From positions 25,324-89,323 of the forward strand of contig MKSY01000026.1 of NCBI GenBank assembly GCA_001897475.1: DNA of 64,000 nucleotides, read 5' to 3'. The stretch comes from Alphaproteobacteria bacterium 43-37. Lineage in GTDB: Bacteria; Pseudomonadota; Alphaproteobacteria; 43-37. A program made the translations under genes and the position numbers. How positions within the stretch are numbered: position 1 is the stretch's first letter; every line of letters starts with the position of its first letter. The notes under the pieces were generated by a model, which saw nothing but the letters and a program-made list of their open reading frames with translations, ran no database searches and was not told the origin of the DNA. This document shows positions 1-64,000 of the stretch, one piece after another.

Positions 1-100
1 TCATAAAAATATGGAAGCATCGCTTCAACCACTCTTGGATCACAAGGTGTTGTGGCCTGGTAATCAAGATATGTTGCAAGGTGTGATTGTAGTTGTTCCA

Positions 101-1252
101 TCATGATGTTATCCTCTGGGGGGCGGAATTTATGGTTTTTGAATACCTGTGTTGTACGCGCTTGTAAAGGCTTGCCCATGTTTGCATAAATTGATCCACA
201 TCTTTATCGCCTGATGACCACCCAAAGCTGACGCGGATGGCTGATTTAGCTGATTCATAGGAGGCGCTCATGGCAAGCAAAACATGGGAAGGGTGCAGTT
301 TTTTAGAGGCGCAGGCTGCTCCGGCGCTGGCATAAATATGGGCTAAGTCCAGTGTCATGAGTTGGCTCTCTTGACTGAGTGATGATACGCTAAAGCAAGA
401 TGTATTGGGTAGCCGTTCCGCATTTTTCCCATAAATAGTGATGTCAGGTGCTATGGCTTGTAGCGCATCTTCAAGTTTTTCACGCAAGGAAAATGTATTT
501 CGTTCTAATGACAATGTCATAATGTCAGGTGCGAGGGCTGCGAATCCAGCGATGGCTGGGAGATTTTCAGTGCCGGCGCGCAGGCCCATTTCTTGGAGCC
601 CGCCTTTGAACAAAGAACTTGGCTTTGCCGTGGGTGAGAAAATGAGTGCACCTATTCCAAGTGGGCCGCCAAGTTTATGAGCCGACAAGGTCATATAATC
701 CACGCTAAGTTCATCGAACATAAAAGCATGTTTTCCTAAGGCTTGAGATGCATCAGTATGAACATACCCGCCATAATGTTTAACAACGGCTGAAATTTCC
801 TTGATGGGTTGAATGACGCCTGTCTCATTATTGGCAAGCATCACGCTGACAAGAAGGGGATGCGCAATGCATCGTTTTTTGAGTCTGGTTTGCAGGATTT
901 CTAGATCGATAACACCGTCTTCGTTGACAGGCAAACAATTGTCTGGATGAGCATAGGATCTTACTGAGTCATGTTCTATGTTTGAGCATAAAATTTCAAA
1001 CCCTTGTCTTTGCGCGTCCAGTAATATTATGGCATTGGCTTCGGTCCCGCCGCTTGTGAATATAGCCTGCTCTGGCTTGGTGCCAACTACGCTTGCTATC
1101 GCTTTTCGATAGCCTTCCAGCCTCTTTTTTGCCTCGCGGCCCAAGGTATGTATGGCAGACGCATTGCCAATGCATGCGTATTCATCCATTATTGCTTTAT
1201 GGCAAATGGGCCTTAAGGGGGATGTTGCGTTATGGTCCAAATAGGTGCTCAT
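101..1252 (-). CDS. Cysteine desulfurase (NifS/IscS family, PLP-dependent)
   Basis: The ORF translation contains [13 protein letters not shown] near the N-terminus, a PLP Lys motif (SAHKLGGP) and class V aminotransferase architecture. The likely start is Met6 at 1252. The gene is coupled to the upstream Rrf2 gene. Confidence 0.85.
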
Positions 1253-1713
1253 GCTGCTCCTGCGCATGTTTTATTTTGATGAGGGTCAGAAGAAGCAAGC
1301 AGATCAATCAAGGTTTTTTGTCCCAAGTAGATTGTAATCTGTTCCTCAAGATTTTCCCATAAATGGTGAACCATGCAGCGAGCGTTCTCACCCTGGCAGC
1401 CGGTTGTGCCCGTTGAGTTGCATCGAGTCACTTGTAAAGGTTCATCGATTGCAGCGAGAATTTCAGTGATCTTAATTGCCTCGGGTGTTAATGCAAGGAT
1501 ATAACCGCCTTTTTGCCCACGGGTGCTTTTAACGAGCCCGTGGTTTTTCAATTGGTTGAATATTTGCTCAAGAAACGCTAAGGGCAGTTTTTGCCGATCA
1601 GAAATTGAGGAAAGCCTCACTGGCTCTTGAGTTGCATGCATCGCAAGGTCTGCCATTGCTAGAAGGGCGTAATGACTTTTAATTCCAAATCTCATTAAAG
1701 GTTCCGTGGTCAT
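1249..1713 (-). CDS. Rrf2-family transcriptional regulator (IscR-like)
   Basis: It has an N-terminal winged-helix region (MRFGIKSHYALLAMADLA). It lies directly upstream of the cysteine desulfurase in the same operon. The true start may be Met7 at about 1695. Confidence 0.75.
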   Translation of the reverse strand: MTTEPLMRFGIKSHYALLAMADLAMHATQEPVRLSSISDRQKLPLAFLEQIFNQLKNHGLVKSTRGQKGGYILALTPEAIKITEILAAIDEPLQVTRCNSTGTTGCQGENARCMVHHLWENLEEQITIYLGQKTLIDLLASSDPHQNKTCAGAA

Positions 1714-1875
1714 TTGATTTTTGTGGACAAAAAGCAGCGTTTTAGGTAATATAGTTCATCGCAAAAAGCGATGCTTTTTTGATCTGTGAATCCATTATAA
1801 GATTCCTGATTAATTTAGTCAACAATGAATGATTTTGGTGCTTCGACACCACAAACATAATGATAAGAGGACGCA

Positions 1876-2538
1876 ATGCCTGAGGTAATTTTTCCTGGCC
1901 CAGAAGGTCGAATTGAAGCTCGCTACCATCATAGCAAAGTTCCCAATGCGCCAATAGCCATTATTTTACATCCTCATCCGGCAGATGGTGGCACTATGAA
2001 TAACAAGATTGTTTTCAATCTTTTTAAAACATTTGTTGATCAAGGGTTTAATACTCTGCGTTTCAATTTTAGAGGGGTTGGAAGATCCGAAGGACGCTTT
2101 GATCATGGCGAGGGTGAGCTCTCTGATGCCGCTGCTGCCCTTGATTGGTTGCAGGCCCAAAATCCAAATTCCAATAGCTGCTGGGTGGCTGGGTTTTCAT
2201 TTGGTGCCTGGATTGGTATGCAGCTTCTGATGCGTCGCCCTGAAATTGATGGTTTTATTTCGATCAGTCCTCCGGCAAACCTTTATGATTTTAACTTTTT
2301 GGCTCCCTGCCCAGTATCTGGTATGATTTTACAAGGCGAGAATGATACCATTGTCACCCATGACTCTGTCTTAAAGCTGGTTGATAAGCTGAACAGTCAA
2401 AAAGGTATCGCTATTGATTATCGTGTTGTTCAAAAGGCGGGACATTTCTTTGATCAGCAATTGGAAGAGTTGAGCGCAAATGTCCTCGAATATTTAACTA
2501 AAGCCATCGCACCGCTCCATAGAGTTGCTAACCTTTAG
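1876..2538 (+). CDS. Alpha/beta-fold hydrolase
   Basis: It has a GFSFG nucleophile-elbow motif and is about 220 aa, which fits an alpha/beta hydrolase architecture. Confidence 0.6.
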   Translation: MPEVIFPGPEGRIEARYHHSKVPNAPIAIILHPHPADGGTMNNKIVFNLFKTFVDQGFNTLRFNFRGVGRSEGRFDHGEGELSDAAAALDWLQAQNPNSNSCWVAGFSFGAWIGMQLLMRRPEIDGFISISPPANLYDFNFLAPCPVSGMILQGENDTIVTHDSVLKLVDKLNSQKGIAIDYRVVQKAGHFFDQQLEELSANVLEYLTKAIAPLHRVANL

Positions 2539-2636
2539 GGTGTTGCTTGGCATTAGAGTAACTTTCCTATTGACAACAGTTGGTGCGGTTGGTTAAACAT
2601 ACGTTGCAAGTTTTTGAAGATTGAAAGATTAAGACC

Positions 2637-2762
2637 ATGAAAATTGTAAATTCTCTAAAAACAATGAAGTTGAGGCACAAGGCTTGCCAGATCGTGCGTC
2701 GTCGTGGTCGTGTTTATGTGATCAACAAGGTCAATCCACGCTTCAAAGCCCGTCAGGGTTAA
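2637..2762 (+). CDS. rpmJ: 50S ribosomal protein L36
   Basis: A 41-aa ORF ([41 protein letters not shown]) that is not in the ORF track. It has the classic L36 zinc-ribbon signature. A hairpin follows at 2817-2851. Confidence 0.85.
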
Positions 2763-3055
2763 TCAAGCCAAAATCTTTCCAAAATCCTTTTAAGTGAGTT
2801 TTAAGGGCCTGTCTTTAAGATACCTCTGGGTTTATTAGTGAGGTATTTATTATGAAGTTACAGGCCAAATGTCATTTTATGGCTGCCTTTTTATTTAACG
2901 CAAGGCCCAGCAGCTCAAGTGGCGTTGCCAGCCGCAGGATACCCTTAAATTTTAACTAATTTTTCTGCATTTTTTACGTTTCTTTAACTAAAGCTTAATA
3001 CGCATTTAATCATTTCACTCTAAGATGTTACGAGTCATCTTAGGAGTTTTATATC

Positions 3056-3796
3056 ATGAGAACTATGAAAAGTATTGTGAGCGTCATCTCAGTTATTGGT
3101 TGTGCCATGTCTTCAGTGGGGTTTGCTCGCGCTAATCAGGAAGAAGATGCGGCAATGGAAGTTTGTATGGACTATTGCTCGACGATGACCACAGTTACTC
3201 ATCAGTTTCCTGAAGCATCTCAGGCAATAATAGACACTCATAATTCAAGATCGTTTTCAGACAACTTGCTGCTTAAAAGAATTAGTGTGACCTTAGGTTT
3301 GTTGCAAGAAATGCATCAAGTATCACAAAATGTTATGGGGGCATTAATCGCATATGCTCATAGTGCATCTATCAGTGACGCTGATAGATCTAAACTCAAT
3401 CAAGCTTATAGTTATGCTGCCTCAGGTTTGAGGGTTTCATTAAGTATGGCTAATGAATGGTTAGAGGTATTGCGCACAACCAATAAATCACCGTTTCGCG
3501 TGCCTGGCTTGAACCAGCTCTCTTTAAACGTTGAAGATGTTGAAGGATTGATGACTGAAGAAGGTCGTATAAAAGCTAATGGTTATTTTGCTTCTGACAA
3601 TCCACAAGGATTTTTAACAGCACTACGTTGTGCCTATTCGGGTCTTGTTTACATGCGAGCCAGCATAGAAGGCGCCCCAACGGATCCATTGATATTAGAT
3701 GATTATTGCTGGGATCAAATTAGGCCTCTCAATGAGCCAGCCAATCAAAATGCAGCTGCTGCTGAGGAGCTGCCTTCGTCTCATGTAGAGCTTTAG
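3056..3796 (+). CDS. Secreted hypothetical protein (Sec signal peptide)
   Basis: The N-terminal hydrophobic signal (MRTMKSIVSVISVIGCAMSSVGFARA) is followed by a 220-aa soluble domain. The gene lies in the AT-rich accessory island. Confidence 0.5.
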   Translation: MRTMKSIVSVISVIGCAMSSVGFARANQEEDAAMEVCMDYCSTMTTVTHQFPEASQAIIDTHNSRSFSDNLLLKRISVTLGLLQEMHQVSQNVMGALIAYAHSASISDADRSKLNQAYSYAASGLRVSLSMANEWLEVLRTTNKSPFRVPGLNQLSLNVEDVEGLMTEEGRIKANGYFASDNPQGFLTALRCAYSGLVYMRASIEGAPTDPLILDDYCWDQIRPLNEPANQNAAAAEELPSSHVEL

Positions 3797-3861
3797 TTAA
3801 AACGGCATGGGGGCCGCGGGCCTTTAAGGTGTGCAGTGACAATTGATTATGAAGGTGAAAA

Positions 3862-4587
3862 ATGCATAAAAATTTACTAAAGTTTTTTAATGTTAACGTT
3901 CGAAATTCTCATGCTTGTAAAGTATTTAAGCGGGTTATTGCTGTTTTTCTGATGATAGGGTGTACGATCAGGGGAGATGCTTATGCAACTTCATTGGCGC
4001 CAGATGTCAAAGAGTTCTGTGATCATTTTTATGCGACACATAATGTAACGGCAGAGCAATCTGTTGATCGTGAGTTTTTGGCCAACAAAATCCGACAAGG
4101 AAAAATAGCCCATGCAAGAGTTGAGGTTGCATTAGATCTTGTAGGCGGTATGCAAAGGCCTCTTCGAGAAATGCAAAGGTTGTATCAAACGGCCCTAACA
4201 GGAAAAGGCTTTGATCCTGTTCAGCTGGATATTGAATATCAAACACTGGCAAAGCATTTTACTCTAGCATACTCAGCAATGTGGAAATACCTTAGACACA
4301 TGATTGATGGTGAGTCTCAATTTGAGATTTTGTCACAAATGATCGGGCAGTTGCCCCCAGAGTTTTCGATAGGGACGCTTAGCTGCCCGTTAAAAATTCA
4401 GGAGATAGATATGAGGCTTGTGGGCAGTAGTGAACAAGGCGGGCTTCTCACCTTAGTGGATCATTTGATAATTGGTTTGCAGTCAGCTAGGCATTCTTTG
4501 GAATATAATCAAGGCTTTTTCGAGCTGGCTCAAACCGAGCCATGTTTGGCCCGTATTATGGTGAGAGGGTTAAAGATTGGCTTATAG
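3862..4587 (+). CDS. Hypothetical protein with N-terminal membrane anchor or signal peptide
   Basis: It has a hydrophobic segment at aa 24-36, no recognisable catalytic motifs, and sits next to the secreted protein and the patatin gene. Confidence 0.45.
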   Translation: MHKNLLKFFNVNVRNSHACKVFKRVIAVFLMIGCTIRGDAYATSLAPDVKEFCDHFYATHNVTAEQSVDREFLANKIRQGKIAHARVEVALDLVGGMQRPLREMQRLYQTALTGKGFDPVQLDIEYQTLAKHFTLAYSAMWKYLRHMIDGESQFEILSQMIGQLPPEFSIGTLSCPLKIQEIDMRLVGSSEQGGLLTLVDHLIIGLQSARHSLEYNQGFFELAQTEPCLARIMVRGLKIGL

Positions 4588-4730
4588 GCAGTGGAGGCTG
4601 ATTGGAAAGTCCTAGGCTCTGCAAGCCAACTGTCAGATCAAGTCTGAATTAGTACATGTTATGCAAACAAAACTCCTCCTGAAATTTTCATTCAGGAGGA
4701 GTAAGTGCTCATTATAACTTTATAATTAAA

Positions 4731-5792
4731 TTAGAAGTCCATTGTGGATTTTACACCCAGGCTGTCAAAATTCTCTCTCATCCACTCGGATGCGCACTCT
4801 TTACCTGCCTCATAAAGGTGGTTGATAAATTCGCTTGTAGAATTGAGCTTACTTGAGAAGCCGAGTTTGGTGAAAACACTTTCGTTTTTAATGCAATGCA
4901 TATGAACGCGCTTATGCTTCTTGTCGCTTAGCTCACCCTTGTTAATGAGATCAGTAATGAAATGAATGTTGCGCATTTCTCTCATTAAAGACATGTTGTT
5001 GCTGATCTCATTCAAGCGATCGGAGATGCCACGTACATCGTGTGGAATTTCTGCCCTGCGGGTTGGGTTGAGCTGCACAATGATGATATCCTGAGCGTCA
5101 CAATTGTAGATGAGGGGATAGATAGCTGGGTTTCCAACAAACCCACCGTCCCAGTAGAATTCGCCGTCTACTTCAACTGCCTTGTGGATCAAAGGTAGGC
5201 ATCCAGATGCTAGAAGCACTTCTGGCTTTAATTCAGGGTTAGTGAAGATGCGGATGTTGCCGTCACAAACATGTGTGGCGCAGAGGAAGACTTTGTGCAG
5301 GGTTTCTCGGCGAAGGATATCAAAGTCAAATGTTTTTAGAATCACATCACGCAAAGGATCTGTATCCATTGGGTTGAACTGATAAGGTGAGAGCATGCGA
5401 ATCATTGTGTCAAAGGCCATGTATGCTGGGGTGTTATACATAGTGTACAAGCCCATCATTTTATCGATTGGGCCGGGTTTAAGTTGCCCTTTGTCTCCAG
5501 CTTCAGCGATGCCTTCCCAGAATGCTCTTAAAACTTTACGTGCGCCCTTGTTGCCATTGATGATCAGGCCCTGGCATGTCGCTACAGAGTTCATTGCTCC
5601 TGCGCTTGTGCCGCTTAATCCTTCAACTTCAATGCGATCATCTTCCAGTAATCGATCGAGGACACCCCAGGTGAAAGCACCGTGAGCCCCGCCACCTTGA
5701 AGTGCAAGATTTACACGCTTTTTGCCACTTGCGGGTGCTTTGCTAGCTGGATTTGTCATAATTTGTCTCTCCTGTTTAATTTTTTGGTGCAA
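4731..5792 (-). CDS. Patatin-like phospholipase
   Basis: It has a glycine-rich oxyanion motif (LALQGGGAHGAF), a GTSAG serine-lipase motif, a downstream DGG Asp dyad motif and a basic N-terminal leader. Confidence 0.8.
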   Translation of the reverse strand: MHQKIKQERQIMTNPASKAPASGKKRVNLALQGGGAHGAFTWGVLDRLLEDDRIEVEGLSGTSAGAMNSVATCQGLIINGNKGARKVLRAFWEGIAEAGDKGQLKPGPIDKMMGLYTMYNTPAYMAFDTMIRMLSPYQFNPMDTDPLRDVILKTFDFDILRRETLHKVFLCATHVCDGNIRIFTNPELKPEVLLASGCLPLIHKAVEVDGEFYWDGGFVGNPAIYPLIYNCDAQDIIIVQLNPTRRAEIPHDVRGISDRLNEISNNMSLMREMRNIHFITDLINKGELSDKKHKRVHMHCIKNESVFTKLGFSSKLNSTSEFINHLYEAGKECASEWMRENFDSLGVKSTMDF

Positions 5793-6314
5793 TATCCGAT
5801 ATAATTTATTCTAAAAACAAAAGGATAAGAATGTTTTAATTTAGTAATGGGTATGCCCAAACTACTATTCGTACGCGCTCCCTAATGGGTGTGATGCATA
5901 CATTGATTAAGAATGTGCAGCAAAAATGTTAATAAATCCTTACCGGGCATTTTCAATGCGTTATAATTTTTAATCTTTTCGGTAGGAAACGCTTTTTCTT
6001 GTAAAGCTGAAACAATCTGCCTTTATCGATTTTTAGGTAAAAAATACGGATGTTGGAGGGAGGATATTTTGATAATAATAGGAGCAATTAAGGCGATAAA
6101 TTCGAATAAGGTTAATGTTACGCTGTTATTGAATGCCATTCTAGCTAAATAAGATTCCAGCTATGTAAGTGTATTGCAATGTGTCATTGCGCCGGTAACG
6201 GTGGGTTAGAATAAAAAAAGTTGAGCGCAAAACAGGTGCTAGTAAGGCTTTGACGTTAAAAATTGCTACTCGTGCCGCGTAGTTGAGTTTAGCGATAAAC
6301 ACAGGAGAACCACC

Positions 6315-7115
6315 TTGAATCTTAAATGTATGGATTACAACTACTCTGCTTACAAGTATCAAGAGTCAATTTATGATGCTTATTGTGAAATTATTGAGCC
6401 ATTGCTGAAGTATTTTAGATGCAAAATATTTTATTACATGAAGTTTTTTCCTGATGGAACATATTTGTCTTTAAGTAACAACCTCAGTTGGCAAAAATTC
6501 TATTTTTCAAATATTCTTAATAATGACATGATTCAGGGGTTTAGAGCTCTTGCTTGCTATAACCTTACAGATTATGTTCCGGTTCTGTGGCCTAAAACGC
6601 CTAACTCAAAGATTACTCAAAGTTTATACGATCAAGATATTTGGAACGGCTATAAGCTTATGAAGGTTTCAAGTAATTGTGTTGAGTCTTGGGGTGTGTG
6701 TACAGATAGGCTCTCGTCAGAAAGCCAAGAATTTTATATCCGTCAAAAAGAAACATTTTTATCGTTCATTCGCCATTTTGAAGAAAAAGCAAAAGATCTC
6801 ATAAGGTTGGGGCCGTTAGAAGATTATAAGCTTGGTTATTATGAAAATGGTACGGAAACGTTTCCTATTGTTGCAAATTTGTATTCTCAAAGTTTGCTGA
6901 AAGAAGAAGAGGCGCGGATGAGAACATTTTTATGTGAGTTATACAAAGAGGATCGGTTTATTAATGTTTTGACGCCTTTGGAAACAAAATGTCTGGCGCG
7001 CTATCAAGGAGGTGAGAGGGCGAGTGATCTTTCAAAGAAATTTAACCTGCCGTTTCAGACTGTGGAAATGTTGCTTAGGAATGCGGGCAAGAAAATTAGG
7101 GGCATTGCCACTTAA
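6315..7115 (+). CDS. LuxR-family transcriptional regulator (C-terminal GerE-type HTH, solo)
   Basis: The C-terminus has LTPLETKCLARYQGGERASDLSKKFNLPFQTVEMLLRNA, a LuxR/GerE helix-turn-helix. The N-terminal domain of about 190 aa is not a canonical autoinducer-binding fold. The gene is very AT-rich. Confidence 0.6.
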   Translation: MNLKCMDYNYSAYKYQESIYDAYCEIIEPLLKYFRCKIFYYMKFFPDGTYLSLSNNLSWQKFYFSNILNNDMIQGFRALACYNLTDYVPVLWPKTPNSKITQSLYDQDIWNGYKLMKVSSNCVESWGVCTDRLSSESQEFYIRQKETFLSFIRHFEEKAKDLIRLGPLEDYKLGYYENGTETFPIVANLYSQSLLKEEEARMRTFLCELYKEDRFINVLTPLETKCLARYQGGERASDLSKKFNLPFQTVEMLLRNAGKKIRGIAT

Positions 7116-7195
7116 GCTCTTATGGGCGCTGCTATTGGGTGCGAGGTAAATGCTTTTTGGAATTCTCTTAAAGCTGAGTAAGTTTTAACGGCCTC

Positions 7196-7309
7196 TTACT
7201 CCCTCACGCCCATCCAGTTGCCAAGATGGCTGTGGGCTCTGGTGTTCTTCGCCCTGAAGCGTGCGTGGAATTGAGGAAGAAGGGCAATGCTCGGGTTCAA
7301 GCAAAATAA
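7196..7309 (+). pseudogene. Relic of a T7 gp10-like major capsid gene with an internal deletion of about 280 codons
   Basis: Positions 7196-7212 match the 5' end of the intact capsid gene (ttactccctcacgccc at 12683). Positions 7221-7309 match its 3' end (13541-13629), encoding ...KMAVGSGVLRPEACVELRKK...QAK*. Confidence 0.65.
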
Positions 7310-7442
7310 CCTTCTCAAATAAGAAGCCAATTATTTAGTTTTTAAAGATATAATTTAGTAACAGTCGCCAGGGGATTGCTGAAGATTTGTTTACATCATC
7401 GTTTCAGGTTTGGTATAAAATAAGACTAACAAGAGGAAAAAG

Positions 7443-7931
7443 ATGAGTAAGATTTCATTTACATGCGATCTCCATAAAACGGTTGAAGTCCTTCTTTGGG
7501 TCATGGGTCAATCAAAGGAGGGTGTCAATCTGTATAACCTTGTTAAAACGATCTTTCATGCTGATTGTTACCACTTGAACAACTATGGAAGGCCAGTCAC
7601 AGGGGATCATTACATTGCGATGGATCATGGAACTGTCCCCAGCTGGGTTTATGACTTGCTCAAGCATGATCCTTTTACGTTATGTGATGCTGGGTATGAA
7701 CTAGGCGGCCAAACCCTTCCCTTTGAAGCTAAAGGGAATATGCTGGTTGCCAAGCGCCCCTTTAACCCAGACTTTTTATCTGAAAGTGACATTGAGGCCC
7801 TTCAGCAAGGTTTTAAAGAGTATGGAACTTTGTCGTTTCATGAGGTCAGAAATAAGAACCACTCACACCCAGCTTGGAAGAAATACTATTTTGAACAGCC
7901 CATCAAGAAATTCTTTTTGAAGCACTTATAA
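7443..7931 (+). CDS. Panacea-domain (SocA/GepA-like, DUF4065) protein, a putative antitoxin
   Basis: The motif block LYNLVKTIFHADCYHLNNYGRPVTGDHYIAMDHGTVPSWVYDLLKH matches the Panacea-domain consensus (KLQKLLY...GPV..VY). Confidence 0.6.
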   Translation: MSKISFTCDLHKTVEVLLWVMGQSKEGVNLYNLVKTIFHADCYHLNNYGRPVTGDHYIAMDHGTVPSWVYDLLKHDPFTLCDAGYELGGQTLPFEAKGNMLVAKRPFNPDFLSESDIEALQQGFKEYGTLSFHEVRNKNHSHPAWKKYYFEQPIKKFFLKHL

Positions 7932-8006
7932 ACGATTCTGAGATATTGGAAGATCTCCAATCCATTTCCTCTCAGTCTATTAAAGTCTAGACAAGGCAAG
8001 GACAAG

Positions 8007-8383
8007 TTGGTAAAGCTGAAAGTTGGAGATGTTATTCATATTTATCAAGAGCAAATCTATTCGCCTAAAAATAAGTATCATGTATGTGTCTGCCTGGATG
8101 CAGAAGAGTATTGGTTTTTTCTGATAAACTCCCAAGCCAGAAAAATGTACGAGTGCACATGGGCGATATTGCCGCAGAAATATCCGTTTCTGAAACACGA
8201 AAGCTACATTTCTTGCTCACGAGTATTAAGCGAGTCCAAGGATATTGTTATTCAAAAAGTTCTTGGCGTTTGGATTCAGAGGACTTGAAAGAGGTTTTAA
8301 GTAAAACCCAAGCTTCTCGAACGTTAACAAAACGTCGGAAAGATCGTATTCTCCCCCAGCTTCTTCAAGCTTTATCGGCATAA
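8007..8383 (+). pseudogene. Small ORF pair (8007-8288 and 8084-8383) downstream of the Panacea gene, possibly a frameshifted toxin-like gene
   Basis: Two overlapping frames are present 75 bp downstream of the Panacea gene on the same strand. The first ORF has a GDV...K.K.HV.VCL pattern that faintly resembles PemK/MazF. No other support. Confidence 0.25.
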
Positions 8384-8471
8384 GAAGCCTCTATAAACGT
8401 TTTTCTCTAACATCAAACTTTTAAAAAAATCAAGACATCTAACTAAAGATAGATATTGGTTGTAAGGTTTG

Positions 8472-8619
8472 CTACCGCTGAATATCAACAATCAATTTAT
8501 TCCCAACCTAATTTGTTACCTAGGAGAAGAACTTGAAGGTGTCTAATTTCAAAGACCCTAGGGAAGTTATGGTGGGCGATGAGGGGATTGAACCCCCGAC
8601 CCTCTCGGTGTAAACGAGA
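8472..8619. repeat. attL: direct repeat of the attR region, including a 50-bp exact copy of the tRNA-Val 3' end (8570-8619)
   Basis: Positions 8570-8619 are identical to 47194-47243. About 95 bp of imperfect homology extend leftward (ctgaatatcaacaatcaatttattcc...ttgttacctaggagaa). Confidence 0.75.
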
Positions 8620-8734
8620 TTCCAGTATTGTCATGGAATTATCAAAAGCTATAATTTTTGTTTTATTTTTAGTGGCTTACGCAAAATCTAAAATCATCTG
8701 GTGTCACTAAAAATTTGCTATTTTATCCATTTTT

Positions 8735-8756
8735 TGTTACCTATATGTTACCTAGA
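8735..8756 (+). promoter_or_regulatory. Tandem TTGTTACCTA repeats upstream of int (candidate integrase arm-type sites)
   Basis: ttgttacctatatgttacctag recurs exactly at 47127-47148 beside attR, and as a single copy at 8514-8524. Confidence 0.4.
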
Positions 8757-8773
8757 TCAAAAATGATGGATAG

Positions 8774-9967
8774 ATGCCAAAACTAACAAGAAAGATTATT
8801 GACGAATTAAAACCTGATCTTTCAAAAGAAAGATGCCTTTGGGATACTGAGATTAAAGGGTTTGGTATAAGGATACAAAAGAGCGATAAGAAAACGTTTA
8901 TTTATGTCTACAGAAACTCAAGCGGCAAGCTGAGAAAATTCAAGCTTGGTAATTATGGTAGCCTTACTGTTGAGCAGGCAAGAGAGCGCGCTTTAAAAAC
9001 TTCTGCTAAGGTTATCCTTGGTGAAGACCCTGTTAAAGAAAAGGAAGAGATAGTACTCGCTCGAAAAAATGCAGTTTACACTGTTTCTGACCTCATAAAT
9101 GACTACATGTTAAATTATGCTCCAGCAAACATAAAAAAAATTACCATAGGAAAATGGAAAAGCTTTATAAGGCTTTATATCTTGCCCGAATGGGGGGCTA
9201 GACCAGTCAATGAAATTAAAAAATCTGATGCTGAAAAGCTAAAGGCTAGCCTTAAGGATAAAAAGACTACTGCTAACCAGGTATTATGTATACTCTCAAG
9301 TATGTTTAATCATGCCATTGAATGGGGTAAAATCACTGAAAATCCCATTACTAAAGTTAAAAAGTATAAGGAACATAAAAGGCTTCGTTGGGCTGATGGT
9401 GAAGAGTTTGAACGATTATGGTCAACCCTTCAAAGTTACAAGGGCTATGCGCCTGCTGATGTTCTTATCTTTATTCTTTTAACTGGCTCACGTAAAAGTG
9501 AGGTTTTTAAGGCTAGTTGGGATCAATTTGATCTTGAAAAAGGTATTTGGGTTAAGCCCCACATTAATACAAAGCAGCAACGAAACGAGTATATTCCTCT
9601 TTCTCATGAGGCTATAGAGTTTCTTCAGGAATTAAGAGGGTATTCCTCTGACTATTACCTTTTTCCTGGTCGGGTTCCGGGTTCACATATTACAGATGTC
9701 AAAAAGTTCTGGGCTAAGGTTCTTAAAGAAGCCAACATTGACAACCTGCGCATCCATGATCTGCGGCATACGTACGCATCCCACCTGGTCTCCAGTGGTT
9801 TGAGTCTTAGTATTGTGGGTAGGCTTTTAGGACACTCAAACCCAAATACCACCCAGCGCTATGCCCATTTGGCTGATCAGGCTCTGCGTGATGCCACAAA
9901 CCTGTTTGCGGGTAAGCTGAAGAAAATTACGCAGAAAGATTCATCCTCAAAAGAACCTTCATTATAA
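8774..9967 (+). CDS. int: Tyrosine integrase (P4-type, with N-terminal arm-binding DUF4102-like domain)
   Basis: The catalytic block is RIHDLRHTYASHLVSSGLSL...LLGHSNPNTTQRYAHL (R, HxxR, Y). The N-terminus has WDTEIKGFGIRI. The gene is adjacent to attL. Confidence 0.9.
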   Translation: MPKLTRKIIDELKPDLSKERCLWDTEIKGFGIRIQKSDKKTFIYVYRNSSGKLRKFKLGNYGSLTVEQARERALKTSAKVILGEDPVKEKEEIVLARKNAVYTVSDLINDYMLNYAPANIKKITIGKWKSFIRLYILPEWGARPVNEIKKSDAEKLKASLKDKKTTANQVLCILSSMFNHAIEWGKITENPITKVKKYKEHKRLRWADGEEFERLWSTLQSYKGYAPADVLIFILLTGSRKSEVFKASWDQFDLEKGIWVKPHINTKQQRNEYIPLSHEAIEFLQELRGYSSDYYLFPGRVPGSHITDVKKFWAKVLKEANIDNLRIHDLRHTYASHLVSSGLSLSIVGRLLGHSNPNTTQRYAHLADQALRDATNLFAGKLKKITQKDSSSKEPSL

Positions 9968-10032
9968 TCACAACATAAATCTTTTAATCCGTTAAATAAC
10001 CTCTCTCTTCCTATACAAGGAGTTTCCCCCTT

Positions 10033-10380
10033 ATGTGCGATCCAGTTACCGCAATGGTAGCCATGGCCGGCACCAGCATGCTCGGTACAATGTATATGGC
10101 CTCTAAAGACCGTGATATGCCAACGTTCAACCCCCCTTCTGCTAGTCTGCCTGCACCGCCACCAGCGCCTGAGCCTCCCAAGATACAGGATGCCTTCTCT
10201 GGGAATAGCCACCTCAATGACATCAAGCCAGGGCAGTTGTCCCTTGGCATCAAATCCCCACTAGAAACCAAGCTTGACCTTCGAGCCAAACAAAAGTCCG
10301 CTTTACGCAAAAAGCAAAAGGTGGAAGGGCTATTCGCTGGAGGCGGTCTCAACATTCCCATGCCGGACGGTGATGTATGA
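10033..10380 (+). CDS. Small Pro-rich hypothetical protein, translationally coupled to the portal gene (position of T7 gp6.7/7.3)
   Basis: Its stop overlaps the portal start. It has low complexity (PPSASLPAPPPAPEPP). Support is position only. Confidence 0.3.
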   Translation: MCDPVTAMVAMAGTSMLGTMYMASKDRDMPTFNPPSASLPAPPPAPEPPKIQDAFSGNSHLNDIKPGQLSLGIKSPLETKLDLRAKQKSALRKKQKVEGLFAGGGLNIPMPDGDV

Positions 10381-11894
10381 GCATGGTGATTAAACCCGAT
10401 CTCCTCAGCACGGATTCCCTTAAAAGTCGTTATGAGAAACTGGCAATCAAGCGTCATCCTTTCCTGGAGCGATCCCGTGAGTGCGCTGAGCTCACACAGC
10501 CTTACCTTATGATGCGCCCAGGTCAAACTCAATTTGTGACTCCATGGCAAGGAATCGGCTCTCGAGGAGTTAACAATTTAGCTGCCAAGCTATTGTTGGC
10601 TTTGCTTCCCCCCAACAGCCCCTTCTTTCGCCTGGTGGTGCAAGAGGCAGAATTGGTTGATGTTGACCCCAAGCTCAAGCTGCATGTCGATGAAGCCTTG
10701 ACCCAATGCGAACGCCTTTTGATGACTGAGATTGAAACAGGCGCTATGCGCGTGGGAGTCTTTGAAGCGTTAAAACACCTCATTGTTACTGGCAATAGCC
10801 TCATCTACCTTGTTCCCGAAGGGGGCATCCGCGTCTTTCACTTGGATCAGTATGTTATTCGCCGTGATCCTGCCGGCCATGCATTAGAAATCATTGTCCA
10901 TGAGAAAGTTGACCGAACTTTTGTGGATTTACCCTTAGATAGTCTTGGAATTGATAAGCCTTCATCCTCAGATCAAACCACTGTTGACCTCTTCACCAGC
11001 ATCACCTGGCAAGATGATAGATGGCATGTTCTTCAAGAGGTTGGCGGTGTCCTAGTGCCTGAATCAAAGGGAACCTACCCTAAAGACTGCTCCCCTTGGC
11101 TTGCCCTTAGGTTTATCCGGGTGGATGGCGAAGACTATGGAAGAGGTTTGGTAGAAGAATATTTGGGTGATTTGAAGAGTCTGGAGACCCTTACCAAAGC
11201 GATTGTGGAAGGAAGCGCAGCGGCAGCCAAAGTTCTGTTTCTGGTTAAGCCAAACTCCACCACGAAAGAAACAGTTCTAGCTGAAGCTCCTAATGGAGCC
11301 ATACGTTCAGGAAACGCTGAAGATGTAACAGTCCTCCAAGTGCAAAAATATGCGGACTTTCGGGTAGCCAGAGAAACTATGGAGCATATGACACAGCGGC
11401 TATCCTATGCTTTCTTGCTCAACTCTTCTATCCAAAGGCAAGGTGAGCGAGTCACAGCTGAAGAAATCCGACATATGGCAGGAGAGCTGGAAGATGCCTT
11501 GGGTGGCGTTTACTCCATCCTCTCCCAAGAGTTCCAACTGCCACTCATTTTACGACTGATGCACCAGATGGAGCGTAGAGGTTTATTCCCCAAACTGCCC
11601 AAGGGGATGGTCAGGCCCATGATTGTCACTGGCCTAGAGGCTTTAGGCAGAGGGCACGACCTTCTCAAGCTCCAGAGCTTTGTGGGCGATTTAGCCAGCC
11701 TTGGCCAAGCTTTGCCAGAAATCCTGATGCGTATTAACCCAGAAGAGCTGATCAAGCGCTTGTGCATTGCCAGAGGCTTGGATGCCCAAGGACTCATATT
11801 ATCGGAAGAAGAGCTGATGCAAAAGCAAGCGATCCAGCAACAAGCTCAGATGCAAGCTCAAGCGCCAATGCTTCCTGGCTTACCCATTACCTAA
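10377..11894 (+). CDS. Portal (head-to-tail connector) protein, T7 gp8-like
   Basis: At 505 aa it is the first large gene of the structural block that contains the scaffold, capsid and tail tubular genes. It has an acidic Gln-rich C-terminus. No direct motif evidence. Confidence 0.7.
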   Translation: MSMVIKPDLLSTDSLKSRYEKLAIKRHPFLERSRECAELTQPYLMMRPGQTQFVTPWQGIGSRGVNNLAAKLLLALLPPNSPFFRLVVQEAELVDVDPKLKLHVDEALTQCERLLMTEIETGAMRVGVFEALKHLIVTGNSLIYLVPEGGIRVFHLDQYVIRRDPAGHALEIIVHEKVDRTFVDLPLDSLGIDKPSSSDQTTVDLFTSITWQDDRWHVLQEVGGVLVPESKGTYPKDCSPWLALRFIRVDGEDYGRGLVEEYLGDLKSLETLTKAIVEGSAAAAKVLFLVKPNSTTKETVLAEAPNGAIRSGNAEDVTVLQVQKYADFRVARETMEHMTQRLSYAFLLNSSIQRQGERVTAEEIRHMAGELEDALGGVYSILSQEFQLPLILRLMHQMERRGLFPKLPKGMVRPMIVTGLEALGRGHDLLKLQSFVGDLASLGQALPEILMRINPEELIKRLCIARGLDAQGLILSEEELMQKQAIQQQAQMQAQAPMLPGLPIT

Positions 11895-11951
11895 CCCAAT
11901 CTACTTTCTATAACTTCACCAACTTCTTAATCAAAAGGAGACACATTCCCT

Positions 11952-12608
11952 ATGACCTCTGAAAACAGTACTATTGAGCCAACTTCTGAGAGTGGGCCTC
12001 AGCCAGAAACTCAGCTTGAACCCTCATCACCTTCGACCCCAACAACCCCAAATTCTCCTAACCAACCCGATAATCTAACCATCGATCCAGCGCCTCAATC
12101 ATCAGAACCACCCATCAGCCAACAGTTCCTTTCCGAACTCACCCAAGAATACCAGCAACAAGGTACTCTTTCCGAAGAACGCTATCAGCAGTTGGAAAAG
12201 CTTGGAATCAGCAAACCCTTTGTGGACACTTACATCAAGGGCGTTCAATCTCAGGCCAATGAGGCGGTGCAAAAAGCATATGCTGCTGTGGGCGGTAAAG
12301 AAACCTTTGAGCAGATGCAGCAATGGGCCACTCATAACTTAAGCAAAGAGCAGATTTTGGCCTTCAATGAGATTGTGACGACCTCACCTAATATGGATGC
12401 GGCCATCTTAGCCATCAAGGGGCTTTATGCCGATTACAGGCAAGCTCAAGAACCATCTTTGCTTCAAGGTAAAGGCAGTGGCCATGACACCAGTGTCTTT
12501 GAATCGCTCGCTCAAGTGACGGAAGCCATCAAAGACCCACGCTATGAGAAAGACCCAGCTTACCGGCGAGCGGTGGAAAGCAAACTCGCTCGATCTAGAG
12601 TGCTCTAA
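11952..12608 (+). CDS. Scaffolding protein (gp9-like)
   Basis: It lies between the portal and capsid genes. It has a Pro/Ser-rich N-terminus followed by a helical, charged region. Confidence 0.5.
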   Translation: MTSENSTIEPTSESGPQPETQLEPSSPSTPTTPNSPNQPDNLTIDPAPQSSEPPISQQFLSELTQEYQQQGTLSEERYQQLEKLGISKPFVDTYIKGVQSQANEAVQKAYAAVGGKETFEQMQQWATHNLSKEQILAFNEIVTTSPNMDAAILAIKGLYADYRQAQEPSLLQGKGSGHDTSVFESLAQVTEAIKDPRYEKDPAYRRAVESKLARSRVL

Positions 12609-12675
12609 CCACTCATCATTTACTCAATCCTCATATTTTCCCATTGAACGTCTTACCTAATAGGAGATTCATTCC

Positions 12676-13629
12676 ATGACGTTTACTCCCTCACGCCCAG
12701 GTATCAACAGTCTCAATCCGCAGACTGGTGATCGCGAACTGTTTTTAAAAGTCTACAGCGGTGAAGTGTTAGCCGCCTTTGAAGAAAGCACGGTGGCCAT
12801 GAGCCGCCATATGGTGCGCACCATCCAAAATGGTAAAAGCGCTGCCTTCCCTGCCCTCTGGAAAGCGGATGCGTATTACCATAAACCAGGTGAAGTCATT
12901 GCGCCTCAAGCCTTTAACCATGGTGAACGAGTGATCACTATTGATGATCTATTGGTCTCAGCATCCTTCTTACCCAGCATTGATGAAGCCATGTCCAGTT
13001 ATGATGTCAGAGCCGCTTATTCCAAAGAAGCAGGCTTTGCTTTAGCCAGACGCTTTGACCAGAACGTCCTCAAGACCGGCATTCTGGGTGCACGCTCTGG
13101 CCCAGCTGTGAGTGGCGGCCCCTATGGCAGTATTCTTGAACGAGACAAGATTGACTCTGACAGCATGGTTCTAGCCGAAAGCATCTTTGAAGCCGCCCAG
13201 TTGCTCGATGAGAAAGATGTTCCGTCACAAGATCGCTTCATCTTCCTAAGCCCCAAGCATTATTACATGCTTGCCAGAAACACCACGGTGCTTAATAAAG
13301 ACTGGGGCGGCAGTGGCGCTTACAGTGATGGTAAAGTCCTCAAGATTGCCGGCATCACCATTGTGGAGACCAACAACCTACCCAACACCAACATTAATGA
13401 TGGCTTGGATAAATACCGTGGCGACTTCTCTAGCACGGTAGCTCTTGTGATGCATAAAACAGGTGTTGGCACCGTCAAGCTCATGGAGATGGCGACCGAG
13501 TCTGAATATGACATCACCCGTCAAGGATTCTGGACGGTGGCCAAGATGGCTGTGGGCTCTGGGGTTCTTCGCCCTGAAGCGTGTGTTGAATTGAGGAAGA
13601 AAGTTGGCAGCCCAGTTCAAGCAAAATAA
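12676..13629 (+). CDS. Major capsid protein, T7 gp10-like
   Basis: LFLKVYSGEVLAAFEESTVAMSRHMVRTIQNGKSAAFP and the C-terminal VGTVKLMEMA...GVLRPEA align with T7 gp10A (LFLKVFGGEVLTAF...SRHMVRS...GKSAQFP; VGTVKLRDLA...GGLRPEA). Confidence 0.9.
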   Translation: MTFTPSRPGINSLNPQTGDRELFLKVYSGEVLAAFEESTVAMSRHMVRTIQNGKSAAFPALWKADAYYHKPGEVIAPQAFNHGERVITIDDLLVSASFLPSIDEAMSSYDVRAAYSKEAGFALARRFDQNVLKTGILGARSGPAVSGGPYGSILERDKIDSDSMVLAESIFEAAQLLDEKDVPSQDRFIFLSPKHYYMLARNTTVLNKDWGGSGAYSDGKVLKIAGITIVETNNLPNTNINDGLDKYRGDFSSTVALVMHKTGVGTVKLMEMATESEYDITRQGFWTVAKMAVGSGVLRPEACVELRKKVGSPVQAK

Positions 13630-13705
13630 CAAATTTTTGATAGATACTTGTTTTTTTATTTGTGTTATTTAAGATGCTTTTTAAGAAAATTTTGAAAGAA
13701 ATAAA

Positions 13706-14164
13706 ATGAGTGAAAGCAGATTAACAAAGAACTTTATTGCTACTGAAATTAACCCTATTGTTGCGACTTATTTTGATCTTAAAGATTATTTGAGTGCCTT
13801 TATAAGTCAGGCTAGAACTGTTACACATATTGAAACTTTATTGCAACCATACCTAATCCCAAGGCAACCTTCATTTGCAAATGATCTTGTGCCTATACTT
13901 AAAAAACTCTCGGCAGAAGACGGCGCTATATTAACACGCTTTATTTCTCATCATGAAACCATAGTAAGAATGTTGAGTGATACAAAACAGCTAAATCTAG
14001 ACCATGCTGAAGTATTGTTTGAAAAAGTAGTAGAGGGTTTGCAATTGCTTGGCGATTTGCTTGAAAAATTTAATGTTGATTTAATACTTGTAACCCCTCG
14101 AGGGCAAAAAATCATGGCTATTCAAAAAATAAGAGATCCAAAATTTTATGAAATAATTATTTAA
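13706..14164 (+). CDS. Hypothetical protein, an AT-rich moron between the capsid and tail genes
   Basis: The 152-aa ORF has a strongly AT-rich upstream region and its composition differs from the flanking structural genes. No recognisable domain. Confidence 0.4.
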   Translation: MSESRLTKNFIATEINPIVATYFDLKDYLSAFISQARTVTHIETLLQPYLIPRQPSFANDLVPILKKLSAEDGAILTRFISHHETIVRMLSDTKQLNLDHAEVLFEKVVEGLQLLGDLLEKFNVDLILVTPRGQKIMAIQKIRDPKFYEIII

Positions 14165-14243
14165 TACGCTTTAAATCTTAATCTTATACCCACGTATTCA
14201 CGTGTATGCAGTTGAATAGGGTATGTGTAAAGAGGGAACCCCT

Positions 14244-14837
14244 ATGCTTTCACCCACCTCAACGTTAGATGCCATCAACATGATGTTGTCTGGCATCGGT
14301 CTAAGACCGGTTACGGCTGATCAGTTGGAGTCTAAAACCCGATCTGAAGTCGCCATAGCCGTCAACCTTCTAGAAAATGTCACCCGTGAGGTACAATCTT
14401 CTGGCTGGGGGTTTAATACTGAAAACGCTTATCCCTTTGTACCTAACGAGGAGGGAGAAATTTTACTCCCTCCGGGCCTTCTTAAAATTGAAGGCACGCC
14501 TCACCACCCAGGGCTGACTATGAGGAGAAAGGCAGGCACTTTTGGCAAACAGTTTTACCTCTATGATCCAAACCGTCACAGCTTCACTTTCAAACAAACC
14601 GTTCACGCGGACGTGGTCTGGCAGTTTGAGTTTGAGGATTTGCCAGAGCCTTTTCGCCGCTATATCTTGATTCGCTCGGGACGGATGTTCCAAGACCGTG
14701 TGGGTGGTTCCCATTCTCAGCATATGTTCCAAGAGCGAGATGAGATGACTGCGCTATCAGCTCTACGCAATGCCGATAACCAAACCACGCAACCCAATAT
14801 ACTTAATCCCAAAACCTTTCCTCTCATCCGCAGATAA
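14244..14837 (+). CDS. Tail tubular protein A (T7 gp11-like)
   Basis: MLSGIGLRPVTADQL...REVQSSGWGFNTEN corresponds to T7 gp11 ILASIGEPPVSTLEGD...RQIQSRGWTFNIEE. The start is taken at the ATG that has an AGAGGGA RBS. Confidence 0.75.
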   Translation: MLSPTSTLDAINMMLSGIGLRPVTADQLESKTRSEVAIAVNLLENVTREVQSSGWGFNTENAYPFVPNEEGEILLPPGLLKIEGTPHHPGLTMRRKAGTFGKQFYLYDPNRHSFTFKQTVHADVVWQFEFEDLPEPFRRYILIRSGRMFQDRVGGSHSQHMFQERDEMTALSALRNADNQTTQPNILNPKTFPLIRR

Positions 14838-14874
14838 TAACCAGTTCTATCTCTTATCTTCACAGGATTTCCGC

Positions 14875-17142
14875 ATGACAGCCTTACACACCCAGCTGAT
14901 TCCGCATCTTTGTGGCGGCATCTCAAAGCAGCCTGCTTATCTTCGTGGCATTACCATGAGCGAAGATGAGCTGAATACCTGGCCTTCATTGTCTGAAGGA
15001 TTGCGCAAAAAGCCGCCTACATCGTTTGTAGCCAAGTTGAATATCCCTGCATCCGAATCCATCCTCTTTTGCCAAAACCTTGAGATCAGCGAGAAGCTCG
15101 CCTTTACCCTTGTCATCACACCTGGGCAGCTCCATATGTTTGATCCATTTGGTAAGAGCCTTGCGGTTGAGGGTGGTTTATCACTATATCTGATTGGGCA
15201 AAATTTTGCCGCCATTACCATCGCGGATGAAACTTTTATTCTGAATAAAAATAAAACGCCTCAAATGCTGGATGCTTTGGATACCAAGCGTCCCTTTGAA
15301 GGCATGGTCTTCATCCGCCAAGCCATTCGAGATACGACCTATTCAGTATCCATCAATGTGGGTAGCAGCGAGCACTTCTTCTCTCATTCCACCAAAGTGC
15401 TTTCCCGAGATCAAGGAATTGATACGGATATGATCTGCAATAGCCTTTACTCTCAAATGCGCTCTTCATTGCCATCTTCTTTTAAGCTTCAACAACAAGG
15501 CTCTAAAATCTTGATTCAAAATGAGCAAACTGACTTTACCTTGAAAGCCATGGATGGGTTTGGGGATCAGGGGATTCAAGGGATCAAGGACACTATCGGC
15601 GATTTCGCAGAATTACCCCACACAGCCTTTGTAGGCTTTACCGTTGAGGTCAGCAGTGATCCACGGCATAAATTAAACAAAACCCTTCCCAAAGATAGTT
15701 ACTATGTGTGGTATCAAGGTAATGGAGTTTGGACGGAAACCGTCAAAGGCGGCCTGAAATATGCCATTGATCCAACCACCATGCCGCATAAATTGAGCTT
15801 TAATGAAGAAGGAAGGTTTAAGTTCGAGGCAGCTACCTGGAAAGACCGGGATGCTGGCGATGATCAAACAGCTCCTGAGCCTTCGTTCATTGGTACACCA
15901 ATTTCGGACATGGTCTTTTACAAAAGCCGGCTTGGGCTCTTGTGCGGGAGCAATATTGTGTTTTCAGAAACTGACGATATTACGAACTTCTGGCCAACCA
16001 CAACAGCGACTGTGATTGATTCTGACCCCATTGACTTAACAGTCTCAGCCAACCAGCCAGTCTTGTTAAACTATGCTGTGCCCACCTTAAATGGCAATCT
16101 ATTGCTGTTTGCTAATCAAGATCAATTTTTACTGACCGTCAAAGACATTTTAAGCCCCCATACGGTAAGCATCAATATTTACAGCCACTATTCAGGCATC
16201 ACCACTAAACCGATGGAAGCTGAGCAGAGTATTGTGTTTGCCACCAAGCATGGCAATTCAACGGAGGTAAGAGAAATCTCACCCACACTAGCAGATTCTT
16301 ATGATAACAGCACGATTGAAACCTTGACAGATCATGTGCCATCTTTTCTGCCAGACAAATTGACGGAAAGTTTCTCGCTCACAAAGGAAAAACTCTTAGG
16401 CTTTTACAGGCCCAAAAACAAAACCATTTACATATACAAATACCACTGGCGCAAGGATATCAAGGTTCAATCCGCTTGGACAAAATGGGAGTTTCCCCAT
16501 GAGATTGAAGCAATAACAGCAACAGCGGATGGGCTCACGCTGATTGCTAAAACAAGCAGAGGTGAACGACTGATGCTCAAGATGGCCCTAAGAGAAGAGG
16601 CACCAATTTACCTGGACTCACTCACAGAGCTTACCAATGGCACCTTTGATCTTCACACGATATACACTTCATGGAGTCTTCCATTTTTACCTGAGAACGG
16701 CCTTAGAGCTTTTGCAGAGGACAGGACGGAGCTGGAGATAACCATTGATCCAGTCAGCAACCAATGTAGGGTTGGTGGAAATTATTCTCAAAGTTCAGTC
16801 ACGGTAGGATACGGCTATGACTTTGCCTATACCTTCTCACCGTTCTTAGTGAAGCGGGAAGCTCAGTCAGGACAAGTGAGCGCAGAATTGGAAGCGATGC
16901 CATTGGTGAAGGACTTGATTATCACCACGCAAAATACGCCTGAATTTGAAGTAAGCATTGAATCTGAGGGCACATTGCCAACCCAAAGCAGCATCATTCC
17001 GACCACGACCAAACCACAGGCCCAGCGTATCTTGATCTTGGATCGAGCGGAGGGGCTTACCGTTAGGCTCATTTGCAAAGCCCCGTACAGCTGTTTGTTC
17101 CAAAACGCCACCTGGAGATATACTCATGGTCAAATCAACTAA
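14875..17142 (+). CDS. Tail tubular protein B (T7 gp12-like)
   Basis: At about 755 aa, with size and position matching T7 gp12. The internal Met start (MTALHTQLIPHL) has an AGGA RBS and avoids a long overlap with gp11. Confidence 0.7.
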   Translation: MTALHTQLIPHLCGGISKQPAYLRGITMSEDELNTWPSLSEGLRKKPPTSFVAKLNIPASESILFCQNLEISEKLAFTLVITPGQLHMFDPFGKSLAVEGGLSLYLIGQNFAAITIADETFILNKNKTPQMLDALDTKRPFEGMVFIRQAIRDTTYSVSINVGSSEHFFSHSTKVLSRDQGIDTDMICNSLYSQMRSSLPSSFKLQQQGSKILIQNEQTDFTLKAMDGFGDQGIQGIKDTIGDFAELPHTAFVGFTVEVSSDPRHKLNKTLPKDSYYVWYQGNGVWTETVKGGLKYAIDPTTMPHKLSFNEEGRFKFEAATWKDRDAGDDQTAPEPSFIGTPISDMVFYKSRLGLLCGSNIVFSETDDITNFWPTTTATVIDSDPIDLTVSANQPVLLNYAVPTLNGNLLLFANQDQFLLTVKDILSPHTVSINIYSHYSGITTKPMEAEQSIVFATKHGNSTEVREISPTLADSYDNSTIETLTDHVPSFLPDKLTESFSLTKEKLLGFYRPKNKTIYIYKYHWRKDIKVQSAWTKWEFPHEIEAITATADGLTLIAKTSRGERLMLKMALREEAPIYLDSLTELTNGTFDLHTIYTSWSLPFLPENGLRAFAEDRTELEITIDPVSNQCRVGGNYSQSSVTVGYGYDFAYTFSPFLVKREAQSGQVSAELEAMPLVKDLIITTQNTPEFEVSIESEGTLPTQSSIIPTTTKPQAQRILILDRAEGLTVRLICKAPYSCLFQNATWRYTHGQIN

Positions 17143-17641
17143 TAAGTCAAAACTGAAGCTTGTGAAAGCAACCAAAAAGCATGCGATAGAATTGGCCCCA
17201 AACCTCAAGCAGGCTGATTTGGAAGAGATTGCGGCTGCTTCAGGAAGAGACTGTCTCGACAGTGCACCAACCGGCCTGCTGATTCAATCCATTGCCATCT
17301 CAAAAATAGCTTATGCAATCATTTTGCAGAATAAAGGCGGTTCAAAGGAAGTGATCGCCTTAGGCGGTGTGGCACCCCATCCAACTGATCCTCAAATCGG
17401 TATTCCATGGGCGTTTACTTCCGATAAGGTGAGGGCTTGTCCAAAGGACTTTATGATGAAGGTAAGACAAGCCCTCAATAAATTTTACACGCATTTTCCA
17501 ACGTTGACTAACTTTGTTTACTATAAGAATATGACGGCGATAAGGTGGCTAGAAAGATTGGGGTTTGGTTTTGCAAGGAAAAAATTAAAATATCGAAATG
17601 ATGAAGCGCGTCTCATACAATTTGTTTTGAGAAAATTTTGA
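17126..17641 (+). CDS. Internal virion protein A-like (gp13 position)
   Basis: Support is position only, after tail tubular protein B. It is a basic N-terminal 171-aa protein. Confidence 0.35.
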   Translation: MVKSTNKSKLKLVKATKKHAIELAPNLKQADLEEIAAASGRDCLDSAPTGLLIQSIAISKIAYAIILQNKGGSKEVIALGGVAPHPTDPQIGIPWAFTSDKVRACPKDFMMKVRQALNKFYTHFPTLTNFVYYKNMTAIRWLERLGFGFARKKLKYRNDEARLIQFVLRKF

Positions 17642-17642
17642 A

Positions 17643-18236
17643 TTAGTAACTTCGGTATATCTTATCTTCAGGTTTATACCCTCTAAGCTTCATATGTTCC
17701 AAAAGGTCCCTACCTTGGTCGCTTAAAATAAATTCATCATCTTCTTGTTTAGTAACTAATTTATAGACATTTTCTAAGGGGATCAGATAGTCGCTTAGGC
17801 CATAGGCTGCATCGCTTAAAATGTTCTGTTTATCGGCTTCTTTAAAAAAATTTGCTAGATCCTTCCTTTTTAATGGTTTTTCCTCCATTTTTGAAAGAAG
17901 GTAAAGCTGAGTGTAACTTAATTGATTATACGTCCACTCACACCAAATGATAAAATCTTTGACTTTCATCTCTCTGTCAATTTTATCCATCGTTTCCATG
18001 TATTTTGACTGATACTCAGCATCAATTTTTTCAATGATTTCCGAAAAATCCTTTTCGGTTTCTGGGTTAATTGCTCCCGGCCCAATTGATACACCGCTCC
18101 TGTCAATCCTGTTGATTTTACTAATTAGCTCTTTAATTTCAGAAGAAAAATGTCTTACAATTACAAAAACAACCAGAGGCCAACTTAAAGTACTTAAGAA
18201 ATCAAGAAATTTGCTTAAAATAACGGTAATATCCAT
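17643..18236 (-). CDS. Hypothetical membrane protein, an opposite-strand AT-rich moron
   Basis: The 197-aa ORF has an N-terminal transmembrane helix (LSTLSWPLVVFVIV). It is the only minus-strand gene in the gp12-gp14 stretch and is AT-rich. Confidence 0.5.
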   Translation of the reverse strand: MDITVILSKFLDFLSTLSWPLVVFVIVRHFSSEIKELISKINRIDRSGVSIGPGAINPETEKDFSEIIEKIDAEYQSKYMETMDKIDREMKVKDFIIWCEWTYNQLSYTQLYLLSKMEEKPLKRKDLANFFKEADKQNILSDAAYGLSDYLIPLENVYKLVTKQEDDEFILSDQGRDLLEHMKLRGYKPEDKIYRSY

Positions 18237-18371
18237 TGTTACCTTTGTGCTAAATAGTAAGAGAAAAAATAAATTGGGTCGGTTATCAACAAATCATTAG
18301 CACCTTAGTCTTTTCAAAACCATAAATTTTTAGCATTCGCTTAAGGCTTAATCAAGTTATATCACGCTCTT

Positions 18372-18989
18372 TTGAAAAAAAATTGTGAATATCTGCTATT
18401 TAGGATTCTCTCAATGCTCCCAATTTCCTCCACCCACCTGTTTGCGATGAATGCTGCTATGTCGGCCAGTCAAAGCCTTTTGGGCTACATGCAAGCGCGG
18501 CAAAATGCTGCTGCTCAGCGTGCGCATAACGCTATGATCGAAGCGATCAATCAGCAGAATGCTTTGAGCGCTTATGATACATATTACAATAACCTCCAGG
18601 CCCTGGAATCACGCCTTTCGGAAGAATACATGACAACCGGCCAAAAATTGGTCTTATCACAAAAACAGGCTCTTGAAGTAGCCGGCCATGCGAGAGCGAG
18701 CGCCGCTGCTTCAGGTTTTGGCGGCGTATCCATTAACAACATGATGCGTCAGATCGCTGGGCAATTCTCAGCATCTGATCGAACAGCTCGTAAGAACATG
18801 GATAACCAGGCTATCCAATCTTACCGCAATGCTTTGGGGATGCACCATGAGACGCTCTCAAAAGCCAATAATGTGATCCCAACCACCCCAGTACAAAAGC
18901 CATCTCCATGGGCCCATATGCTCGGCCTTGGCGGAGATTTGATGCGCACTTACACATCTTTGCAAATAGCTAAAGGAAGCATTCGATGA
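18372..18989 (+). CDS. Internal virion protein B (gp14-like)
   Basis: It is about 200 aa and Ala/Gln-rich, with size, composition and position like T7 gp14. Confidence 0.5.
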   Translation: MKKNCEYLLFRILSMLPISSTHLFAMNAAMSASQSLLGYMQARQNAAAQRAHNAMIEAINQQNALSAYDTYYNNLQALESRLSEEYMTTGQKLVLSQKQALEVAGHARASAAASGFGGVSINNMMRQIAGQFSASDRTARKNMDNQAIQSYRNALGMHHETLSKANNVIPTTPVQKPSPWAHMLGLGGDLMRTYTSLQIAKGSIR

Positions 18990-20761
18990 TCCCACGTTAT
19001 CAATTGCCTGCCGCAACCATTCAGCCTGTCTCGGCTCCCGCTGATCAAGGTGTTGTTATTAAGCCTAGCCAAACTCAAGCTCCCAACAATAAGTTTGGTG
19101 AATTGGCTGCGGCTTTATCCAAATTCAATGACCCCTTACAAAAGATGATGCTAGCAAAGGTGGACTCTGAGAACAAAGGCGCTTTTATCTCAGGCCAAGA
19201 GCTTGCCTTAAACTATCAAAGCTGGGATGAAGCGGTGAAGGCTGGAAGAGCAGATGTTACCGACTCTCCTTACTTTCGCAAAGGCTTTATGGAAGCTAAG
19301 GGACGATTAGCCGGACTTACCTATGCGCAAAACTTAAATCAAGCCTATGAGTTGTGGGAAGGCAAAAACAGCATCAAGTTTATCGAAGACCCTGCCACTG
19401 GCAGCAAACGCATTGACCAAGACTCACTCTTGCAGTTTATGGAAGAGGTTCGCAAGGGATATCTGTCATCTCACCCTGAAATAAGGTCTTCAGATAATAA
19501 CCCTGCCGGAGGCGACCATGCTGGTGGCAGCCCTGACTATGATTGGTATGAAGGGTTTAAGCCAAAGATGGAAATGGCTGAGATTAACCTACTTAACCAT
19601 CACACGGCTTATACCCAGGCCCATTTGCGCGAATCCCGCTTGCAAATCCTGGATGGAGAAGTCGCCGCTGTTATCCGCCAAGGGCTTGGAGGAAATGACC
19701 TTAAAAGCAAACTCGATGAGCTCATAGTAGAAGCTATGTTTACTGGACTTTCCAAAGCACACGTAGAAGAGCGGGTTCAAAACAGTGTGATTGTTTCAGC
19801 CTTAGAAATGGGTGGCAGCCATGGTGACGCGCTCCTTAAGGTCATTGATTCAGATAACCCAGCTGGTAAGCAAAAGATACTTCAGGCGCAAAAGCACATT
19901 GAAGATGAGATGTGGCGGGATGAAGAGCGAGCACACCACAGAAAAGAGCGGCAGCGCAATGAATTCACTCGCACCTTTAAAAGCCATGTTCTGCGCTCTC
20001 TCATGGATGATCCAAATTACAAACCATCCCATGAGTTAGAGGCCCAAGCCATTGACGCTGGGGTTACCGATCTGCCACAAGTGGTCGAACTCATGCGCAA
20101 ACAAGTGTTGGAATACCAGGTTGAACACAACGTAGCGGGGCAAGAGCGCTTTTACGCTGATCTTTACGCAGGAAGATTATCTGAGCAGCAGATTTTGGAT
20201 TCAACCTTCTTGAACCCCACTGAGAAAGCACAGGCTTTAAAAACCCACTTTGCGCAATCGGATATCGTCAAGCACGAAGCGGTTAAAAGCGCCAAGCATA
20301 TCCTCACCGATGCGATTGCGCCCAATAAGCTGGAATCGCTCTTGATTGGCACCACCGAGAAGGGACAACAATTGAGCTCTCTTGCTGCAGAGGCTCAAGG
20401 AGAATTCCATCGAGAAATCTGGACGTTGCAGAGGGTTCAACCTGAGATTGCCGGTGATCCAATAGCACTTAGCCAGCAAGCAACCCAGATTGCTCAAACT
20501 CTTAAGACAAAGTATCAGAAACTGAAAGAGCAAATTGTCTCGGGTGCACCTGCAACCAACACAAGCCCTAACTCTTCAAGTGCTAATCCTCAAGAAAAAT
20601 CACCTACATCAAAATTGTTTCAATCAAAAACTGAGCTTAAACAAGCACTGGCTGATTACAAGCAAGGCAAGGGAAAACTTAAAGACTACGTAGATACCCA
20701 CCCAGGTATGACGCAAGAGCAGTTTGAGTCATTCCTTCAAAGTTTTACTTTTGAGGATTAG
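18986..20761 (+). CDS. Internal virion protein C (gp15-like)
   Basis: It is 591 aa, coupled to the upstream gene, and at the position of T7 gp15. Confidence 0.5.
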   Translation: MIPRYQLPAATIQPVSAPADQGVVIKPSQTQAPNNKFGELAAALSKFNDPLQKMMLAKVDSENKGAFISGQELALNYQSWDEAVKAGRADVTDSPYFRKGFMEAKGRLAGLTYAQNLNQAYELWEGKNSIKFIEDPATGSKRIDQDSLLQFMEEVRKGYLSSHPEIRSSDNNPAGGDHAGGSPDYDWYEGFKPKMEMAEINLLNHHTAYTQAHLRESRLQILDGEVAAVIRQGLGGNDLKSKLDELIVEAMFTGLSKAHVEERVQNSVIVSALEMGGSHGDALLKVIDSDNPAGKQKILQAQKHIEDEMWRDEERAHHRKERQRNEFTRTFKSHVLRSLMDDPNYKPSHELEAQAIDAGVTDLPQVVELMRKQVLEYQVEHNVAGQERFYADLYAGRLSEQQILDSTFLNPTEKAQALKTHFAQSDIVKHEAVKSAKHILTDAIAPNKLESLLIGTTEKGQQLSSLAAEAQGEFHREIWTLQRVQPEIAGDPIALSQQATQIAQTLKTKYQKLKEQIVSGAPATNTSPNSSSANPQEKSPTSKLFQSKTELKQALADYKQGKGKLKDYVDTHPGMTQEQFESFLQSFTFED

Positions 20762-20773
20762 AAAGATTAAATT

Positions 20774-21184
20774 TTACCGTAACGTAGGTAAAAAAAGGTT
20801 GCCAGCTGAAAACACATGAAGGGCTCCAGCTGCTGCGGGTGCTGGGGCTGCTTTTGCTGCTGCCGCGGGTGGCGCAGCGCTGGCTCCTCCACTTAGCGCG
20901 GTGGTAGCCGCTGCGGCTTCTTTCTTTCCCGGCGCGCCTCCTGAACCTGAACTGGCTTTAGCTGCTGCAATTAATGGTTTATAAGAAGCAGCAAATTCCA
21001 AGCGCATATCATCCATTGACCGAAAATCTCTAATAAAACGATCGGGTTGGGCATGAGCTAACCCCGCATTCAAAATCAATCCTAACAACAATACATATCT
21101 CATTTTATCCATAAACCTAACTCTAGTAAAAATATTCATCATATTTACCTTATAATTATTTCCTCTGTTTTTTGCAATCAGCAA
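20774..21184 (-). CDS. Small secreted Ala-rich protein (an opposite-strand moron)
   Basis: It has a signal peptide (MRYVLLLGLILNAGLAHA) followed by an A/G/P-rich low-complexity tail. Confidence 0.45.
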   Translation of the reverse strand: MLIAKNRGNNYKVNMMNIFTRVRFMDKMRYVLLLGLILNAGLAHAQPDRFIRDFRSMDDMRLEFAASYKPLIAAAKASSGSGGAPGKKEAAAATTALSGGASAAPPAAAAKAAPAPAAAGALHVFSAGNLFLPTLR

Positions 21185-21205
21185 CTTCTTTTAAGGAAGA
21201 CTTCA

Positions 21206-21655
21206 ATGCTCACCTTATTTGGGGCCCTGTTGGGCTTTTTATCCAGTGCCATGCCCGAGATCATGCGCTTCATAAATCAACACCGCGATCGCATCCAGGA
21301 GCTTTCCATCATGGATCGGCAAATGGAACTCACCAAACAAGGTCATACCCATCGCCTTGAAGAAATCCGCCTTACCTCTGAATCCAATGAACAAATCGCC
21401 CTGATCCAAAGCCAACGGCGAGTAAAAGTTAAATGGGTGGATGGATTGGCGGGCTCTGTTCGTCCTGTGATCACCTATGCCTTCTTTGGTCTTTATGCTG
21501 CTGTGAAGATTGCCAGCTGGTATTCTTGGGTAAATGGATCAAACGTTCCTGCCATTACAGCCTTGATTCATATTTGGAGCGGTGAGGATGAAGCCTTGTT
21601 TGCGGCTGTCATGTCCTTCTGGTTTGGGCATCGCGCATTGAATCGAAAGAAGTAG
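21206..21655 (+). CDS. Putative holin or lysis membrane protein
   Basis: It has two to three predicted transmembrane segments and lies immediately upstream of the endolysin, 3 bp away. Confidence 0.45.
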   Translation: MLTLFGALLGFLSSAMPEIMRFINQHRDRIQELSIMDRQMELTKQGHTHRLEEIRLTSESNEQIALIQSQRRVKVKWVDGLAGSVRPVITYAFFGLYAAVKIASWYSWVNGSNVPAITALIHIWSGEDEALFAAVMSFWFGHRALNRKK

Positions 21656-21657
21656 CT

Positions 21658-22098
21658 ATGCGAACAATATCAAGCAAAGGGCTAGCCCTCATCAAGCACT
21701 TTGAGGGGTTTAAGGACAAACCTTACACATGCCCAGGGGGATATGTCACGATTGGGTATGGCCATGTGATAGGTAAAGATGAGGAATTCAAAACCCTTAT
21801 AGAACATGAAGCTGAAGAGCTCTTAATCCACGATGCACAAAAAGCTCTTCACGCCTTAAGCCGTCTTGTCAAAATCCCACTTACACAGCCTCAGGTGGAT
21901 GCTTTAATTTCGTTTATCTTTAACCTTGGAGCTGGAGCTTTCCAGCGTTCCACCTTAAGGGCGAGCATTAACCGCCGCGATCACACACAGGCGTGCTTGG
22001 AGTTCCTCAAATGGACAAAGGCAAGTGGCAAGGTTTTGAGTGGTTTACTCAAACGCCGGCAGGCTGAAGCAAGGCTTTACCAGTCTGGTATTTGCTGA
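21658..22098 (+). CDS. Endolysin, GH24 phage lysozyme
   Basis: LIKHFEGFKDKPYTCPGGYVTIGYGH is the canonical T4-lysozyme-family catalytic motif (E, D, T). Confidence 0.85.
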   Translation: MRTISSKGLALIKHFEGFKDKPYTCPGGYVTIGYGHVIGKDEEFKTLIEHEAEELLIHDAQKALHALSRLVKIPLTQPQVDALISFIFNLGAGAFQRSTLRASINRRDHTQACLEFLKWTKASGKVLSGLLKRRQAEARLYQSGIC

Positions 22099-22147
22099 TC
22101 AATTCGATCTCTCATAACATTTTCATTTTTCTCAATGGAGAGTTTTT

Positions 22148-25100
22148 ATGGAACAACCAGTTCTTCCTCAAGCTTATGAACCACAAGATTTAACCCCATC
22201 TTCTGACTTAGAATCACCAAAACTCAAAGTACCGGATGCATTCATCCGCAAGCTTGAAACCGAAGAGCAAGAGCAAGGCATTCTTAGCCGTGCCCTGACT
22301 GATGTATCAGACTTTGCCTTCTCTTCTGAGGTGTTTAAAGCACCTGTGCATGGTATGGTGGAAGGGGTTAATCAGACGATCACAACCATTGAACATGCCT
22401 TAAAACCTGTGGTAGAAACCCCGGCACACTTATTAGCCCCTGAGTTTGAATTTGGACTTCCCCATCTTCCCAATGTGAACGCACCTCAAACTGTCACTGG
22501 CAACCTGGTCTCGGATGTAGCACAGTTTGCCCTTCCCTTTACCTGGGCCTTGAAAGGCATGAAAGCCCTCAATGTCCTCTCACGTGTGGCGCAAAAAGCT
22601 CCAGGAGCATTGACACCGAGTGTCCTAGCTGCAGGGGCAGGGTTTATTGCCGATAGCGTGGCCTTTGACCCTTATGAAGAGCGGCTGTGCAACCTTGTGG
22701 CTGATCATGGGCCGGAACTTACCAAACCAATTTTTGATGCCCTTAAGGCTGAAAGGCAAGATGGTGAGGTTGAAGCACGATTAAAGCGAGGGGTTGAAGG
22801 ACTTGCCTTAGGTGGCCTCACATCAGGGGTTATCAAGCTGGTGCAAAAGATGCGTTGGATTAAAACCCATAAGGAAAGAGTGGTTTCGAGCACAGGTGAG
22901 TCTTATGAGCCTGATCATGGTATACTTCAGGCTGCTAGTGACTTAAGCTACTGGTCAGGTCATCATCAAGATGAAACTTTGATCCACAAAACCATTTTGG
23001 AAACGGCTGGTTCTGCTAATCATTCGGATCATTTTGCTGCTTTAAGGGAACTAACCCAGCAGCATAATGCGCCAGTGATGAGCCCAGGTGTCAGTCAGAA
23101 TTTTATGACTCAAGCATCCGAGCGCTGGGTCAGTATCTTGCAATCTAAAGCTTGGGAGGAGTTGCCCGAGGCTGCCAAACAGGATTTGGAAAGTTTGTTC
23201 CTTAAAGGTGAGCAAGAGCATTGGCCTGAGTCGCTCAAACAAGCGATGGAAGCAAATCAACTTAAACGACAGGCTGCTACTGAAGTTAAGGTATCAACTA
23301 ATCTCGGGCAAGAGACCCTCAGTTTAGAAGCATCACCTATTACTCACAATGTAACTGCTGATTCAGGTGAAACCCTGTTATCCTTACAAACTCATCAGGT
23401 AAAAGCCTTTCAAGAAGCACTCTCAAATTTCGATGAAGAGAGGGCAAGCCGGGTCATTGGGCGTGGCATCAACTTTGATAACATTGCGTCATCGGATGAC
23501 ACCATCAAAGTGATGAAGACTCTTCAAGACCTCATGGCCGATGGCATCAATGAAGCTACAGGCAACGTGAGAACCTGGACGGATACCAACAAGATTGCAA
23601 CTATCATTGGTTCAAGCCCGGAGAACGTCACATCATCACTGAACACTTTGTTCAATAGCTCCAAACTGATGGACTCACAGCTAAGAGCATCCGGCATTTA
23701 TCTGCAAAGCCTTTTTGAAACGCTGCGTCGAGAAGCGGTCAAGATTGATCTTGGGGAAGCTGGAACCGAGCAGATAGCTAACTTTGTAAGACTGAAAACA
23801 CTCACGGGTGAAACCCTTAAAATGTACCAAGGAATTAAGTCCAACATCGCTCGGTCACTCAATACTCTCAAAATGCCCCTTTATGGTAAAGAGCTTTCCG
23901 AAAAACAGTTGACGGAAATCTTTGAAGCGCAAGGAGGCGTGACGAACATCCGAGCCTTGGCTAAAGCTTTTGCATCCTGCCCTTCCAATGAGGAGTTGGC
24001 AAAATTAGTCAAACCTTCGTTTTATGAAAAATCCAGAGACGCTGTGTTGGAATATTTTATGAACAGCGTCTTATCTGGCCCATCAACCCATGCCGTCAAC
24101 ATAATGTCCACAGCGGCCCACACACTTTGGCAACCCCTAGAGCGGTTTACGGCTGGCCTCATTATGGCCGATAAAGATATGCTTCTAGAGGGCACGTATC
24201 TCACCCGAGGTATTTTTGACAGTTTGAAGGATATTCTTCGTTGGACAGCTTTAGGCTCAAGCCGTCATGCGGATGAAACCTTCACTCACGCCAACCCACT
24301 TCAAGGCGCCGCAAAAGCCTTTATGGTGGATCGAAACCTCATCAACCAGCATGGTATTAATGACGTCAGCCGGCCCAAAGCCATCAGCGCAGAACGGTTT
24401 GGCTTTCTTCCAGCAGAATCGATCATGAAAGCATTGGAAGAAAACAATTATGCTGAAGCCATTCGCTCATCCATGATCCATGGGCTTGATTATCTGGGTA
24501 AAGCGATCAACTTGCCTGGACGGTTTCTCTTGGCCGAAGATGAGTTCTTCAAGATCATCAATTACAGATCATCGATCAGAGCTTTAGCTGCACGGGAAAC
24601 CAAACTGACTAGTCAGACGCTAGCCCCTGAGGCTGGCCAGAACATCGATGGGCTTTATGAATCAATCCTTGCCAACCCCAAACAATACGGCAACCTTCAT
24701 GAAAAAGCGCTTGCCTTTGCCGACGAGGTGAGTTTCACCACCCCACTCGCAGAAGGAACACTTTCCCATTCCCTCAACCAGATCGCCCATAAGCATCCTG
24801 GTTTAAGGTTCATCATTCCCTTTATCCGCACGCCGGCAAATATTCTGAAGTTTGCGCATCACCGGACACCTGGTCTTAATCTGCTCTCCAAGCAATATCG
24901 GCAGGAACTCACTTCCTCTGATCCGATGGTGCAAAAACAAGCGCTTGGCAAACTGTTTGGTGGATGGATTTTATGGGCGACGGCTTTTTCTTTGGCTGAG
25001 GATGGCGTCGTTACTGGTGGTGTTCCTAAAGGCAAAGGTGAAGCGCTGCGTAACACTGGCAGGTTGCCGTATTCCTTTGCATTTCAGCAAGAGGATGGAA

Positions 25101-25930
25101 CAACCAAATATGCGCAGTTTAGCCGCCTTGACCCCTTTGGGATGTTCTTTGGGCTGGCTGCTGATTTACACTACATCTTCCATGAATTGCCTCAAGGTGA
25201 ACAAGAGAATCTAGCCACAGCCTCACTTATTGCGATTTCGCAAAACATCAACACACGCGGGTATTTGGTTGGCCTTACCAATTTGCTCAACGCCTTAAGC
25301 GATGGAAACCGGTATGGCCAACGATTTGCGGCAAACTACCTCTCCAGCCTCGTTCCAAATGCCATCAAGCAGCATCGCAAGGGTGAAGATAATATTCAAC
25401 GACTGGCACCCAAAAACCCCTTTGAAGATTTAGAATCACTCATATCCTTTTACAAAAGCCAGCTGCCTGGATATTCGAAGGAACTGCCAGCTAGGTTGAA
25501 CTTGTTTGGGGAGGAAGTGAGTTACCCCAGCCTATTGGGCCAAGGGCTGCTAAAGGGGATTGCTACTTCAAAAAGTACCCAAGACCCCGTTGCAGAAGAG
25601 ATGTTCAGGCTTAAAATGTCAGGACGGCCCCCAATGGATGAGATTGAGGGCGTCACGCTTTCATCAGAGGAATATCACCATTATATCAAACTGTGCGCTA
25701 AGCCAAGTTCAAATATGAACCTAAAGAAGGTACTTGAAACCATCATGTCTTCAGCTAGTTACCAGCAGATGCCTGAAGGGGATGAGAATGTGGAAGGACA
25801 CAAGCAGCATGCCATCAAAAGCGTAATTCAGCTCTATCGAAAACTCGGTCAAGCCAAACTGCTGGAAAAGTATCCTAACCTGAATGCAAAGGTTTTGGAG
25901 CAGCGTAAGAAAAAGATAAGAGGCAATTGA
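22148..25930 (+). CDS. Internal virion protein D (gp16-like, ejection protein)
   Basis: It is 1260 aa, the largest gene, and sits at the position of T7 gp16 before the fiber genes. Confidence 0.6.
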   Translation: MEQPVLPQAYEPQDLTPSSDLESPKLKVPDAFIRKLETEEQEQGILSRALTDVSDFAFSSEVFKAPVHGMVEGVNQTITTIEHALKPVVETPAHLLAPEFEFGLPHLPNVNAPQTVTGNLVSDVAQFALPFTWALKGMKALNVLSRVAQKAPGALTPSVLAAGAGFIADSVAFDPYEERLCNLVADHGPELTKPIFDALKAERQDGEVEARLKRGVEGLALGGLTSGVIKLVQKMRWIKTHKERVVSSTGESYEPDHGILQAASDLSYWSGHHQDETLIHKTILETAGSANHSDHFAALRELTQQHNAPVMSPGVSQNFMTQASERWVSILQSKAWEELPEAAKQDLESLFLKGEQEHWPESLKQAMEANQLKRQAATEVKVSTNLGQETLSLEASPITHNVTADSGETLLSLQTHQVKAFQEALSNFDEERASRVIGRGINFDNIASSDDTIKVMKTLQDLMADGINEATGNVRTWTDTNKIATIIGSSPENVTSSLNTLFNSSKLMDSQLRASGIYLQSLFETLRREAVKIDLGEAGTEQIANFVRLKTLTGETLKMYQGIKSNIARSLNTLKMPLYGKELSEKQLTEIFEAQGGVTNIRALAKAFASCPSNEELAKLVKPSFYEKSRDAVLEYFMNSVLSGPSTHAVNIMSTAAHTLWQPLERFTAGLIMADKDMLLEGTYLTRGIFDSLKDILRWTALGSSRHADETFTHANPLQGAAKAFMVDRNLINQHGINDVSRPKAISAERFGFLPAESIMKALEENNYAEAIRSSMIHGLDYLGKAINLPGRFLLAEDEFFKIINYRSSIRALAARETKLTSQTLAPEAGQNIDGLYESILANPKQYGNLHEKALAFADEVSFTTPLAEGTLSHSLNQIAHKHPGLRFIIPFIRTPANILKFAHHRTPGLNLLSKQYRQELTSSDPMVQKQALGKLFGGWILWATAFSLAEDGVVTGGVPKGKGEALRNTGRLPYSFAFQQEDGTTKYAQFSRLDPFGMFFGLAADLHYIFHELPQGEQENLATASLIAISQNINTRGYLVGLTNLLNALSDGNRYGQRFAANYLSSLVPNAIKQHRKGEDNIQRLAPKNPFEDLESLISFYKSQLPGYSKELPARLNLFGEEVSYPSLLGQGLLKGIATSKSTQDPVAEEMFRLKMSGRPPMDEIEGVTLSSEEYHHYIKLCAKPSSNMNLKKVLETIMSSASYQQMPEGDENVEGHKQHAIKSVIQLYRKLGQAKLLEKYPNLNAKVLEQRKKKIRGN

Positions 25931-26040
25931 TCAAAGCACACATTTAAAAAATGCTGTTAAATATTTTTTTGTTAATTCATGTATTTTAACGTATGTTCAT
26001 AAAATATTATTGGTCTTAATATAAATTGAAATAGCATGGT

Positions 26041-26319
26041 ATGATTAAGACGTTTAAGTGCAGAGAAACAGAAAAGCTATTTAACGACCAGATGGTTAAA
26101 GGTTTTAGGGCCTTTGAACGGCAGGCAAGAAGGAAGCTATTATTACTGCATGCTGCCAAAGGTTTGGAAGACCTCAAATCACCTCCTGGCAACCATTTGG
26201 AAAGCTTAAAAGGTGATCGTCAAAGCCAGTACAGCATTCGCATTAATAATCAATGGCGGCTGTGTTTTGAATGGACCGATAATAACGCTTATGAAGTAGA
26301 GATAGTTGATTATCATTAG
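26041..26319 (+). CDS. higB: HigB toxin (RelE/ParE superfamily, plasmid-killer type)
   Basis: It is 92 aa with the conserved C-terminal block WRLCFEWTDNNAYEVEIVDYH. Its stop abuts the start of higA. Confidence 0.8.
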   Translation: MIKTFKCRETEKLFNDQMVKGFRAFERQARRKLLLLHAAKGLEDLKSPPGNHLESLKGDRQSQYSIRINNQWRLCFEWTDNNAYEVEIVDYH

Positions 26320-26657
26320 TGAGAAGAGCCATGTCAGAACTTGATCTTATTACCCCTGGAGAAATTCTTCTTGAAGAGTTTATGAAACCAAATGACATTA
26401 GTCAGGCTCAAATGGCTAAGGACTTGAATATTCCCGTTTCGCGCATTAGGGGGGTTGTGCATGGTCGCTCTCACATTACGGCTGATTTAGCATTAAGGCT
26501 TGCCCGATATTTTGGAACAACAGCAGAATTATGGCTCAGTCTTCAAAACGAGTATGATGTGCGAAAAACCCAACGTGCTATTGGCAAGGATATCAAAAGA
26601 CAAGTCCAGCCGCTCGTAAAACATTTTACAAACAACCTATCTGAATCACATCGCTAA
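26319..26657 (+). CDS. higA: HigA antitoxin (XRE-family HTH)
   Basis: ITPGEILLEEFMKPNDISQAQMAKDLNIPVSRIRGVVHGRSHITADLALRLARYFGTTAELWLSLQNEYD is the typical HigA/VapI HTH. Confidence 0.8.
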   Translation: MRRAMSELDLITPGEILLEEFMKPNDISQAQMAKDLNIPVSRIRGVVHGRSHITADLALRLARYFGTTAELWLSLQNEYDVRKTQRAIGKDIKRQVQPLVKHFTNNLSESHR

Positions 26658-26692
26658 CTTTTAATACACATTCTTAAGTTAGGATTAAATTC

Positions 26693-27400
26693 ATGAAAAC
26701 CATTACCTACACCTCCGATGGGGTGCAGCTTCTGTACCCTATCGGTTTTGTCTACAATACGCAGGATGTATTCACGGTTTATGTGGATGATAGTCTTGTG
26801 CCGTTTGAGAAGATTGATCATAACCACACGATCAGGCTTTTGGAAGCACCGGCCTTGAGCTCGCGCATTAAAATTGTGTGTGCAGCTTGTTTATCGAAAG
26901 CAGGTGATGAGGAAGAACAAGCCAACTTTAAGCTTCATCATAAGCAACAATTTGTACAACAACCTTCAACAACCATCCCAATTGATCAGCTCAAACAAAG
27001 CATCCTGTCTGATATTGAGCCTATTCTCAAAGACTTTAAAACCAGCAGCATCGAACTTCTAGCTCAGATGGATAAGCTCTATACCAAAACCATGCAGTCA
27101 GTTGAAAGCTGCCAGAAGCTAAAGGCAGAAATATTTCATGAAATGTCTTCCTTTCGGCAATCGATCCACCAACTAATCCAGGAAGGCGTTGGCAAACTTC
27201 AATATGATGCTTCGCGCATTGAGGGTGTCGCCAATCATGCGGTCAATGTAGCCAATCAGCGGTGGGGCGAAGTGAACTCACTGCAACAGTCTGTGCACTC
27301 CCTTCAATCTGAGGTTACAAGCCTTAAAGGGCAAATCAATTCTTTGAGCAACTCACTGAACCGACTAGAAAGTCGATCTTTTGGCGGTTCATCAAAATAA
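26693..27400 (+). CDS. Tail fiber-like protein 1 (T7 gp17 N-terminal domain plus coiled coil)
   Basis: The N-terminus (YTSDGVQLLYPIGFVYNTQDVFTVYVD) resembles the gp17 N-terminal tail-attachment domain. The C-terminus has a heptad coiled coil. Confidence 0.5.
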   Translation: MKTITYTSDGVQLLYPIGFVYNTQDVFTVYVDDSLVPFEKIDHNHTIRLLEAPALSSRIKIVCAACLSKAGDEEEQANFKLHHKQQFVQQPSTTIPIDQLKQSILSDIEPILKDFKTSSIELLAQMDKLYTKTMQSVESCQKLKAEIFHEMSSFRQSIHQLIQEGVGKLQYDASRIEGVANHAVNVANQRWGEVNSLQQSVHSLQSEVTSLKGQINSLSNSLNRLESRSFGGSSK

Positions 27401-27479
27401 CTCTTTCATCAATCAAGCATCCGTATTTTTTTAAAGTTTACCTTCTCATAAACACCTTTATCCAAAGGAGTCAAAACCC

Positions 27480-29198
27480 ATGGCACAAAGCTATGTGACC
27501 TATACGGCCGATGGAAAGACAGACGTCTTTCAAGTGCCGTTTCCATTCATCTCACAACAAGACCTTAAAATCATTCTTTCTGGCGATGTACCACCCAATG
27601 GAAAACCCATTCAAGTTGAATACCTTTCACACAACAATTCCATCAAATTAAACTTCATCCCCAAAGCGGGCAGTAAAGTAACTGTGAGCCGCAAAACGTC
27701 GATACAGGATTTAGCCCAAAAGTTTCAAGCCGGAGCCATTAACAATGAGGCGCTATCTAAAAATGCTCAACAGTCCTTGCTCAAATTGCAAGAACTCGAA
27801 GAATCATTTGAAAAGACGCTTATCCCAGCTGATGGTGTTTGCTCTATGCGTGGTAATCGCATCACGGTTTTAGGCTATCCAAAAGATGACTCTGATGCGG
27901 CATCCGTAAGCTTTGTAAAATCCTTGTACAAAGAAAAAGAGGAACAGTTTGCTAAAACATCCGCCTCCATTGAAGCTCAAGTGAAAACTCATCAAGAGGT
28001 GAGCAAGGCTGTTGAAAGTTCAGTCCAATCAGTTGAGGGTAAAGTTTATGACTTGTTAGCCAAGATCGAGGATAAGTCAAAACAGATTCAATCCATTGAA
28101 GATCGGTTTACTCAAACAGGCATTAAAGCTGTTACGGATGCTCACATGCATGCCGGGCAAGCGAAAGCTTTATTGGAACAGTTGCAGGCTAAGGCAGCCG
28201 CTTTTGAGGCTGGCGTTAAAATTGCATCCGATAACATTGAAGTGAAAGCCAAAAGCGCCGCAGAGGCAATCGAATCAAGGGCCAAAAATTCTTCTGATAA
28301 TATTGATACCCTTAGGCAGAAAGCTTTGGCTGATATCGAGGCGCAAGAAAAACAGCTCAAAGATGCTGCCGCCCAAAAGCAAGCCAGCCTGGAAGAACTG
28401 TTGGCCAAAACCCAAGTTTTACATGATCAAAGCAAGGCTGCCGCCGCTGAGGCCAAGCAAACCAAAGAGAGCCTATCTCAAGACTCTGCAAAAACAATAG
28501 CCACCTTGCAGCAAGAAGCCAAAGATACCATTGATCAAGCAAAAGCTATGACAGCCAAATGTGAGGCTGATTTATCCGCTGGGCTTAAAGCAGCTCAAGA
28601 CAGCATTATCAAAACCAGGCTGGATTCCATTGCGGAAATTGCCGAGCTGACGGGCAGGCATCGGGAGCTCTTGCGCACCTGCCAGGATCATACGGATCAA
28701 TCGAAAGCTGTAATGGAAGCCAGGTCAAAGGAGATCGACACTTATAAACAAACTCTGTCCAAACTATTTGAGGAATTTAAGGCTGATTATCAAAACAAGC
28801 ACAAAGAGATGTTTGAGGTTTTAGGAGCTATCAAAGCACGAGAAGAAGCTGTCACCCAAACTTTGAGAGAAGCTCAAGCCCTCAAGCAGCAGCTTGAAAA
28901 TGAGTTTAGACAGCGCCAAGCAGAACTAGCAGCAGCTTATAGCGAGAACACTCTCAAGACCAAGTTGGAATTGTCTAACTATGCTGAGAACATTAAAAGC
29001 ACTCTTTTAAATGACGTGTTCACTGAGCTTGAAAAACCGTTGCAGCCGGAAGGTCAGGACCAACAGCCAATCCCACCAGGTACCACTGTTTCAACGCCCA
29101 TAGTTGAACCCTCTCAAACACCCACACCAGCTCCGCAAGAGCAAGAGCTTGTGCCATCAATCACACCACCGTTAGTTACCCCAACACCACAGCCATAA
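27480..29198 (+). CDS. Tail fiber-like protein 2 (gp17 N-terminal domain, long coiled coil, Pro/Thr-rich C-terminus)
   Basis: YTADGKTDVFQVPFPFISQQDLKIIL resembles T7 gp17 YQLDGSNRDFNIPFEYLARKFVVVTL. About 350 aa of Ala/Lys/Gln-rich coiled coil follow. Confidence 0.55.
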   Translation: MAQSYVTYTADGKTDVFQVPFPFISQQDLKIILSGDVPPNGKPIQVEYLSHNNSIKLNFIPKAGSKVTVSRKTSIQDLAQKFQAGAINNEALSKNAQQSLLKLQELEESFEKTLIPADGVCSMRGNRITVLGYPKDDSDAASVSFVKSLYKEKEEQFAKTSASIEAQVKTHQEVSKAVESSVQSVEGKVYDLLAKIEDKSKQIQSIEDRFTQTGIKAVTDAHMHAGQAKALLEQLQAKAAAFEAGVKIASDNIEVKAKSAAEAIESRAKNSSDNIDTLRQKALADIEAQEKQLKDAAAQKQASLEELLAKTQVLHDQSKAAAAEAKQTKESLSQDSAKTIATLQQEAKDTIDQAKAMTAKCEADLSAGLKAAQDSIIKTRLDSIAEIAELTGRHRELLRTCQDHTDQSKAVMEARSKEIDTYKQTLSKLFEEFKADYQNKHKEMFEVLGAIKAREEAVTQTLREAQALKQQLENEFRQRQAELAAAYSENTLKTKLELSNYAENIKSTLLNDVFTELEKPLQPEGQDQQPIPPGTTVSTPIVEPSQTPTPAPQEQELVPSITPPLVTPTPQP

Positions 29199-29213
29199 AG
29201 AAAGGTCAGAAGA

Positions 29214-29480
29214 ATGACAGAACCCACCACAAATAAAATCCTCCTGTTGCTAGGCAGGCTGGAGGGCAAAGTCGACTCCCTTTTGTCTAGCCAGTTAAGC
29301 ACGGAAGATACCATCAAAACCCATGACAAACGTCTCAGCAAACTGGAGAAAGCCCAAGCCTACTTAGCGGGGGCCTTGGCCCTTTGCTCTATCATTGCTT
29401 CTGGGGTGATCAAACATGTGAATTTAAAGCACATTGATGAACATCAAGAGGTTCGAATTAGAAGGGAGGAGCAACCATGA
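29214..29480 (+). CDS. Small hypothetical protein with a C-terminal transmembrane segment (gp17.5 holin position)
   Basis: It is 88 aa with one hydrophobic helix (LAGALALCSIIASGVI) and lies between the fiber and small terminase genes. Confidence 0.3.
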   Translation: MTEPTTNKILLLLGRLEGKVDSLLSSQLSTEDTIKTHDKRLSKLEKAQAYLAGALALCSIIASGVIKHVNLKHIDEHQEVRIRREEQP

Positions 29481-29692
29481 GCTCTCAACGATCAGTTCTT
29501 GAAAAGCTTCATGAGCAGCTCACCTTAATACTGTTAGAGCGGATCAAGGAAGGCGATTCAACCCCGGCACTGCTGAGTGTTGCTAGGCAGTTTCTGAAAG
29601 ACAATGGCATCGAAAGCCTGCCTACACCTGGCTCACACATGAGCGCACTGTTTGATAATATCCAGTCCTATGATCTGGATGATGCGCATTAG
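29477..29692 (+). CDS. Terminase small subunit (gp18-like)
   Basis: It is 71 aa, coupled to and immediately upstream of the large terminase, and acidic-helical like T7 gp18. Confidence 0.5.
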   Translation: MSSQRSVLEKLHEQLTLILLERIKEGDSTPALLSVARQFLKDNGIESLPTPGSHMSALFDNIQSYDLDDAH

Positions 29693-29706
29693 CAATAAAT
29701 GATTGG

Positions 29707-31377
29707 ATGATAAGCAGCATGAAAAATAACCAATCCATACACCCCATCCTTACCGACTTCCGTCAGTTCCTATTCCTGGTGTGGGAGCATCTGCATCTAT
29801 CATCACCCACACCGATTCAGCATGACATTGCCCATTTCCTGCAACACGGGCCAAGACGATGCGTGATTGAAGCTTTTCGGGGTGTTGGAAAGTCCTGGAT
29901 CACGTCGGCCTTTGTCTGCTGGAGCCTGCTTCGCAATCCTCAGCTCAACATCCTTGTCGTCTCAGCCAGCAAGCAGAGGGCGGATGACTTTTCCACCTTC
30001 ACCCGGCGCCTCATCTATGAACTGCCGATCCTGTATTCCATCCGCCCCAGAGATAATCAGCGCGATGCCAATATTGCCTTTGATGTAGGGCCTGCTCAAG
30101 CCTCACAAGCACCATCTGTTAAAAGCATAGGGATTACTGGGCAGATTACAGGAAGCCGGGCCGATATCGTGATTGCCGATGACGTTGAAGTGTTAAACAA
30201 CTCCCAAACCCCCATGATGCGGGAAAAACTCCTTACCACCATCAAAGAGTTTGAGGCTGTCATTAAGCCTGGTGGGCGAATCATTTTTCTTGGCACCCCT
30301 CAAACAGAAATGAGCATTTATCACCATTTGGAGGAAAGCGGTTATACCACAAGACTCTGGCCGGCCAGAACACCAGCTAACGATAAACTATCATCTTATG
30401 GAAGCAGACTCGCTCCTTACATCAAGAAGCTTATGTCAGACTCAGCAGAATTGACTCCCGCTGATCCCAAACGGTTTAGTGATCTTGAGCTCACAGAGCG
30501 GGAAGTGGTTTATGGCAAAACAGGGTTTGCGCTACAATTTATGTTGGATACATCCCTTAGCGATGCCAACAAGTATCCGCTGAAACTGTCCGATCTTATT
30601 GTGATGGATGTAAACTCAGACATTGCGCCAGTGAAAGTGGCTTGGTGTTCATCCTATGAGAAAGCACTTCTTGATCTTCCAACCATGGGGCTTTATGCGG
30701 ACAGGTTTTATGCGCCACTCTACATCTCAGACGAATGGGACTCTTACACTGGTTCTATCATGACCATTGACCCATCCGGCAGAGGGCAGGATGAGACAGG
30801 ATACGCCGTGGTCAAAATGCTCAAAGGTTATTTGTTCCTCACGGCAAATGGCGGCCTTAAAGGAGGGTACACGCAAGAGACATTAGAGCAACTTGCCAAG
30901 ATAGCCAAAGAGCAACAAGTGAACTTGATCCAGATTGAATCCAACTTTGGGGATGGAATGTTCACCCAGCTGTTCAAACCCATCTTACATAAACACTACT
31001 CCGTAGGGGTAGATGAAGTTCGGCACTCAACCCAAAAGGAACGGCGGATCATTGACACGCTTGAACCCGTGATGAACCAGCATCGCCTCATTATCGATAA
31101 GCGAATCATCCGCCAAGATTTTGAATCTACAAGTGAGGCGACCCACAAATTATTCTACCAAATGACTCGCATCACGAAAGACAGAGGCGCATTGGCCCAT
31201 GATGATCGCCTGGAAGCCCTTGCTATGGCTGTGAGCTACTGGGTGGATCAAATGGCAAAAGATACAGAAAGAAATGAGCAGGAACATAAGGAAAAGCTGC
31301 TGGATGAAGAGCTGGAGAGGTTTAGAAGGTGTGCCTTAAAATGCAATCATCAAAACAAAGAGGCCACCTGGGTATAA
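29707..31377 (+). CDS. Terminase large subunit (gp19-like)
   Basis: It has a Walker A block (AFRGVGKSWITSAFVCW) and an ATPase plus nuclease architecture. It is the last gene of the structural operon. Confidence 0.85.
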   Translation: MISSMKNNQSIHPILTDFRQFLFLVWEHLHLSSPTPIQHDIAHFLQHGPRRCVIEAFRGVGKSWITSAFVCWSLLRNPQLNILVVSASKQRADDFSTFTRRLIYELPILYSIRPRDNQRDANIAFDVGPAQASQAPSVKSIGITGQITGSRADIVIADDVEVLNNSQTPMMREKLLTTIKEFEAVIKPGGRIIFLGTPQTEMSIYHHLEESGYTTRLWPARTPANDKLSSYGSRLAPYIKKLMSDSAELTPADPKRFSDLELTEREVVYGKTGFALQFMLDTSLSDANKYPLKLSDLIVMDVNSDIAPVKVAWCSSYEKALLDLPTMGLYADRFYAPLYISDEWDSYTGSIMTIDPSGRGQDETGYAVVKMLKGYLFLTANGGLKGGYTQETLEQLAKIAKEQQVNLIQIESNFGDGMFTQLFKPILHKHYSVGVDEVRHSTQKERRIIDTLEPVMNQHRLIIDKRIIRQDFESTSEATHKLFYQMTRITKDRGALAHDDRLEALAMAVSYWVDQMAKDTERNEQEHKEKLLDEELERFRRCALKCNHQNKEATWV

Positions 31378-31404
31378 GGGTTCTTAAACCTAATTCTAAA
31401 CATT

Positions 31405-33348
31405 TTAAGACTTTTTGCCAGACCAACACCATTTTGCAAAATCAACTGCGGCCCAGAAAACCCCACCACGCCCACCTCCTGCAGCATCGCCTCCTTGACT
31501 CAATTCACCACCAAGACCAACACCTGTTCCTCCGGCTGCTGCTGCCGTACCTCCAGTTGATCCAACTGCAGCACCGGCCCCGGCTGAGGTAGAACCACCT
31601 TGCAACGTTGTTCCCCCTGCTCCAGTGACTGTGCTTCCTCCAGTAGCCACTGTTCCATAATTAAAGACTGCACCAGCCCCAGCAATTACCCCTGGCCGCC
31701 TTACAAAATAAATAATCGAACCAACAGCCGCAATTCCCACTACGGTACTAATGATTGGGCGCTCTAGAGCATAATGAACGGCACCATGGCCATAAGTTGT
31801 TAGTATATTTAAAATGCCGCCTTGCTGCACATTATCTCCCTGATTGATTAGCACCCTATTCCTTGCTCCAACACCTTCAACATTATGCGCACCTCTAGCT
31901 TCACCCCCATTTGCGGCTGCTGTTGCTTGTCCTGTTGAGGCTGCGCCCCTACTTGCCGCTCCTGCGCCGCCATGGGTGGCAATTGTGCCACCAGGGTAAG
32001 CGGTATGATGGTCTCCAGCTATGTTGTTGACAACATTATATTGAAAAGATTGGGCTGATCCTAGTGTTGGTGTGGCTGGCATTGACGCCGCGCCTGGAAC
32101 TGCACTGGTGGGTAACGTAGCCACGGAGAAGGATGATGCCACCGTATCAAATTCTGACCCTACGTCTCTTTCTGAGACTTCTAGTGTTTTTGCAGCTTCA
32201 GCAAGAATTGCTTGTACGGTTTTATAAGCATCTGATGAACTTGGAATACGGGATAGTAATTCCCTTAATACTGCCTGAGCCTCTTCTGCAAGTTCTGCGT
32301 TATGGCTAAATTTTTCCCAAGCAGACTTGAATGAATTAATGTCAATTCCATTTCCTCTTAGTTTAAGCCTATAAAGTCTCGCCCAAGCACCGTATTCGTT
32401 ATCCGGGTTCCTGCTTTTTACAATTTCATCTAAGTCCGCTAATGCCTCTTTGTGATCTGCATATTCGCCATTTCTATATGCAGCAATAAGTGCTCTTATG
32501 CTCGCATCTCTGTTAGCTATTTTTTCACGATCTCCTCCACTTGGTATTCTAATGTGTCCTAACCATGTGTCTCTTCTCTCTGTCAACCCCGGGGTTCCTG
32601 GCGCTGCTGCAGCGCCAACATCCACCGCTGTTGCTCTTCCTCTCCCGGTCTCGGCAGCTGATGCTGAGACAGGCTCAAACGCCCCCGTAGCTGGGTTAAG
32701 CCTGGTATGTAATGTTGGTAGTCCAGCTCCACCGCTTGCCCCTGCACCCCCTGCTGCTGCTAAGCCTGGCGCTGAGTCATCTTCTTCAACATCTGTTCGG
32801 GCAGGAACGCCTGGCTTGTTTGTTTTGGTAGCGAATGGTGTTGGTGATGCAGAAAAATAGGGATTACCCCTGCCAACTTTAATGCCATTAACAATATCAT
32901 ATGGGAGGTAAGAGGGCGTTGGGGAAGAAGCTGGGTAGAGTACTGCTATTTGTTCAAGAGTTAGCCTACCTTGCTCACCATCCACCCTTACTGGATAATT
33001 TCTTAGGCTTTCTATTCCATGAGTTGTTGTTTCATCAGCTCTTCTTGAAGGAGAAGCCGTTGCTGAGGGCATCATTGAAGGTTCAAACATGGGATTTACG
33101 TCAAACTGTATGGCTAATGGGCTTGGATTCGGAAGAGTAACAGTTCTTCCTCTTGGAAAAAACCCACCAAAGAACTCACCGGCTCCTGAAGGCTGGGCAC
33201 AGACATTCTTAGTTGGGAATGATGAAAGAATGGTGGTCAAAGCCAAAGCTTTAGCCAAAAGGAGTTTTGTTCCTTTACCTAACGTATTGCTGATATTCAT
33301 AAAAACCTCCAAGAGTGCATGAATATTTGTAACTATTATGTGATTCAT
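31405..33348 (-). CDS. Large Gly/Ala-rich protein predicted to be secreted, with a C-terminal TM helix and a poly-Gly tail
   Basis: It has an N-terminal signal peptide (LLAKALALTTILSSF), a TM helix (ISTVVGIAAVGSIIYFV) and a C-terminal G/A/T low-complexity tail. It is on the minus strand, convergent with the terminase. Confidence 0.5.
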   Translation of the reverse strand: MNHIIVTNIHALLEVFMNISNTLGKGTKLLLAKALALTTILSSFPTKNVCAQPSGAGEFFGGFFPRGRTVTLPNPSPLAIQFDVNPMFEPSMMPSATASPSRRADETTTHGIESLRNYPVRVDGEQGRLTLEQIAVLYPASSPTPSYLPYDIVNGIKVGRGNPYFSASPTPFATKTNKPGVPARTDVEEDDSAPGLAAAGGAGASGGAGLPTLHTRLNPATGAFEPVSASAAETGRGRATAVDVGAAAAPGTPGLTERRDTWLGHIRIPSGGDREKIANRDASIRALIAAYRNGEYADHKEALADLDEIVKSRNPDNEYGAWARLYRLKLRGNGIDINSFKSAWEKFSHNAELAEEAQAVLRELLSRIPSSSDAYKTVQAILAEAAKTLEVSERDVGSEFDTVASSFSVATLPTSAVPGAASMPATPTLGSAQSFQYNVVNNIAGDHHTAYPGGTIATHGGAGAASRGAASTGQATAAANGGEARGAHNVEGVGARNRVLINQGDNVQQGGILNILTTYGHGAVHYALERPIISTVVGIAAVGSIIYFVRRPGVIAGAGAVFNYGTVATGGSTVTGAGGTTLQGGSTSAGAGAAVGSTGGTAAAAGGTGVGLGGELSQGGDAAGGGRGGVFWAAVDFAKWCWSGKKS

Positions 33349-33621
33349 TATTAAGTTAACGATAATAATGGATATGGATAAATCAAGTACTATAACGGTA
33401 TAATCTAGGGAAAATGATCAAGCTTAAGATAAATATCTATTTCAATCAATGAAATAGAAGATATTATTTTTAATGAATAATTGGCATTCACTAAACGTTC
33501 CATTGATTGTTAATATCTTTAAGCAAATTACTTAATAACAAAAATATTTTTTTACAAAAATCTCAAACCCCAACTCTCCCGGTAACCGTCAGCGCTTTCC
33601 CCCGTAGGGGTGGCCACTCCG

Positions 33622-34218
33622 TCATAGCAGATCGATGAGTGCACGTTGGGCGTCGGTGTTAGCATCAATGTAGCGCTGGGTCATGGAAAGGGACGCATGA
33701 CCTGCCAGCAGCTGTACGTCTCTCAGGCTTCCTCCTACTGTCGACACCTTCCTAGCCGCATTGGTGATGAATGTTCTGCGCCCAGAATGGCTGGAGCAGC
33801 CGATGAGGCCAAGAGCTGCATACACCTTTTTGAACCAATGGACTACGTTGCAGGTGTGCATTTTACAGCCATGCTTACTAAAGATGATGTGTTTATGAGG
33901 CTCTGGTGAATGGTGCGCCTTCCTTACAACCATTCTTAAAATGATAAGTGCATCTTTCAACTGTGGATGCAGAGGAATAATCCGTCCTGACTTGCCCTTG
34001 CTGGCAGAGGATGGCAGGTGGATGTGGTTACTGATGTTCCCATCAGGATCAAGCACCATGGCCCAGGTTAGCTCAGCAATTTCCTTGGCTCGTAAACCTG
34101 CTTTAAAGGAAAGCAGCACCATTACCATATTACGCTCAGGATAGGTTAAGGCTGATACGTGATAAAGTATCCTCTCCATGTCTTTTGTTCTTAAAACTTT
34201 TGCTTGTCTACCAATCAT
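33622..34218 (-). CDS. Tyrosine recombinase, catalytic domain only (198 aa)
   Basis: It has the catalytic R (LRAKE), HSGRRTF (HxxR), LAGHASLSMTQRY (H and Y) and lacks an N-terminal core-binding domain. Confidence 0.7.
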   Translation of the reverse strand: MIGRQAKVLRTKDMERILYHVSALTYPERNMVMVLLSFKAGLRAKEIAELTWAMVLDPDGNISNHIHLPSSASKGKSGRIIPLHPQLKDALIILRMVVRKAHHSPEPHKHIIFSKHGCKMHTCNVVHWFKKVYAALGLIGCSSHSGRRTFITNAARKVSTVGGSLRDVQLLAGHASLSMTQRYIDANTDAQRALIDLL

Positions 34219-34752
34219 TTAATGCACTCATTTCAGCGGTTACTCACTACTTTTATGTGCAAATCTATGCTTGATTTTTAAAGATGGCCCTTGAATAGGG
34301 CTTCAACCTTCACTTGCACAATAAATTAATCTTTCATGTTCAACAGATGCTATGTGAGCATTGTTCAGGGCAAAAATCAAGTCTGCCGCCAACTCAACCC
34401 GTTGGTTTTGCTGGAGTTTTAGTCCATCCAAGTCAGTGTGTTGCCTTAAAAATTTTGAAGTTTGTCACTTTAACAAAAGCCGGGATTTTATAATGGAGTA
34501 TTTGTAGCTGGTAAATGGTCAGTGCATTGTGGATTGAACATTGATCAAATGAAACTGTAATATGTTGATTCAATATGATGTTTTAAGGCTTATGTCAACA
34601 TAATGATCAATTATGCATCATAATCCCTATATTTTGACCCCTGAATGGCCTTTGGGATATTGGGTGGCCCAAAAGCTCCAGAAATAGATAAAACGTATCA
34701 GTGAGCAGATTTTGGGCATTTATGACGATGTTGCTGTTTTTGTTATCTTTTC

Positions 34753-35793
34753 TCATAAAGCCTTCTTAATTAAACCAACCAAAGTCTTCATGGCTTGATC
34801 ATGAATAACGTTCTTATGGCAGTGTAGGTAAACATCAGCCGTGCCAACAGGCTCGTTCATAACCTTGACGAGTTGACTTCTATGGATCAGATCAGGCGGG
34901 TAAAGGGCAATGCCAACACCTACTTCACATAGCTTGAGCGCCATGTAGGAATGATTCACCTCTGTGATGTTTTCGGGTGGGATGTTTCCAAACCCAGCCA
35001 TCCAGTTGGCATCAAAAGTTGTATTGCCACTCACTCGTGTCACAATGATGGAATGGTTTGTTAAGTCAGCTGAAGAAAGGCTGCCAAACTTCTTCATATA
35101 TTCTGGACTTGCAAAAAGATAGCTTTGGTAGGTTTTTAAATGGATGGCTTCAAAGCCTCTGGAGATTTGATCAATGGGCCAGATGATGACGTCTGCTTCT
35201 TTAAACTTCTTATCCGGCAGAGCTGATAGCGTGTAAATGCATAGCTGAATCTGGGGGAATGCATCTTTAAACTGTTTCAGCACTTTGGGAAACACAGATA
35301 TGCCAAGAGGCAGTGTGGTGAATATTTTTATCTGATGGATGTTTGTTTTATCGGTTGCATCATTATAAGTGTCCCACTGCAACTTTGAAAAAATCTCATT
35401 GACCATTTGATAAACTTTGTCTCCTGAAGTCGTCAGCTCATACCCACGTGGTTCTCGATCAAATAGCAAAACCCTAAGAATATCTTCGAGCTTTTGAATA
35501 TTATAAGTTACCGCAGAAGGGGACATTTTTAGGTTCTTTGCGGCTAATCTACGGGTTTTGTAATAAACGCAGGCATGAAAGACTTTGAGCTGCAAAATGT
35601 TGGCACAGAGGAGGGTTTCATTTAAATGATTCTCACAAGATACGTTTTCTTGTCTTTTCCTTAGATGTGAAACTTTGGGAGTTCTAGGCTTTTTTCTTTT
35701 AGTGATTTGAAGTGATCGTTTCTGTGTCACGGTTTTAGCCTCTTTCTTGAAAACTAAACTCAAAAATTGCTCTGCCACAAATATACCGATCAA
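34753..35793 (-). CDS. LysR-family transcriptional regulator with an N-terminal Lys/Arg-rich extension
   Basis: It has an HTH (LQLKVFHACVYYKTRRLAAKNLKMSPSAVTYNIQKLE) and a LysR substrate-binding domain. It is divergent from the RNAP gene. About 60 aa of basic leader (KRKKPRTPKVSHLRKRQ) precede the HTH. Confidence 0.8.
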   Translation of the reverse strand: MIGIFVAEQFLSLVFKKEAKTVTQKRSLQITKRKKPRTPKVSHLRKRQENVSCENHLNETLLCANILQLKVFHACVYYKTRRLAAKNLKMSPSAVTYNIQKLEDILRVLLFDREPRGYELTTSGDKVYQMVNEIFSKLQWDTYNDATDKTNIHQIKIFTTLPLGISVFPKVLKQFKDAFPQIQLCIYTLSALPDKKFKEADVIIWPIDQISRGFEAIHLKTYQSYLFASPEYMKKFGSLSSADLTNHSIIVTRVSGNTTFDANWMAGFGNIPPENITEVNHSYMALKLCEVGVGIALYPPDLIHRSQLVKVMNEPVGTADVYLHCHKNVIHDQAMKTLVGLIKKAL

Positions 35794-35953
35794 TATTTAA
35801 TATTTGCCTAAAACAGGCCGTATGGCTTCAACATAGGAGGAGTCAACTTTTCTGCCCTCAAAAAACATTTGCGTCAACATAAGCCCAAATGATATATGCC
35901 CAATTTGTATTCAACTATAAAAACTGTAACCACATACAAATAGGGAACTTATC

Positions 35954-38440
35954 ATGGACTCTACTTTTACTGAAGGCAGTGTTGAGACCAATCTCAATGC
36001 CAGCCTTGAATCAAACGTTAATAGCAACGTCAATCCCCACTTTGAAGAAACATTTGTTCAACAGGGCAAAGAGCGCTTTGCCGTATCCCACCAAAAAGCC
36101 ATAAGAAAAGGTTCTTACTCGGTTACGCAGGTTGGGCGCATCCTCCTTCCGCCCGCCATTGAACCACTTAAAGAAGCTGTGATCGATTTTGTCACCACAG
36201 CGATGACTGGCCAGGCCACCACCATGGCAACAGCAGCCCTTTATCTTAAAAACCTAGCTCCTGAAGTTGTGTCATTGATCGCTTGTCGTTGCATCATCGA
36301 TAAGCTCACGCAGCCCATCTCTTTCACACGTCTTGCCAGCATCATTGGCAAAGCGATTCAGGATGAATTGATCATGGAAGCTTTCAGCGAACAAAATAGA
36401 AGGCTATACGATACTATCGCTTTAGAGAACTTGAAGAAGATTTCCAACACCTTTGTGCGCCGCTCTATGATGCGCAAGCAAGCCGCTCACTATGAAATTG
36501 TCTCACCAGAGATGGATCAATCCACCTGCATTCTTGTGGGAGCCAAGCTTATTGAACTGTTTTGTGAGGTCACTGGGTTTATCGAAATCTTCATTCAGAT
36601 TCGAAGTGGCCGGGAATACCGCATGGTGCATCCCACGGCTAAGGTCTTAGAGTCCATTGATCAGCTTTACGATCAGTTATCTGGAAGGTTCCCAGCTTTT
36701 GGCCCTATCATCAAAAAGCCCAAAGATTGGAAAAGCTTTCATGAAGGAGGATTCCATACGTTACGCCAAAAGTTTGTGCGCACCTTTTCCAAAGAGCATG
36801 CGAAGATGCTTAAACATCATGCCATGCCAAAGGTGTATGAAGCCGTCAACCATTTGCAGGCAACACCCTATGCCATTAACAAGCAAGTCTTGGAAGTGGC
36901 TCAATACATTTGGGATCGAAGAGAAAACTTTGGCGAATTGCCCTTTGCGGGGCTGCCTGAAAGGTATGTTTATGAGATACACGGCCAACCAACTGGATTT
37001 GATGAGGGTTCTCTTGCTAAGCATAAATACAATGAAAGCATAAAAAGTCAGAACCTTGAGGTCAAATTTATTCTTAAAACAGCCCATAGCTACAAGGATG
37101 AAAGGCAATTATACTTTGTCCATAACACAGACTTTCGAGGAAGGGTTTATCCTGTTACTAGTTACCTGTCCCCACAAGGCAATGATTTGAATCGCGGCAT
37201 ACTCACTTTTTCTGAATCTCAAGCAAAACCTTTGGGTAAATCAGGGCTAATCTGGCTCAAGATTCATGCAGCCAACTGTTGGGGCAAAGATAAAGACTCA
37301 TTGGATGAACGCATCAATTGGAGCAGTGATAACCTTGAGCGCATTATTCGAGTAGCTGAAGACCCGTATGCTGATTACTGGTGGGAAGAAGCGGACAAAC
37401 CGTTTCAGTTCTTGGCTGTTTGTTATGAGTTTTTAAAGCTGATGGTGGAATGGGATGATTACAAATGCGCCCTTCCCATCACAGTGGATGGATCAAACAA
37501 CGCCCTGCAACACTTCAGTGCTCTTCTCTTAGACGAGAGGCTCGGAAGGGCAACCAACATGCTCCCTCCTGAGTCAGATGGTGAAAAGCCAAAGGACTTT
37601 TACCAAGAAGTTTGTGATGCAGCCACTCACCTGATCACCATAGATGCCGCTCATGGGAAGCCAGAAGCTAAAGCTTGGGTAAAAGCCATTAACCGCAAGA
37701 TAGTGAAGTCTCCAGTTATGACCTACTATTACGGCGTCACATTCAAAGGAATGGAAGATCAGATTGATGAGGTTTTGGGAAATCAAATCGATGAAAGCTT
37801 GAAAGATCAAGCGTTAACAGTTCATGGGGATCGTAAAAAGAGTATTCAGTACCTTGTCTGGTTGTTAAAACGAATCATTCCTCAAAAGGCACCATCCGTG
37901 GAAAGCTGTATGCAGCTTTTGAAGTGCGCCACACGGCATCTTGCTAAGCAAAATAAATCCACTACATGGCTAACACCTTCTGGGTTTAAGGTTGTCCAAG
38001 ATAATCGAATAAAAACAAAGATGCAGATAAAAACTAAATTGTTTGGAACTCAGAACTTCTGGATGAGGTTCGATGCTGAGCCCAATAACGAAGATAAGGC
38101 TGATATTAAACGACAAGCCAATGGTATTACAGCCAACTTTATTCACTCTTTGGATGCTGCTGCCTTAACCCTGTGCATCTTGGAAGCTAAAAAACACAAC
38201 ATCACAGCCATTCGAACCATTCATGATAGCTTGTCTGTGGTTCCAGGTGATATGGAAGTTTTAAGCCAGCTGATTCGAAAAAGTTTTCAGCAGATGTATC
38301 AGGATAAAAACTTGCTCAAGGATTTTCTAACCCAAACATTGGACAAGGAAACAGCTGAAACCTTTTGGAAAGAAGCCAATATTAGCCTTGGGCTTCTTGA
38401 TCTCAGTCAACTGAAAAAAGCCACATACTTTTTTGCTTAA
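35954..38440 (+). CDS. Single-subunit DNA-directed RNA polymerase, T7 gene 1-like
   Basis: VDGSNNALQHFSALLLDE (T7 DGSCSGIQHFSAMLRDE), NFIHSLDAAAL (T7 NFVHSQDGSHL), IHDSLSVVP (T7 IHDSFGTIP) and the C-terminus ...YFFA (T7 ...FAFA). Confidence 0.92.
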   Translation: MDSTFTEGSVETNLNASLESNVNSNVNPHFEETFVQQGKERFAVSHQKAIRKGSYSVTQVGRILLPPAIEPLKEAVIDFVTTAMTGQATTMATAALYLKNLAPEVVSLIACRCIIDKLTQPISFTRLASIIGKAIQDELIMEAFSEQNRRLYDTIALENLKKISNTFVRRSMMRKQAAHYEIVSPEMDQSTCILVGAKLIELFCEVTGFIEIFIQIRSGREYRMVHPTAKVLESIDQLYDQLSGRFPAFGPIIKKPKDWKSFHEGGFHTLRQKFVRTFSKEHAKMLKHHAMPKVYEAVNHLQATPYAINKQVLEVAQYIWDRRENFGELPFAGLPERYVYEIHGQPTGFDEGSLAKHKYNESIKSQNLEVKFILKTAHSYKDERQLYFVHNTDFRGRVYPVTSYLSPQGNDLNRGILTFSESQAKPLGKSGLIWLKIHAANCWGKDKDSLDERINWSSDNLERIIRVAEDPYADYWWEEADKPFQFLAVCYEFLKLMVEWDDYKCALPITVDGSNNALQHFSALLLDERLGRATNMLPPESDGEKPKDFYQEVCDAATHLITIDAAHGKPEAKAWVKAINRKIVKSPVMTYYYGVTFKGMEDQIDEVLGNQIDESLKDQALTVHGDRKKSIQYLVWLLKRIIPQKAPSVESCMQLLKCATRHLAKQNKSTTWLTPSGFKVVQDNRIKTKMQIKTKLFGTQNFWMRFDAEPNNEDKADIKRQANGITANFIHSLDAAALTLCILEAKKHNITAIRTIHDSLSVVPGDMEVLSQLIRKSFQQMYQDKNLLKDFLTQTLDKETAETFWKEANISLGLLDLSQLKKATYFFA

Positions 38441-38642
38441 ATGAGTGTGAGGATGAAGAAAAAGAATAACGCAATTTACAAAAAGGAATATTCATAAAAT
38501 TTTATACAGAAAGTTTGCGTATTGGAGAAATCAATCATCTCTTGTTTTAGGTTAATCACAACTAAGAACAAATAATGATCCACAGTGACATCCTATATAA
38601 TATATATTAATAAACTATAGTATTTTATAATAACTTAAATGA

Positions 38643-38690
38643 ACTTAAGGCAGCTTAAAAAACAAATGAAGGCTGCCTTAAGTTATTTTT
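38643..38690 (+). terminator. Rho-independent terminator-like hairpin downstream of the RNAP gene
   Basis: A 13-bp perfect stem (aacttaaggcagc / gctgccttaagtt) is followed by ATTTTT. Confidence 0.45.
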
Positions 38691-38770
38691 AAAGAGCCTT
38701 AAGAAACTTAAAGCACATATAAGCTTCTTCTTTCATCATCTTCATCAACATATCTTACTTTCCAAAGTCT

Positions 38771-38940
38771 GCTCAAGCCCGAGCCGCCCAGGCGGGAGGC
38801 AGGGCGAGGGCTGCAAGCAGCCACAGACGACACAAAGAAAGGAAAGACACAAAAGAAAGTGTCATCTCATCTCTTCCAAGAGCAATCGTCGTGTCGCACT
38901 GCGAGGCAGTTGCTGCCAAGGCAGGAGATAGAACAAAGAA
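38771..38940. other. GC-rich structured block inside the 650-bp noncoding region between the RNAP and SSB genes (candidate ori, promoter cluster or ncRNA)
   Basis: gctcaagcccgagccgcccaggcgggaggcagggcgagggctgcaagcagcc... has short palindromes (ggctgcaagcagcc). It is flanked by very AT-rich DNA (tatataatatatattaataaactatag). Confidence 0.3.
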
Positions 38941-39093
38941 TCATTCATCATACCTAATGTTTTCTTAAGGAAAGGAAGCATCATGACAAACTCATCATAA
39001 AAAGGCTCTGTCAAGAGCCGCCCCTTAATTCATCATAATGAACCATAATTCATTTAATGCCTTCATTTCTTTTACTCAAAGGACACACATCCC

Positions 39094-39681
39094 ATGTCTT
39101 CACAAAAACCTCTTACTTCACCAAAAGGCACTCTCCTCTTTGGAGCCATCCATAGTCCCAGCACCAAGTTTAATGAGCTGGGTGAATACGTTGCTGTCAT
39201 GATCTTCTCAGATGAAGAAACACAAAAGTTCATTGAAACACTGGAAGCCAACCTTGAAGGCTTTCGTCAATCTCAAGGTATTTCATCAAATGCTCGAAAG
39301 AACATTCCCTACAAGAAGGTCATTGATCAGGAAGGAAAAGAAACTGGTCAGATCAGCTTTAAGTTTGGAAGCAAAGCCAAAATTATCCGAGAGGACAAAG
39401 AACCCATCACCATTCGTCCTGTCATCTTTGATGAAGCAGGTAAGCCTTATGATGTTGATATTGGAAGTGGTTCTGAGCTGAAGGTATCCTATGTCTGCCA
39501 TTATTGGTCAAACCCAGGATTGGGTTATGGAGTGTCGCTTCGTCTGAAAGCTGTGCAGGTCTTGGATTTAAGGGAGCCTCAGGCATCACAACGAGATGCT
39601 GAGTATTACGGATTTACCTTTGAAGGAGAGAATGATGAGCATTCAGGCCAAGAGGCAGATGAGGAAGAAGTCTCCTTCTAA
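39094..39681 (+). CDS. Single-stranded DNA-binding protein, T7 gp2.5-like
   Basis: It is about 195 aa and begins the DNA-metabolism block. It has an acidic C-terminal tail ending in an aromatic residue (EADEEEVSF), as in gp2.5 (…EDGDF). Confidence 0.75.
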   Translation: MSSQKPLTSPKGTLLFGAIHSPSTKFNELGEYVAVMIFSDEETQKFIETLEANLEGFRQSQGISSNARKNIPYKKVIDQEGKETGQISFKFGSKAKIIREDKEPITIRPVIFDEAGKPYDVDIGSGSELKVSYVCHYWSNPGLGYGVSLRLKAVQVLDLREPQASQRDAEYYGFTFEGENDEHSGQEADEEEVSF

Positions 39682-40060
39682 ACATCAACAGTACCGTTCA
39701 GCCTTTGAGAAAGGGATTGCCAAAAGCTTATCCGCCAAAAACATTCCTTTCACCTATGAGACCAAATCCCTTGTCTACCACAGCACTCAAACTTACACAC
39801 CCGACTTTGTGTTTCCATCAGGCTTGATGTTGGAAGCCAAAGGGTTTTTTAAACCACAGGATCGTCGCAAGCATTTGCTTGTTAAGCAACAACATCCTGA
39901 TGTGGATATCCGGTTTGTGTTTCAAAATGCCAATGTGCCTTTGTCTAAGGGTTCAAAAACCACTTATGCCAAATGGTGTGAAAGGCATGGGTTTTTGTAT
40001 GCTGAAAAGGATGTTCCAGACAGCTGGATCACTCAGAGCATCGTTGAGGAGGTGCAATGA
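39635..40060 (+). CDS. Endonuclease I (Holliday-junction resolvase), T7 gp3-like
   Basis: YTPDFVFPSGLMLEAKGFFKPQDRRKHLLVKQQHPDVDIRFVF matches T7 gp3 YTPDFLLPNGIFVETKGLWESDDRKKHLLIREQHPELDIRIVF. The start is uncertain (39596, 39635 or 39656) and overlaps the end of the SSB gene. Confidence 0.8.
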   Translation: MSIQAKRQMRKKSPSKHQQYRSAFEKGIAKSLSAKNIPFTYETKSLVYHSTQTYTPDFVFPSGLMLEAKGFFKPQDRRKHLLVKQQHPDVDIRFVFQNANVPLSKGSKTTYAKWCERHGFLYAEKDVPDSWITQSIVEEVQ

Positions 40061-41640
40061 CTTCAAATTCAAACTTTGTTGGTCATGAGCCTTGTCCAAA
40101 GTGTGGTAGCAAGGATAATCTTGGTCGATATGATGACGGTCATGGCTATTGTTATGGCTGCCAATACAGTCAGCAGCCTGATTCAGTTGAGGAAGTTGAA
40201 GAAGTTGAGGGTGTAGAAAGAGGCAATAGCTTCTCTTTTATTCAAGGCACCATCAAAGCTTTGCCCAAGCGTGGTTTGACTCAGGCAACCTGCAAGCTCT
40301 GGCGCTATGAGGTGGGTCAATACAAAGGTAGGGTTTGCCATATTGCCAATTATTTTGATGAGGCTGGGAGAAAGGTTGGCCAAAAACTTCGATTTGAAGA
40401 TAAAACTTTTAAGGTCATTGGCAAGCTGAATCTTTATGGTAAACATCTTTGGTCGGCTGGAAAAATGGTGGTGGTGACTGAAGGTGAGATTGACGCCCTG
40501 TCTATGTCTCAAGCTTTTGATAACAAATGGCCTGTGGTGTCGATCCCAAATGGGGTGCAAAGTGCTTATAAAGCCTTACAAGAAACCCAAGACTGGTTCA
40601 ATGGCTTTGACCGAGTTGTGTTACTGTTTGATCAAGATGAAGCCGGCATTAAGGCCGCCAAGTCCTGTGCTCAGCTGTTTAAGGTGGGTCACGTCTTTAT
40701 TGGCAAACTCCCATTAAAGGATGCCAATGAGATGATCGTGGCAGGCCGAAGCTCAGAACTCATCAATGCCATATGGCGAGCGTCTGAATACCGGCCCGAT
40801 GGCATTGTGGATGGCAAGGACACCTGGAAATATCTTCTCGAGTCCCAGGGCAAGCCAGCAGCACTTTATCCATTTGAAGGATTAAACCAAAAGACCGGAG
40901 GCATTCGCCTTGGGGAAATTGTGACCATTTGTGCTGGCACAGGAATTGGAAAGTCCCAAGCTTGCCGTGAGATTGCTTTGTCTTTGGTAAATCAAAACTT
41001 TAAGGTTGGCTACATTGCCTTGGAAGAAAACTTGGGCAAAACAGTTGCTTCATTCATTCACCTTAAGCTTAATCAACCACCTCATGCTTCACTTCAAACA
41101 GATGACACCACAAAAACTGTATGGGAAGAAGTTATCCCAAAGATGGCGTTTTATGATCACTTTGGCTCAATGGACAGCACAACCTTACTCAACCGGATTC
41201 GGTTTATGGCTGTGAGCCTGAACTGCAAACACATTATCCTCGACCACTTGTCCATTGTGATCTCTGGCTTGGCTGGGGGCGATGAGCGGCGGATGATTGA
41301 TCAGACCATGACCAATCTACGTTCTCTAGTGGAAGAGTTACAAATCAGTCTCATCCTTGTTTCTCACTTGCGTCGCATTGATGGCAAGCCTCATGAAGAA
41401 GGTGGCGCCACATCTTTGTCTCACCTTCGTGGCAGTGGCGGTGTGGCTCAGCTGTCTGACATGGTCATTGGCCTAGAGCGGGATCAACAGTCTGAATCCT
41501 CTAATCTCATGACTCTGAGAGTCCTTAAGAATCGCTTCAAAGGTGAGACGGGGTTTGCCGCTACACTGGAATATAACCCCACCACCGGAAGGCTGAGCGA
41601 GGTAAGCGCTAAGAGCGGTGAAGCTACGACAGCCTTTTAA
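40057..41640 (+). CDS. DNA primase/helicase, T7 gp4-like
   Basis: It has a zinc ribbon (CPKCGSKDNLGRYDDGHGYCYGCQ), a TOPRIM region and a helicase Walker A (CAGTGIGKS). Confidence 0.9.
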   Translation: MTSNSNFVGHEPCPKCGSKDNLGRYDDGHGYCYGCQYSQQPDSVEEVEEVEGVERGNSFSFIQGTIKALPKRGLTQATCKLWRYEVGQYKGRVCHIANYFDEAGRKVGQKLRFEDKTFKVIGKLNLYGKHLWSAGKMVVVTEGEIDALSMSQAFDNKWPVVSIPNGVQSAYKALQETQDWFNGFDRVVLLFDQDEAGIKAAKSCAQLFKVGHVFIGKLPLKDANEMIVAGRSSELINAIWRASEYRPDGIVDGKDTWKYLLESQGKPAALYPFEGLNQKTGGIRLGEIVTICAGTGIGKSQACREIALSLVNQNFKVGYIALEENLGKTVASFIHLKLNQPPHASLQTDDTTKTVWEEVIPKMAFYDHFGSMDSTTLLNRIRFMAVSLNCKHIILDHLSIVISGLAGGDERRMIDQTMTNLRSLVEELQISLILVSHLRRIDGKPHEEGGATSLSHLRGSGGVAQLSDMVIGLERDQQSESSNLMTLRVLKNRFKGETGFAATLEYNPTTGRLSEVSAKSGEATTAF

Positions 41641-41776
41641 CCAGTTACAAGAGACCTACGCCAGTGCCGTAAGCTACGGCAAACGTATGGGTGAACCCAA
41701 TAAAAATAACAATCCCCTAAAGACATAATGCGTTTTCAATTGTTTCAACTTTTTTACCTTTAAAGGAAAACTACAC

Positions 41777-42298
41777 ATGCAAAATTTAAATACAACTTCT
41801 GATTTTGAGCTCAATAATCGTTCTGGTCGTGGCATTCAAGATAATACTCGTCCATTAAAGCATTTTAAGTCGATCCGTAACAAAAAGTTTGGTTTTTCTC
41901 TTGATGCGATGACGGATGATGAAGGAACGGTTTGGTTTGTTTTTGATGTCGTTTGCTACTATCTGGGATTATCGACTTTAAAGAACCCTAAAGAGACTCT
42001 TAATGAAGCTCAAACACGTGTCGTTACAACGGGTATATATGGGGGCTGGAAGCCAATCACTCTTGTCAGTGAGCCTGGAGTTTATCATCTGGCTTTAAGA
42101 AGCCATAAACCAAGCGCCGAACGATTCTATGAATGGGTCTTTGAGGACGCACTACCTTCTATTCGCAAAGCAAGCATTGATGCTTTACTGGCTCAAATTA
42201 ATGCATTCAATGAAGAGATCAGAGAAACTAAGGAATTGCTGCGAGCTCGTCATGAGGAGCTGATCTTCTGCAAATTCGGTGCAGATTACATTTGTTAA
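41777..42298 (+). CDS. Bro-N domain protein
   Basis: WFVFDVVCYYLGL...GVYHLALRSHKPSAERFYEWVFEDALPSIRK is a Bro-N (antirepressor N-terminal) signature. Confidence 0.65.
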   Translation: MQNLNTTSDFELNNRSGRGIQDNTRPLKHFKSIRNKKFGFSLDAMTDDEGTVWFVFDVVCYYLGLSTLKNPKETLNEAQTRVVTTGIYGGWKPITLVSEPGVYHLALRSHKPSAERFYEWVFEDALPSIRKASIDALLAQINAFNEEIRETKELLRARHEELIFCKFGADYIC

Positions 42299-42328
42299 AA
42301 ATGACTCACTTGTAGCTGAAAGGTTACC

Positions 42329-42619
42329 ATGCCTGATCATACACCAAATGTAAGTTTCCTTGAGAATGTGCAAAGCACCCTTGAGGATCGCAAAAACCAG
42401 TATGGTACAGCTGAAGAGCTGTTTACCCATATTGCCAAACGGTGGAGCCTGACGCTTAGTCAGGCCATCACGCCTGCTCAGGTTGCCATCTGCATGATGG
42501 ACTTGAAGATGGCCAGGCTTGCCCATGATCCTAAACACCATGACAGCCTTATGGACATTGTGGGATATGCCAACTGCCTGGCTGACCTTAAAGCATCAGG
42601 GAAAGCTTTTACTCCCTAA
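42329..42619 (+). CDS. Hypothetical protein
   Basis: The 96-aa ORF lies between the two Bro-N genes. No motif recognised. Confidence 0.35.
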   Translation: MPDHTPNVSFLENVQSTLEDRKNQYGTAEELFTHIAKRWSLTLSQAITPAQVAICMMDLKMARLAHDPKHHDSLMDIVGYANCLADLKASGKAFTP

Positions 42620-42661
42620 CTTAGGCCCATACCGCATACCTCTGGGCAATATATTTTTCTA

Positions 42662-43525
42662 ATGAAGCACTCAAATAAGGATTTAAAACTTATGACTATT
42701 CTAAATTTTCCTGGCACCAGCGCCACTAACACCCATGCCAATTCTTCCTCTAATAGCACCGCCTCAGCTTTACAAACCTTTCTTTTTGAAGATCAAAATG
42801 TCCGCATTGCCCTTGATGATAAAGGTGAGCCTTGGTTTGTGGCTGCAGATGTTTGCAGGATTCTAAATCTCCAAGATCATAAGTCGGCATTAAGGCCTCT
42901 AGAAGAAGATGAAAGGGGGGTAAAAACTTTCCTATCCCATGGAGGGCCTCAAAAATACTCCATTATTAATGAATCAGGCCTTTATTGGCTTATCTTTAGA
43001 AGCACCAAGCCTGATGCCAAACGCTTCCGTATTTGGGTTACCAATGAAGTCTTGCCATCCATTCGCAAGACTGGCAGCTATAGTGTGCATAATAAAATTC
43101 CAGACTTTACCAAAATCCCAGAAACATACGAAGAGCTGATGTTCCACCATCAATATGTTGTTGGAGCTTGTATAAAGCTGCAAAAGGAAAACGAGGTTAT
43201 TAAGCCCAAAGCGTTATTTTATGACAATTATAAAGATGTGAAGGGAAATCACCCCCTGCGTGCCTTAGGTAAACTCTTTCATCTTCCGCCCAATGGGCTT
43301 ATTAAACAGCTGATTGAGGATGGATTCTTATATCGGTGTGGTAAGTCGCTCATGGCCAAGCAAACCTTTGTCCAGAAGAAGTGGTTTGAGACCAAGCTGG
43401 TCATTGATTATCATGGAAGACCTAAAACACAAACGGTTGTTACGCCCAAAGGTGTTTTAGGATTAGCTGAGCGCTACGGTTTCATGAATGACTCTGATTC
43501 CAACGATGACTACTTAATCAATTGA
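42662..43525 (+). CDS. Bro-N domain plus KilA-C/ANT-like C-terminal domain protein
   Basis: It has a second Bro-N block (WFVAADVCRILNL...GLYWLIFRSTKPDAKRFRIWVTNEVLPSIRK). The C-terminal 150 aa resemble antirepressor C-domains. Confidence 0.65.
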   Translation: MKHSNKDLKLMTILNFPGTSATNTHANSSSNSTASALQTFLFEDQNVRIALDDKGEPWFVAADVCRILNLQDHKSALRPLEEDERGVKTFLSHGGPQKYSIINESGLYWLIFRSTKPDAKRFRIWVTNEVLPSIRKTGSYSVHNKIPDFTKIPETYEELMFHHQYVVGACIKLQKENEVIKPKALFYDNYKDVKGNHPLRALGKLFHLPPNGLIKQLIEDGFLYRCGKSLMAKQTFVQKKWFETKLVIDYHGRPKTQTVVTPKGVLGLAERYGFMNDSDSNDDYLIN

Positions 43526-43557
43526 CATCGTTTGGCTATTTGAAAGGCTTAAGAGCA

Positions 43558-43589
43558 AAGGGGGAGCAAACTTTGCCCCCCCTTTAAGT
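43558..43589 (+). terminator. Hairpin (GGGGGAGCA..TGCCCCCC) between the Bro genes and the DNA polymerase gene
   Basis: An imperfect GC stem is followed by a weak T-tract. It may be a terminator or an RNase III-type processing site. Confidence 0.3.
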
Positions 43590-43623
43590 TCATCAAAAAC
43601 AATTTAATAAATGGAGCAAGTTC

Positions 43624-45408
43624 ATGACGAAATGGATCATGGATTGTGAATGCGATGGGCTTTTGCCTGAAGCAACCCAGCTGTTTTGCGTTGTCTTACG
43701 AAGTCTTGACGTTCCAGATCACATTGCCACCTTTACCCAAGAGACCGGCTTTGATGGCTTGAAGGAAACCCTTCAGGCAAGCGAACTTTTGGTTGGCCAT
43801 AATATTATTGGGTTTGACTTGCCCTTATTGGAAAAGCTTATTGGTCTACCTAAATCAGTTTGTGAGATCAGAGACACACTCATTATTGCTCGTCTGATGT
43901 TTCCTGACACAGCAGCCTTGGATAACCTGAATAAACTTCCTGGTAAACTCTGGGGAAGACATTCTCTTGAGGCTTGGGGCCACCGCCTTAAGGTTCATAA
44001 AGGTAATCATGTGGACTTTTCGATATTTTCAGAAGGAATGCTGGACTATTGCATTCAAGACACCTTTGTAACCTATAGGCTGTGGCAATTTTTAAAGAAG
44101 CAGAAATGGGACGAACGGTCAATCACCCTTGAGCATGAAGTGGCCAAAATCATACAGGCTCAGGAAAGTCGAGGATTTTGCTTTGATGTCGACAAAGCCG
44201 TGTCTTTATACACGAAGCTGCTGGATAAAAAGCATACCCTTACAACAGCGCTCCAAGAACTCTTCCCACCATGGTGGGGTAACGAGCATATTTTTGTGCC
44301 CAAACGAGACAATAAACGCTTAGGCTATGTGGCTGGTGTTCCGGTGACAAAGGGAGAATGGATCACTTTTAACCCATCGTCTCGAGATCATATCGCCGAT
44401 CGCTTGCAAGCTGTTTATGGATGGAAGCCCAAGGAACTCACACCCACTAACAAACCCATTGTGGATTGCCAGAGTCTTGGCTTATTAAACTACCCACCCA
44501 TTCCATTGCTCTTAGAATATCTAACTATCGAAAAGCGCCTAGGCCAATTGGCTGAAGGCAATCAGGCTTGGTTAATGCTTGAGCGTAAGGGCAGGCTTCA
44601 TGGCAAGGTCAATACCAATGGTGCAGTGACAGGGCGGATGACGCATTCGAACCCAAACATGGCTCAGGTTCCGGCCAATGATGTGCCTTATGGTAAAGAA
44701 TGCCGTGATCTATTCATCCCAAGCCCAGGTTTTGTCTTAGTCGGTTGTGATGCGGCTGCCTTGGAATTGCGGTGTCTGGCAGGCTACATGGCTCCTTATG
44801 ACAATGGTGCTTATGTTCAAACTGTTATTGGTGGCGAAAAATCCACAGGCACGGACATTCATAGTGTCAACCAACAAGCCATTGGTGCTGAATCAAGGGA
44901 CATCGCAAAGACTTGGTTTTACGCCTACATCTATGGTGCTGGGCATGCCAAGCTCGGTGAAATCTTAAGTGGTAATGCGGCTTTAGGTAAGATATCCAAG
45001 GAACGATTTGAGAAAAACCTTCCCGCCTTGGGTAAGCTGGTGAAAGCCATTGAGCAAACACTTGTCACAAGAAAATACCTAAAAGGATTGGATGGCCGAA
45101 AGCTTTATGTGCGTTCCAAACATGCGGCCCTGAACACACTTTTGCAAAGTGCTGGAGCGGTGCTGATGAAGCAAGCTTTGGTGTTGCTTAAACAGAGCCT
45201 TGATGCTGAAGGGCTTGTCCTAAATAAGGACTACGCCTTTGTGGCCAATGTCCATGATGAATGGCAGATCGAGGCTTTGCGTCATTTGGCGGATATTATC
45301 GGGCAAAAGTCCGTGGAAGCCATCAAAGCTGCTGGCAACCACTTCAACTTTGCTTGTCCCTTAGATGCCTCCTACAACATTGGCTCCTCTTGGGTTGAGA
45401 CTCATTAA
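43624..45408 (+). CDS. DNA polymerase, family A, T7 gp5-like (compact, 594 aa)
   Basis: It has an N-terminal 3'-5' exonuclease motif (IMDCECDGL). WGRHSLEAWGHRLKVHKGNH matches T7 gp5 FGSHALEAWGYRLGEMKGEY. Pol motifs DYAFVANVHDEWQ are present. Confidence 0.9.
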   Translation: MTKWIMDCECDGLLPEATQLFCVVLRSLDVPDHIATFTQETGFDGLKETLQASELLVGHNIIGFDLPLLEKLIGLPKSVCEIRDTLIIARLMFPDTAALDNLNKLPGKLWGRHSLEAWGHRLKVHKGNHVDFSIFSEGMLDYCIQDTFVTYRLWQFLKKQKWDERSITLEHEVAKIIQAQESRGFCFDVDKAVSLYTKLLDKKHTLTTALQELFPPWWGNEHIFVPKRDNKRLGYVAGVPVTKGEWITFNPSSRDHIADRLQAVYGWKPKELTPTNKPIVDCQSLGLLNYPPIPLLLEYLTIEKRLGQLAEGNQAWLMLERKGRLHGKVNTNGAVTGRMTHSNPNMAQVPANDVPYGKECRDLFIPSPGFVLVGCDAAALELRCLAGYMAPYDNGAYVQTVIGGEKSTGTDIHSVNQQAIGAESRDIAKTWFYAYIYGAGHAKLGEILSGNAALGKISKERFEKNLPALGKLVKAIEQTLVTRKYLKGLDGRKLYVRSKHAALNTLLQSAGAVLMKQALVLLKQSLDAEGLVLNKDYAFVANVHDEWQIEALRHLADIIGQKSVEAIKAAGNHFNFACPLDASYNIGSSWVETH

Positions 45409-45425
45409 AACTGGAAAATCACAAA

Positions 45426-46181
45426 ATGACTAAATTACTTATTGACGGCGATATGCTGATCTATCGTCATGCCCATGGGGCAACCGAACATGTGGACTGG
45501 GGTGACGGCCTTTGGGTGTCTTTTGGCAACCAGCATATTGCCATAGAAGGCATTCATAGAACGATTTCTGAGTGGCAAGAGCAGTTTAAAGCAAAAGATG
45601 TTCTCCTGGCCTTATCGCATAAAGACAATTTCCGCAAAAAGCTGTGCCCGAAATATAAGGCGCAAAGGAGGTTAAAAGAACCAGCCGTTCTGGTCAAAGT
45701 TTTAAGACAAGAAGTTGCCAAAGATTATCCTACCCTTGAGGTTCCAACCTTAGAGGCTGACGATGTCATTGGTATTGAAGCGACGAAGGACAATGAGAAT
45801 GAATGTTCTAAAGCCATCATTATCTCTTCGGATAAAGATTTTAAGCAAATCCCTGGGACTCACTTTAACCCGCTCACGCCCCTGTTAGGCCTTGAAACAG
45901 TTACCAAGTCACAAGCTGAAGAAGCCTTTCTGACGCAAACCCTTTCTGGGGACATTGTGGATGGCTATACTGGCTGCCCAGGCATTGGCAAAACCAAAGC
46001 CAAAAGTATCTTGGATGGCTACTTATCCTTGGCTGATGCGTGGGAGAGGATACTCAAAACTTACGCCAAAGCAAATCTCAAGCCAGAAGATGTGCTCCAC
46101 CAGGCCAGGCTCGCCAAGATTTTGCATGCTCATGAATATTGCCCAAAGCAGGGCGTGCGCCTTTGGCAGCCCCCCCTCTAA
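45426..46181 (+). CDS. 5'-3' exonuclease, T7 gp6-like (FEN family)
   Basis: LLIDGDMLIYRHAH, LEADDVIGIEAT, ISSDKDFKQIP and GDIVDGYTGCPGIG align with T7 gp6 MDGDWLVFQAM, LEGDDVMGVIAS, ISCDKDFKTIP and GDITDGYSGIAGWG. Confidence 0.85.
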   Translation: MTKLLIDGDMLIYRHAHGATEHVDWGDGLWVSFGNQHIAIEGIHRTISEWQEQFKAKDVLLALSHKDNFRKKLCPKYKAQRRLKEPAVLVKVLRQEVAKDYPTLEVPTLEADDVIGIEATKDNENECSKAIIISSDKDFKQIPGTHFNPLTPLLGLETVTKSQAEEAFLTQTLSGDIVDGYTGCPGIGKTKAKSILDGYLSLADAWERILKTYAKANLKPEDVLHQARLAKILHAHEYCPKQGVRLWQPPL

Positions 46182-46241
46182 AAACACATCGCCTACCTAT
46201 AAAAACTCAACCAATAATCTAAAACAGGAACTGATATAATA

Positions 46242-46640
46242 ATGACTCAATTACTCACGCCTAAAGCTGTGGCGAATCAATACAGCATCAGCCTCAGCAC
46301 TCTTTACAAACAGCGAACCTTAAACACAGGCATTCCTTATACCAAGGATGCGGATGGAAACACATACTATAACCGCAAGGATGTAGAAGCCTGGCTTGCC
46401 AACCATTGGAACCCACGAGTGAACAAAAAGGCCCGTACATACATCAATCCTGATGTGGTTCATTTTGTGACGCCTAAATACATTGCCAAAACCTATAATC
46501 TGTGTGAGCAAACCTTGGCCAGGCTTAGGCAGCTGGGCAAAGGAATGAGGTTTGTGAGCCTCAGAGGGCAAGATTATTACATCAAAGAGCAATGGGAGAC
46601 GTTTTACCGGGGCCGAAACGTCAATGTGAACTGGAATTGA
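46242..46640 (+). CDS. Tandem-HTH excisionase/AlpA-like DNA-binding protein
   Basis: It has two repeats of the motif LLTPKAVANQYSISLSTLYKQ...GIPYTKD / FVTPKYIAKTYNLCEQTLARLRQLGKGMRFV, which is the excisionase-type (MerR-like) HTH. Confidence 0.5.
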   Translation: MTQLLTPKAVANQYSISLSTLYKQRTLNTGIPYTKDADGNTYYNRKDVEAWLANHWNPRVNKKARTYINPDVVHFVTPKYIAKTYNLCEQTLARLRQLGKGMRFVSLRGQDYYIKEQWETFYRGRNVNVNWN

Positions 46641-46653
46641 GGAGGCATAAACA

Positions 46654-46932
46654 ATGACTCAACACTATGCCTACACAAAAGACAACAAAGCCACCCGCCT
46701 TATGGGCGAACAAGAGGTAGCCAAGATGCTGAATGTCAGCCCAGGCACACTAAGAAATCAACGTTCCAAAAAGATCGGCTTACCGTATGTGAAGATTGGA
46801 AAGAAGGTTCAATATAGGTATTCAGATATCGAGGATTTTATTGAGAAAAACATTCGCCTGATCACAAAAGATCACTCAATCGGTGCAGCAATTAAAATAG
46901 GACTGGAAAATGACAAAAATATTGCTAACTGA
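46654..46932 (+). CDS. Excisionase-family HTH protein
   Basis: QEVAKMLNVSPGTLRNQRSKKIGLPYVKIGKKVQYRYSDIEDFI is paralogous to the neighbouring genes. Confidence 0.5.
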   Translation: MTQHYAYTKDNKATRLMGEQEVAKMLNVSPGTLRNQRSKKIGLPYVKIGKKVQYRYSDIEDFIEKNIRLITKDHSIGAAIKIGLENDKNIAN

Positions 46933-47119
46933 AAAGCAGGTTTCAGAATTATACAATGTAAGCGTTGGAACTCTGCGCTCTCAAAGAGTAACCGGCAAAG
47001 GAATGCCCTTTGTTAAGTTTGGAGGTAAAATCCTTTATAGGACTGAAGATATTGAAAAATATATTCAGGGTAGACTTTTTAACTCTACCACTGAATATCG
47101 ACAATCAATTTATTCCTAA
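46910..47119 (+). CDS. Excisionase-family HTH protein (candidate recombination directionality factor)
   Basis: KQVSELYNVSVGTLRSQRVTGKGMPFVKFGGKILYRTEDIEKYI. Its 3' end lies inside the att-flanking repeat, and a relic copy of this 3' end is at 8478-8505. Confidence 0.5.
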   Translation: MTKILLTEKQVSELYNVSVGTLRSQRVTGKGMPFVKFGGKILYRTEDIEKYIQGRLFNSTTEYRQSIYS

Positions 47120-47243
47120 TCTAACTTGTTACCTATATGTTACCTAGGAGAAAAATCCAGAAGTTGCTAACTTCAAAAACCCTAGGGAAACTATGGTGGG
47201 CGATGAGGGGATTGAACCCCCGACCCTCTCGGTGTAAACGAGA
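47086..47243. repeat. attR: direct repeat partner of 8472-8619, overlapping the 3' 50 nt of tRNA-Val
   Basis: Positions 47194-47243 are identical to 8570-8619. The upstream imperfect homology contains the TTGTTACCTA tandem at 47127-47148. Confidence 0.75.
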
Positions 47244-47268
47244 CGCTCTCCCGCTGAGCTAATCGCCC
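47194..47268 (-). tRNA. tRNA-Val (anticodon TAC)
   Basis: The reverse complement reads GGGCGATTAGCTCAGCGGGAGAGCGTCTCGTTTACACCGAGAGGGTCGGGGGTTCAATCCCCTCATCGCCCACCA. It has a 7-bp acceptor stem, a TTTACAC anticodon loop, a TTCAATC T-loop and CCA. Confidence 0.85.
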
Positions 47269-47272
47269 ATAA

Positions 47273-47316
47273 AAAACCCCAGGTTGCTAAACAATGCAGT
47301 CCTGGGGTTTGTTTTA
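47273..47316 (-). terminator. Rho-independent terminator of hupB
   Basis: On the minus strand it reads CCCCAGG...CCTGGGG followed by TTTTTT. Confidence 0.5.
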
Positions 47317-47318
47317 AA

Positions 47319-47591
47319 TTAGGAAATGGCTTCAGTCAAGCCCTTACCGGCACGAAACTTTGGTTGTTTCTTTGCTGGGATCTTAATTTTTTCACCCGTC
47401 CGAGGATTGCGACCTTCTGTCGCTGGACGGTTGGCAACTGTAAATGTGCCAAAGTTAACCAGACGGACTTCTTGACCTTTTTTCAAGAAATCTGTAATTG
47501 ATTCAAGAACGCCATCAACTGCCTTTCCGGCGTCCGTTTTGGTAAGACCTGTTTTATCGGCTACCAAACCAACGAGATCATTTTTGTTCAC
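47319..47591 (-). CDS. hupB: DNA-binding protein HU
   Basis: A 90-aa ORF containing FGTFTVANRPATEGRNPRTGEKIKIPAKK, the HU/IHF arm motif. Confidence 0.85.
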   Translation of the reverse strand: MNKNDLVGLVADKTGLTKTDAGKAVDGVLESITDFLKKGQEVRLVNFGTFTVANRPATEGRNPRTGEKIKIPAKKQPKFRAGKGLTEAIS

Positions 47592-47753
47592 GTATATGCT
47601 TCCTACTTTCCAACCTAACCAATGTTACTTCCGGCTGTATTAATTTGCCTAGTCGTAACGTACGAACCATGTTAGTGCTAAAAAAATGATTACGTCAACG
47701 AAAAAACTAGATTTTTCCAAGAAAAAACATAAAAAAAGTCGCAAAAACTGAAA

Positions 47754-50171
47754 TTATGCTCTTGCCAAATTTGATTCTTCTTGTCCCAAGGGTTTGGAAG
47801 TGACCGAACTTTCACCATTATCAAGCTGTGGCGGAAGGGGCTTTAAGTCTTCTTGAAGGGCATATTTTAGCACATTATCCGCAGCTTTGAGAGGGATGAT
47901 TTCGAAGCTGTTTTTAACCTCTTGAGGAATTTCCTCTATATCTTTGAGGTTATCCTCGGGGATAATGACTCTTTTAATACCAGCCCTATGTGCAGCAAGA
48001 AGCTTCTCTTTTAACCCTCCAATCATGAGGACTCTACCACGTAGCGTGATTTCACCAGTCATGGCTGTATCGCGTCGCACAGGGATGCCTGTGAAAGCTG
48101 ATACAACTGAGGTAAAGATAGTAATCCCGGCTGATGGACCGTCTTTAGGTGTCGCACCTTCGGGAACGTGAACATGGATATCTTTCTTGTCAAAGATATC
48201 GTGGGGGATGCCAAATTCTCGTGCGTGGGCTCGAATAAAACTTATAGCTGCTTGGACAGACTCTTGCATGACCTCGCCGAGTTTTCCGGTGATGGTAATT
48301 TTGCCTTTTCCGGGAAGGATGGCTGCTTCAATCATTAATAATTCGCCGCCAACCTCGGTCCAAGCAAGACCGGTTGTGACACCAATTTGGTTGGCTTCTT
48401 CTGCTTCAGAGTGTTTGAAGCGAGGGACTCCAGCAAATTTTTCAAGTGTGTCAACTGTGACTTCAATGGACGTGTTCGTGGGGGAAGCTAATTCTTTCAC
48501 TGCCTTGCGCGCGAGATTTGCCAGTTCGCGCTCGAGGTTTCTAACGCCGGCTTCACGTGTGTAATTGCGGATAAGCTTGTAGATCGCATCGTCGTTAACG
48601 GTCCACTCATTAGTTTTGAGCCCATGGGATTCGCGATGCTTTGGGATCAAGTGTTGTTTGGCTATCTGCAATTTCTCTTGTTCTGTGTAGCCGGAAATAC
48701 GAATGATCTCCATGCGATCCAAAAGCGGTTGTGGCATCCTCAATGAGTTGGCTGTGGTGACAAACATAACGTCTGATAAATCATAATCAACTTCAAGATA
48801 GTGATCATTGAAGGCGTTGTTTTGCTCTGGGTCCAAAATTTCCAACAGAGAGGATGAGGGGTCGCCTCGCCAATCTGAGCCAAGTTTATCAATTTCATCC
48901 AGCAAGAAAAGCGGGTTAGATGTGCTAGCCTTTTTCATCCCTTGAACAATTTTGCCCGGCATAGAGCCAACATATGTGCGGCGGTGGCCGCGAATTTCAG
49001 CTTCATCTCTAACACCGCCTAATGAAAGGCGAACGAAATTCCGCCCCGTAGCTTTCGCAAGGGACTTTCCGAGAGATGTTTTACCTACGCCTGGAGGTCC
49101 AACTAAGCACATGATGGGGCCTTTTAATTTGCCAACGCGATTTTGCACGGCCAGATGCTCCAAAATGCGCTCTTTAACTTTATCCAGGCCGTAATGGTCG
49201 GCGTCTAAGATACGTTTAGCATGCTCTAAGTCACGCTTGATTTTGGTGCGTTTTTTCCATGGGATGGAAACCATCCAATCTAGGTAGTTGCGAATAACCG
49301 TGGCTTCCGCCGACATGGAGCTCATGGTCCTTAGCTTTTTGATTTCTGAAAAGGCTTTTTCTTTAGCTTCAGCTGTAAGCTTGGTTTTTTCAATGCGCTC
49401 TTCGATTTCCGAAATTTCATCGCGACCATCTTCACTTTCGCCGAGTTCTCTTTGAATGGCTTTCATTTGTTCATTCAAATAATACTCGCGTTGTGTTTTT
49501 TCCATCTGTTTTTTGACGCGGTTGCGGATCCTTTTCTCCACGTTCAAAACGCTGATTTCACTCTCCATGAGGCTATAAATTTTCTCCAATCGATTTTCGA
49601 CATTGCTGATCTCAAGGATTTTTTGCTTTTCAGAGAGCTTTAATGTGAGGTGAGATGCAATGGTATCGGCGATACGGCTGGGATCATCAACCTGACTGAC
49701 AGATGAGCTGACATCTGGGGGGATTTTCTTGTTCAGCTTTACATATTGATCAAACTGCGAATGAACGGCTCGGGAAAGAGCTTCAAGCTCTTGAGAAGCA
49801 TGAATCTCATCAGGAATCTCTTCCACATAAACTTGATGAAATGCATCATTGTCCGCGTATTGCAAAATGCGCGCTCTTGGGCCACCTTCAACCAATACTT
49901 TCACAGTGCCATCCGGGAGCTTTAGGAGTTGAAGAACCGTACCGATGGTCCCAATGGAGAAGATGTCGGCCGGGTTTGGTTCATCATCCGAAGGATTCTT
50001 TTGGCTAACCAGGAATACCTTTTTCTGTTCCTTCATCACATCTTCGAGCGCGCGAACAGATTTTTCGCGACCAACAAAGAGTGGAACAATCATATGTGGG
50101 AAAATGACAATATCCCGAAGAGGCAGAAGTGGAAAGAGGTTGTCTGATTTAATGCCAATCACAGTAAACAC
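47754..50171 (-). CDS. lon: ATP-dependent Lon protease
   Basis: It has an N-terminal Lon domain, an AAA+ Walker A (GPPGVGKTS) and a protease Ser-Lys dyad ([10 protein letters not shown]). Confidence 0.95.
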
Positions 50172-50293
50172 CTTTGGAGCTATTCTACATACGTATGATA
50201 GGTTTTCTCGTGGGGTTTTAGCAATAAAATTTTTGTCTTAAGAGTATTTTGCTGCTTTACGGCAAAGAAAGGTTTGAAAAATATTGCTTTCGA

Positions 50294-50806
50294 TTAAATT
50301 ATATGCTTGCGCAAAAAGACATAAAAAGCCCCAGTGCCACCATCCGAAGGCTTTGCTTGTGAGGTTTGTCGAATCATTGGCTGAATTTCCGGCAATTGTA
50401 GGGCTTGGAGTAGCAGTACTTTTAAAGCCCCAGGGTTAGAGCGTCCTTTGCCTGTGATTACCAAAATACACCCAAAATGTTTTTGATGGGCAGCGCTGAT
50501 AAAGCGAATGATTGCATTAAGCGCCTCTTTCTTATTCATGCCGTGCAAGTCGAGAGATGCATCGTATCTTACTTTTCTCTGAGATTTTCTAGAAAGAATT
50601 GTTGTTTCAAACGTTAGAATGGGCAAATCGCCCAGAGCAAAGGGTGTATTTTTTGTGGGTTCTTGAGCTTGTGGTATGGGGGTGACTGTTGCAGTTTTAT
50701 CGCTATGGATAGGGCTGACGGACTTGAGGAATTGCTCCCATTCCAATCGATCGTCTTTTGATTTTGAAACGTTGTTTTTAAAGAATGAGGCAAATTTTCG
50801 ACTCAT
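50294..50806 (-). CDS. Smr-domain protein
   Basis: LDLHGMNKKEALNAI...ILVITGKG is the Smr (MutS2 C-terminal-like) motif. Confidence 0.6.
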   Translation of the reverse strand: MSRKFASFFKNNVSKSKDDRLEWEQFLKSVSPIHSDKTATVTPIPQAQEPTKNTPFALGDLPILTFETTILSRKSQRKVRYDASLDLHGMNKKEALNAIIRFISAAHQKHFGCILVITGKGRSNPGALKVLLLQALQLPEIQPMIRQTSQAKPSDGGTGAFYVFLRKHII

Positions 50807-50820
50807 TGTAGCATTTCGCT

Positions 50821-51651
50821 CTAACGCATTAGGTCTGGCTTAACAGCAATAAGGCCAACGCTTTCACGGCCATCATGGCGAAGTGCTTCGGGAAATTCGG
50901 GTCTGGAGATAAAATGGCATGTTTCAATTTTAAAGCCAGCATCAATAAAAAATTGGCTTAATGTGTCGGGGTCGTGGAAGTTCAGCATGTCAGGAAAATA
51001 GGGGGAGCGAGTGGGAGCGATATGGTGAGGATCTGTTAGCAGTCCAGGTGCTTCTACGCCAGCTTTCTTGCGTGCTTCAAAATATTGAACAAAGTTTAGC
51101 CAGTATTTAAGATAAGGAGATTCGACCGTAACAAATACTTTCCCTCCAGGTTTTAACCATTGATAAAGCTTTTTTGCCGCGGCGGCTGTTTGGTGATCAT
51201 CCATGAAATTAAATACTCTTGCGACTAAGATATGTTGAAAGGTGTTGTCCTCAAAAGGAGTGTGATCGGGAAACCTGTTAACGACCGTGGTCAACCGCTT
51301 TTTGTGATGATTCAAGGTTTGCTCTTCAAGTACCGCTATATGTCGTGGCTCAATATCTAAAGCGGTAACGGTGAGTTCTTTTTCTAAACAAAGGCTCGAA
51401 ATGTAGCCATAGGCGCACCCAACATCTAAGATTGGCCCACGAGCAGGGTCTGACTGATCGATAAATGCTGTGGTGATTTCGTCAAGGTAAAGAAGCATAT
51501 CTCCCATTTTATTCAACGTAGGGATACGCATACCGTTATTAGGTGGGACAGTTTGAATGGCATTGGCTTTTGACATCAAGTGTGGGAGCATGAAGATGCA
51601 ACAAAAAAATATTAAGCTGATTTTTCTAAGGCAGCAAAATACTCTCTGCAC
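50821..51651 (-). CDS. Class I SAM-dependent methyltransferase
   Basis: ILDVGCAYGYIS (motif I) and a Rossmann-like fold pattern. Confidence 0.6.
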   Translation of the reverse strand: MQRVFCCLRKISLIFFCCIFMLPHLMSKANAIQTVPPNNGMRIPTLNKMGDMLLYLDEITTAFIDQSDPARGPILDVGCAYGYISSLCLEKELTVTALDIEPRHIAVLEEQTLNHHKKRLTTVVNRFPDHTPFEDNTFQHILVARVFNFMDDHQTAAAAKKLYQWLKPGGKVFVTVESPYLKYWLNFVQYFEARKKAGVEAPGLLTDPHHIAPTRSPYFPDMLNFHDPDTLSQFFIDAGFKIETCHFISRPEFPEALRHDGRESVGLIAVKPDLMR

Positions 51652-51691
51652 TGTTTGCCTCCAAAATATAATTCACTAAATATACCAACCA

Positions 51692-52555
51692 TTAGGGGTT
51701 CTGCAAGCCCTCGATTGAAAGTATGCTATTCAGCCCTTCTTTAAAAGTTGGATGAATTAGCTTTTTTATGAGAGTATGTTTAATTTTTGCATTCGATACT
51801 CGTTTACTTGCTTGGTAAAACTGTAAAGCCGTTGGGGTTAGTGTGGCATTTTCAAATGAAATGGGTTCAGGTCGTGGTAGTCTCAATAGTTCGGCGGCAT
51901 ATTCAAGAACTTGTTGAGGAGAAGCTGGCAAGTCATCGCTAACATTATAGGTGGATCCAGGTTCTGGAGAGAGCATGGAATTAATTAGTACTTCCACAAT
52001 ATCATCGACATGTATGCGAGAAAAAACGATGTTTTCTTTGATGATGTTTCGTGCTGTGCTATTTCGAATGCGGTCCAATACGTTTCTTCCTGGGCCATAA
52101 ATGCCACTGAGTCTAAAAACATGAACCGGTAGCCCGTATTCATGAAATAAAGATAGCCAGGCCTGCTCGGCGTATAAACGGTTCTTGCCAAGCTGAGTGG
52201 TCGGACAAGGGTCTGTCATCTCATCCACCCATCCTCCGTCCGCATCGCCGTATATGTTTGTGGCTGATAAATACCCTATCCACTGAGCATTGGATTTTAG
52301 CAATGATTCTTTTAGAGGCTGGCATCCATCTGTCCCATCTTCGTGTGGTGGCGTGGAAATCAGAAGATTTTGGCAGTGTTGTAAAGCTTGGCATAATTCA
52401 CTGGAAATTGATTTTCCGTCAAAAATGAGGTGGCCTTTTCCAGGTGTTCTTCGGCTACCAGTAACGCTGACTCCGGAAAGTTTAAGTCGATTCTTGAGGT
52501 GATTGGCAACGTAACCTAAGCCAAGGCAAAAAACGTCAGAAATCAAGGTTTTCAT
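51692..52555 (-). CDS. NAD-dependent epimerase/dehydratase (SDR) family protein
   Basis: It has an N-terminal GxGYVANHL glycine-rich NAD-binding motif and is about 287 aa. Confidence 0.6.
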   Translation of the reverse strand: MKTLISDVFCLGLGYVANHLKNRLKLSGVSVTGSRRTPGKGHLIFDGKSISSELCQALQHCQNLLISTPPHEDGTDGCQPLKESLLKSNAQWIGYLSATNIYGDADGGWVDEMTDPCPTTQLGKNRLYAEQAWLSLFHEYGLPVHVFRLSGIYGPGRNVLDRIRNSTARNIIKENIVFSRIHVDDIVEVLINSMLSPEPGSTYNVSDDLPASPQQVLEYAAELLRLPRPEPISFENATLTPTALQFYQASKRVSNAKIKHTLIKKLIHPTFKEGLNSILSIEGLQNP

Positions 52556-53204
52556 AGTGTTTTGAAGGTAGTAAGGGGGGGAATTTGTCCTGCAAGATTT
52601 GCCGGAAAGAGGGTCTGGATTTTATGCGTGCATACCAGTCCTTGGCATTTGTATTTTTTTCCCAAGGAACATCGCCGAGGTAATCAATGCAGGATAATTG
52701 AGCGGCTGCGGTGATATCGGCAAGTGAGAGTTGATCTCCAGCGAGCCAGCACCGCCGATCAATAAGCCAGCCGATGTATTCAAGGTGGTCAATAAGTCTG
52801 GCTTGGCCTTCACGAATGCGTGCTGATTCAGGGCCGCCGAGGCCAAAATATCGCTTAAGCGTTTTTTGAAAAACCAAATTTAAAGTCACTTCGTCATAAA
52901 ATTTTGTTTCGAACCAGCTGACTAGTCGTCTGGCCTCTGCGCGCTCGCTAGGGCTTTTGGGTAATAAGGGAATGTCTGGGTAAGCTTCTTCGAGGTACTC
53001 ACCAATCGCTATGCTCTCAACTGCGATTGAGCCATTTAAATCAACCAACACAGGTGTTTGACCATTGGGGTTGATTTCAATAAAATCAGCAGGTTTTTCC
53101 CAGATTTTGACAAATTTTAACGTAAAATCCAGGTGTTTCTCGGCCATTTGTATGCGAATTTTTCGGGAGAAAGGGCAAAGCCATGTGTGGGTTAAGGTGC
53201 GCAT
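52536..53204 (-). CDS. Glutathione S-transferase
   Basis: It has an N-terminal thioredoxin-like GST domain (CPFSRKIRI...NPNGQTPVL) and a C-terminal helical domain. Confidence 0.7.
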   Translation of the reverse strand: MRTLTHTWLCPFSRKIRIQMAEKHLDFTLKFVKIWEKPADFIEINPNGQTPVLVDLNGSIAVESIAIGEYLEEAYPDIPLLPKSPSERAEARRLVSWFETKFYDEVTLNLVFQKTLKRYFGLGGPESARIREGQARLIDHLEYIGWLIDRRCWLAGDQLSLADITAAAQLSCIDYLGDVPWEKNTNAKDWYARIKSRPSFRQILQDKFPPLLPSKHYENLDF

Positions 53205-53341
53205 ATTTAGGTTTATGGTTAGATTCTAGGTTTAACTTACTTTTGTCTAGTGCTCTGATAATAAGACACTACCATAAATCACTTTTACGTGGGAGGAAAG
53301 TGTTCTACAACAGAAACGCTATATTTTTTAAGGGGAAGTAG

Positions 53342-54139
53342 ATGGAGCTAATTCACATCATTGTATTGAGTGTGATTCAAGGGATTGCAGAATTTTTCCC
53401 TGTCAGCTCAAGTGCTCACTTGATCTTGCTTCCTTTGGTTATGGGGTGGGAAGATCAGGGGATTGTTGTAGATGTTGCTGGGCATCTTGGAACATTGCTC
53501 GCTGTAGTTGTTTATTTTAGGGGTGATGTTAAAGATTTATTCGTTGAGTTTATACGATCGTTTCCCACAAAGAAGGTGCCAAGACGGTGCATGATGCTTC
53601 TGGTAGCCAGTATTCCAATTTTTATTTTAGGGTACTTTTTTAAGCCATATATCGCCATGTTACGCTCGGCCATGGTTATTGGTATAGCGGGAATCGTTTT
53701 TGGGTCATTGATGGGGATAGTGGATTATGTCCGCCCAAAAACCCAAAAATTGCCCACAATGACATATCTTCATGCCTTCCTAATTGGGTGCGGGCAAATT
53801 TTTGCCCTTATCCCCGGGGCTAGTCGTTCTGGCACAACGATTACAGTCTCTCGATGGCTTGGGTATGCAAGAAAAGAAGCGTTAACATTTACATTTTTGC
53901 TGTCTTTACCCATTACGTTGGCCGCTGTAGTGCTATCCTTTTTTGATGCTTGGAAGGAAGGGGTCGCTCTTGCTGAGCAAAGCCTTGTCATTGTAACGAT
54001 TGTATCAGCAGTTGTGGGCTATGGGGTCTTAGCTTTAGTAATGCGCATGGGCCAGTTTATTACATTCATCCCATTTGCAGTATACCGTATAGCGCTTGGT
54101 ATTGTGGTTCTATGTTTAAGTTATTTTAAGCTTATATAG
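53342..54139 (+). CDS. uppP: Undecaprenyl-diphosphatase
   Basis: It is a multi-TM protein with the BacA motifs (IQGIAEFFPVSSSAHL; PGASRSGTTI). Confidence 0.85.
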   Translation: MELIHIIVLSVIQGIAEFFPVSSSAHLILLPLVMGWEDQGIVVDVAGHLGTLLAVVVYFRGDVKDLFVEFIRSFPTKKVPRRCMMLLVASIPIFILGYFFKPYIAMLRSAMVIGIAGIVFGSLMGIVDYVRPKTQKLPTMTYLHAFLIGCGQIFALIPGASRSGTTITVSRWLGYARKEALTFTFLLSLPITLAAVVLSFFDAWKEGVALAEQSLVIVTIVSAVVGYGVLALVMRMGQFITFIPFAVYRIALGIVVLCLSYFKLI

Positions 54140-54336
54140 AGAGTTTAGGGTTCTTTGCAAGATACCGAATACGCATTCGAAAACTCTTTTCCTCGACTTA
54201 AAACATGAGCGCCACTATGATGGTGAGGGCTGGCTTGAGTCAATCCTGTTCCTGGTGTACGATACATGATTAATAAATCATTAAGGATTTTTAGGATATC
54301 TTGTACATAAGTTTTAAAAACTAAGGATCACCTTAA

Positions 54337-54879
54337 ATGTTGTCGAGATTTGTTTTATTGGCTTCTGCCTTGATTTTTGTGAGTGGTTTGTCGGCGCAAC
54401 CCGCAAATAGCGGTTCAAATACTCAAACGCCCGTGCAAAATGTAGATCCAAACAGCTTTTTTTGTTCATTTGCCTGTACGCCAGGTGCGTGTGCTGTAAG
54501 CCAACAAATTTTCGATCGCTGTAAGAAATGTCCGCAGTCTCAGGTGGCCGGTTGCCTTATGGCTGCCTCTGGCGTTTCTATTGATGCGGCGAGAACAGCA
54601 ATGAATGCAGGGACGATGTTGCCGCCGCCAGGTAATTGCCCAACATTGGCTGCAAAAGGTGGTGATGGTGCTGTTAAGCAGTTGAATAGCAAAGATGCTC
54701 CTGATGATGGTAATGATGATCACGATGGTGCTAGTGATGATGACGATGATAAGAAGGACGATTCAGAGAGCTCGGATTCAAGCTCGGATGAAGACTCTTC
54801 TGATGAGGATGATAAGAAGGATGATTCCGACTCAGACTCAAGCTCTTCAAATGATTCTGATAGTGAGGATGACCAGTAG
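54337..54879 (+). CDS. Secreted protein with a Cys-rich N-domain and a poly-acidic Ser/Asp repeat tail
   Basis: It has a signal peptide, eight Cys in about 80 aa, and then DDGNDDHDGASDDDDDKKDDSESSDSSSDEDSSDEDDKKDDSDSDSSS. Confidence 0.5.
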   Translation: MLSRFVLLASALIFVSGLSAQPANSGSNTQTPVQNVDPNSFFCSFACTPGACAVSQQIFDRCKKCPQSQVAGCLMAASGVSIDAARTAMNAGTMLPPPGNCPTLAAKGGDGAVKQLNSKDAPDDGNDDHDGASDDDDDKKDDSESSDSSSDEDSSDEDDKKDDSDSDSSSSNDSDSEDDQ

Positions 54880-54909
54880 GTCGTAAAATCTAATTTCTCA
54901 GGTTCAATA

Positions 54910-54941
54910 AAAAACGCCTCAAGTATTTGAGGCGTTTTTTT
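54910..54941. terminator. Bidirectional rho-independent terminator
   Basis: AAAAACGCCTCAAGTATTTGAGGCGTTTTTTT is a perfect 10-bp stem flanked by A- and T-runs. It lies between convergent genes. Confidence 0.55.
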
Positions 54942-54985
54942 AGTTAGGTAGGTTCTGTGATATTAACGTTACGTTTATGGCCCAC

Positions 54986-56137
54986 CTATGATTGAATGGT
55001 TCGAGAGTACTCTCGAAATATGTGTGCAATCGTCATTAAAATTAAGACAGGATAAATATACTGTAAGATTGGTCCCATGATGCCTAAAATTTTTCCGAAA
55101 CCTAAAAACACAGCAATGAAATAGCTAATTGCTAAGCTTATAATGAGTTTAATAAAGTAGGGTGTGTTTTCCAATATGTTCAGGCTTTTAAGAGTGTCCA
55201 TCCAGCAGATGGTTAGCGCAACGGATGTTGTTAAGCATGAAAATACAATGGTTAGAGAAAAAGCAACGCTTGCAGCGGGGCCAAGGGCGTGCTGAGCGAT
55301 GATGGGTAAAATTTCGACTTCCGGAGCATTGCATATTAAGTTGGCATATTTTGTTCCAAGGTACATAAAGCAAATGTATATCGCGCTTAAAATGCCTGCC
55401 CCAATGACGCAAGCTGCAAAGCCATCTTTGAGTAAGTTTTCTGAAGTGTTTTTGGTCGTATTTCGAAAGAAACTCATGATTGCGGCTGCGAAGAAGATGG
55501 CTGCAGTTAGATCCATGGTGTTATAGCCATTCATGGCGCCGGAGCTAAAGCTATTAAAGGCATTGCAAGGAGGCAAATTTGTGGATGGTGCCCAGTATAG
55601 GCCTAATATAATGAGTAAGAGAATGAGTGAAAATTTTATAGGTGTGAGGAATTTTCCGATAATGGGAATAATTTTATCCTGCCGAAATGTTAGTAAGAGG
55701 AGTACTATGATGAATATTCCTGCAAATATATATTCAGGCAACGCGGTATCAACGTATTTATAAGAGCCATAGCTAACGCTGATGCAGCGGGGTATAACGC
55801 CAAATGGGCCAATAAGAGAAATGATAAACAATTGAAGTGCTGCACTTAACTTGCTCCCAATCATTGAGGGGAGTTGGTTTTTGATGCCCATTTTTGAGCC
55901 CAAATATTCCGCAGATAGTGTGATGATGTTAAAAAATTTCTTGCTGTCGCCTTTAAGGAGTACGATCGCCATAAGCCCTAAGAAGGGAACGAGAACTGCC
56001 GTTAAGAAAAAACCACTCATAGCAAAGGCCCACATGTCGCCAGATACTCGGCCTAAGCTTAGAGGAAAGACAATGTTGCCTGAGCCAAAAAACATCGCAA
56101 AAATTGCAAAACCGGCTAAAATTATTCGGCGTCTCAT
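54986..56137 (-). CDS. brnQ: Branched-chain amino acid transport system II carrier protein
   Basis: It has 12 TM segments and an N-terminal FAMFFGSGNIVFP LIVCS motif. The start is taken at Met14. Confidence 0.75.
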   Translation of the reverse strand: MRRRIILAGFAIFAMFFGSGNIVFPLSLGRVSGDMWAFAMSGFFLTAVLVPFLGLMAIVLLKGDSKKFFNIITLSAEYLGSKMGIKNQLPSMIGSKLSAALQLFIISLIGPFGVIPRCISVSYGSYKYVDTALPEYIFAGIFIIVLLLLTFRQDKIIPIIGKFLTPIKFSLILLLIILGLYWAPSTNLPPCNAFNSFSSGAMNGYNTMDLTAAIFFAAAIMSFFRNTTKNTSENLLKDGFAACVIGAGILSAIYICFMYLGTKYANLICNAPEVEILPIIAQHALGPAASVAFSLTIVFSCLTTSVALTICWMDTLKSLNILENTPYFIKLIISLAISYFIAVFLGFGKILGIMGPILQYIYPVLILMTIAHIFREYSRTIQS

Positions 56138-56619
56138 AAAGCTACTTTCTCTTAAAAGAATTGCTACCAAAATCAAAACACGATTTTTTGATGCTAAAAA
56201 ATCAAAAGCTTATAATCAAGTAAATATTTTGATGATTTCTAGGCAAAAGACATAATTCTTAATTTAGATGTTTTTGTTTTGTAATTGATATTCATGAAGA
56301 AATGAAAGTAACTCTTGGTAAGGCGTGTTGCGCATTATGCGACGAAATGGGGTGCCTTAAGTAAAATTTACGAATAGGCGTTTTTTGTGGATGAAAATTT
56401 TTTGCCTAAAAAATAAAAAATTAACTGAAACTTAACGTAAAATTTGAGATAATTTTTAAGGGTTAAAACTGAACAAAAGCGGGCATTTGAGTGATTTTCC
56501 CATTGACTCCCATTTATACCCATGTTATCCCAGTTACGGGTCAATTCGTCTATTCTTTATGTATCGTGATTTGCCCTTTTTGTGTTCTTCTTTTAAGTGA
56601 CCACGGGTTAATAATTTTT

Positions 56620-57096
56620 ATGCCAATTTTTTTGTCAACCTTTATCAACAAATTGGATAAAAAGGGTCGCGTCTCTGTTCCTGCAGCATTTCGGTCTGCT
56701 CTCTCCGCGGAAGCATTCCAGGGGGCTGTGGCCCTTCGGTCATATGCTGTTCCGGCTATCGAGGTATTCGGGGGGAGCGTTATGGAGCGGTTGGTTTCTC
56801 AAGTCGATCATATGGATATGTTTTCCGAAGAGCGTCAAAATTTTACAGCCACATTATTCGCTGATTCAGAACTGTTGTCTTTTGATTCTGAGGGGAGAAT
56901 AGCTCTTTCTGAAGTTTTGCTTAACCATGCACAAATTCATGAGAAGGTGGCTTTTGTAGGGTGTGGCACCCATTTTCAGATTTGGGAGCCTGGAATTTTT
57001 GAGGCAGTGCGTGAAAAAGCAAGGCAAAAGCTCAAAGAAGAAGGTCTGGCTCTTCCATTGAAAAACTTAGGGAAAGTACCTGGAGGCGAGCGATGA
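56620..57096 (+). CDS. mraZ: Transcriptional regulator MraZ
   Basis: MPIFLSTFINKLDKKGRVSVPAAFR is the MraZ N-terminus. It is the first gene of the dcw cluster. The start is refined from the longer ORF in the track. Confidence 0.85.
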   Translation: MPIFLSTFINKLDKKGRVSVPAAFRSALSAEAFQGAVALRSYAVPAIEVFGGSVMERLVSQVDHMDMFSEERQNFTATLFADSELLSFDSEGRIALSEVLLNHAQIHEKVAFVGCGTHFQIWEPGIFEAVREKARQKLKEEGLALPLKNLGKVPGGER

Positions 57097-58013
57097 TCCA
57101 TTTTCCCGTTATGTGCAATGAGGTTATATCGTTTTTGCCGTTACACAAAGGAGCGATCATTGTAGATGGAACATTTGGGGCTGGAGGCTACTCTAAGGCT
57201 ATTCTGGAAAACGCAGATGTTGCTGTCATTGGTATTGATCGCGATCCAGAAGCTGTTAAGCGTGGCCATGAGCTTGAGGCAAAATTTGGTGCGCGATTTC
57301 GCATACTCGAAGGCTCCTTTAGCTGTATGAAGTCATTGTTGGCTCAAGCTGGGGTTGCAAAGGTGGATGGTATCGTGTTGGATTTAGGGGTTTCTTCTCC
57401 GCAAATCGATCAAGCTGAGCGTGGCTTTTCTTTTCAAACAGATGGACCTTTGGATATGCGGATGTCAGCGCATGGGCAAACGGCGGCAGATGTCGTGGAA
57501 AGTCTGTCCGAAGAGGAATTAGCTCGAATTATCTGGGAATATGGTGAAGAGAAAAAATCAAGGCGGGTTGCTAGGGCCATTGTTTCGTTTCGCGAAACGG
57601 CGCCTATCAAGAGAACACAAGTTTTGGCTGATCTGGTGCGTGGCGCTGTTGGTTACACGCCGGGTATCGATTCGGCAACTCGAACCTTTATGGCGTTACG
57701 GATTTACGTTAACCAAGAACTGGAAGAGCTGCATGCTGTTTTAAAAGCATCAGAAGACATTTTAACGCCTCACGGTCGTATCGTGGTTGTGACCTTCCAT
57801 TCTCTTGAAGATCGGATTGTCAAAAATTTCTTAAAGGCAGATACAACGTCTTTGTCACGCTACTCACCGAGTATGGAAATTGGCTCAAAAACGATGTGGA
57901 AGGTGCTTACCAAGAAACCGTTGTCGCCTTCAAATGAAGAGTTGGTTATTAATCCCAGATCAAGATCAGCAAAGCTGAGAGCAGCAGAGTATATTGGGAG
58001 TGGCGTATCGTGA
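57093..58013 (+). CDS. rsmH: 16S rRNA (cytosine1402-N4)-methyltransferase
   Basis: It has DGTFGAGGYS and VLDLGVSSPQID motifs, and lies between mraZ and ftsL. Confidence 0.9.
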   Translation: MIHFPVMCNEVISFLPLHKGAIIVDGTFGAGGYSKAILENADVAVIGIDRDPEAVKRGHELEAKFGARFRILEGSFSCMKSLLAQAGVAKVDGIVLDLGVSSPQIDQAERGFSFQTDGPLDMRMSAHGQTAADVVESLSEEELARIIWEYGEEKKSRRVARAIVSFRETAPIKRTQVLADLVRGAVGYTPGIDSATRTFMALRIYVNQELEELHAVLKASEDILTPHGRIVVVTFHSLEDRIVKNFLKADTTSLSRYSPSMEIGSKTMWKVLTKKPLSPSNEELVINPRSRSAKLRAAEYIGSGVS

Positions 58014-58354
58014 AATTTGCACCCGTCATATTTTTAGGATTTGCTATTTTGCTTGGTGTGGTTCTGTTCCAAGTAAAATACCGAGTGTCTGCTTTGGAGT
58101 TAGAGTATGCGACGCTTCAAAGAAATATTCATGATGGCCAAGAGTCCATAAAAGTTTTACAGGCAGAGTGGAGCTATTTATCTGAGCCTCAAAGGTTACA
58201 GAAATTGTCGGAAAAATTTTTATCTTTAAAACCTATGCAATCAGGGCAAGTGGTCGATTTGGCTGAAGTTATGCGGGTTGTTGAAGAGGAAAATATTGTT
58301 CAAGCCGTTCTCAAGGGAAATGTAGTTGTGACGGAGGAACCGGATGGATCTTAA
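58010..58354 (+). CDS. ftsL: Cell division protein FtsL
   Basis: It is a small single-TM protein with a coiled coil, located between rsmH and ftsI. Confidence 0.6.
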   Translation: MKFAPVIFLGFAILLGVVLFQVKYRVSALELEYATLQRNIHDGQESIKVLQAEWSYLSEPQRLQKLSEKFLSLKPMQSGQVVDLAEVMRVVEEENIVQAVLKGNVVVTEEPDGS

Positions 58355-60038
58355 AGTCTTCAGCCGAACTCAACCGCATTCTTCTGTGTCGCCAATGAGC
58401 GGAGAGCTTGAGAGGACCAAATCGCGTCTTATTATCTTGATGATTGTGTTTTCATTAACTTTTGTTGTTATTGGGTTTCGTTTGGGGCACCTGATGATAT
58501 CAGTAAGTGGTGATGAGCAGGGATTAGAGACGGCGCTTGAAGCCCAGGGGGCTGTTACGAGAGCGGATATTCTAGACAGGAATGGCGTTGTTTTGGCTAC
58601 CAGTTTGGTAACACAGTCACTATATGCAAATCCTAAGGTTATCATGAATCCTGAAGAAGCGGCCAGAATGCTTAATAAAGTATTCCCAGATCTTTCAGTC
58701 CAGAGTTTAAAGGCAAAACTAAGCAGCGATCGTGGGTTCATATGGCTTAAGCGTAATCTGACGCCGGCACAGCAGAATCAAGTATATAATCTCGGTATCC
58801 CAGGGGTATGGTTTCAAAGAGAGGAAAAGAGAGTTTACCCCCATGGTCGTCTGTTCTCGCATGTATTGGGGTGTACAGATGTGGATAACAAGGGCGTTTC
58901 TGGCATAGAGAAATCATTTGATGAAGGTCTGCTCCATGATAAAGACCCACTGCAGTTATCATTGGATACTAGACTGCAACATGTTGTTAAGGATGAAATT
59001 CTGCGAAAAATGGAAGAGTTTAATGCGATTGGCGGCATGGGAATTGTTATGGATGTGCAAACAGGTGAAGTGTTGGCCATGGTTTCTATGCCCGACTATG
59101 ACCCGCATCATATTGGTAAAGCGAAAAAAGATGACTTGTTTAATAATGTAACGTTGGGAGTTTTTGAGCTTGGCTCTAACATGAAAATCCTCACAACGGC
59201 ATTGGCGTTAGAAAGTGGCGCAGTTAATATCGATTCGCGTTATGATATTACGGGGCCATACCGCATTGGTAGATTCAAGGTGAAAGATTATCATCCAAAG
59301 AATATGGTTGCAAATATACCTCAGATTTTTTTGCATTCTTCCAATGTTGGAATGATTAAAATGATTAATGATGTGGGTGTTAAGACGCATCAGGAGTTCT
59401 TGAGAAAATTTGGGCTCTTATCTCCAGCTCTTATTGAGTTGCCTGAGGTGGCTAAGCCTCTCTTGCCAAAAGACTGGCGAGAAGTAAGCTCGATGACTAT
59501 TGCTTATGGTTATGGGCTTGCTATTACGCCTCTTCAAATGGCTAATGCTATTGCTTCAGTGGTCAATGGTGGTATCTTAAGGCGGCCTACTCTGATTATG
59601 AGAAAGGCAGGAGAGGTCCCGACTGGGGTACGAGTGATATCTGAGAAAACATCCTACATCATGCGTGATCTTTTGCGGCTTGTTGTCCAGCATGGAACTG
59701 GCCGTAAGGCGGCAGTGCCAGGTTTTGATGTGGGTGGCAAAACCGGAACGGCTGAAAAACTTTCAGCAACTGGCGGTTATCGTAACAAGGACAACCGGGT
59801 TTCATTTGTATCGGCCTTTCCGATGAAAGACCCTAAATATTTAGTTATGGTCACAATTGATGAGCCAAGAGGAAACAAATCAAGCTTTGGTTTTGCAACG
59901 GCTGGTTGGATTGCTGCGCCTGCAGCTAAGAATATTGTTCAGCGGATTGCCCCGTTGCTAAGAGTGTGTCCAGTAGTGGTTGAGGAAGCAACATCGCCTC
60001 AGTATGAGATTTTTAAAGCCAGCGCGCAGGTTGAATAA
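58344..60038 (+). CDS. ftsI: Peptidoglycan D,D-transpeptidase FtsI (PBP3)
   Basis: It has a TM anchor, a PBP dimerisation domain and transpeptidase motifs (SNVGM..., KTGTA). Confidence 0.9.
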   Translation: MDLKVFSRTQPHSSVSPMSGELERTKSRLIILMIVFSLTFVVIGFRLGHLMISVSGDEQGLETALEAQGAVTRADILDRNGVVLATSLVTQSLYANPKVIMNPEEAARMLNKVFPDLSVQSLKAKLSSDRGFIWLKRNLTPAQQNQVYNLGIPGVWFQREEKRVYPHGRLFSHVLGCTDVDNKGVSGIEKSFDEGLLHDKDPLQLSLDTRLQHVVKDEILRKMEEFNAIGGMGIVMDVQTGEVLAMVSMPDYDPHHIGKAKKDDLFNNVTLGVFELGSNMKILTTALALESGAVNIDSRYDITGPYRIGRFKVKDYHPKNMVANIPQIFLHSSNVGMIKMINDVGVKTHQEFLRKFGLLSPALIELPEVAKPLLPKDWREVSSMTIAYGYGLAITPLQMANAIASVVNGGILRRPTLIMRKAGEVPTGVRVISEKTSYIMRDLLRLVVQHGTGRKAAVPGFDVGGKTGTAEKLSATGGYRNKDNRVSFVSAFPMKDPKYLVMVTIDEPRGNKSSFGFATAGWIAAPAAKNIVQRIAPLLRVCPVVVEEATSPQYEIFKASAQVE

Positions 60039-61513
60039 TGGTTGTGTTGAAAACGGTACTAGATTGGATTGATCATTCACAAGCAACTGAGAAAACGCAT
60101 ACGCCTACTATTACAGATTTAACCTCAGATTCGAGGCAAGTTAAGCCAGGCTGCCTTTTCTTTGCATTGGCCGGAGAGCAAACCTCTGGTGCTTGCTTCA
60201 TCGATGCTGCTATTAAGAATGGTGCAAGCGCAGTGATTGTGGATGAAACTGAGCCTTTGTCGATAATGGAGGAGGCAGTTCCTATCGTCCGTGTGAAAAA
60301 TGCACGGCGAGCATTGGCTAAGATTGCGGGACAATTTTTTGATCCAGGGCCGGAAGCATGCGTTGCTGTAACTGGGACAGATGGCAAAAGCTCTACGGTC
60401 AGCTTTACTAGGCAAATCTGGACATCTGCCGGTTTGAAGGCCGCATCATTGGGGACTTTAGGCCTGGATGCGCCAGATCTGACAGCGTTTGGGCAACCAA
60501 AGTTTGGCCTCACGACACCTGATCCAATCGGTTTGCATAAGTTATTGGGGGCTCTTAAAACGAGTGCTGTAACCCACGTTGCAATGGAAGCATCAAGCCA
60601 TGGGTTAGATCAATTTCGGATAGATGGCGTTCGTTTAAATGCAGCAGGTTTTACCAATTTAAGCCAAGATCATTTAGATTATCATGGTACAATGGAAAAG
60701 TATTTTGAAGCTAAAGCTAGGCTGTTTCATGAAGTACTCTTGCCAGACGGTGTTGCCGTTTTGAATGCAGATATTCCAGAATACGAGGCCTTGATGGCTA
60801 TATGCAAAAAGCGCGGTTTGAAAGTGTTTAATTATGGCCGTAATGCGGCAAGTCTTCGTTTGGAAAAATTGACGGCTTGCGTCCAAGGGTATCAAATTGA
60901 GATCATGGTTTTGGGGAGGCCTCAAGAATTGTTGTTGCCCTTAGTTGGGCAATTCCAAATTTACAATAGTCTTTGCGCTTTGGGTTTGGCTTTGGCTACA
61001 GGGATTAAAGAAGACGTGGCACTAAACGCTCTTACGACATTAAAAGGTGTGGCAGGACGATTACAAAAAGTAGGGACAACCTCAAAGGGCGCGTTGATTT
61101 ATGTTGACTATGCTCACACGCCAGATGCTATGGAAGCTGTTTTGACATCTATGAAGCCACATTGTTTGGGAAAGATGATCTGTGTTTTTGGGTGTGGTGG
61201 GGATCGCGATAGGTTAAAGCGACCACTTATGGGGCGGATCGCTTGCAAGTATGCGGATAGGGTGATTGTAACGGATGATAACCCTCGCAGCGAAGATCCG
61301 GCCTCGATTCGAGGGCAGATTCTCCAGGCTTGTGACGCTAATGCAATTGACATAGGTGGTCGTGAGGATGCTATAAAATACGCCATTGAGCAATCGGGTG
61401 CCAATGATATGGTCCTCATTTTAGGTAAAGGGCATGAGCATGGTCAGATCGTTGGACACCAAGTTCTGCCTTTTGATGATGTTCAAGTTGCGCGCGCATG
61501 TATTGGTTTTTAA
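60038..61513 (+). CDS. murE: UDP-N-acetylmuramoyl-L-alanyl-D-glutamate--2,6-diaminopimelate ligase
   Basis: It has a Mur ligase P-loop (VTGTDGKSST) and a DNPR motif typical of meso-DAP-adding MurE. Confidence 0.9.
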   Translation: MVVLKTVLDWIDHSQATEKTHTPTITDLTSDSRQVKPGCLFFALAGEQTSGACFIDAAIKNGASAVIVDETEPLSIMEEAVPIVRVKNARRALAKIAGQFFDPGPEACVAVTGTDGKSSTVSFTRQIWTSAGLKAASLGTLGLDAPDLTAFGQPKFGLTTPDPIGLHKLLGALKTSAVTHVAMEASSHGLDQFRIDGVRLNAAGFTNLSQDHLDYHGTMEKYFEAKARLFHEVLLPDGVAVLNADIPEYEALMAICKKRGLKVFNYGRNAASLRLEKLTACVQGYQIEIMVLGRPQELLLPLVGQFQIYNSLCALGLALATGIKEDVALNALTTLKGVAGRLQKVGTTSKGALIYVDYAHTPDAMEAVLTSMKPHCLGKMICVFGCGGDRDRLKRPLMGRIACKYADRVIVTDDNPRSEDPASIRGQILQACDANAIDIGGREDAIKYAIEQSGANDMVLILGKGHEHGQIVGHQVLPFDDVQVARACIGF

Positions 61514-61529
61514 AGAGTGAAGTAAGTGT

Positions 61530-62960
61530 ATGTTCTTGGATGAAGTTAGAGTTGCTCTAAAATCCCTTATACAAGATGATAAATCTGTAAAAGCTGATCT
61601 CAATGAGTTGAGTGGTATATCCATTGATTCGCGAACCATTAACCCTGGCGAGATCTTTTTTGCTATTCAGGGGGATGTGACGGATGGTCACTTTTACATA
61701 GCTCAGGCAGTGGAAAAAGAGGCTGGCCTTATTGTGGTTGAAGAAAGCAAAAAGAGCCAAGTTCAGGGGCAACTTGGTCAATGTGCCTACATAAGTGTGA
61801 CAGATACTCTCAAAGCCATGGAAGCTGTTGGACAAGCTATGCGTGAGAAAACGAGGGCACGCATCATTGGTATTACTGGCAGTGTCGGCAAAACCAGTGT
61901 TCGAACGGCGTTAGAAGTTTTACTATCCCGACAGGGGAAAACAACAGCGAGCCAAAAAAGCTTCAACAACCATTGGGGTGTCCCATATAGCCTGTGTCAT
62001 CTTAAAGCTGATGATGCGTATGGGGTTTTCGAAATAGGCATGAATGCCCCAGGAGAAATCAGATGCTTAACACAGCAAATAAAGCCAGATGTGGCTTTGA
62101 TTACTGTTATTGGGGAAGCTCATATTGGTAACCTTGGGTCTATTGAAGCAATTGCTGAGGCTAAATCAGAAATCTTTGATGGGTTGAACCAAAGCCATGG
62201 TATTGCTGTGATCAATGCAGATTCACCCTGTTTTGATATCATGCACCAAAGAGCCCAAGAAGCTGGTGCACAGAAAATCATAACGTTTGGAAAAAGTGGT
62301 TATGCTAATGTGCGTCTTGTGTCGCAAGTGATGGAAGGCGACGGTCGGGATGTGACTGTTGATGTCATGGGGCAAATTGTGACACTGCATCTTCGAATGA
62401 TTGGCTTTCAATGGGTTGAAAACGCTTTAGCCATTATGGCAACCATTGCGGCTGTGGGTGCGGATATTCATCAAGCAGCGCAAGATTTCTCACGGGTCGG
62501 TTTGTTGGATGGCAGAGGAAAGGTGCATCATTTGTCGCTTCGTTTTGGCGGAACATTTACGCTTATTGATGACAGCTATAATGCTAATCCAACGTCTGTT
62601 CGCTCAGCATTAGATACTATTGCTCAAGTGAACGGGCGTCGCATTGTTGCCTTTGCTGACATGCTGGAACTTGGTGATCAGGCTCGAGGTATACACATTG
62701 GGCTTGCACCAAAAGTGATGGAGGCAGGTGTGGATAAGTTTTTTGCCTGTGGCCCTCTCATGGGGGCTTTGTATAGCTATCTGCCAGCGAATATTCAAGG
62801 GGCTTGGAAAGCAAATTCAGGCCAATTATTGGAGCCATTAACCCAAGAAATTCGATCGGGAGATGTGTTGTTGATCAAAGGGTCTAATAGTATGAAAATG
62901 ACGCTGCTGATGGAGCAGATTTGCGCTTTCTATTTAGATCAAAAAGTCCAATCTGCATAA
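61530..62960 (+). CDS. murF: UDP-N-acetylmuramoyl-tripeptide--D-alanyl-D-alanine ligase
   Basis: It has a Mur ligase P-loop (ITGSVGKTS) and follows murE. Confidence 0.9.
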
Positions 62961-62972
62961 GGAACGCTTAGG

Positions 62973-64000
62973 TATGTTTGTGTATTTATCCACTCTGTTT
63001 TCTGCACATTTTAGCGTTTTGAACGTTTTTAAATATCTTACGTTTCGAACCGGTGGCGCGATATTAACCGCTGTGTTTCTAAGCTTTTATCTTGGCCCTA
63101 AAATTATTTCCTGGCTGAAGTTAAAACAAAAAGAAGGGCAGCCAATTCGAGATGATGGCCCTCAAACTCACTTCCTCAAGCGGGGGACTCCAACTATGGG
63201 CGGGTTGCTGATATTGCTTGTTTTAGTGATCAGTACCGCTCTTTGGTCTGATTGGCACAATTCATTTGTTTGGATTGTTATGGGGGTAACAATATCCTTT
63301 GGCTTGATTGGTGCATGTGACGATTACTTGAAGCTAACTAAACGAAACTCTAAGGGACTTTCTGGGAAAAAGAAGCTGCTGTTGCAAATTTTGTTTGCGA
63401 CGGTTGCCGCATGCCTAATGGCTATCTATCATCCGGCAGGCTTAAAAAATGCTCTGTCAGTACCATTTTTCAAAGATGTCTTATGGCAGTTTGGCTGGGT
63501 TTATACTTTATTCACAGTTTTTGTGATGGTTGGAACATCCAATGCTGTGAATTTAACGGATGGTCTAGATGGCTTGGCGATTGTTCCTGTCATGATTGCG
63601 GCAGGTTGTTTTATGCTGATTGCCTATCTAGTGGGTAACCATGTTTTTGCAAACTATCTTCAGTTGCATTTTATTCCAGGAAGTGGTGAGTTGGCTGTCT
63701 TTTGCGGTGCTCTTGTCGGTGCTGGGATTGGGTTCTTATGGTTTAATGCGCCGCCGGCACAGGTGTTTATGGGAGATACTGGATCTTTGGCGACGGGTGC
63801 AGCTTTAGGGGCCATTAGTGTCGTCACCAAGCATGAAATCGTCTTATCCATTATTGGTGGGCTTTTTGTATTGGAGGCTGTCTCAGTTATGGCCCAAGTG
63901 ATGTATTATAAGATCACTAAGAAAAGAATATTTTTGATGGCCCCAATTCACCACCATTTTGAAAAGAAAGGATGGGCGGAGCCAACAATTGTGATAAGAT
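62973..64000 (+). CDS. mraY: Phospho-N-acetylmuramoyl-pentapeptide-transferase, 5' partial (runs off the window)
   Basis: Manual translation gives [48 protein letters not shown]...[18 protein letters not shown], the canonical MraY N-terminus. It is not in the ORF track because there is no in-window stop. Confidence 0.85.

Follow-up and report, generated by a model that had tools for sequence, protein, structure and literature searches.

What are three genes on the minus strand doing between the terminase and RNA polymerase genes of a T7-like prophage? An earlier note, made from the sequence alone, had described them as an AT-rich island encoding a secreted membrane protein, a lone recombinase domain and a LysR regulator, and had read them as one nested mobile or lysogenic-conversion module in which the recombinase might have a flipping or resolution function. 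The description is confirmed in part, and the interpretation is supported in part. The window (the whole 64-kb stretch of DNA that was analysed) contains a T7-like prophage of 38.6 kb, at about 8543–47243, with tRNA-Val as its integration site and the following landmarks:

8511–8619, no strand: attL, the left prophage boundary, a repeat of the 3′ part of tRNA-Val and adjoining bases
8774–9967, plus strand: full-length integrase, 397 aa (PF13356, PF22022, PF00589; phrog_1 integrase, 5e-72)
29707–31377, plus strand: TerL, T7-type large terminase, the last late gene (PF22530, 1.6e-42)
35954–38440, plus strand: RNAP, T7-type single-subunit RNA polymerase (PF00940, 9e-88; PF14700)
47135–47268, minus strand: attR, the right prophage boundary (repeat with 8511–8619), and tRNA-Val (47194–47268; ARAGORN)

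The prophage is bounded by both copies of a 109-nt direct repeat (8511–8619 and 47135–47243, 87% identical), with a core that is 95% identical (8543–8619 and 47167–47243). The integrase gene adjoins attL, and its product, which has arm-binding, central and catalytic domains, accounts for integration at tRNA-Val. The repeats as bounds and the integrase at 8774–9967 place the TerL/RNAP junction inside the prophage; it is the position of the T7 map ends, as the earlier note had placed it. The RNAP is ~31% identical to those of the nearest cultured phages (Pelagibacter HTVC phages, Rhizobium RHEph01, Mesorhizobium Lo5R7ANS and LUZ100). The three minus-strand genes of the interval (cargo gene, tyrosine recombinase and LysR) and the two long noncoding stretches between them (33349–33621 and 34219–34752) are real, and all six independent contigs that sample the locus, from different samples, are collinear in one orientation. 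The features of the interval are:

31326–33582, no strand: variable cargo slot, without DNA homology to the paralogous prophage L007
31405–33300, minus strand: cargo gene for a 631-aa Ala/Gly/Thr/Ser/Pro-rich orphan protein (ORF open up to 33348, 647 aa)
33548–33621, minus strand: 3′ element directly past the recombinase stop codon, with a GC hairpin, AAGCGCTGAYGG and a T-run
33622–34218, minus strand: tyrosine recombinase, 198 aa, Xer-like catalytic domain only (PF00589)
34205–34497, minus strand: conserved noncoding leader upstream of the recombinase (nhmmer)
34753–35730, minus strand: LysR-type regulator, 325 aa, GTG start (PF00126, HTH_1; PF03466, LysR_substrate)
35731–35953, no strand: divergent LysR/RNAP control region, 223 bp, with a dyad over the RNAP start codon

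Comparison with related elements (L007, L099 and L142; L137; L010; L140; L141) separates the interval into parts. Only 28001–31325 and 33583–38441 align by blastn with L007, a co-resident paralogous prophage, which places homology breakpoints at 31325, within the 3′ end of TerL (the last ~50 nt of which lie outside the homology), and at 33583. The second of these blocks continues without a gap from the recombinase gene across LysR and on into RNAP. The order RNAP, divergent LysR, recombinase, cargo and convergent TerL recurs in L007, L099 and L142, with L137 and L140 each showing part of it, and LysR and the recombinase are retained wherever a related contig extends to their positions. The DNA from recombinase to TerL is different in each related element examined, and it starts to vary within ~40–75 nt of the recombinase stop codon (six of six related elements). 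The proposal that the block varies among related prophages thus holds for this segment, with LysR and the recombinase forming a conserved backbone. Five distinct cargo sets occupy the slot, and four of them are predicted to encode secretion components or proteins that are exported or anchored in the membrane; the contents in the window and five related elements are an orphan protein, an FG-GAP protein, a type I secretion set, two other orphans and a C39-ABC exporter set. The slot is permissive: its surface or secretion genes differ from one related prophage to the next. The block is non-structural, as had been supposed.

One explanation is that LysR, recombinase and cargo form a secondary integrative element, inserted in the prophage and independent of phage biology. 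All three genes oppose the phage gene direction, members of the recombinase family are common outside phages, and recombinase, leader and cargo survive in L010, a decayed remnant from which RNAP, LysR and TerL are gone. However, the continuous homology with the paralogous prophage from recombinase into RNAP, the presence of LysR and recombinase wherever contigs of the clade extend (in L140 the recombinase accompanies a convergent TerL), and the separate histories of the parts (swapped cargo, an exchanged LysR allele and a recombinase that is conserved) argue against it, and no flanking direct repeats were seen. We regard such an element as improbable, and the single nested module of the earlier note is not supported.

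The cargo gene of the window is compositionally foreign. The island had been called AT-rich, which is correct for its intergenic stretches (31–37% GC) and for third codon positions of the cargo ORF; the ORF as a whole is 48% GC, above the window mean. Its GC1/GC2/GC3 values of 0.58/0.57/0.30 indicate a genuine reading frame with foreign codon usage, GC3 being 0.42–0.52 in most phage and host genes tested and 0.35 in the integrase. Translation likely starts at the ATG at 33300, which has a GGAGG motif 6 nt upstream and is used by public gene callers, so that the protein is likely 631 aa rather than the 647 aa first given. The topology in the earlier note otherwise agrees with a crude hydropathy scan of the 631-aa form, which finds a hydrophobic, signal-peptide-like N-terminus (aa 10–28), one strong TM segment (aa 515–533) and a C-terminal tail that is 31% Gly. 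A helical-repeat core (about aa 255–390) is modelled by AlphaFold2 at low confidence (pLDDT 40 for the whole protein, 68 for the core), and its best matches in a PDB fold search are TPR-like at a non-significant E=0.18. Both protein searches returned only the protein itself, with no homologues among 1.84 billion representative proteins, and no family in Pfam, PHROG, NCBIfam or PADLOC matches; all six contigs encode identical copies. We read the gene as a probable lysogenic-conversion gene, an idea already put forward and one that the foreign codon usage fits, and it could instead serve a phage function, such as superinfection exclusion, rather than benefit the host.

The recombinase matches only the PF00589 catalytic domain (residues 7–187, 3e-20), and a PDB profile search finds Xer catalytic domains with the alignment confined to the C-terminal half of solved Xer structures, in agreement with the reported lack of an N-terminal DNA-binding domain. 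It is not a truncated, 'lone' domain: it has more than 8000 matches among database proteins, of which the best 120 are nearly all 191–211 aa. We read it as a member of a very large, unstudied family of ~195-aa proteins. The active-site set is complete (R43, K74, H144, R147, H174 and Y183, invariant in a 22-sequence alignment). The protein is 84% identical to the L137 copy and 87% identical to the L007 copy, with which third codon positions are only 52% identical, indicating purifying selection. Large phages, including jumbo phages, that infect Caulobacter, Sphingobium and Roseobacter-group hosts carry family members; some of these phages we take to be virulent, and they are not known to integrate. 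Plasmids carry members too, including a small Piscirickettsia plasmid where the gene adjoins ParA. This distribution fits resolution or circularisation of DNA better than chromosomal integration, and a resolution role is possible and is our preferred guess. A search for a lox- or dif-like site (arms of at least 10 nt, 5–9 nt spacer) found none.

Conserved noncoding elements lie on either side of the recombinase gene. The leader has no ORF in any frame, and contains two copies of TTGMACATRAAA (34251–34262 and 34332–34343), the sole exact copies in the window. By nhmmer it is present in every copy of four related elements (1e-79 to 1e-84), with weak matches in L140 and L141 (6e-5 and 1e-3), where the TTGMACATRAAA pair recurs ~84 nt apart; its consensus fold is weak (-15.9 kcal/mol) and it matches no Rfam family. 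In the 3′ element a CCCC-N3-5-GGGG hairpin (about 33600–33610) is followed by AAGCGCTGAYGG and, ~30 nt beyond, a T-run. The element is conserved in four close elements and the hairpin in six, without compensatory changes, and the region folds no better than shuffled sequence (z=0.3).

The adjacency of this element to the variable DNA raises the question of whether the recombinase itself drives cargo exchange, inserting or swapping cassettes at a site immediately 3′ of its own gene, as a phage-borne platform for integron-like capture. The variable DNA begins just past the hairpin element in six of six related elements, cargo is co-directional with the recombinase in all of them, L140 and L141 (from one sample) have almost identical leaders and different cargo, and the recombinase family adjoins variable genes elsewhere too. 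There is no single crossover point, however, as the breakpoint depends on the pair compared (33583 against L007, 33547 against L010), and the TerL-side boundary (27–49 nt) carries no related repeat. Moreover, no attC-like structure or Rfam match was found, the 3′ element is not conserved across the wider recombinase family, and integron integrases are bigger proteins whose genes point away from the cassettes. Cargo exchange by the recombinase is thus unlikely.

Less probable still is the flipping function suggested earlier, in which a FimB/FimE-style invertase would turn a promoter segment in a noncoding stretch and switch the cargo on or off. The size of 198 aa and the catalytic-domain-only build resemble FimB/FimE, and the gene immediately precedes the cargo gene, flanked by a long noncoding stretch on either side. 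But the inverted-repeat search that had been proposed for both noncoding stretches found nothing above chance in or around them: the best pairs (17/20 to 19/24) are kilobases apart, with an estimated ~0.4 such pairs expected per 5 kb, and neither stretch is bracketed by inverted repeats. The leader repeats are direct, the six contigs from different samples show one orientation, and NCBIfam invertase models score ~17 bits against cut-offs of 221–222. We consider a flipping switch very unlikely.

The third gene is a LysR-type regulator, as had been recognised, and most likely starts at the GTG at 35730, which is preceded by AAGAGG and gives an N-terminus that is conserved in the paralogue. The protein has a basic N-terminal extension of ~45 aa and is encoded divergently from RNAP; divergent transcription is the classical arrangement of LysR-type regulators. 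The dyad (35889–35910 and 35934–35955) spans the RNAP start codon and as RNA folds at -18.3 kcal/mol (z=-3.9). One LysR allele (79% identical between window and L007) accompanies two cargos, showing that LysR is not tied to cargo. In L137, LysR (32% identical) and the control region are swapped as a unit, with no DNA homology over 34740–36035, while identity of the flanking gene products stays high (88% for RNAP, 84% for the recombinase); this is the mosaic pattern of phage immunity regions. The control region is 89% identical to that of L007, compared with 52–66% at third codon positions of the flanking genes, among which LysR is itself unusually similar (66%), and gene conversion between two prophages of the same genome, not constraint, may explain this. 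We read LysR as a probable lysogeny regulator of the phage RNAP, by analogy with the MarR-type regulator of other temperate T7-like phages. The near-identity of the two LysR control regions is a difficulty for a simple repressor model, since it would make two prophages of one genome homoimmune.

On balance we favour, as somewhat probable, a joint reading in which the block comprises three parts of different histories at the point where the T7-type ends join in the tRNA-Val-integrated prophage. The lysogeny switch would consist of LysR and the 223-bp region that it shares with the RNAP gene; LysR binding there would keep RNAP silent in the lysogen, and with it all RNAP-dependent middle and late genes. 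The recombinase, with its leader and 3′ element, is a conserved backbone part, and its most likely role is Cre- or Xer-like resolution or circularisation of phage DNA. A DNA circle would be required first, since attP sits in the middle of the T7-type map, and the separate full-length integrase would act afterwards. Between the recombinase and TerL, the permissive slot shares the orientation of LysR and the recombinase and runs opposite to the lytic genes. Its present occupant would be a horizontally acquired orphan, predicted to run from a signal peptide through ~470 exported aa, mostly disordered but with a TPR-like core, to a single membrane anchor and a cytoplasmic tail rich in Gly. It would change the envelope of the lysogen or its host interaction.

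The closest known systems are LUZ100, Pasto, HTVC019P and Lo5R7ANS, the annotations of which show integrase-carrying T7-like genomes with a transcription factor and a tyrosine recombinase immediately upstream of RNAP. In LUZ100, Pasto and HTVC019P a MarR-like regulator in the same position is the proposed RNAP repressor in lysogeny (PMC10134795). The prophage described here departs from these four in that its regulator is LysR-type and divergent rather than MarR-type and co-directional with RNAP, its RNAP-side recombinase is the 198-aa catalytic-domain-only protein, its full-length integrase and attP lie between the DNA-metabolism and structural genes, a variable cargo slot follows the recombinase, and the RNAP is distant (~31%, above). 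P1 Cre/loxP and Xer/dif provide a second comparison: the recombinase gene is at the predicted junction of linear map ends, Xer is the nearest solved structure to its catalytic domain, and its relatives adjoin partition genes on plasmids and occur in large phages. Unlike these systems it has no core-binding domain, and a site with 13-bp arms was not found here. FimB/FimE invertases are of similar size (about 200 aa) and build, but similarity is far below family cut-offs and there are neither flanking inverted repeats nor orientation polymorphism at this locus. The cargo itself resembles phage morons and lysogenic-conversion genes near genome ends in being on the opposite strand, variable and compositionally foreign within a syntenic backbone, and in encoding envelope or secretion proteins. 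It differs from them in being large (orphan proteins of 0.6–1.2 kaa, or sets of 3–4 genes), and in a slot that is always immediately downstream of a conserved recombinase gene.

The three minus-strand genes reported earlier between the large terminase (TerL) and phage RNA polymerase (RNAP) genes are real, and they lie within a 38.6-kb T7-like prophage (approximately positions 8543–47243) at a tRNA-Val gene. A 109-nt direct repeat (8511–8619 and 47135–47243) includes the 3′ part of the tRNA. Identical public copies of the window contig are found in assembly GCA_017308305.1 ('MAG: Alphaproteobacteria bacterium', locus tags J0G29_), and an ENA contig with the sister prophage is labelled Alphaproteobacteria_43_37.

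Features of the prophage and of the TerL–RNAP interval (window coordinates)
8774–9967: full-length integrase, 397 aa
29707–31377: TerL (PF22530)
31405–33300, minus strand: cargo protein, 631 aa
33548–33621: 3′ element, past the recombinase stop codon
33622–34218, minus strand: tyrosine recombinase, 198 aa
34205–34497: noncoding leader upstream of the recombinase
34753–35730, minus strand: LysR-type regulator
35731–35953: control region between the divergent LysR and RNAP genes
35954–38440: single-subunit T7-type RNAP (PF00940, 9e-88; PF14700; phrog_414, 5e-200)
47194–47268: tRNA-Val, 3′ end within the prophage repeat

Reading from the integrase, the gene order is structural genes, TerL, the three-gene block, RNAP, primase-helicase, DNA polymerase and tRNA, which places the attachment site between the DNA-metabolism and structural genes. 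Given this placement, the joint between the ends of the T7 map is internal to the prophage and falls at the block, as the earlier note proposed. The replication and packaging genes present in T7 order are the primase-helicase, DNA polymerase A, endonuclease I, the small and large terminases and a tail-fibre N-terminus; these labels are Pfam assignments to the called genes of the identical contigs, with the fibre (PF03906) and TerL (PF22530) matched directly. Together, the T7-type RNAP, the T7-order genes and an integrase with att repeats at a tRNA identify a temperate T7-like (Autographiviridae-like) element.

The prophage has several other features. A HigB-like toxin gene (26041–26319, plus strand) and an HTH_3 HigA-like antitoxin gene (26331–26657, plus strand), with Pfam labels transferred to window coordinates from the gene table of the identical contigs, sit among the late genes between those of a 1260-aa internal virion protein and a 235-aa fibre-like protein, and constitute a second cargo insertion of the prophage. 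Bro-N and Bro-N/ANT genes (41777–42298 and 42662–43525, plus strand; labels from the gene tables of the identical contigs) lie between the primase-helicase and DNA polymerase genes and are unusual content for a T7 class II region. Directly after the RNAP gene there is a ~650-nt AT-rich noncoding stretch (38441–39093), which we take to correspond by position to the primary replication origin and promoter region downstream of T7 gene 1; pieces of it (38494–38925) are kept even in L010, a decayed relative.

Comparison with related elements was the decisive step of the analysis. The paralogous prophage L007 (GCA_017308305.1 contig JAFKFD010000068) is an intact T7-like element of the same clade with 77–83% DNA identity, and its RNAP, TerL, LysR and recombinase are 83%, 93%, 79% and 87% identical in amino acid sequence to those of the window. 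The remnant L010 is on a contig in other samples and adjoins uvrC, pgsA and a tRNA-Val-like sequence. The presence of a second prophage in the MAG and of a decayed remnant indicates that the host lineage has been repeatedly lysogenised by this phage clade; the nearest relatives of its recombinase come from Caedibacter and Finniella genomes. Scans of viral contigs based on RNAP recovered the paralogue alone. One distant RNAP relative (L139) has ordinary same-strand early genes and a standard integrase, and the flank of another (L138) is too short to show context.

Content of the cargo slot, from recombinase to TerL, in related elements
Window prophage: 631-aa orphan protein
L007 (= L099, L142), the other T7-like prophage of this MAG: 159-aa protein, AAA-ATPase-like protein, ABC transporter, HlyD/AprE-type adaptor
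L137, RNAP 88% identical to that of the window: FG-GAP repeat protein
L010, decayed remnant without RNAP, LysR or TerL, recombinase and leader retained: FG-GAP protein, then IS elements
L140, recombinase 74–76% and TerL 80% identical: orphans of 1220 and 364 aa, then convergent TerL
L141, from a sample in common with L140: AAA protein, membrane-fusion protein, C39-peptidase ABC exporter

The DNA between recombinase and TerL is a hypervariable slot, because homology between the window and L007 covers 28001–31325 and 33583–38441 with none between, and because the slot contents differ among the six elements. The recombinase is kept in all six, and so is LysR wherever the contig extends that far. 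The block is thus not the conserved structural unit among related prophages that the earlier note named as one refutation of its reading, but neither is it the single nested mobile island suggested there, since recombinase and LysR are conserved in the clade and only the recombinase–TerL DNA varies. The associated proposal of lysogenic conversion survives in part: the variable, non-structural cargo fits conversion material, whereas the block as one mobile module does not stand. Lying beside the recombinase, the slot forms a natural site for cargo and gathers surface and secretion genes in an uncultured alphaproteobacterium; it bears on how prophages reshape bacteria of this kind.

The large cargo gene of the window probably starts at ATG 33300, with GGAGG 6 nt upstream and in agreement with the public gene calls, giving a protein of 631 aa and not the 647 aa first reported. 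Its GC1/GC2/GC3 values are 0.58/0.57/0.30, and this strong codon-position periodicity shows that it is coding, while the low GC3 sets its codon usage apart from that of its neighbours (0.42–0.52 in most phage and host genes compared; 0.35 in the integrase). The description of the block as AT-rich holds for its noncoding stretches (31–37% GC) and for the low GC3, but the large ORF is 48% GC overall. Hydropathy shows an N-terminal hydrophobic stretch (aa 10–28) followed by VCA/QP, and one strong membrane segment (aa 515–533) followed by RRPG; the tail is 31% Gly. The gene is identical across all six public contigs, and the protein matched only itself in a word-indexed search of 5.8 billion clusters and an exhaustive HMMER search of 1.84 billion representatives, with nothing significant in Pfam, PHROGs, NCBIfam or PADLOC. 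AlphaFold2 without an alignment gave a pLDDT of 40 for the whole protein and 68 for a helical-repeat core (approximately aa 255–390) folded alone, for which the best Foldseek matches in the PDB are TPR-like repeats that are not significant (E=0.18 or worse). As regards anti-phage defence, PADLOC matches none of the three window proteins, and the L007 ABC protein gives generic ATPase matches only.

The 198-aa recombinase contains only the catalytic domain (PF00589, residues 7–187). R43, K74, H144, R147, H174 and Y183 are invariant in an alignment of 22 sequences, so the R-K-H-R-H pentad and the tyrosine nucleophile are complete. 'Simple' tyrosine recombinases consist of a core-binding (CB) and a catalytic domain (PMC8138268). 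There is no CB domain N-terminal to the catalytic domain here, the PF00589 match starting at residue 7 of 198, and the family profile aligns to the C-terminal halves of XerC-like 4a8e (residues 104–270) and XerD 1a0p (residues 109–288), in accord with the lack of an N-terminal DNA-binding domain noted previously. It is not a truncated remnant: it has more than 8000 database matches at E<1e-5, and the best 120 are, with few exceptions, 191–211 aa long, so that a short length is normal among them. The 87% protein identity to the L007 copy, with 52% identity at third codon positions, indicates purifying selection.

At 50–60% identity, relatives are present in Caedibacter, Finniella, Bradyrhizobium, Sphingomonas and Vampirovibrio, among many others. 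Relatives are also carried by large phages that infect Caulobacter, Sphingobium and Roseobacter-group bacteria, some of these phages being virulent, and by Piscirickettsia and Legionella plasmids, once beside ParA on an 8.6-kb plasmid. When neighbouring ORFs were clustered across 80 genome loci of the wider family, only an uncharacterised ~180-aa downstream ORF emerged (33 of the 80), and no informative Pfam domains were found nearby. Two further loci are in Caedibacter sp. 37-49. At one (L019, 14474–16741), a 755-aa ORF with Sel1 repeats and a T7-terminase RNaseH-like domain adjoins a Tn3 transposase, and the ORF is ~4 kb away from a family recombinase; it could be a terminase that was domesticated or has decayed. 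At the other (L013/L014, ~10001–10582), a family recombinase lies between a PIN/MazE toxin-antitoxin pair and eukaryote-like genes (a U-box E3 ligase and leucine-rich repeat proteins), a context suggesting that this family is a marker for islands of host-interaction genes in the genomes of symbionts. Tyrosine recombinases of this ~195-aa, catalytic-domain-only kind are very abundant, with thousands on phages, plasmids and chromosomes, and the literature searched contained no functional study or description of them.

Our preferred guess, a tentative one and less probable than not, is that the recombinase has a Cre/Xer-like resolution or circularisation function, because it sits at the joined map ends, because its relatives are on plasmids and in large phages, and because a circular form is needed before the separate integrase can act. 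No Cre/lox- or Xer/dif-type core site (11–13 bp inverted arms, 6–8 bp spacer) was found near the gene; the sole palindrome (9 bp arms, 5-nt spacer, 33436–33458) is in the non-conserved cargo leader and at chance level. The flipping switch raised in the earlier note finds no support. Long- and short-range searches found no inverted repeats above chance bracketing 33301–33621 or 34219–34752, the locus has the same orientation in all six contigs, and the FimB/FimE models PRK09870 and PRK09871 of NCBIfam score 17.2 and 16.3 bits, far below their cut-offs of 221 and 222. Nor does the locus look like an integron, which has an IntI-type integrase with divergent attI/Pc and attC-bounded cassettes: the recombinase is 198 aa and co-directional with the cargo, and no integron-integrase model is among its NCBIfam matches. 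An integron-like platform is improbable as well, as the homology breakpoints do not coincide between elements; no common motif or repeated element was seen at the TerL-side cargo boundary.

The recombinase is flanked by conserved noncoding DNA. The ~290-nt leader, conserved across four elements, is interrupted by stops in every reading frame. Two exact copies of TTGMACATRAAA lie upstream of the recombinase (34251–34262 and 34332–34343, minus strand) 81 nt apart; the 64-kb window has no other exact copy, and a similar pair ~84 nt apart is present in the otherwise diverged L140 and L141 leaders. The RNAalifold consensus of the leader is weak with almost no covariation, and Rfam has no credible match in 31000–39500. 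Directly 3′ of the recombinase stop is a GC hairpin that is kept in six elements with no compensatory changes, and shuffled versions of the 3′ element fold equally well. Both leader and 3′ element are lineage-specific, being absent from the 80 genome loci of the wider family, and they may be promoter, operator or recombinase-binding elements. We think it improbable that recombinase, leader and 3′ element constitute a new type of self-contained recombination device. Such a device could take two forms: a recombinase without its own core domain could draw specificity from the flanking noncoding DNA or its RNA and mediate cargo exchange, or a Cre-like circularisation step could let T7-like phages become temperate.

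LysR matches PF00126 (HTH_1, N-terminal, 2.5e-13) and PF03466 (LysR substrate-binding, C-terminal, 7.7e-17), and no NCBIfam equivalog reaches its cut-off. The start is probably GTG 35730 (325 aa), with AAGAGG upstream and an N-terminus conserved in the paralogue. Residues 1–45 (35596–35730, minus strand) form a strongly basic extension, ITKRKKPRTPKVSHLRKRQ, ahead of the helix-turn-helix domain; the L007 copy retains it and the L137 allele lacks it. The gene is divergent from RNAP across 223 bp. A dyad with 22-nt arms (35889–35910 and 35934–35955) spans the RNAP start codon, and as RNA it has a predicted stability of −18.3 kcal/mol (z=−3.9, none of 200 shuffles as stable); when folded it would bury the RNAP start region. 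The dyad, too, is retained by L007 and missing in the L137 allele.

The window and L007 have the same LysR allele next to different cargos, so this regulator is not specific to the cargo. L137 has an unrelated allele. Its LysR is 32% identical to that of the window, and it has no DNA-level match to 34740–36035, which takes in LysR, the control region and ~80 nt at the 5′ end of RNAP, although the flanks of this swapped stretch (recombinase on one side, RNAP on the other) are 84–88% identical. Exchange of a regulator and its putative target DNA together in an otherwise similar phage is the pattern of immunity regions. The control regions of the window and L007 are 89% identical, and third codon positions are 66% identical in LysR and 52–58% in neighbouring genes. 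We have downgraded a reading of the 89% identity as constraint in view of the L137 allele, and gene conversion between co-resident prophages of one genome may account for it instead.

LysR-type regulators bind a T-N11-A dyad in promoter DNA that they have in common with a divergent target gene; this pairing of regulator and target is classical, and LysR and RNAP have the same layout here. T7-like phages were long regarded as strictly lytic, and the explanation of how temperate members silence their own RNA polymerase is still a hypothesis, built on MarR-type regulators. We infer that LysR, like those regulators, would act as the lysogeny regulator by keeping the phage RNAP silent. The clade would then offer a second, independent lysogeny-control arrangement, in which LysR is divergent and its immunity-like control region can be exchanged. 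The locus as a whole couples a cargo slot to a variant of the lysogeny module found in temperate T7-like phages; the variant is new and the type of module is known.

Follow-up and report, generated by a model that had tools for sequence, protein, structure and literature searches.

T7-like phages were held to be strictly lytic until recently, and silencing of the phage RNA polymerase (RNAP) in temperate T7-like phages is still hypothetical, having been put forward for MarR-type regulators. According to PMC10134795, a MarR-like regulator has been proposed to keep the RNAP off in lysogeny (Boeckman et al. 2022, cited therein), and Agrobacterium phage Pasto, pelagiphage HTVC019P and Pseudomonas phage LUZ100 carry a module of MarR-like regulator and integrase ahead of their RNAP gene. 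In lambdoid immunity (imm-lambda, imm434, imm21; P22 immC with Ant), the repressor and its cognate control DNA are exchanged as a cassette, the antirepressor gene changes too, and the repressor is transcribed away from the gene launching lytic growth. Classical LysR regulators (GcvA, DsdC, IlvY, CbnR/BenM) combine a two-domain architecture with a divergent gene arrangement. LysR-type regulators typically autoregulate and control the divergent neighbour, and among the classical members activation of the divergent target, upon co-inducer binding, is commoner than repression.

The window analysed here, the whole stretch of 64,000 nt, carries an apparently intact T7-like prophage of 38.6 kb, delimited by att repeats at a tRNA-Val gene that the right-hand repeat overlaps (Table 1). 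The host is an uncultured alphaproteobacterium, a MAG organism. The T7-type replication modules are represented by RNAP, SSB, endonuclease I, primase-helicase, DNA polymerase and exonuclease, and the virion modules by portal, scaffold, capsid, tail tube, gp13/gp14, tail fibre and both terminase subunits. With a single-subunit RNAP accompanied by these modules, and with an integrase and att sites at a tRNA gene, the element has the features of a temperate T7-like (Autographiviridae-type) phage. Compared at the DNA level with 50,697 phage records, the region gave no matches. The ORF at 6315-7115, considered as a capsid remnant, was ruled out because similarity is absent.

Table 1. Features of the prophage and of the LysR-RNAP region, in window coordinates
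Feature	Coordinates	Strand	Basis or remarks
attL	8472-8619		Repeat of tRNA-Val 3' region; direct repeat families D1 and D3
Integrase, full-length, 397 aa, with arm-binding domain	8774-9967	+	PF00589, PF13356, PF22022; adjoins attL
Variable cargo slot, here 647-aa low-complexity protein	31405-33348	-	No family match
Small tyrosine recombinase, 198 aa, catalytic domain only	33622-34218	-	PF00589 (E 3e-20); phrog_216; downstream of LysR
49-aa ORF	34607-34756	-	4-nt overlap with LysR stop codon; called as a gene in L001
Swapped cassette: LysR, control region and first ~80 nt of RNAP gene	34740-36035	.	blastn against L005
LysR-family regulator gene, probable CDS of 325 aa	34753-35730	-	Pfam, PHROG, conserved GTG start
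Lys/Arg-rich leader, ~45 aa, ahead of HTH	35596-35730	-	Open and indel-free in L002
Divergent control region, LysR start to RNAP start, 223 bp	35731-35953	.	Constraint and cassette swap
Candidate operator dyad CAAATATA-N13-TAATATTTG	35778-35806	.	8-nt arms, 13-nt gap, one mismatch
40-nt block with two GTCAAC repeats and dyad TTTTCTG-CCCT-CAAAAAA	35842-35881	.	No difference between window and L002
Inverted repeat with 22-nt arms	35889-35955	+	Arms 35889-35910 and 35934-35955, 82% complementary
T7-type single-subunit RNAP gene, 828 aa, apparently intact	35954-38440	+	PF00940 (E 9e-88), PF14700
Bro-N protein, DUF6378 protein and Bro-N/KilAC antirepressor ANT (42662-43525)	41777-43525	+	Pfam
Three tandem HTH_17 (excisionase/AlpA-like) genes	46242-47119	+	Pfam HTH_17; phrog_66 'excisionase and transcriptional regulator'; adjoin attR
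attR and tRNA-Val	47085-47268		Right-hand direct repeat 47085-47243; tRNA-Val 47194-47268 (-)

Within this prophage, a LysR gene is divergent from the T7-type RNAP gene, as the sequence-only reading had described; the LysR ORF spans 34753-35793 on the minus strand and faces the plus-strand RNAP gene. The protein contains an HTH domain (PF00126, HTH_1, E 2.5e-13, ORF residues 68-124) and a substrate-binding domain (PF03466, E 7.7e-17) that is full length, covering profile positions 7-207 of 209. It matches phrog_3736 (E 6e-38), and its best match among solved structures is a LysR family regulator (9hh1_A, E 5e-19). The protein belongs to no named LysR subfamily (GcvA, DsdC or others), because its NCBIfam scores are far under every equivalog cut-off, the best being 82.6 bits against a cut-off of 288. 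An AlphaFold2 model built from a two-sequence alignment has a mean pLDDT of 36.5 and is therefore unusable. The locus thus resembles the classical LysR regulators in domain architecture and gene arrangement, but the protein is phage-encoded, its candidate target is a T7-type RNAP, and it carries an extra basic N-terminal arm of ~45 aa.

The length of this arm depends on the start codon. The TTG at 35793 is merely the first possible start of the ORF. The GTG at 35730 is conserved in the related prophage L002 and has a GAGG 8 nt upstream. Translation from it starts with MTQKRS, which shares MTQK with the opening MTQKDT of P0099, a homologue whose start codon is ATG. This GTG is most likely the true start, giving a protein of 325 aa. 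With it, the leader is ~45 aa long, not 60 aa, and the intergenic region grows from 160 bp to 223 bp. A Lys/Arg-rich leader therefore exists as the sequence-only reading had claimed, at less than the claimed length. Substitutions in the leader show no codon-position bias (9/7/10), and its dN/dS is 0.42 versus 0.135 in the LysR core. K-rich leaders of 43 aa and ~26 aa are present in the homologues P0099 and P0100, and the leader looks like a basic N-terminal arm common to a small LysR clade. We see no support for its description as NLS-like: it is shorter than claimed and resembles the arm of this clade, whose member P0099 has no RNAP gene on the side where it would be expected. A nuclear signal is unlikely, as a DNA-binding regulator in the cytoplasm has no use for one and proteins often contact DNA through basic N-terminal arms.

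Like the MarR-module phages, this prophage combines a T7-like genome and an integrase with a non-CI regulator just upstream of a single-subunit RNAP. The regulator here is a LysR protein (HTH_1 and a ligand-binding domain), and MarR is undetected in the scanned ORFs. In addition, LysR is divergent from RNAP, whereas the MarR regulator of the published module is co-directional with the integrase, and the integrase and attP of our prophage are placed between the exonuclease and portal genes rather than upstream of RNAP. The mechanism had been called unconventional; this is too strong, as PMC10134795 already cites a proposal of non-CI, MarR-type control of RNAP in temperate T7-like phages. A further T7-like prophage, L010 (ENA ERZ16268156 scaffold_14), has an HTH_3 and Peptidase_S24 CI-like repressor divergent from its RNAP operon. 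As in our prophage, the regulator is flanked by the terminase and RNAP genes and encoded opposite to RNAP, with a small tyrosine recombinase nearby. It belongs, however, to another family, its S24 domain is SOS-cleavable and absent from the LysR protein, and the L010 RNAP is only 29% identical to that of the window. OxyR, another LysR-family regulator, is probably linked to activation of the Pf4 prophage. Activation of Pf4 by oxidative stress is the subject of PMC12395586; there a host gene would act on a filamentous phage, whereas the LysR gene here is phage-encoded and conserved with the phage. We regard LysR beside RNAP as a further form of an arrangement already described; the principle itself is not new.

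The order of small recombinase (minus strand), LysR (minus strand) and RNAP (plus strand) is kept in all three known variants of the lineage, those of the window, L002 and L005, while the adjacent cargo varies. No further variant of the lineage came to light: RNAP scans of genome, metagenome and viral contigs returned only re-samplings of the L002 lineage and distant T7-like phages; none of nine distant T7-like loci (L006, L008-L010, L012-L015 and L017) has a LysR gene near RNAP. RNAP homologues in the related prophages are 81-88% identical. When the window is compared with L005 by blastn, the alignment runs to 34739 and resumes at 36036, with nothing in between, and the L005 LysR is 33% identical to that of the window against 84-93% for the neighbouring genes. 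Regulator and control DNA have thus been swapped as a unit between otherwise similar phages, in a single event, as is characteristic of immunity cassettes. DNA similarity to L005 breaks again at 41817-42324 and 42612-43592, in the Bro-N/ANT genes. ANT matches the PHROG anti-repressor Ant (E 5e-60) and, among the three genomes compared, is 84% identical in L002, which has the same LysR type, and 43% identical in L005, which has a different one; with three prophage variants and two LysR alleles, this co-variation of LysR and ANT rests on one swap. In L005 coordinates the control region spans 4073-4279 and ANT 10157-11326. Taken together, the break that runs from LysR through the control region into the start of the RNAP gene and those at Bro-N/ANT look like an immunity-region-like mosaic. 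Our prophage differs from the lambdoid phages in that the scanned ORFs include neither an HTH_3/Peptidase_S24 repressor nor a Cro-like partner, and in that the candidate target is the phage RNA polymerase, not N/Cro-type early genes.

The cassette boundaries also bear on whether LysR is an accessory (moron) module that regulates the downstream minus-strand genes or host genes, its adjacency to RNAP being incidental. LysR points the same way as the 49-aa ORF, the recombinase and the cargo genes, and the scan showed no terminator-like site behind it. The LysR region has the lowest GC in the prophage (0.396), consistent with acquired DNA, and the search of deposited phage genomes brought up hardly any LysR-like genes. 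Its nearest relatives point the same way: P0099, the closest homologue outside the lineage, is beside host tRNA genes with no RNAP gene on its upstream side, so that members of the clade need not accompany an RNAP, and P0101 is a chromosomal LysR regulator. Against this, the cargo is different in each of the three prophages (ABC transporter, HlyD-like and AAA genes in L002; a 573-aa gene in L005), while LysR stays fixed beside RNAP. Moreover, the swap unit extends across the RNAP-proximal intergenic DNA into the start of the RNAP gene and excludes the recombinase and the 49-aa ORF, and the RNAP-facing intergenic DNA has the highest local conservation. From its att-bounded location and its kept order beside varying cargo, we regard LysR as a core phage gene, and a purely accessory role seems unlikely. 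The recombinase itself is 86-88% identical across the three prophages (dN/dS 0.02-0.06). An invertible-DNA role for this FimB/E-sized enzyme was rejected, because the long-range inverted repeats of the window and of L002 share neither cores nor positions and are thus at chance level. The peptide of the 49-aa ORF, INAQNLLTDTFYLFLE, is recognisable in L002 and L005 and has no family match.

Comparison with L002 shows that the intergenic DNA is strongly constrained, as the locally most conserved stretch: 35794-35953 is 90.6% identical, while the flanking genes reach only 54-65% at their third codon positions. An inverted-repeat scan shows that the candidate operator dyad recurs in L002 with one spacer base changed; a nested dyad, CAATATT-T-AATATTT, lies inside it at 35791-35805. 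The 40-nt block is a candidate regulator or promoter site. The T-N11-A motif to which the sequence-only reading had pointed is not diagnostic here: the search gave one weak box at 35801-35813 (symmetric at 4 of 6 pairs) where chance alone would give 2.7, so that, in contrast to classical LysR targets, no site stands out above chance. In the k-mer analysis of the control region, ATTTG/CAAAT occurs six times, with a per-word p of ~0.001 and a family-wise P of 0.15, which is not significant. A joint scan for sigma-70 promoters and terminators found nothing in the control region, with no sigma-70 match of at least 9/12 on either strand, and its overall counts were no higher than in shuffles; no recurring phage-promoter consensus rose above shuffles across the intergenic regions.

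A missing sigma-70-like promoter (at least 9/12) upstream of RNAP is what an activator-dependent promoter would predict. Alternatively, then, LysR may be a ligand-dependent activator, in which case a weak RNAP promoter would fire on co-inducer binding and a host metabolite would set lysis or lysogeny or trigger induction. Both LysR domains are full length, the effector-binding domain included, and most LysR regulators are known to activate the divergent gene when a co-inducer binds. In addition, no S24 autoprotease domain was found in the prophage, leaving no obvious SOS link, and synteny, cassette and constraint fit activation as well as they fit repression. However, a pure activator leaves stable silencing and superinfection immunity unexplained, and also the joint change of the antirepressor allele with LysR; an activation-type site layout was not found in the control region. 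We consider this reading improbable.

At the 5' end of the RNAP gene, the inverted repeat is predicted to form an RNA hairpin that pairs with the Shine-Dalgarno sequence and AUG (-18.3 kcal/mol, z -3.9; equally stable in 0 of 200 shuffles). A hairpin is also predicted at the RNAP start of L002, where the pairing is altered and weaker (z -1.6). The sequence-only reading had seen no CI-like repressor in the prophage. Searching its sizeable ORFs (at least 45 aa) with Pfam and PHROGs, we found no CI-, Cro- or MarR-type protein and no Peptidase_S24 domain, and HigA (26319-26657), which adjoins HigB in the late region, is indeed the sole HTH_3/XRE protein found. The claim holds for what these families detect, and is weakened by eight ORFs with no function-assigning match: 10033-10380, 13706-14164, 17643-18236(-), 20774-21184(-), 26693-27400, 29214-29480, 31405-33348(-) and 34607-34756(-). 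The three HTH_17 proteins qualify it in the same way. The antisense ORF 17643-18236 appears winged-helix-like by eye. As a hidden repressor of that type for the lineage, this 197-aa ORF was rejected, having no Pfam or PDB match and, apart from itself, no homologue in the relatives or elsewhere in the search.

These unassigned ORFs are among the candidates if lysogeny is kept by something else and LysR has a minor part at most; the others are an HTH_17 protein, a small RNA encoded where ORFs are lacking, or the hairpin together with a weak promoter. Every pairwise comparison gives 92% conservation for the 132-aa HTH_17 protein, the hairpin covering the RNAP Shine-Dalgarno sequence and AUG is far more stable than shuffles, and an ORF-free gap of 650 bp lies behind the RNAP gene. 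On the other hand, the antisense ORF is an orphan, the HTH_17 genes end the plus-strand middle block beside attR, which is the usual place of an excisionase, and tRNA is the sole family matched in the Rfam scan. None of these candidates has the allele-swap pattern of LysR. Such a keeper is, in our judgement, distinctly unlikely.

In related temperate T7-like phages the slot occupied here by LysR is where the repressor is kept, which makes LysR the probable lysis/lysogeny switch. The reading we tentatively prefer, with confidence slightly short of even, is that the prophage decides between lysis and lysogeny through this LysR-family protein of its own. Gating of phage RNAP expression by LysR, in the place of a CI-type repressor, is supported indirectly by the comparisons above. 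In the model that we infer, host RNA polymerase would make LysR from the minus strand, and LysR would bind the control region that it shares with the RNAP gene, autoregulating and keeping the RNAP gene off in the lysogen. With RNAP absent, the replication and virion genes would be silent. Escape may depend on the co-varying Bro-N/KilAC antirepressor, on a ligand bound by the LysR effector domain, or on both, and the 5' hairpin, by hiding the RNAP ribosome-binding site, could be a second lock against read-through transcripts. DNA binding, repression and its relief by antirepressor or ligand are all predicted from gene content and comparison. A more specific version, possible but doubtful, is that a ligand-sensing LysR with a basic arm was recruited as the switch at the RNAP promoter, so that a small molecule rather than SOS would decide and the matched antirepressor would commit.

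Depending on the phage, the regulator slot upstream of RNAP can be occupied by a MarR-type protein, as published, by a CI/S24 repressor, as in L010, or by a LysR protein, as in our prophage. No bacterial regulator family is larger than LysR, and since LysR proteins bind small molecules, the prophage switch could be metabolite-gated. LysR, the control region and the single-subunit RNAP would together make a compact orthogonal expression module, possibly under ligand control, and the two natural LysR alleles would permit tests of its specificity.

The LysR-family regulator and the T7-type single-subunit RNA polymerase (RNAP) are divergently encoded, and this part of the sequence-only reading holds from the two ORFs and their Pfam domains (table below). 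The RNAP looks intact, judging from the motifs VDGSNNALQHFSA and IHDSLS and the C-terminal FFA in its translation. LysR falls in no named NCBIfam subfamily (top score GcvA, 82.6 bits against a cut-off of 288), and its closest solved structure, 9hh1_A, is a generic LysR regulator.

Direct repeats delimit a 38.6-kb prophage, with a host gene for a patatin-like phospholipase well to the left and one for Lon protease immediately to the right. From attL, the genes encode the integrase (397 aa, with an arm-binding domain), portal, scaffold, capsid, tail tube, gp13/gp14-like proteins, a holin-like protein, lysozyme, a 1260-aa ORF (gp16 by position alone), HigB/HigA, the tail fibre and the small and large terminase. 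A minus-strand trio follows (a 647-aa low-complexity protein, a 198-aa tyrosine recombinase and LysR), then RNAP, SSB, endonuclease I, primase-helicase, Bro-N, DUF6378, a Bro-N/KilAC antirepressor, DNA polymerase, exonuclease, three HTH_17 genes and attR. None of the modules that can be recognised is interrupted. The element is thus a T7-like genome, opened at an attP that separates exonuclease from portal. Its order is permuted relative to T7, and because attP, the integrase and the three tandem excisionase-like HTH_17 genes lie between exonuclease and portal, the terminase-to-RNAP junction is interior to the prophage. LysR is thus a phage gene, not a flanking host gene. A more distant T7-like prophage, L010, likewise has terminase followed by RNAP.

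Features of the prophage region and of related contigs
Feature	Coordinates	Strand	Remarks
Direct repeats	8472-8619 and 47085-47243		prophage boundaries
tRNA-Val	47194-47268		overlapped by right-hand repeat
Integrase	8774-9967		
HTH_17 genes	46242-47119		three, tandem
Capsid-gene 3' end, copy	7217-7281 (vs 13537-13601)		65 nt, 94% identical
Panacea-domain (SocA-like) antitoxin	7443-7931		
Antisense ORF	17643-18236	-	197 aa
HigB/HigA	26041-26657		toxin-antitoxin pair
Window cargo	31405-33348	-	647-aa Gly/Ala-rich protein, signal-peptide-like N-terminus
L002 cargo	L002:1522-7443		ABC transporter, HlyD-like and AAA-ATPase-like genes, 159-aa ORF
L005 cargo	L005:1-1719		573-aa gene
Tyrosine recombinase	33622-34218	-	198 aa
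Small ORF	34607-34756	-	49 aa; 4-nt overlap with LysR stop codon
LysR ORF	34753-35793	-	HTH PF00126, E 2.5e-13; full-length substrate-binding domain PF03466, E 7.7e-17
Control region	35731-35953		223 bp between probable LysR GTG start and RNAP start
Dyad	35778-35806		CAAATATA-N13-TAATATTTG, nested CAATATT-T-AATATTT; recurs in L002 with one spacer base different
40-nt block	35842-35881		identical in L002; two GTCAAC repeats
Inverted repeat, 22-nt	35889-35910 and 35934-35955		pairs with RNAP Shine-Dalgarno and AUG in transcripts starting upstream
T7-type RNAP	35954-38440	+	PF00940, E 9e-88, plus PF14700
ORF-free gap	38441-39093		650 bp

Indications of function come from related prophages. RNAP has only two close relatives (P0004, 88%; P0005, 81%), the next being 47% identical. 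On their contigs (L005, and L002/L003/L004/L011/L016) a small recombinase (-), LysR (-) and RNAP (+) follow one another as in the window, and the replication genes after them are also the same. Pairwise identities among the three prophages are 76-94% for most shared genes; against L005, LysR is 33-34% and the antirepressor 42-43% identical, and the third HTH_17 gene diverges in all pairs (52-57%). The DNA alignment of the window with L005 runs up to 34739 and resumes from 36036, and what is replaced in L005 comprises precisely LysR, the intergenic region and the initial ~80 nt of the RNAP gene. Another break lies over the Bro-N/antirepressor genes. By these alignments the pattern, which reflects one swap event, is that of a phage immunity region, with regulator and sites apparently exchanged together with the matching antirepressor. 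L002 carries the same LysR type (80% over the core), and its intergenic DNA is 90.6% identical to that of the window, against 65% of third codon positions in LysR and 54% in RNAP, which argues for strong constraint on the control DNA.

Synteny, the cassette swap and this constraint favour in part the proposal that LysR gates RNAP. LysR would be the prophage switch regulator, acting on the control region that it shares with RNAP; it would autoregulate, keep RNAP off in the lysogen, and be released through its cognate antirepressor and/or a ligand. We prefer this reading as a whole, tentatively. A scan of both strands of the control region gave no sigma-70-type promoter matching at 9/12 or better. 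An alternative with the same wiring, in which the RNAP promoter is intrinsically weak and LysR, dependent on a co-inducer, activates it, would fit the same swap and the full-length substrate-binding domain; we consider it unlikely. Taking repressor and activator together, direct control of the RNAP gene by LysR seems likely.

Within the control region, a search for T-N11-A boxes gave one weak box, below chance expectation, and is uninformative. ATTTG/CAAAT occurs six times, which is not significant after correction. The 22-nt inverted repeat is predicted to form a hairpin (35889-35955; -18.3 kcal/mol, z -3.9), and none of 200 shuffles was as stable. L002 likewise has a predicted hairpin, weaker (z -1.6) and differently paired. 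By analogy with fold-back inhibition in IS10, the hairpin could possibly be a second lock, against read-through translation of RNAP.

The LysR start had been placed at TTG 35793, with a 60-aa NLS-like leader. TTG 35793 is merely the first possible start, and different gene callers give homologues of 300, 311, 325 or 341 aa. A GTG at 35730 is kept in the window and L002, yields MTQKRS, and has GAGG (window) or AAGG (L002) 8 nt upstream. The homologue P0099 starts at an ATG with MTQKDT and has a K-rich leader of 43 aa; P0100, the L005 LysR, has about 26 residues ahead of the HTH and no start codon nearer to it. Because of these features, the basic extension is probably real and translated, with a length of about 45 aa, and the intergenic size is revised to 223 bp. 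Between window and L002, leader substitutions fall 9/7/10 by codon position (dN/dS 0.42, dS 0.35), compared with 39/18/102 in the LysR core (dN/dS 0.135, dS 0.82). With no codon-position bias, the leader appears to be under weak constraint at the protein level, and there may be additional constraint on its DNA. An NLS function is without any support; a disordered basic DNA-contact arm would be the simpler reading.

Pfam and PHROG scans covered the sizeable prophage ORFs other than the two largest structural ones (14770-17142, 22148-25930) and a 591-aa ORF (18986-20761). The DNA-binding or regulatory proteins found were LysR, the HTH_3 protein HigA paired with HigB, the three excisionase-like HTH_17 proteins and the two Bro-N/antirepressor proteins; no CI/Cro, S24 or MarR protein was detected among these ORFs. 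The claim that the element has no CI-like repressor thus stands as none detected in the ORFs scanned, eight of which have no function-assigning match. That an unrecognised factor maintains lysogeny is unlikely in our estimate. The most suspect of the eight, the 197-aa ORF, lies antisense in the late operon, with a TM-like N-terminus and a C-terminal part that is winged-helix-like by eye. It has no PDB match and retrieves only itself among 5.8 billion sequences, which rules it out as the conserved regulator of the lineage.

An exhaustive HMMER search with LysR against 1.84 billion representatives returned only two further proteins with an E-value of 1e-30 or lower, P0099 (34% identity) and P0100; below these, scores fall to ordinary ~300-aa LysR regulators. 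P0099 (L018:5546-7216) lies at the end of a short contig, which stops 500 nt downstream, among host genes and some 500 nt away from genes for tRNA-Glu and tRNA-Lys; upstream of it there is no RNAP gene. It may mark the edge of another integrated element. P0101, with P0099 the nearest relative outside the lineage, is a chromosomal gene that has hemB, tldD and cox genes as neighbours. A LysR clade native to the host lineage is the probable source of the phage LysR. Among 50,697 phage records, a protein search with the LysR core matched 11. Judged by length and organism name, at least eight of these appear to be bacterial contigs or genomes and not phages; two of the others are odd, one with its hit at the very record end and one a 2.2-kb unannotated fragment. 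A LysR-like PHROG exists (phrog_3736).

LysR also has minus-strand neighbours. The small recombinase, the second in the prophage, consists of the catalytic domain alone and is FimB/FimE-sized, and its catalytic residues can be made out by eye; it is 86-88% conserved under strong purifying selection (dN/dS 0.02-0.06), and no convincing invertible segment was found for it. The 49-aa ORF has no family match, and its central peptide INAQNLLTDTFYLFLE can be recognised in both L002 and L005, despite the LysR swap in L005. Between terminase and small recombinase, a cargo slot differs in content in each of the three prophages; the L002 ABC transporter and HlyD-like genes are possibly a type I secretion system. 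LysR might belong to an accessory module, with the recombinase, cargo or host genes as targets. This alternative, to be weighed between these neighbours and a swapped unit that reaches into the RNAP gene, we regard as improbable.

Several other features were observed. HigB/HigA sits as an insertion in the late region, flanked by the 1260-aa ORF and the tail-fibre genes. The capsid-gene copy is found beyond the prophage boundary, some 1.2 kb to the left of attL and near the Panacea-domain gene, and might be left over from a related prophage previously at the same site. The gap directly after RNAP includes a very AT-rich stretch (about 38590-38650), then a hairpin (about 38643-38683), and further on a structured, GC-rich segment (38770-38830) that is 91% conserved in L002. 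The gap has no Rfam match, and in T7 the corresponding position is that of the primary replication origin and promoter region. The window RNAP (J0G29_02450) and the 81%-identical L002 RNAP (J0G29_02150; GCA_017308305.1, JAFKFD010000068.1) share a MAG locus-tag prefix, which places two related T7-like prophages of the same LysR type in one assembly, as a polylysogen or strain mixture.

No LysR gene was found in nine more distant T7-like loci examined. L010 (343-kb scaffold, RNAP 29% identical) has an HTH_3 plus Peptidase_S24 repressor between terminase and RNAP, on the strand opposite to RNAP, and a small recombinase near it. In the temperate T7-like phages Pasto, HTVC019P and LUZ100, according to PMC10134795 (citing Boeckman et al. 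2022), RNAP is preceded by a MarR-like regulator and an integrase, and the regulator has been proposed as a repressor of RNAP expression. The proposed LysR mechanism is less unconventional than had been claimed, since gating of RNAP by a regulator already serves as the working model for temperate phages of the T7-like type. What is new is a ligand-binding LysR-family regulator in the repressor slot of a T7-like prophage.
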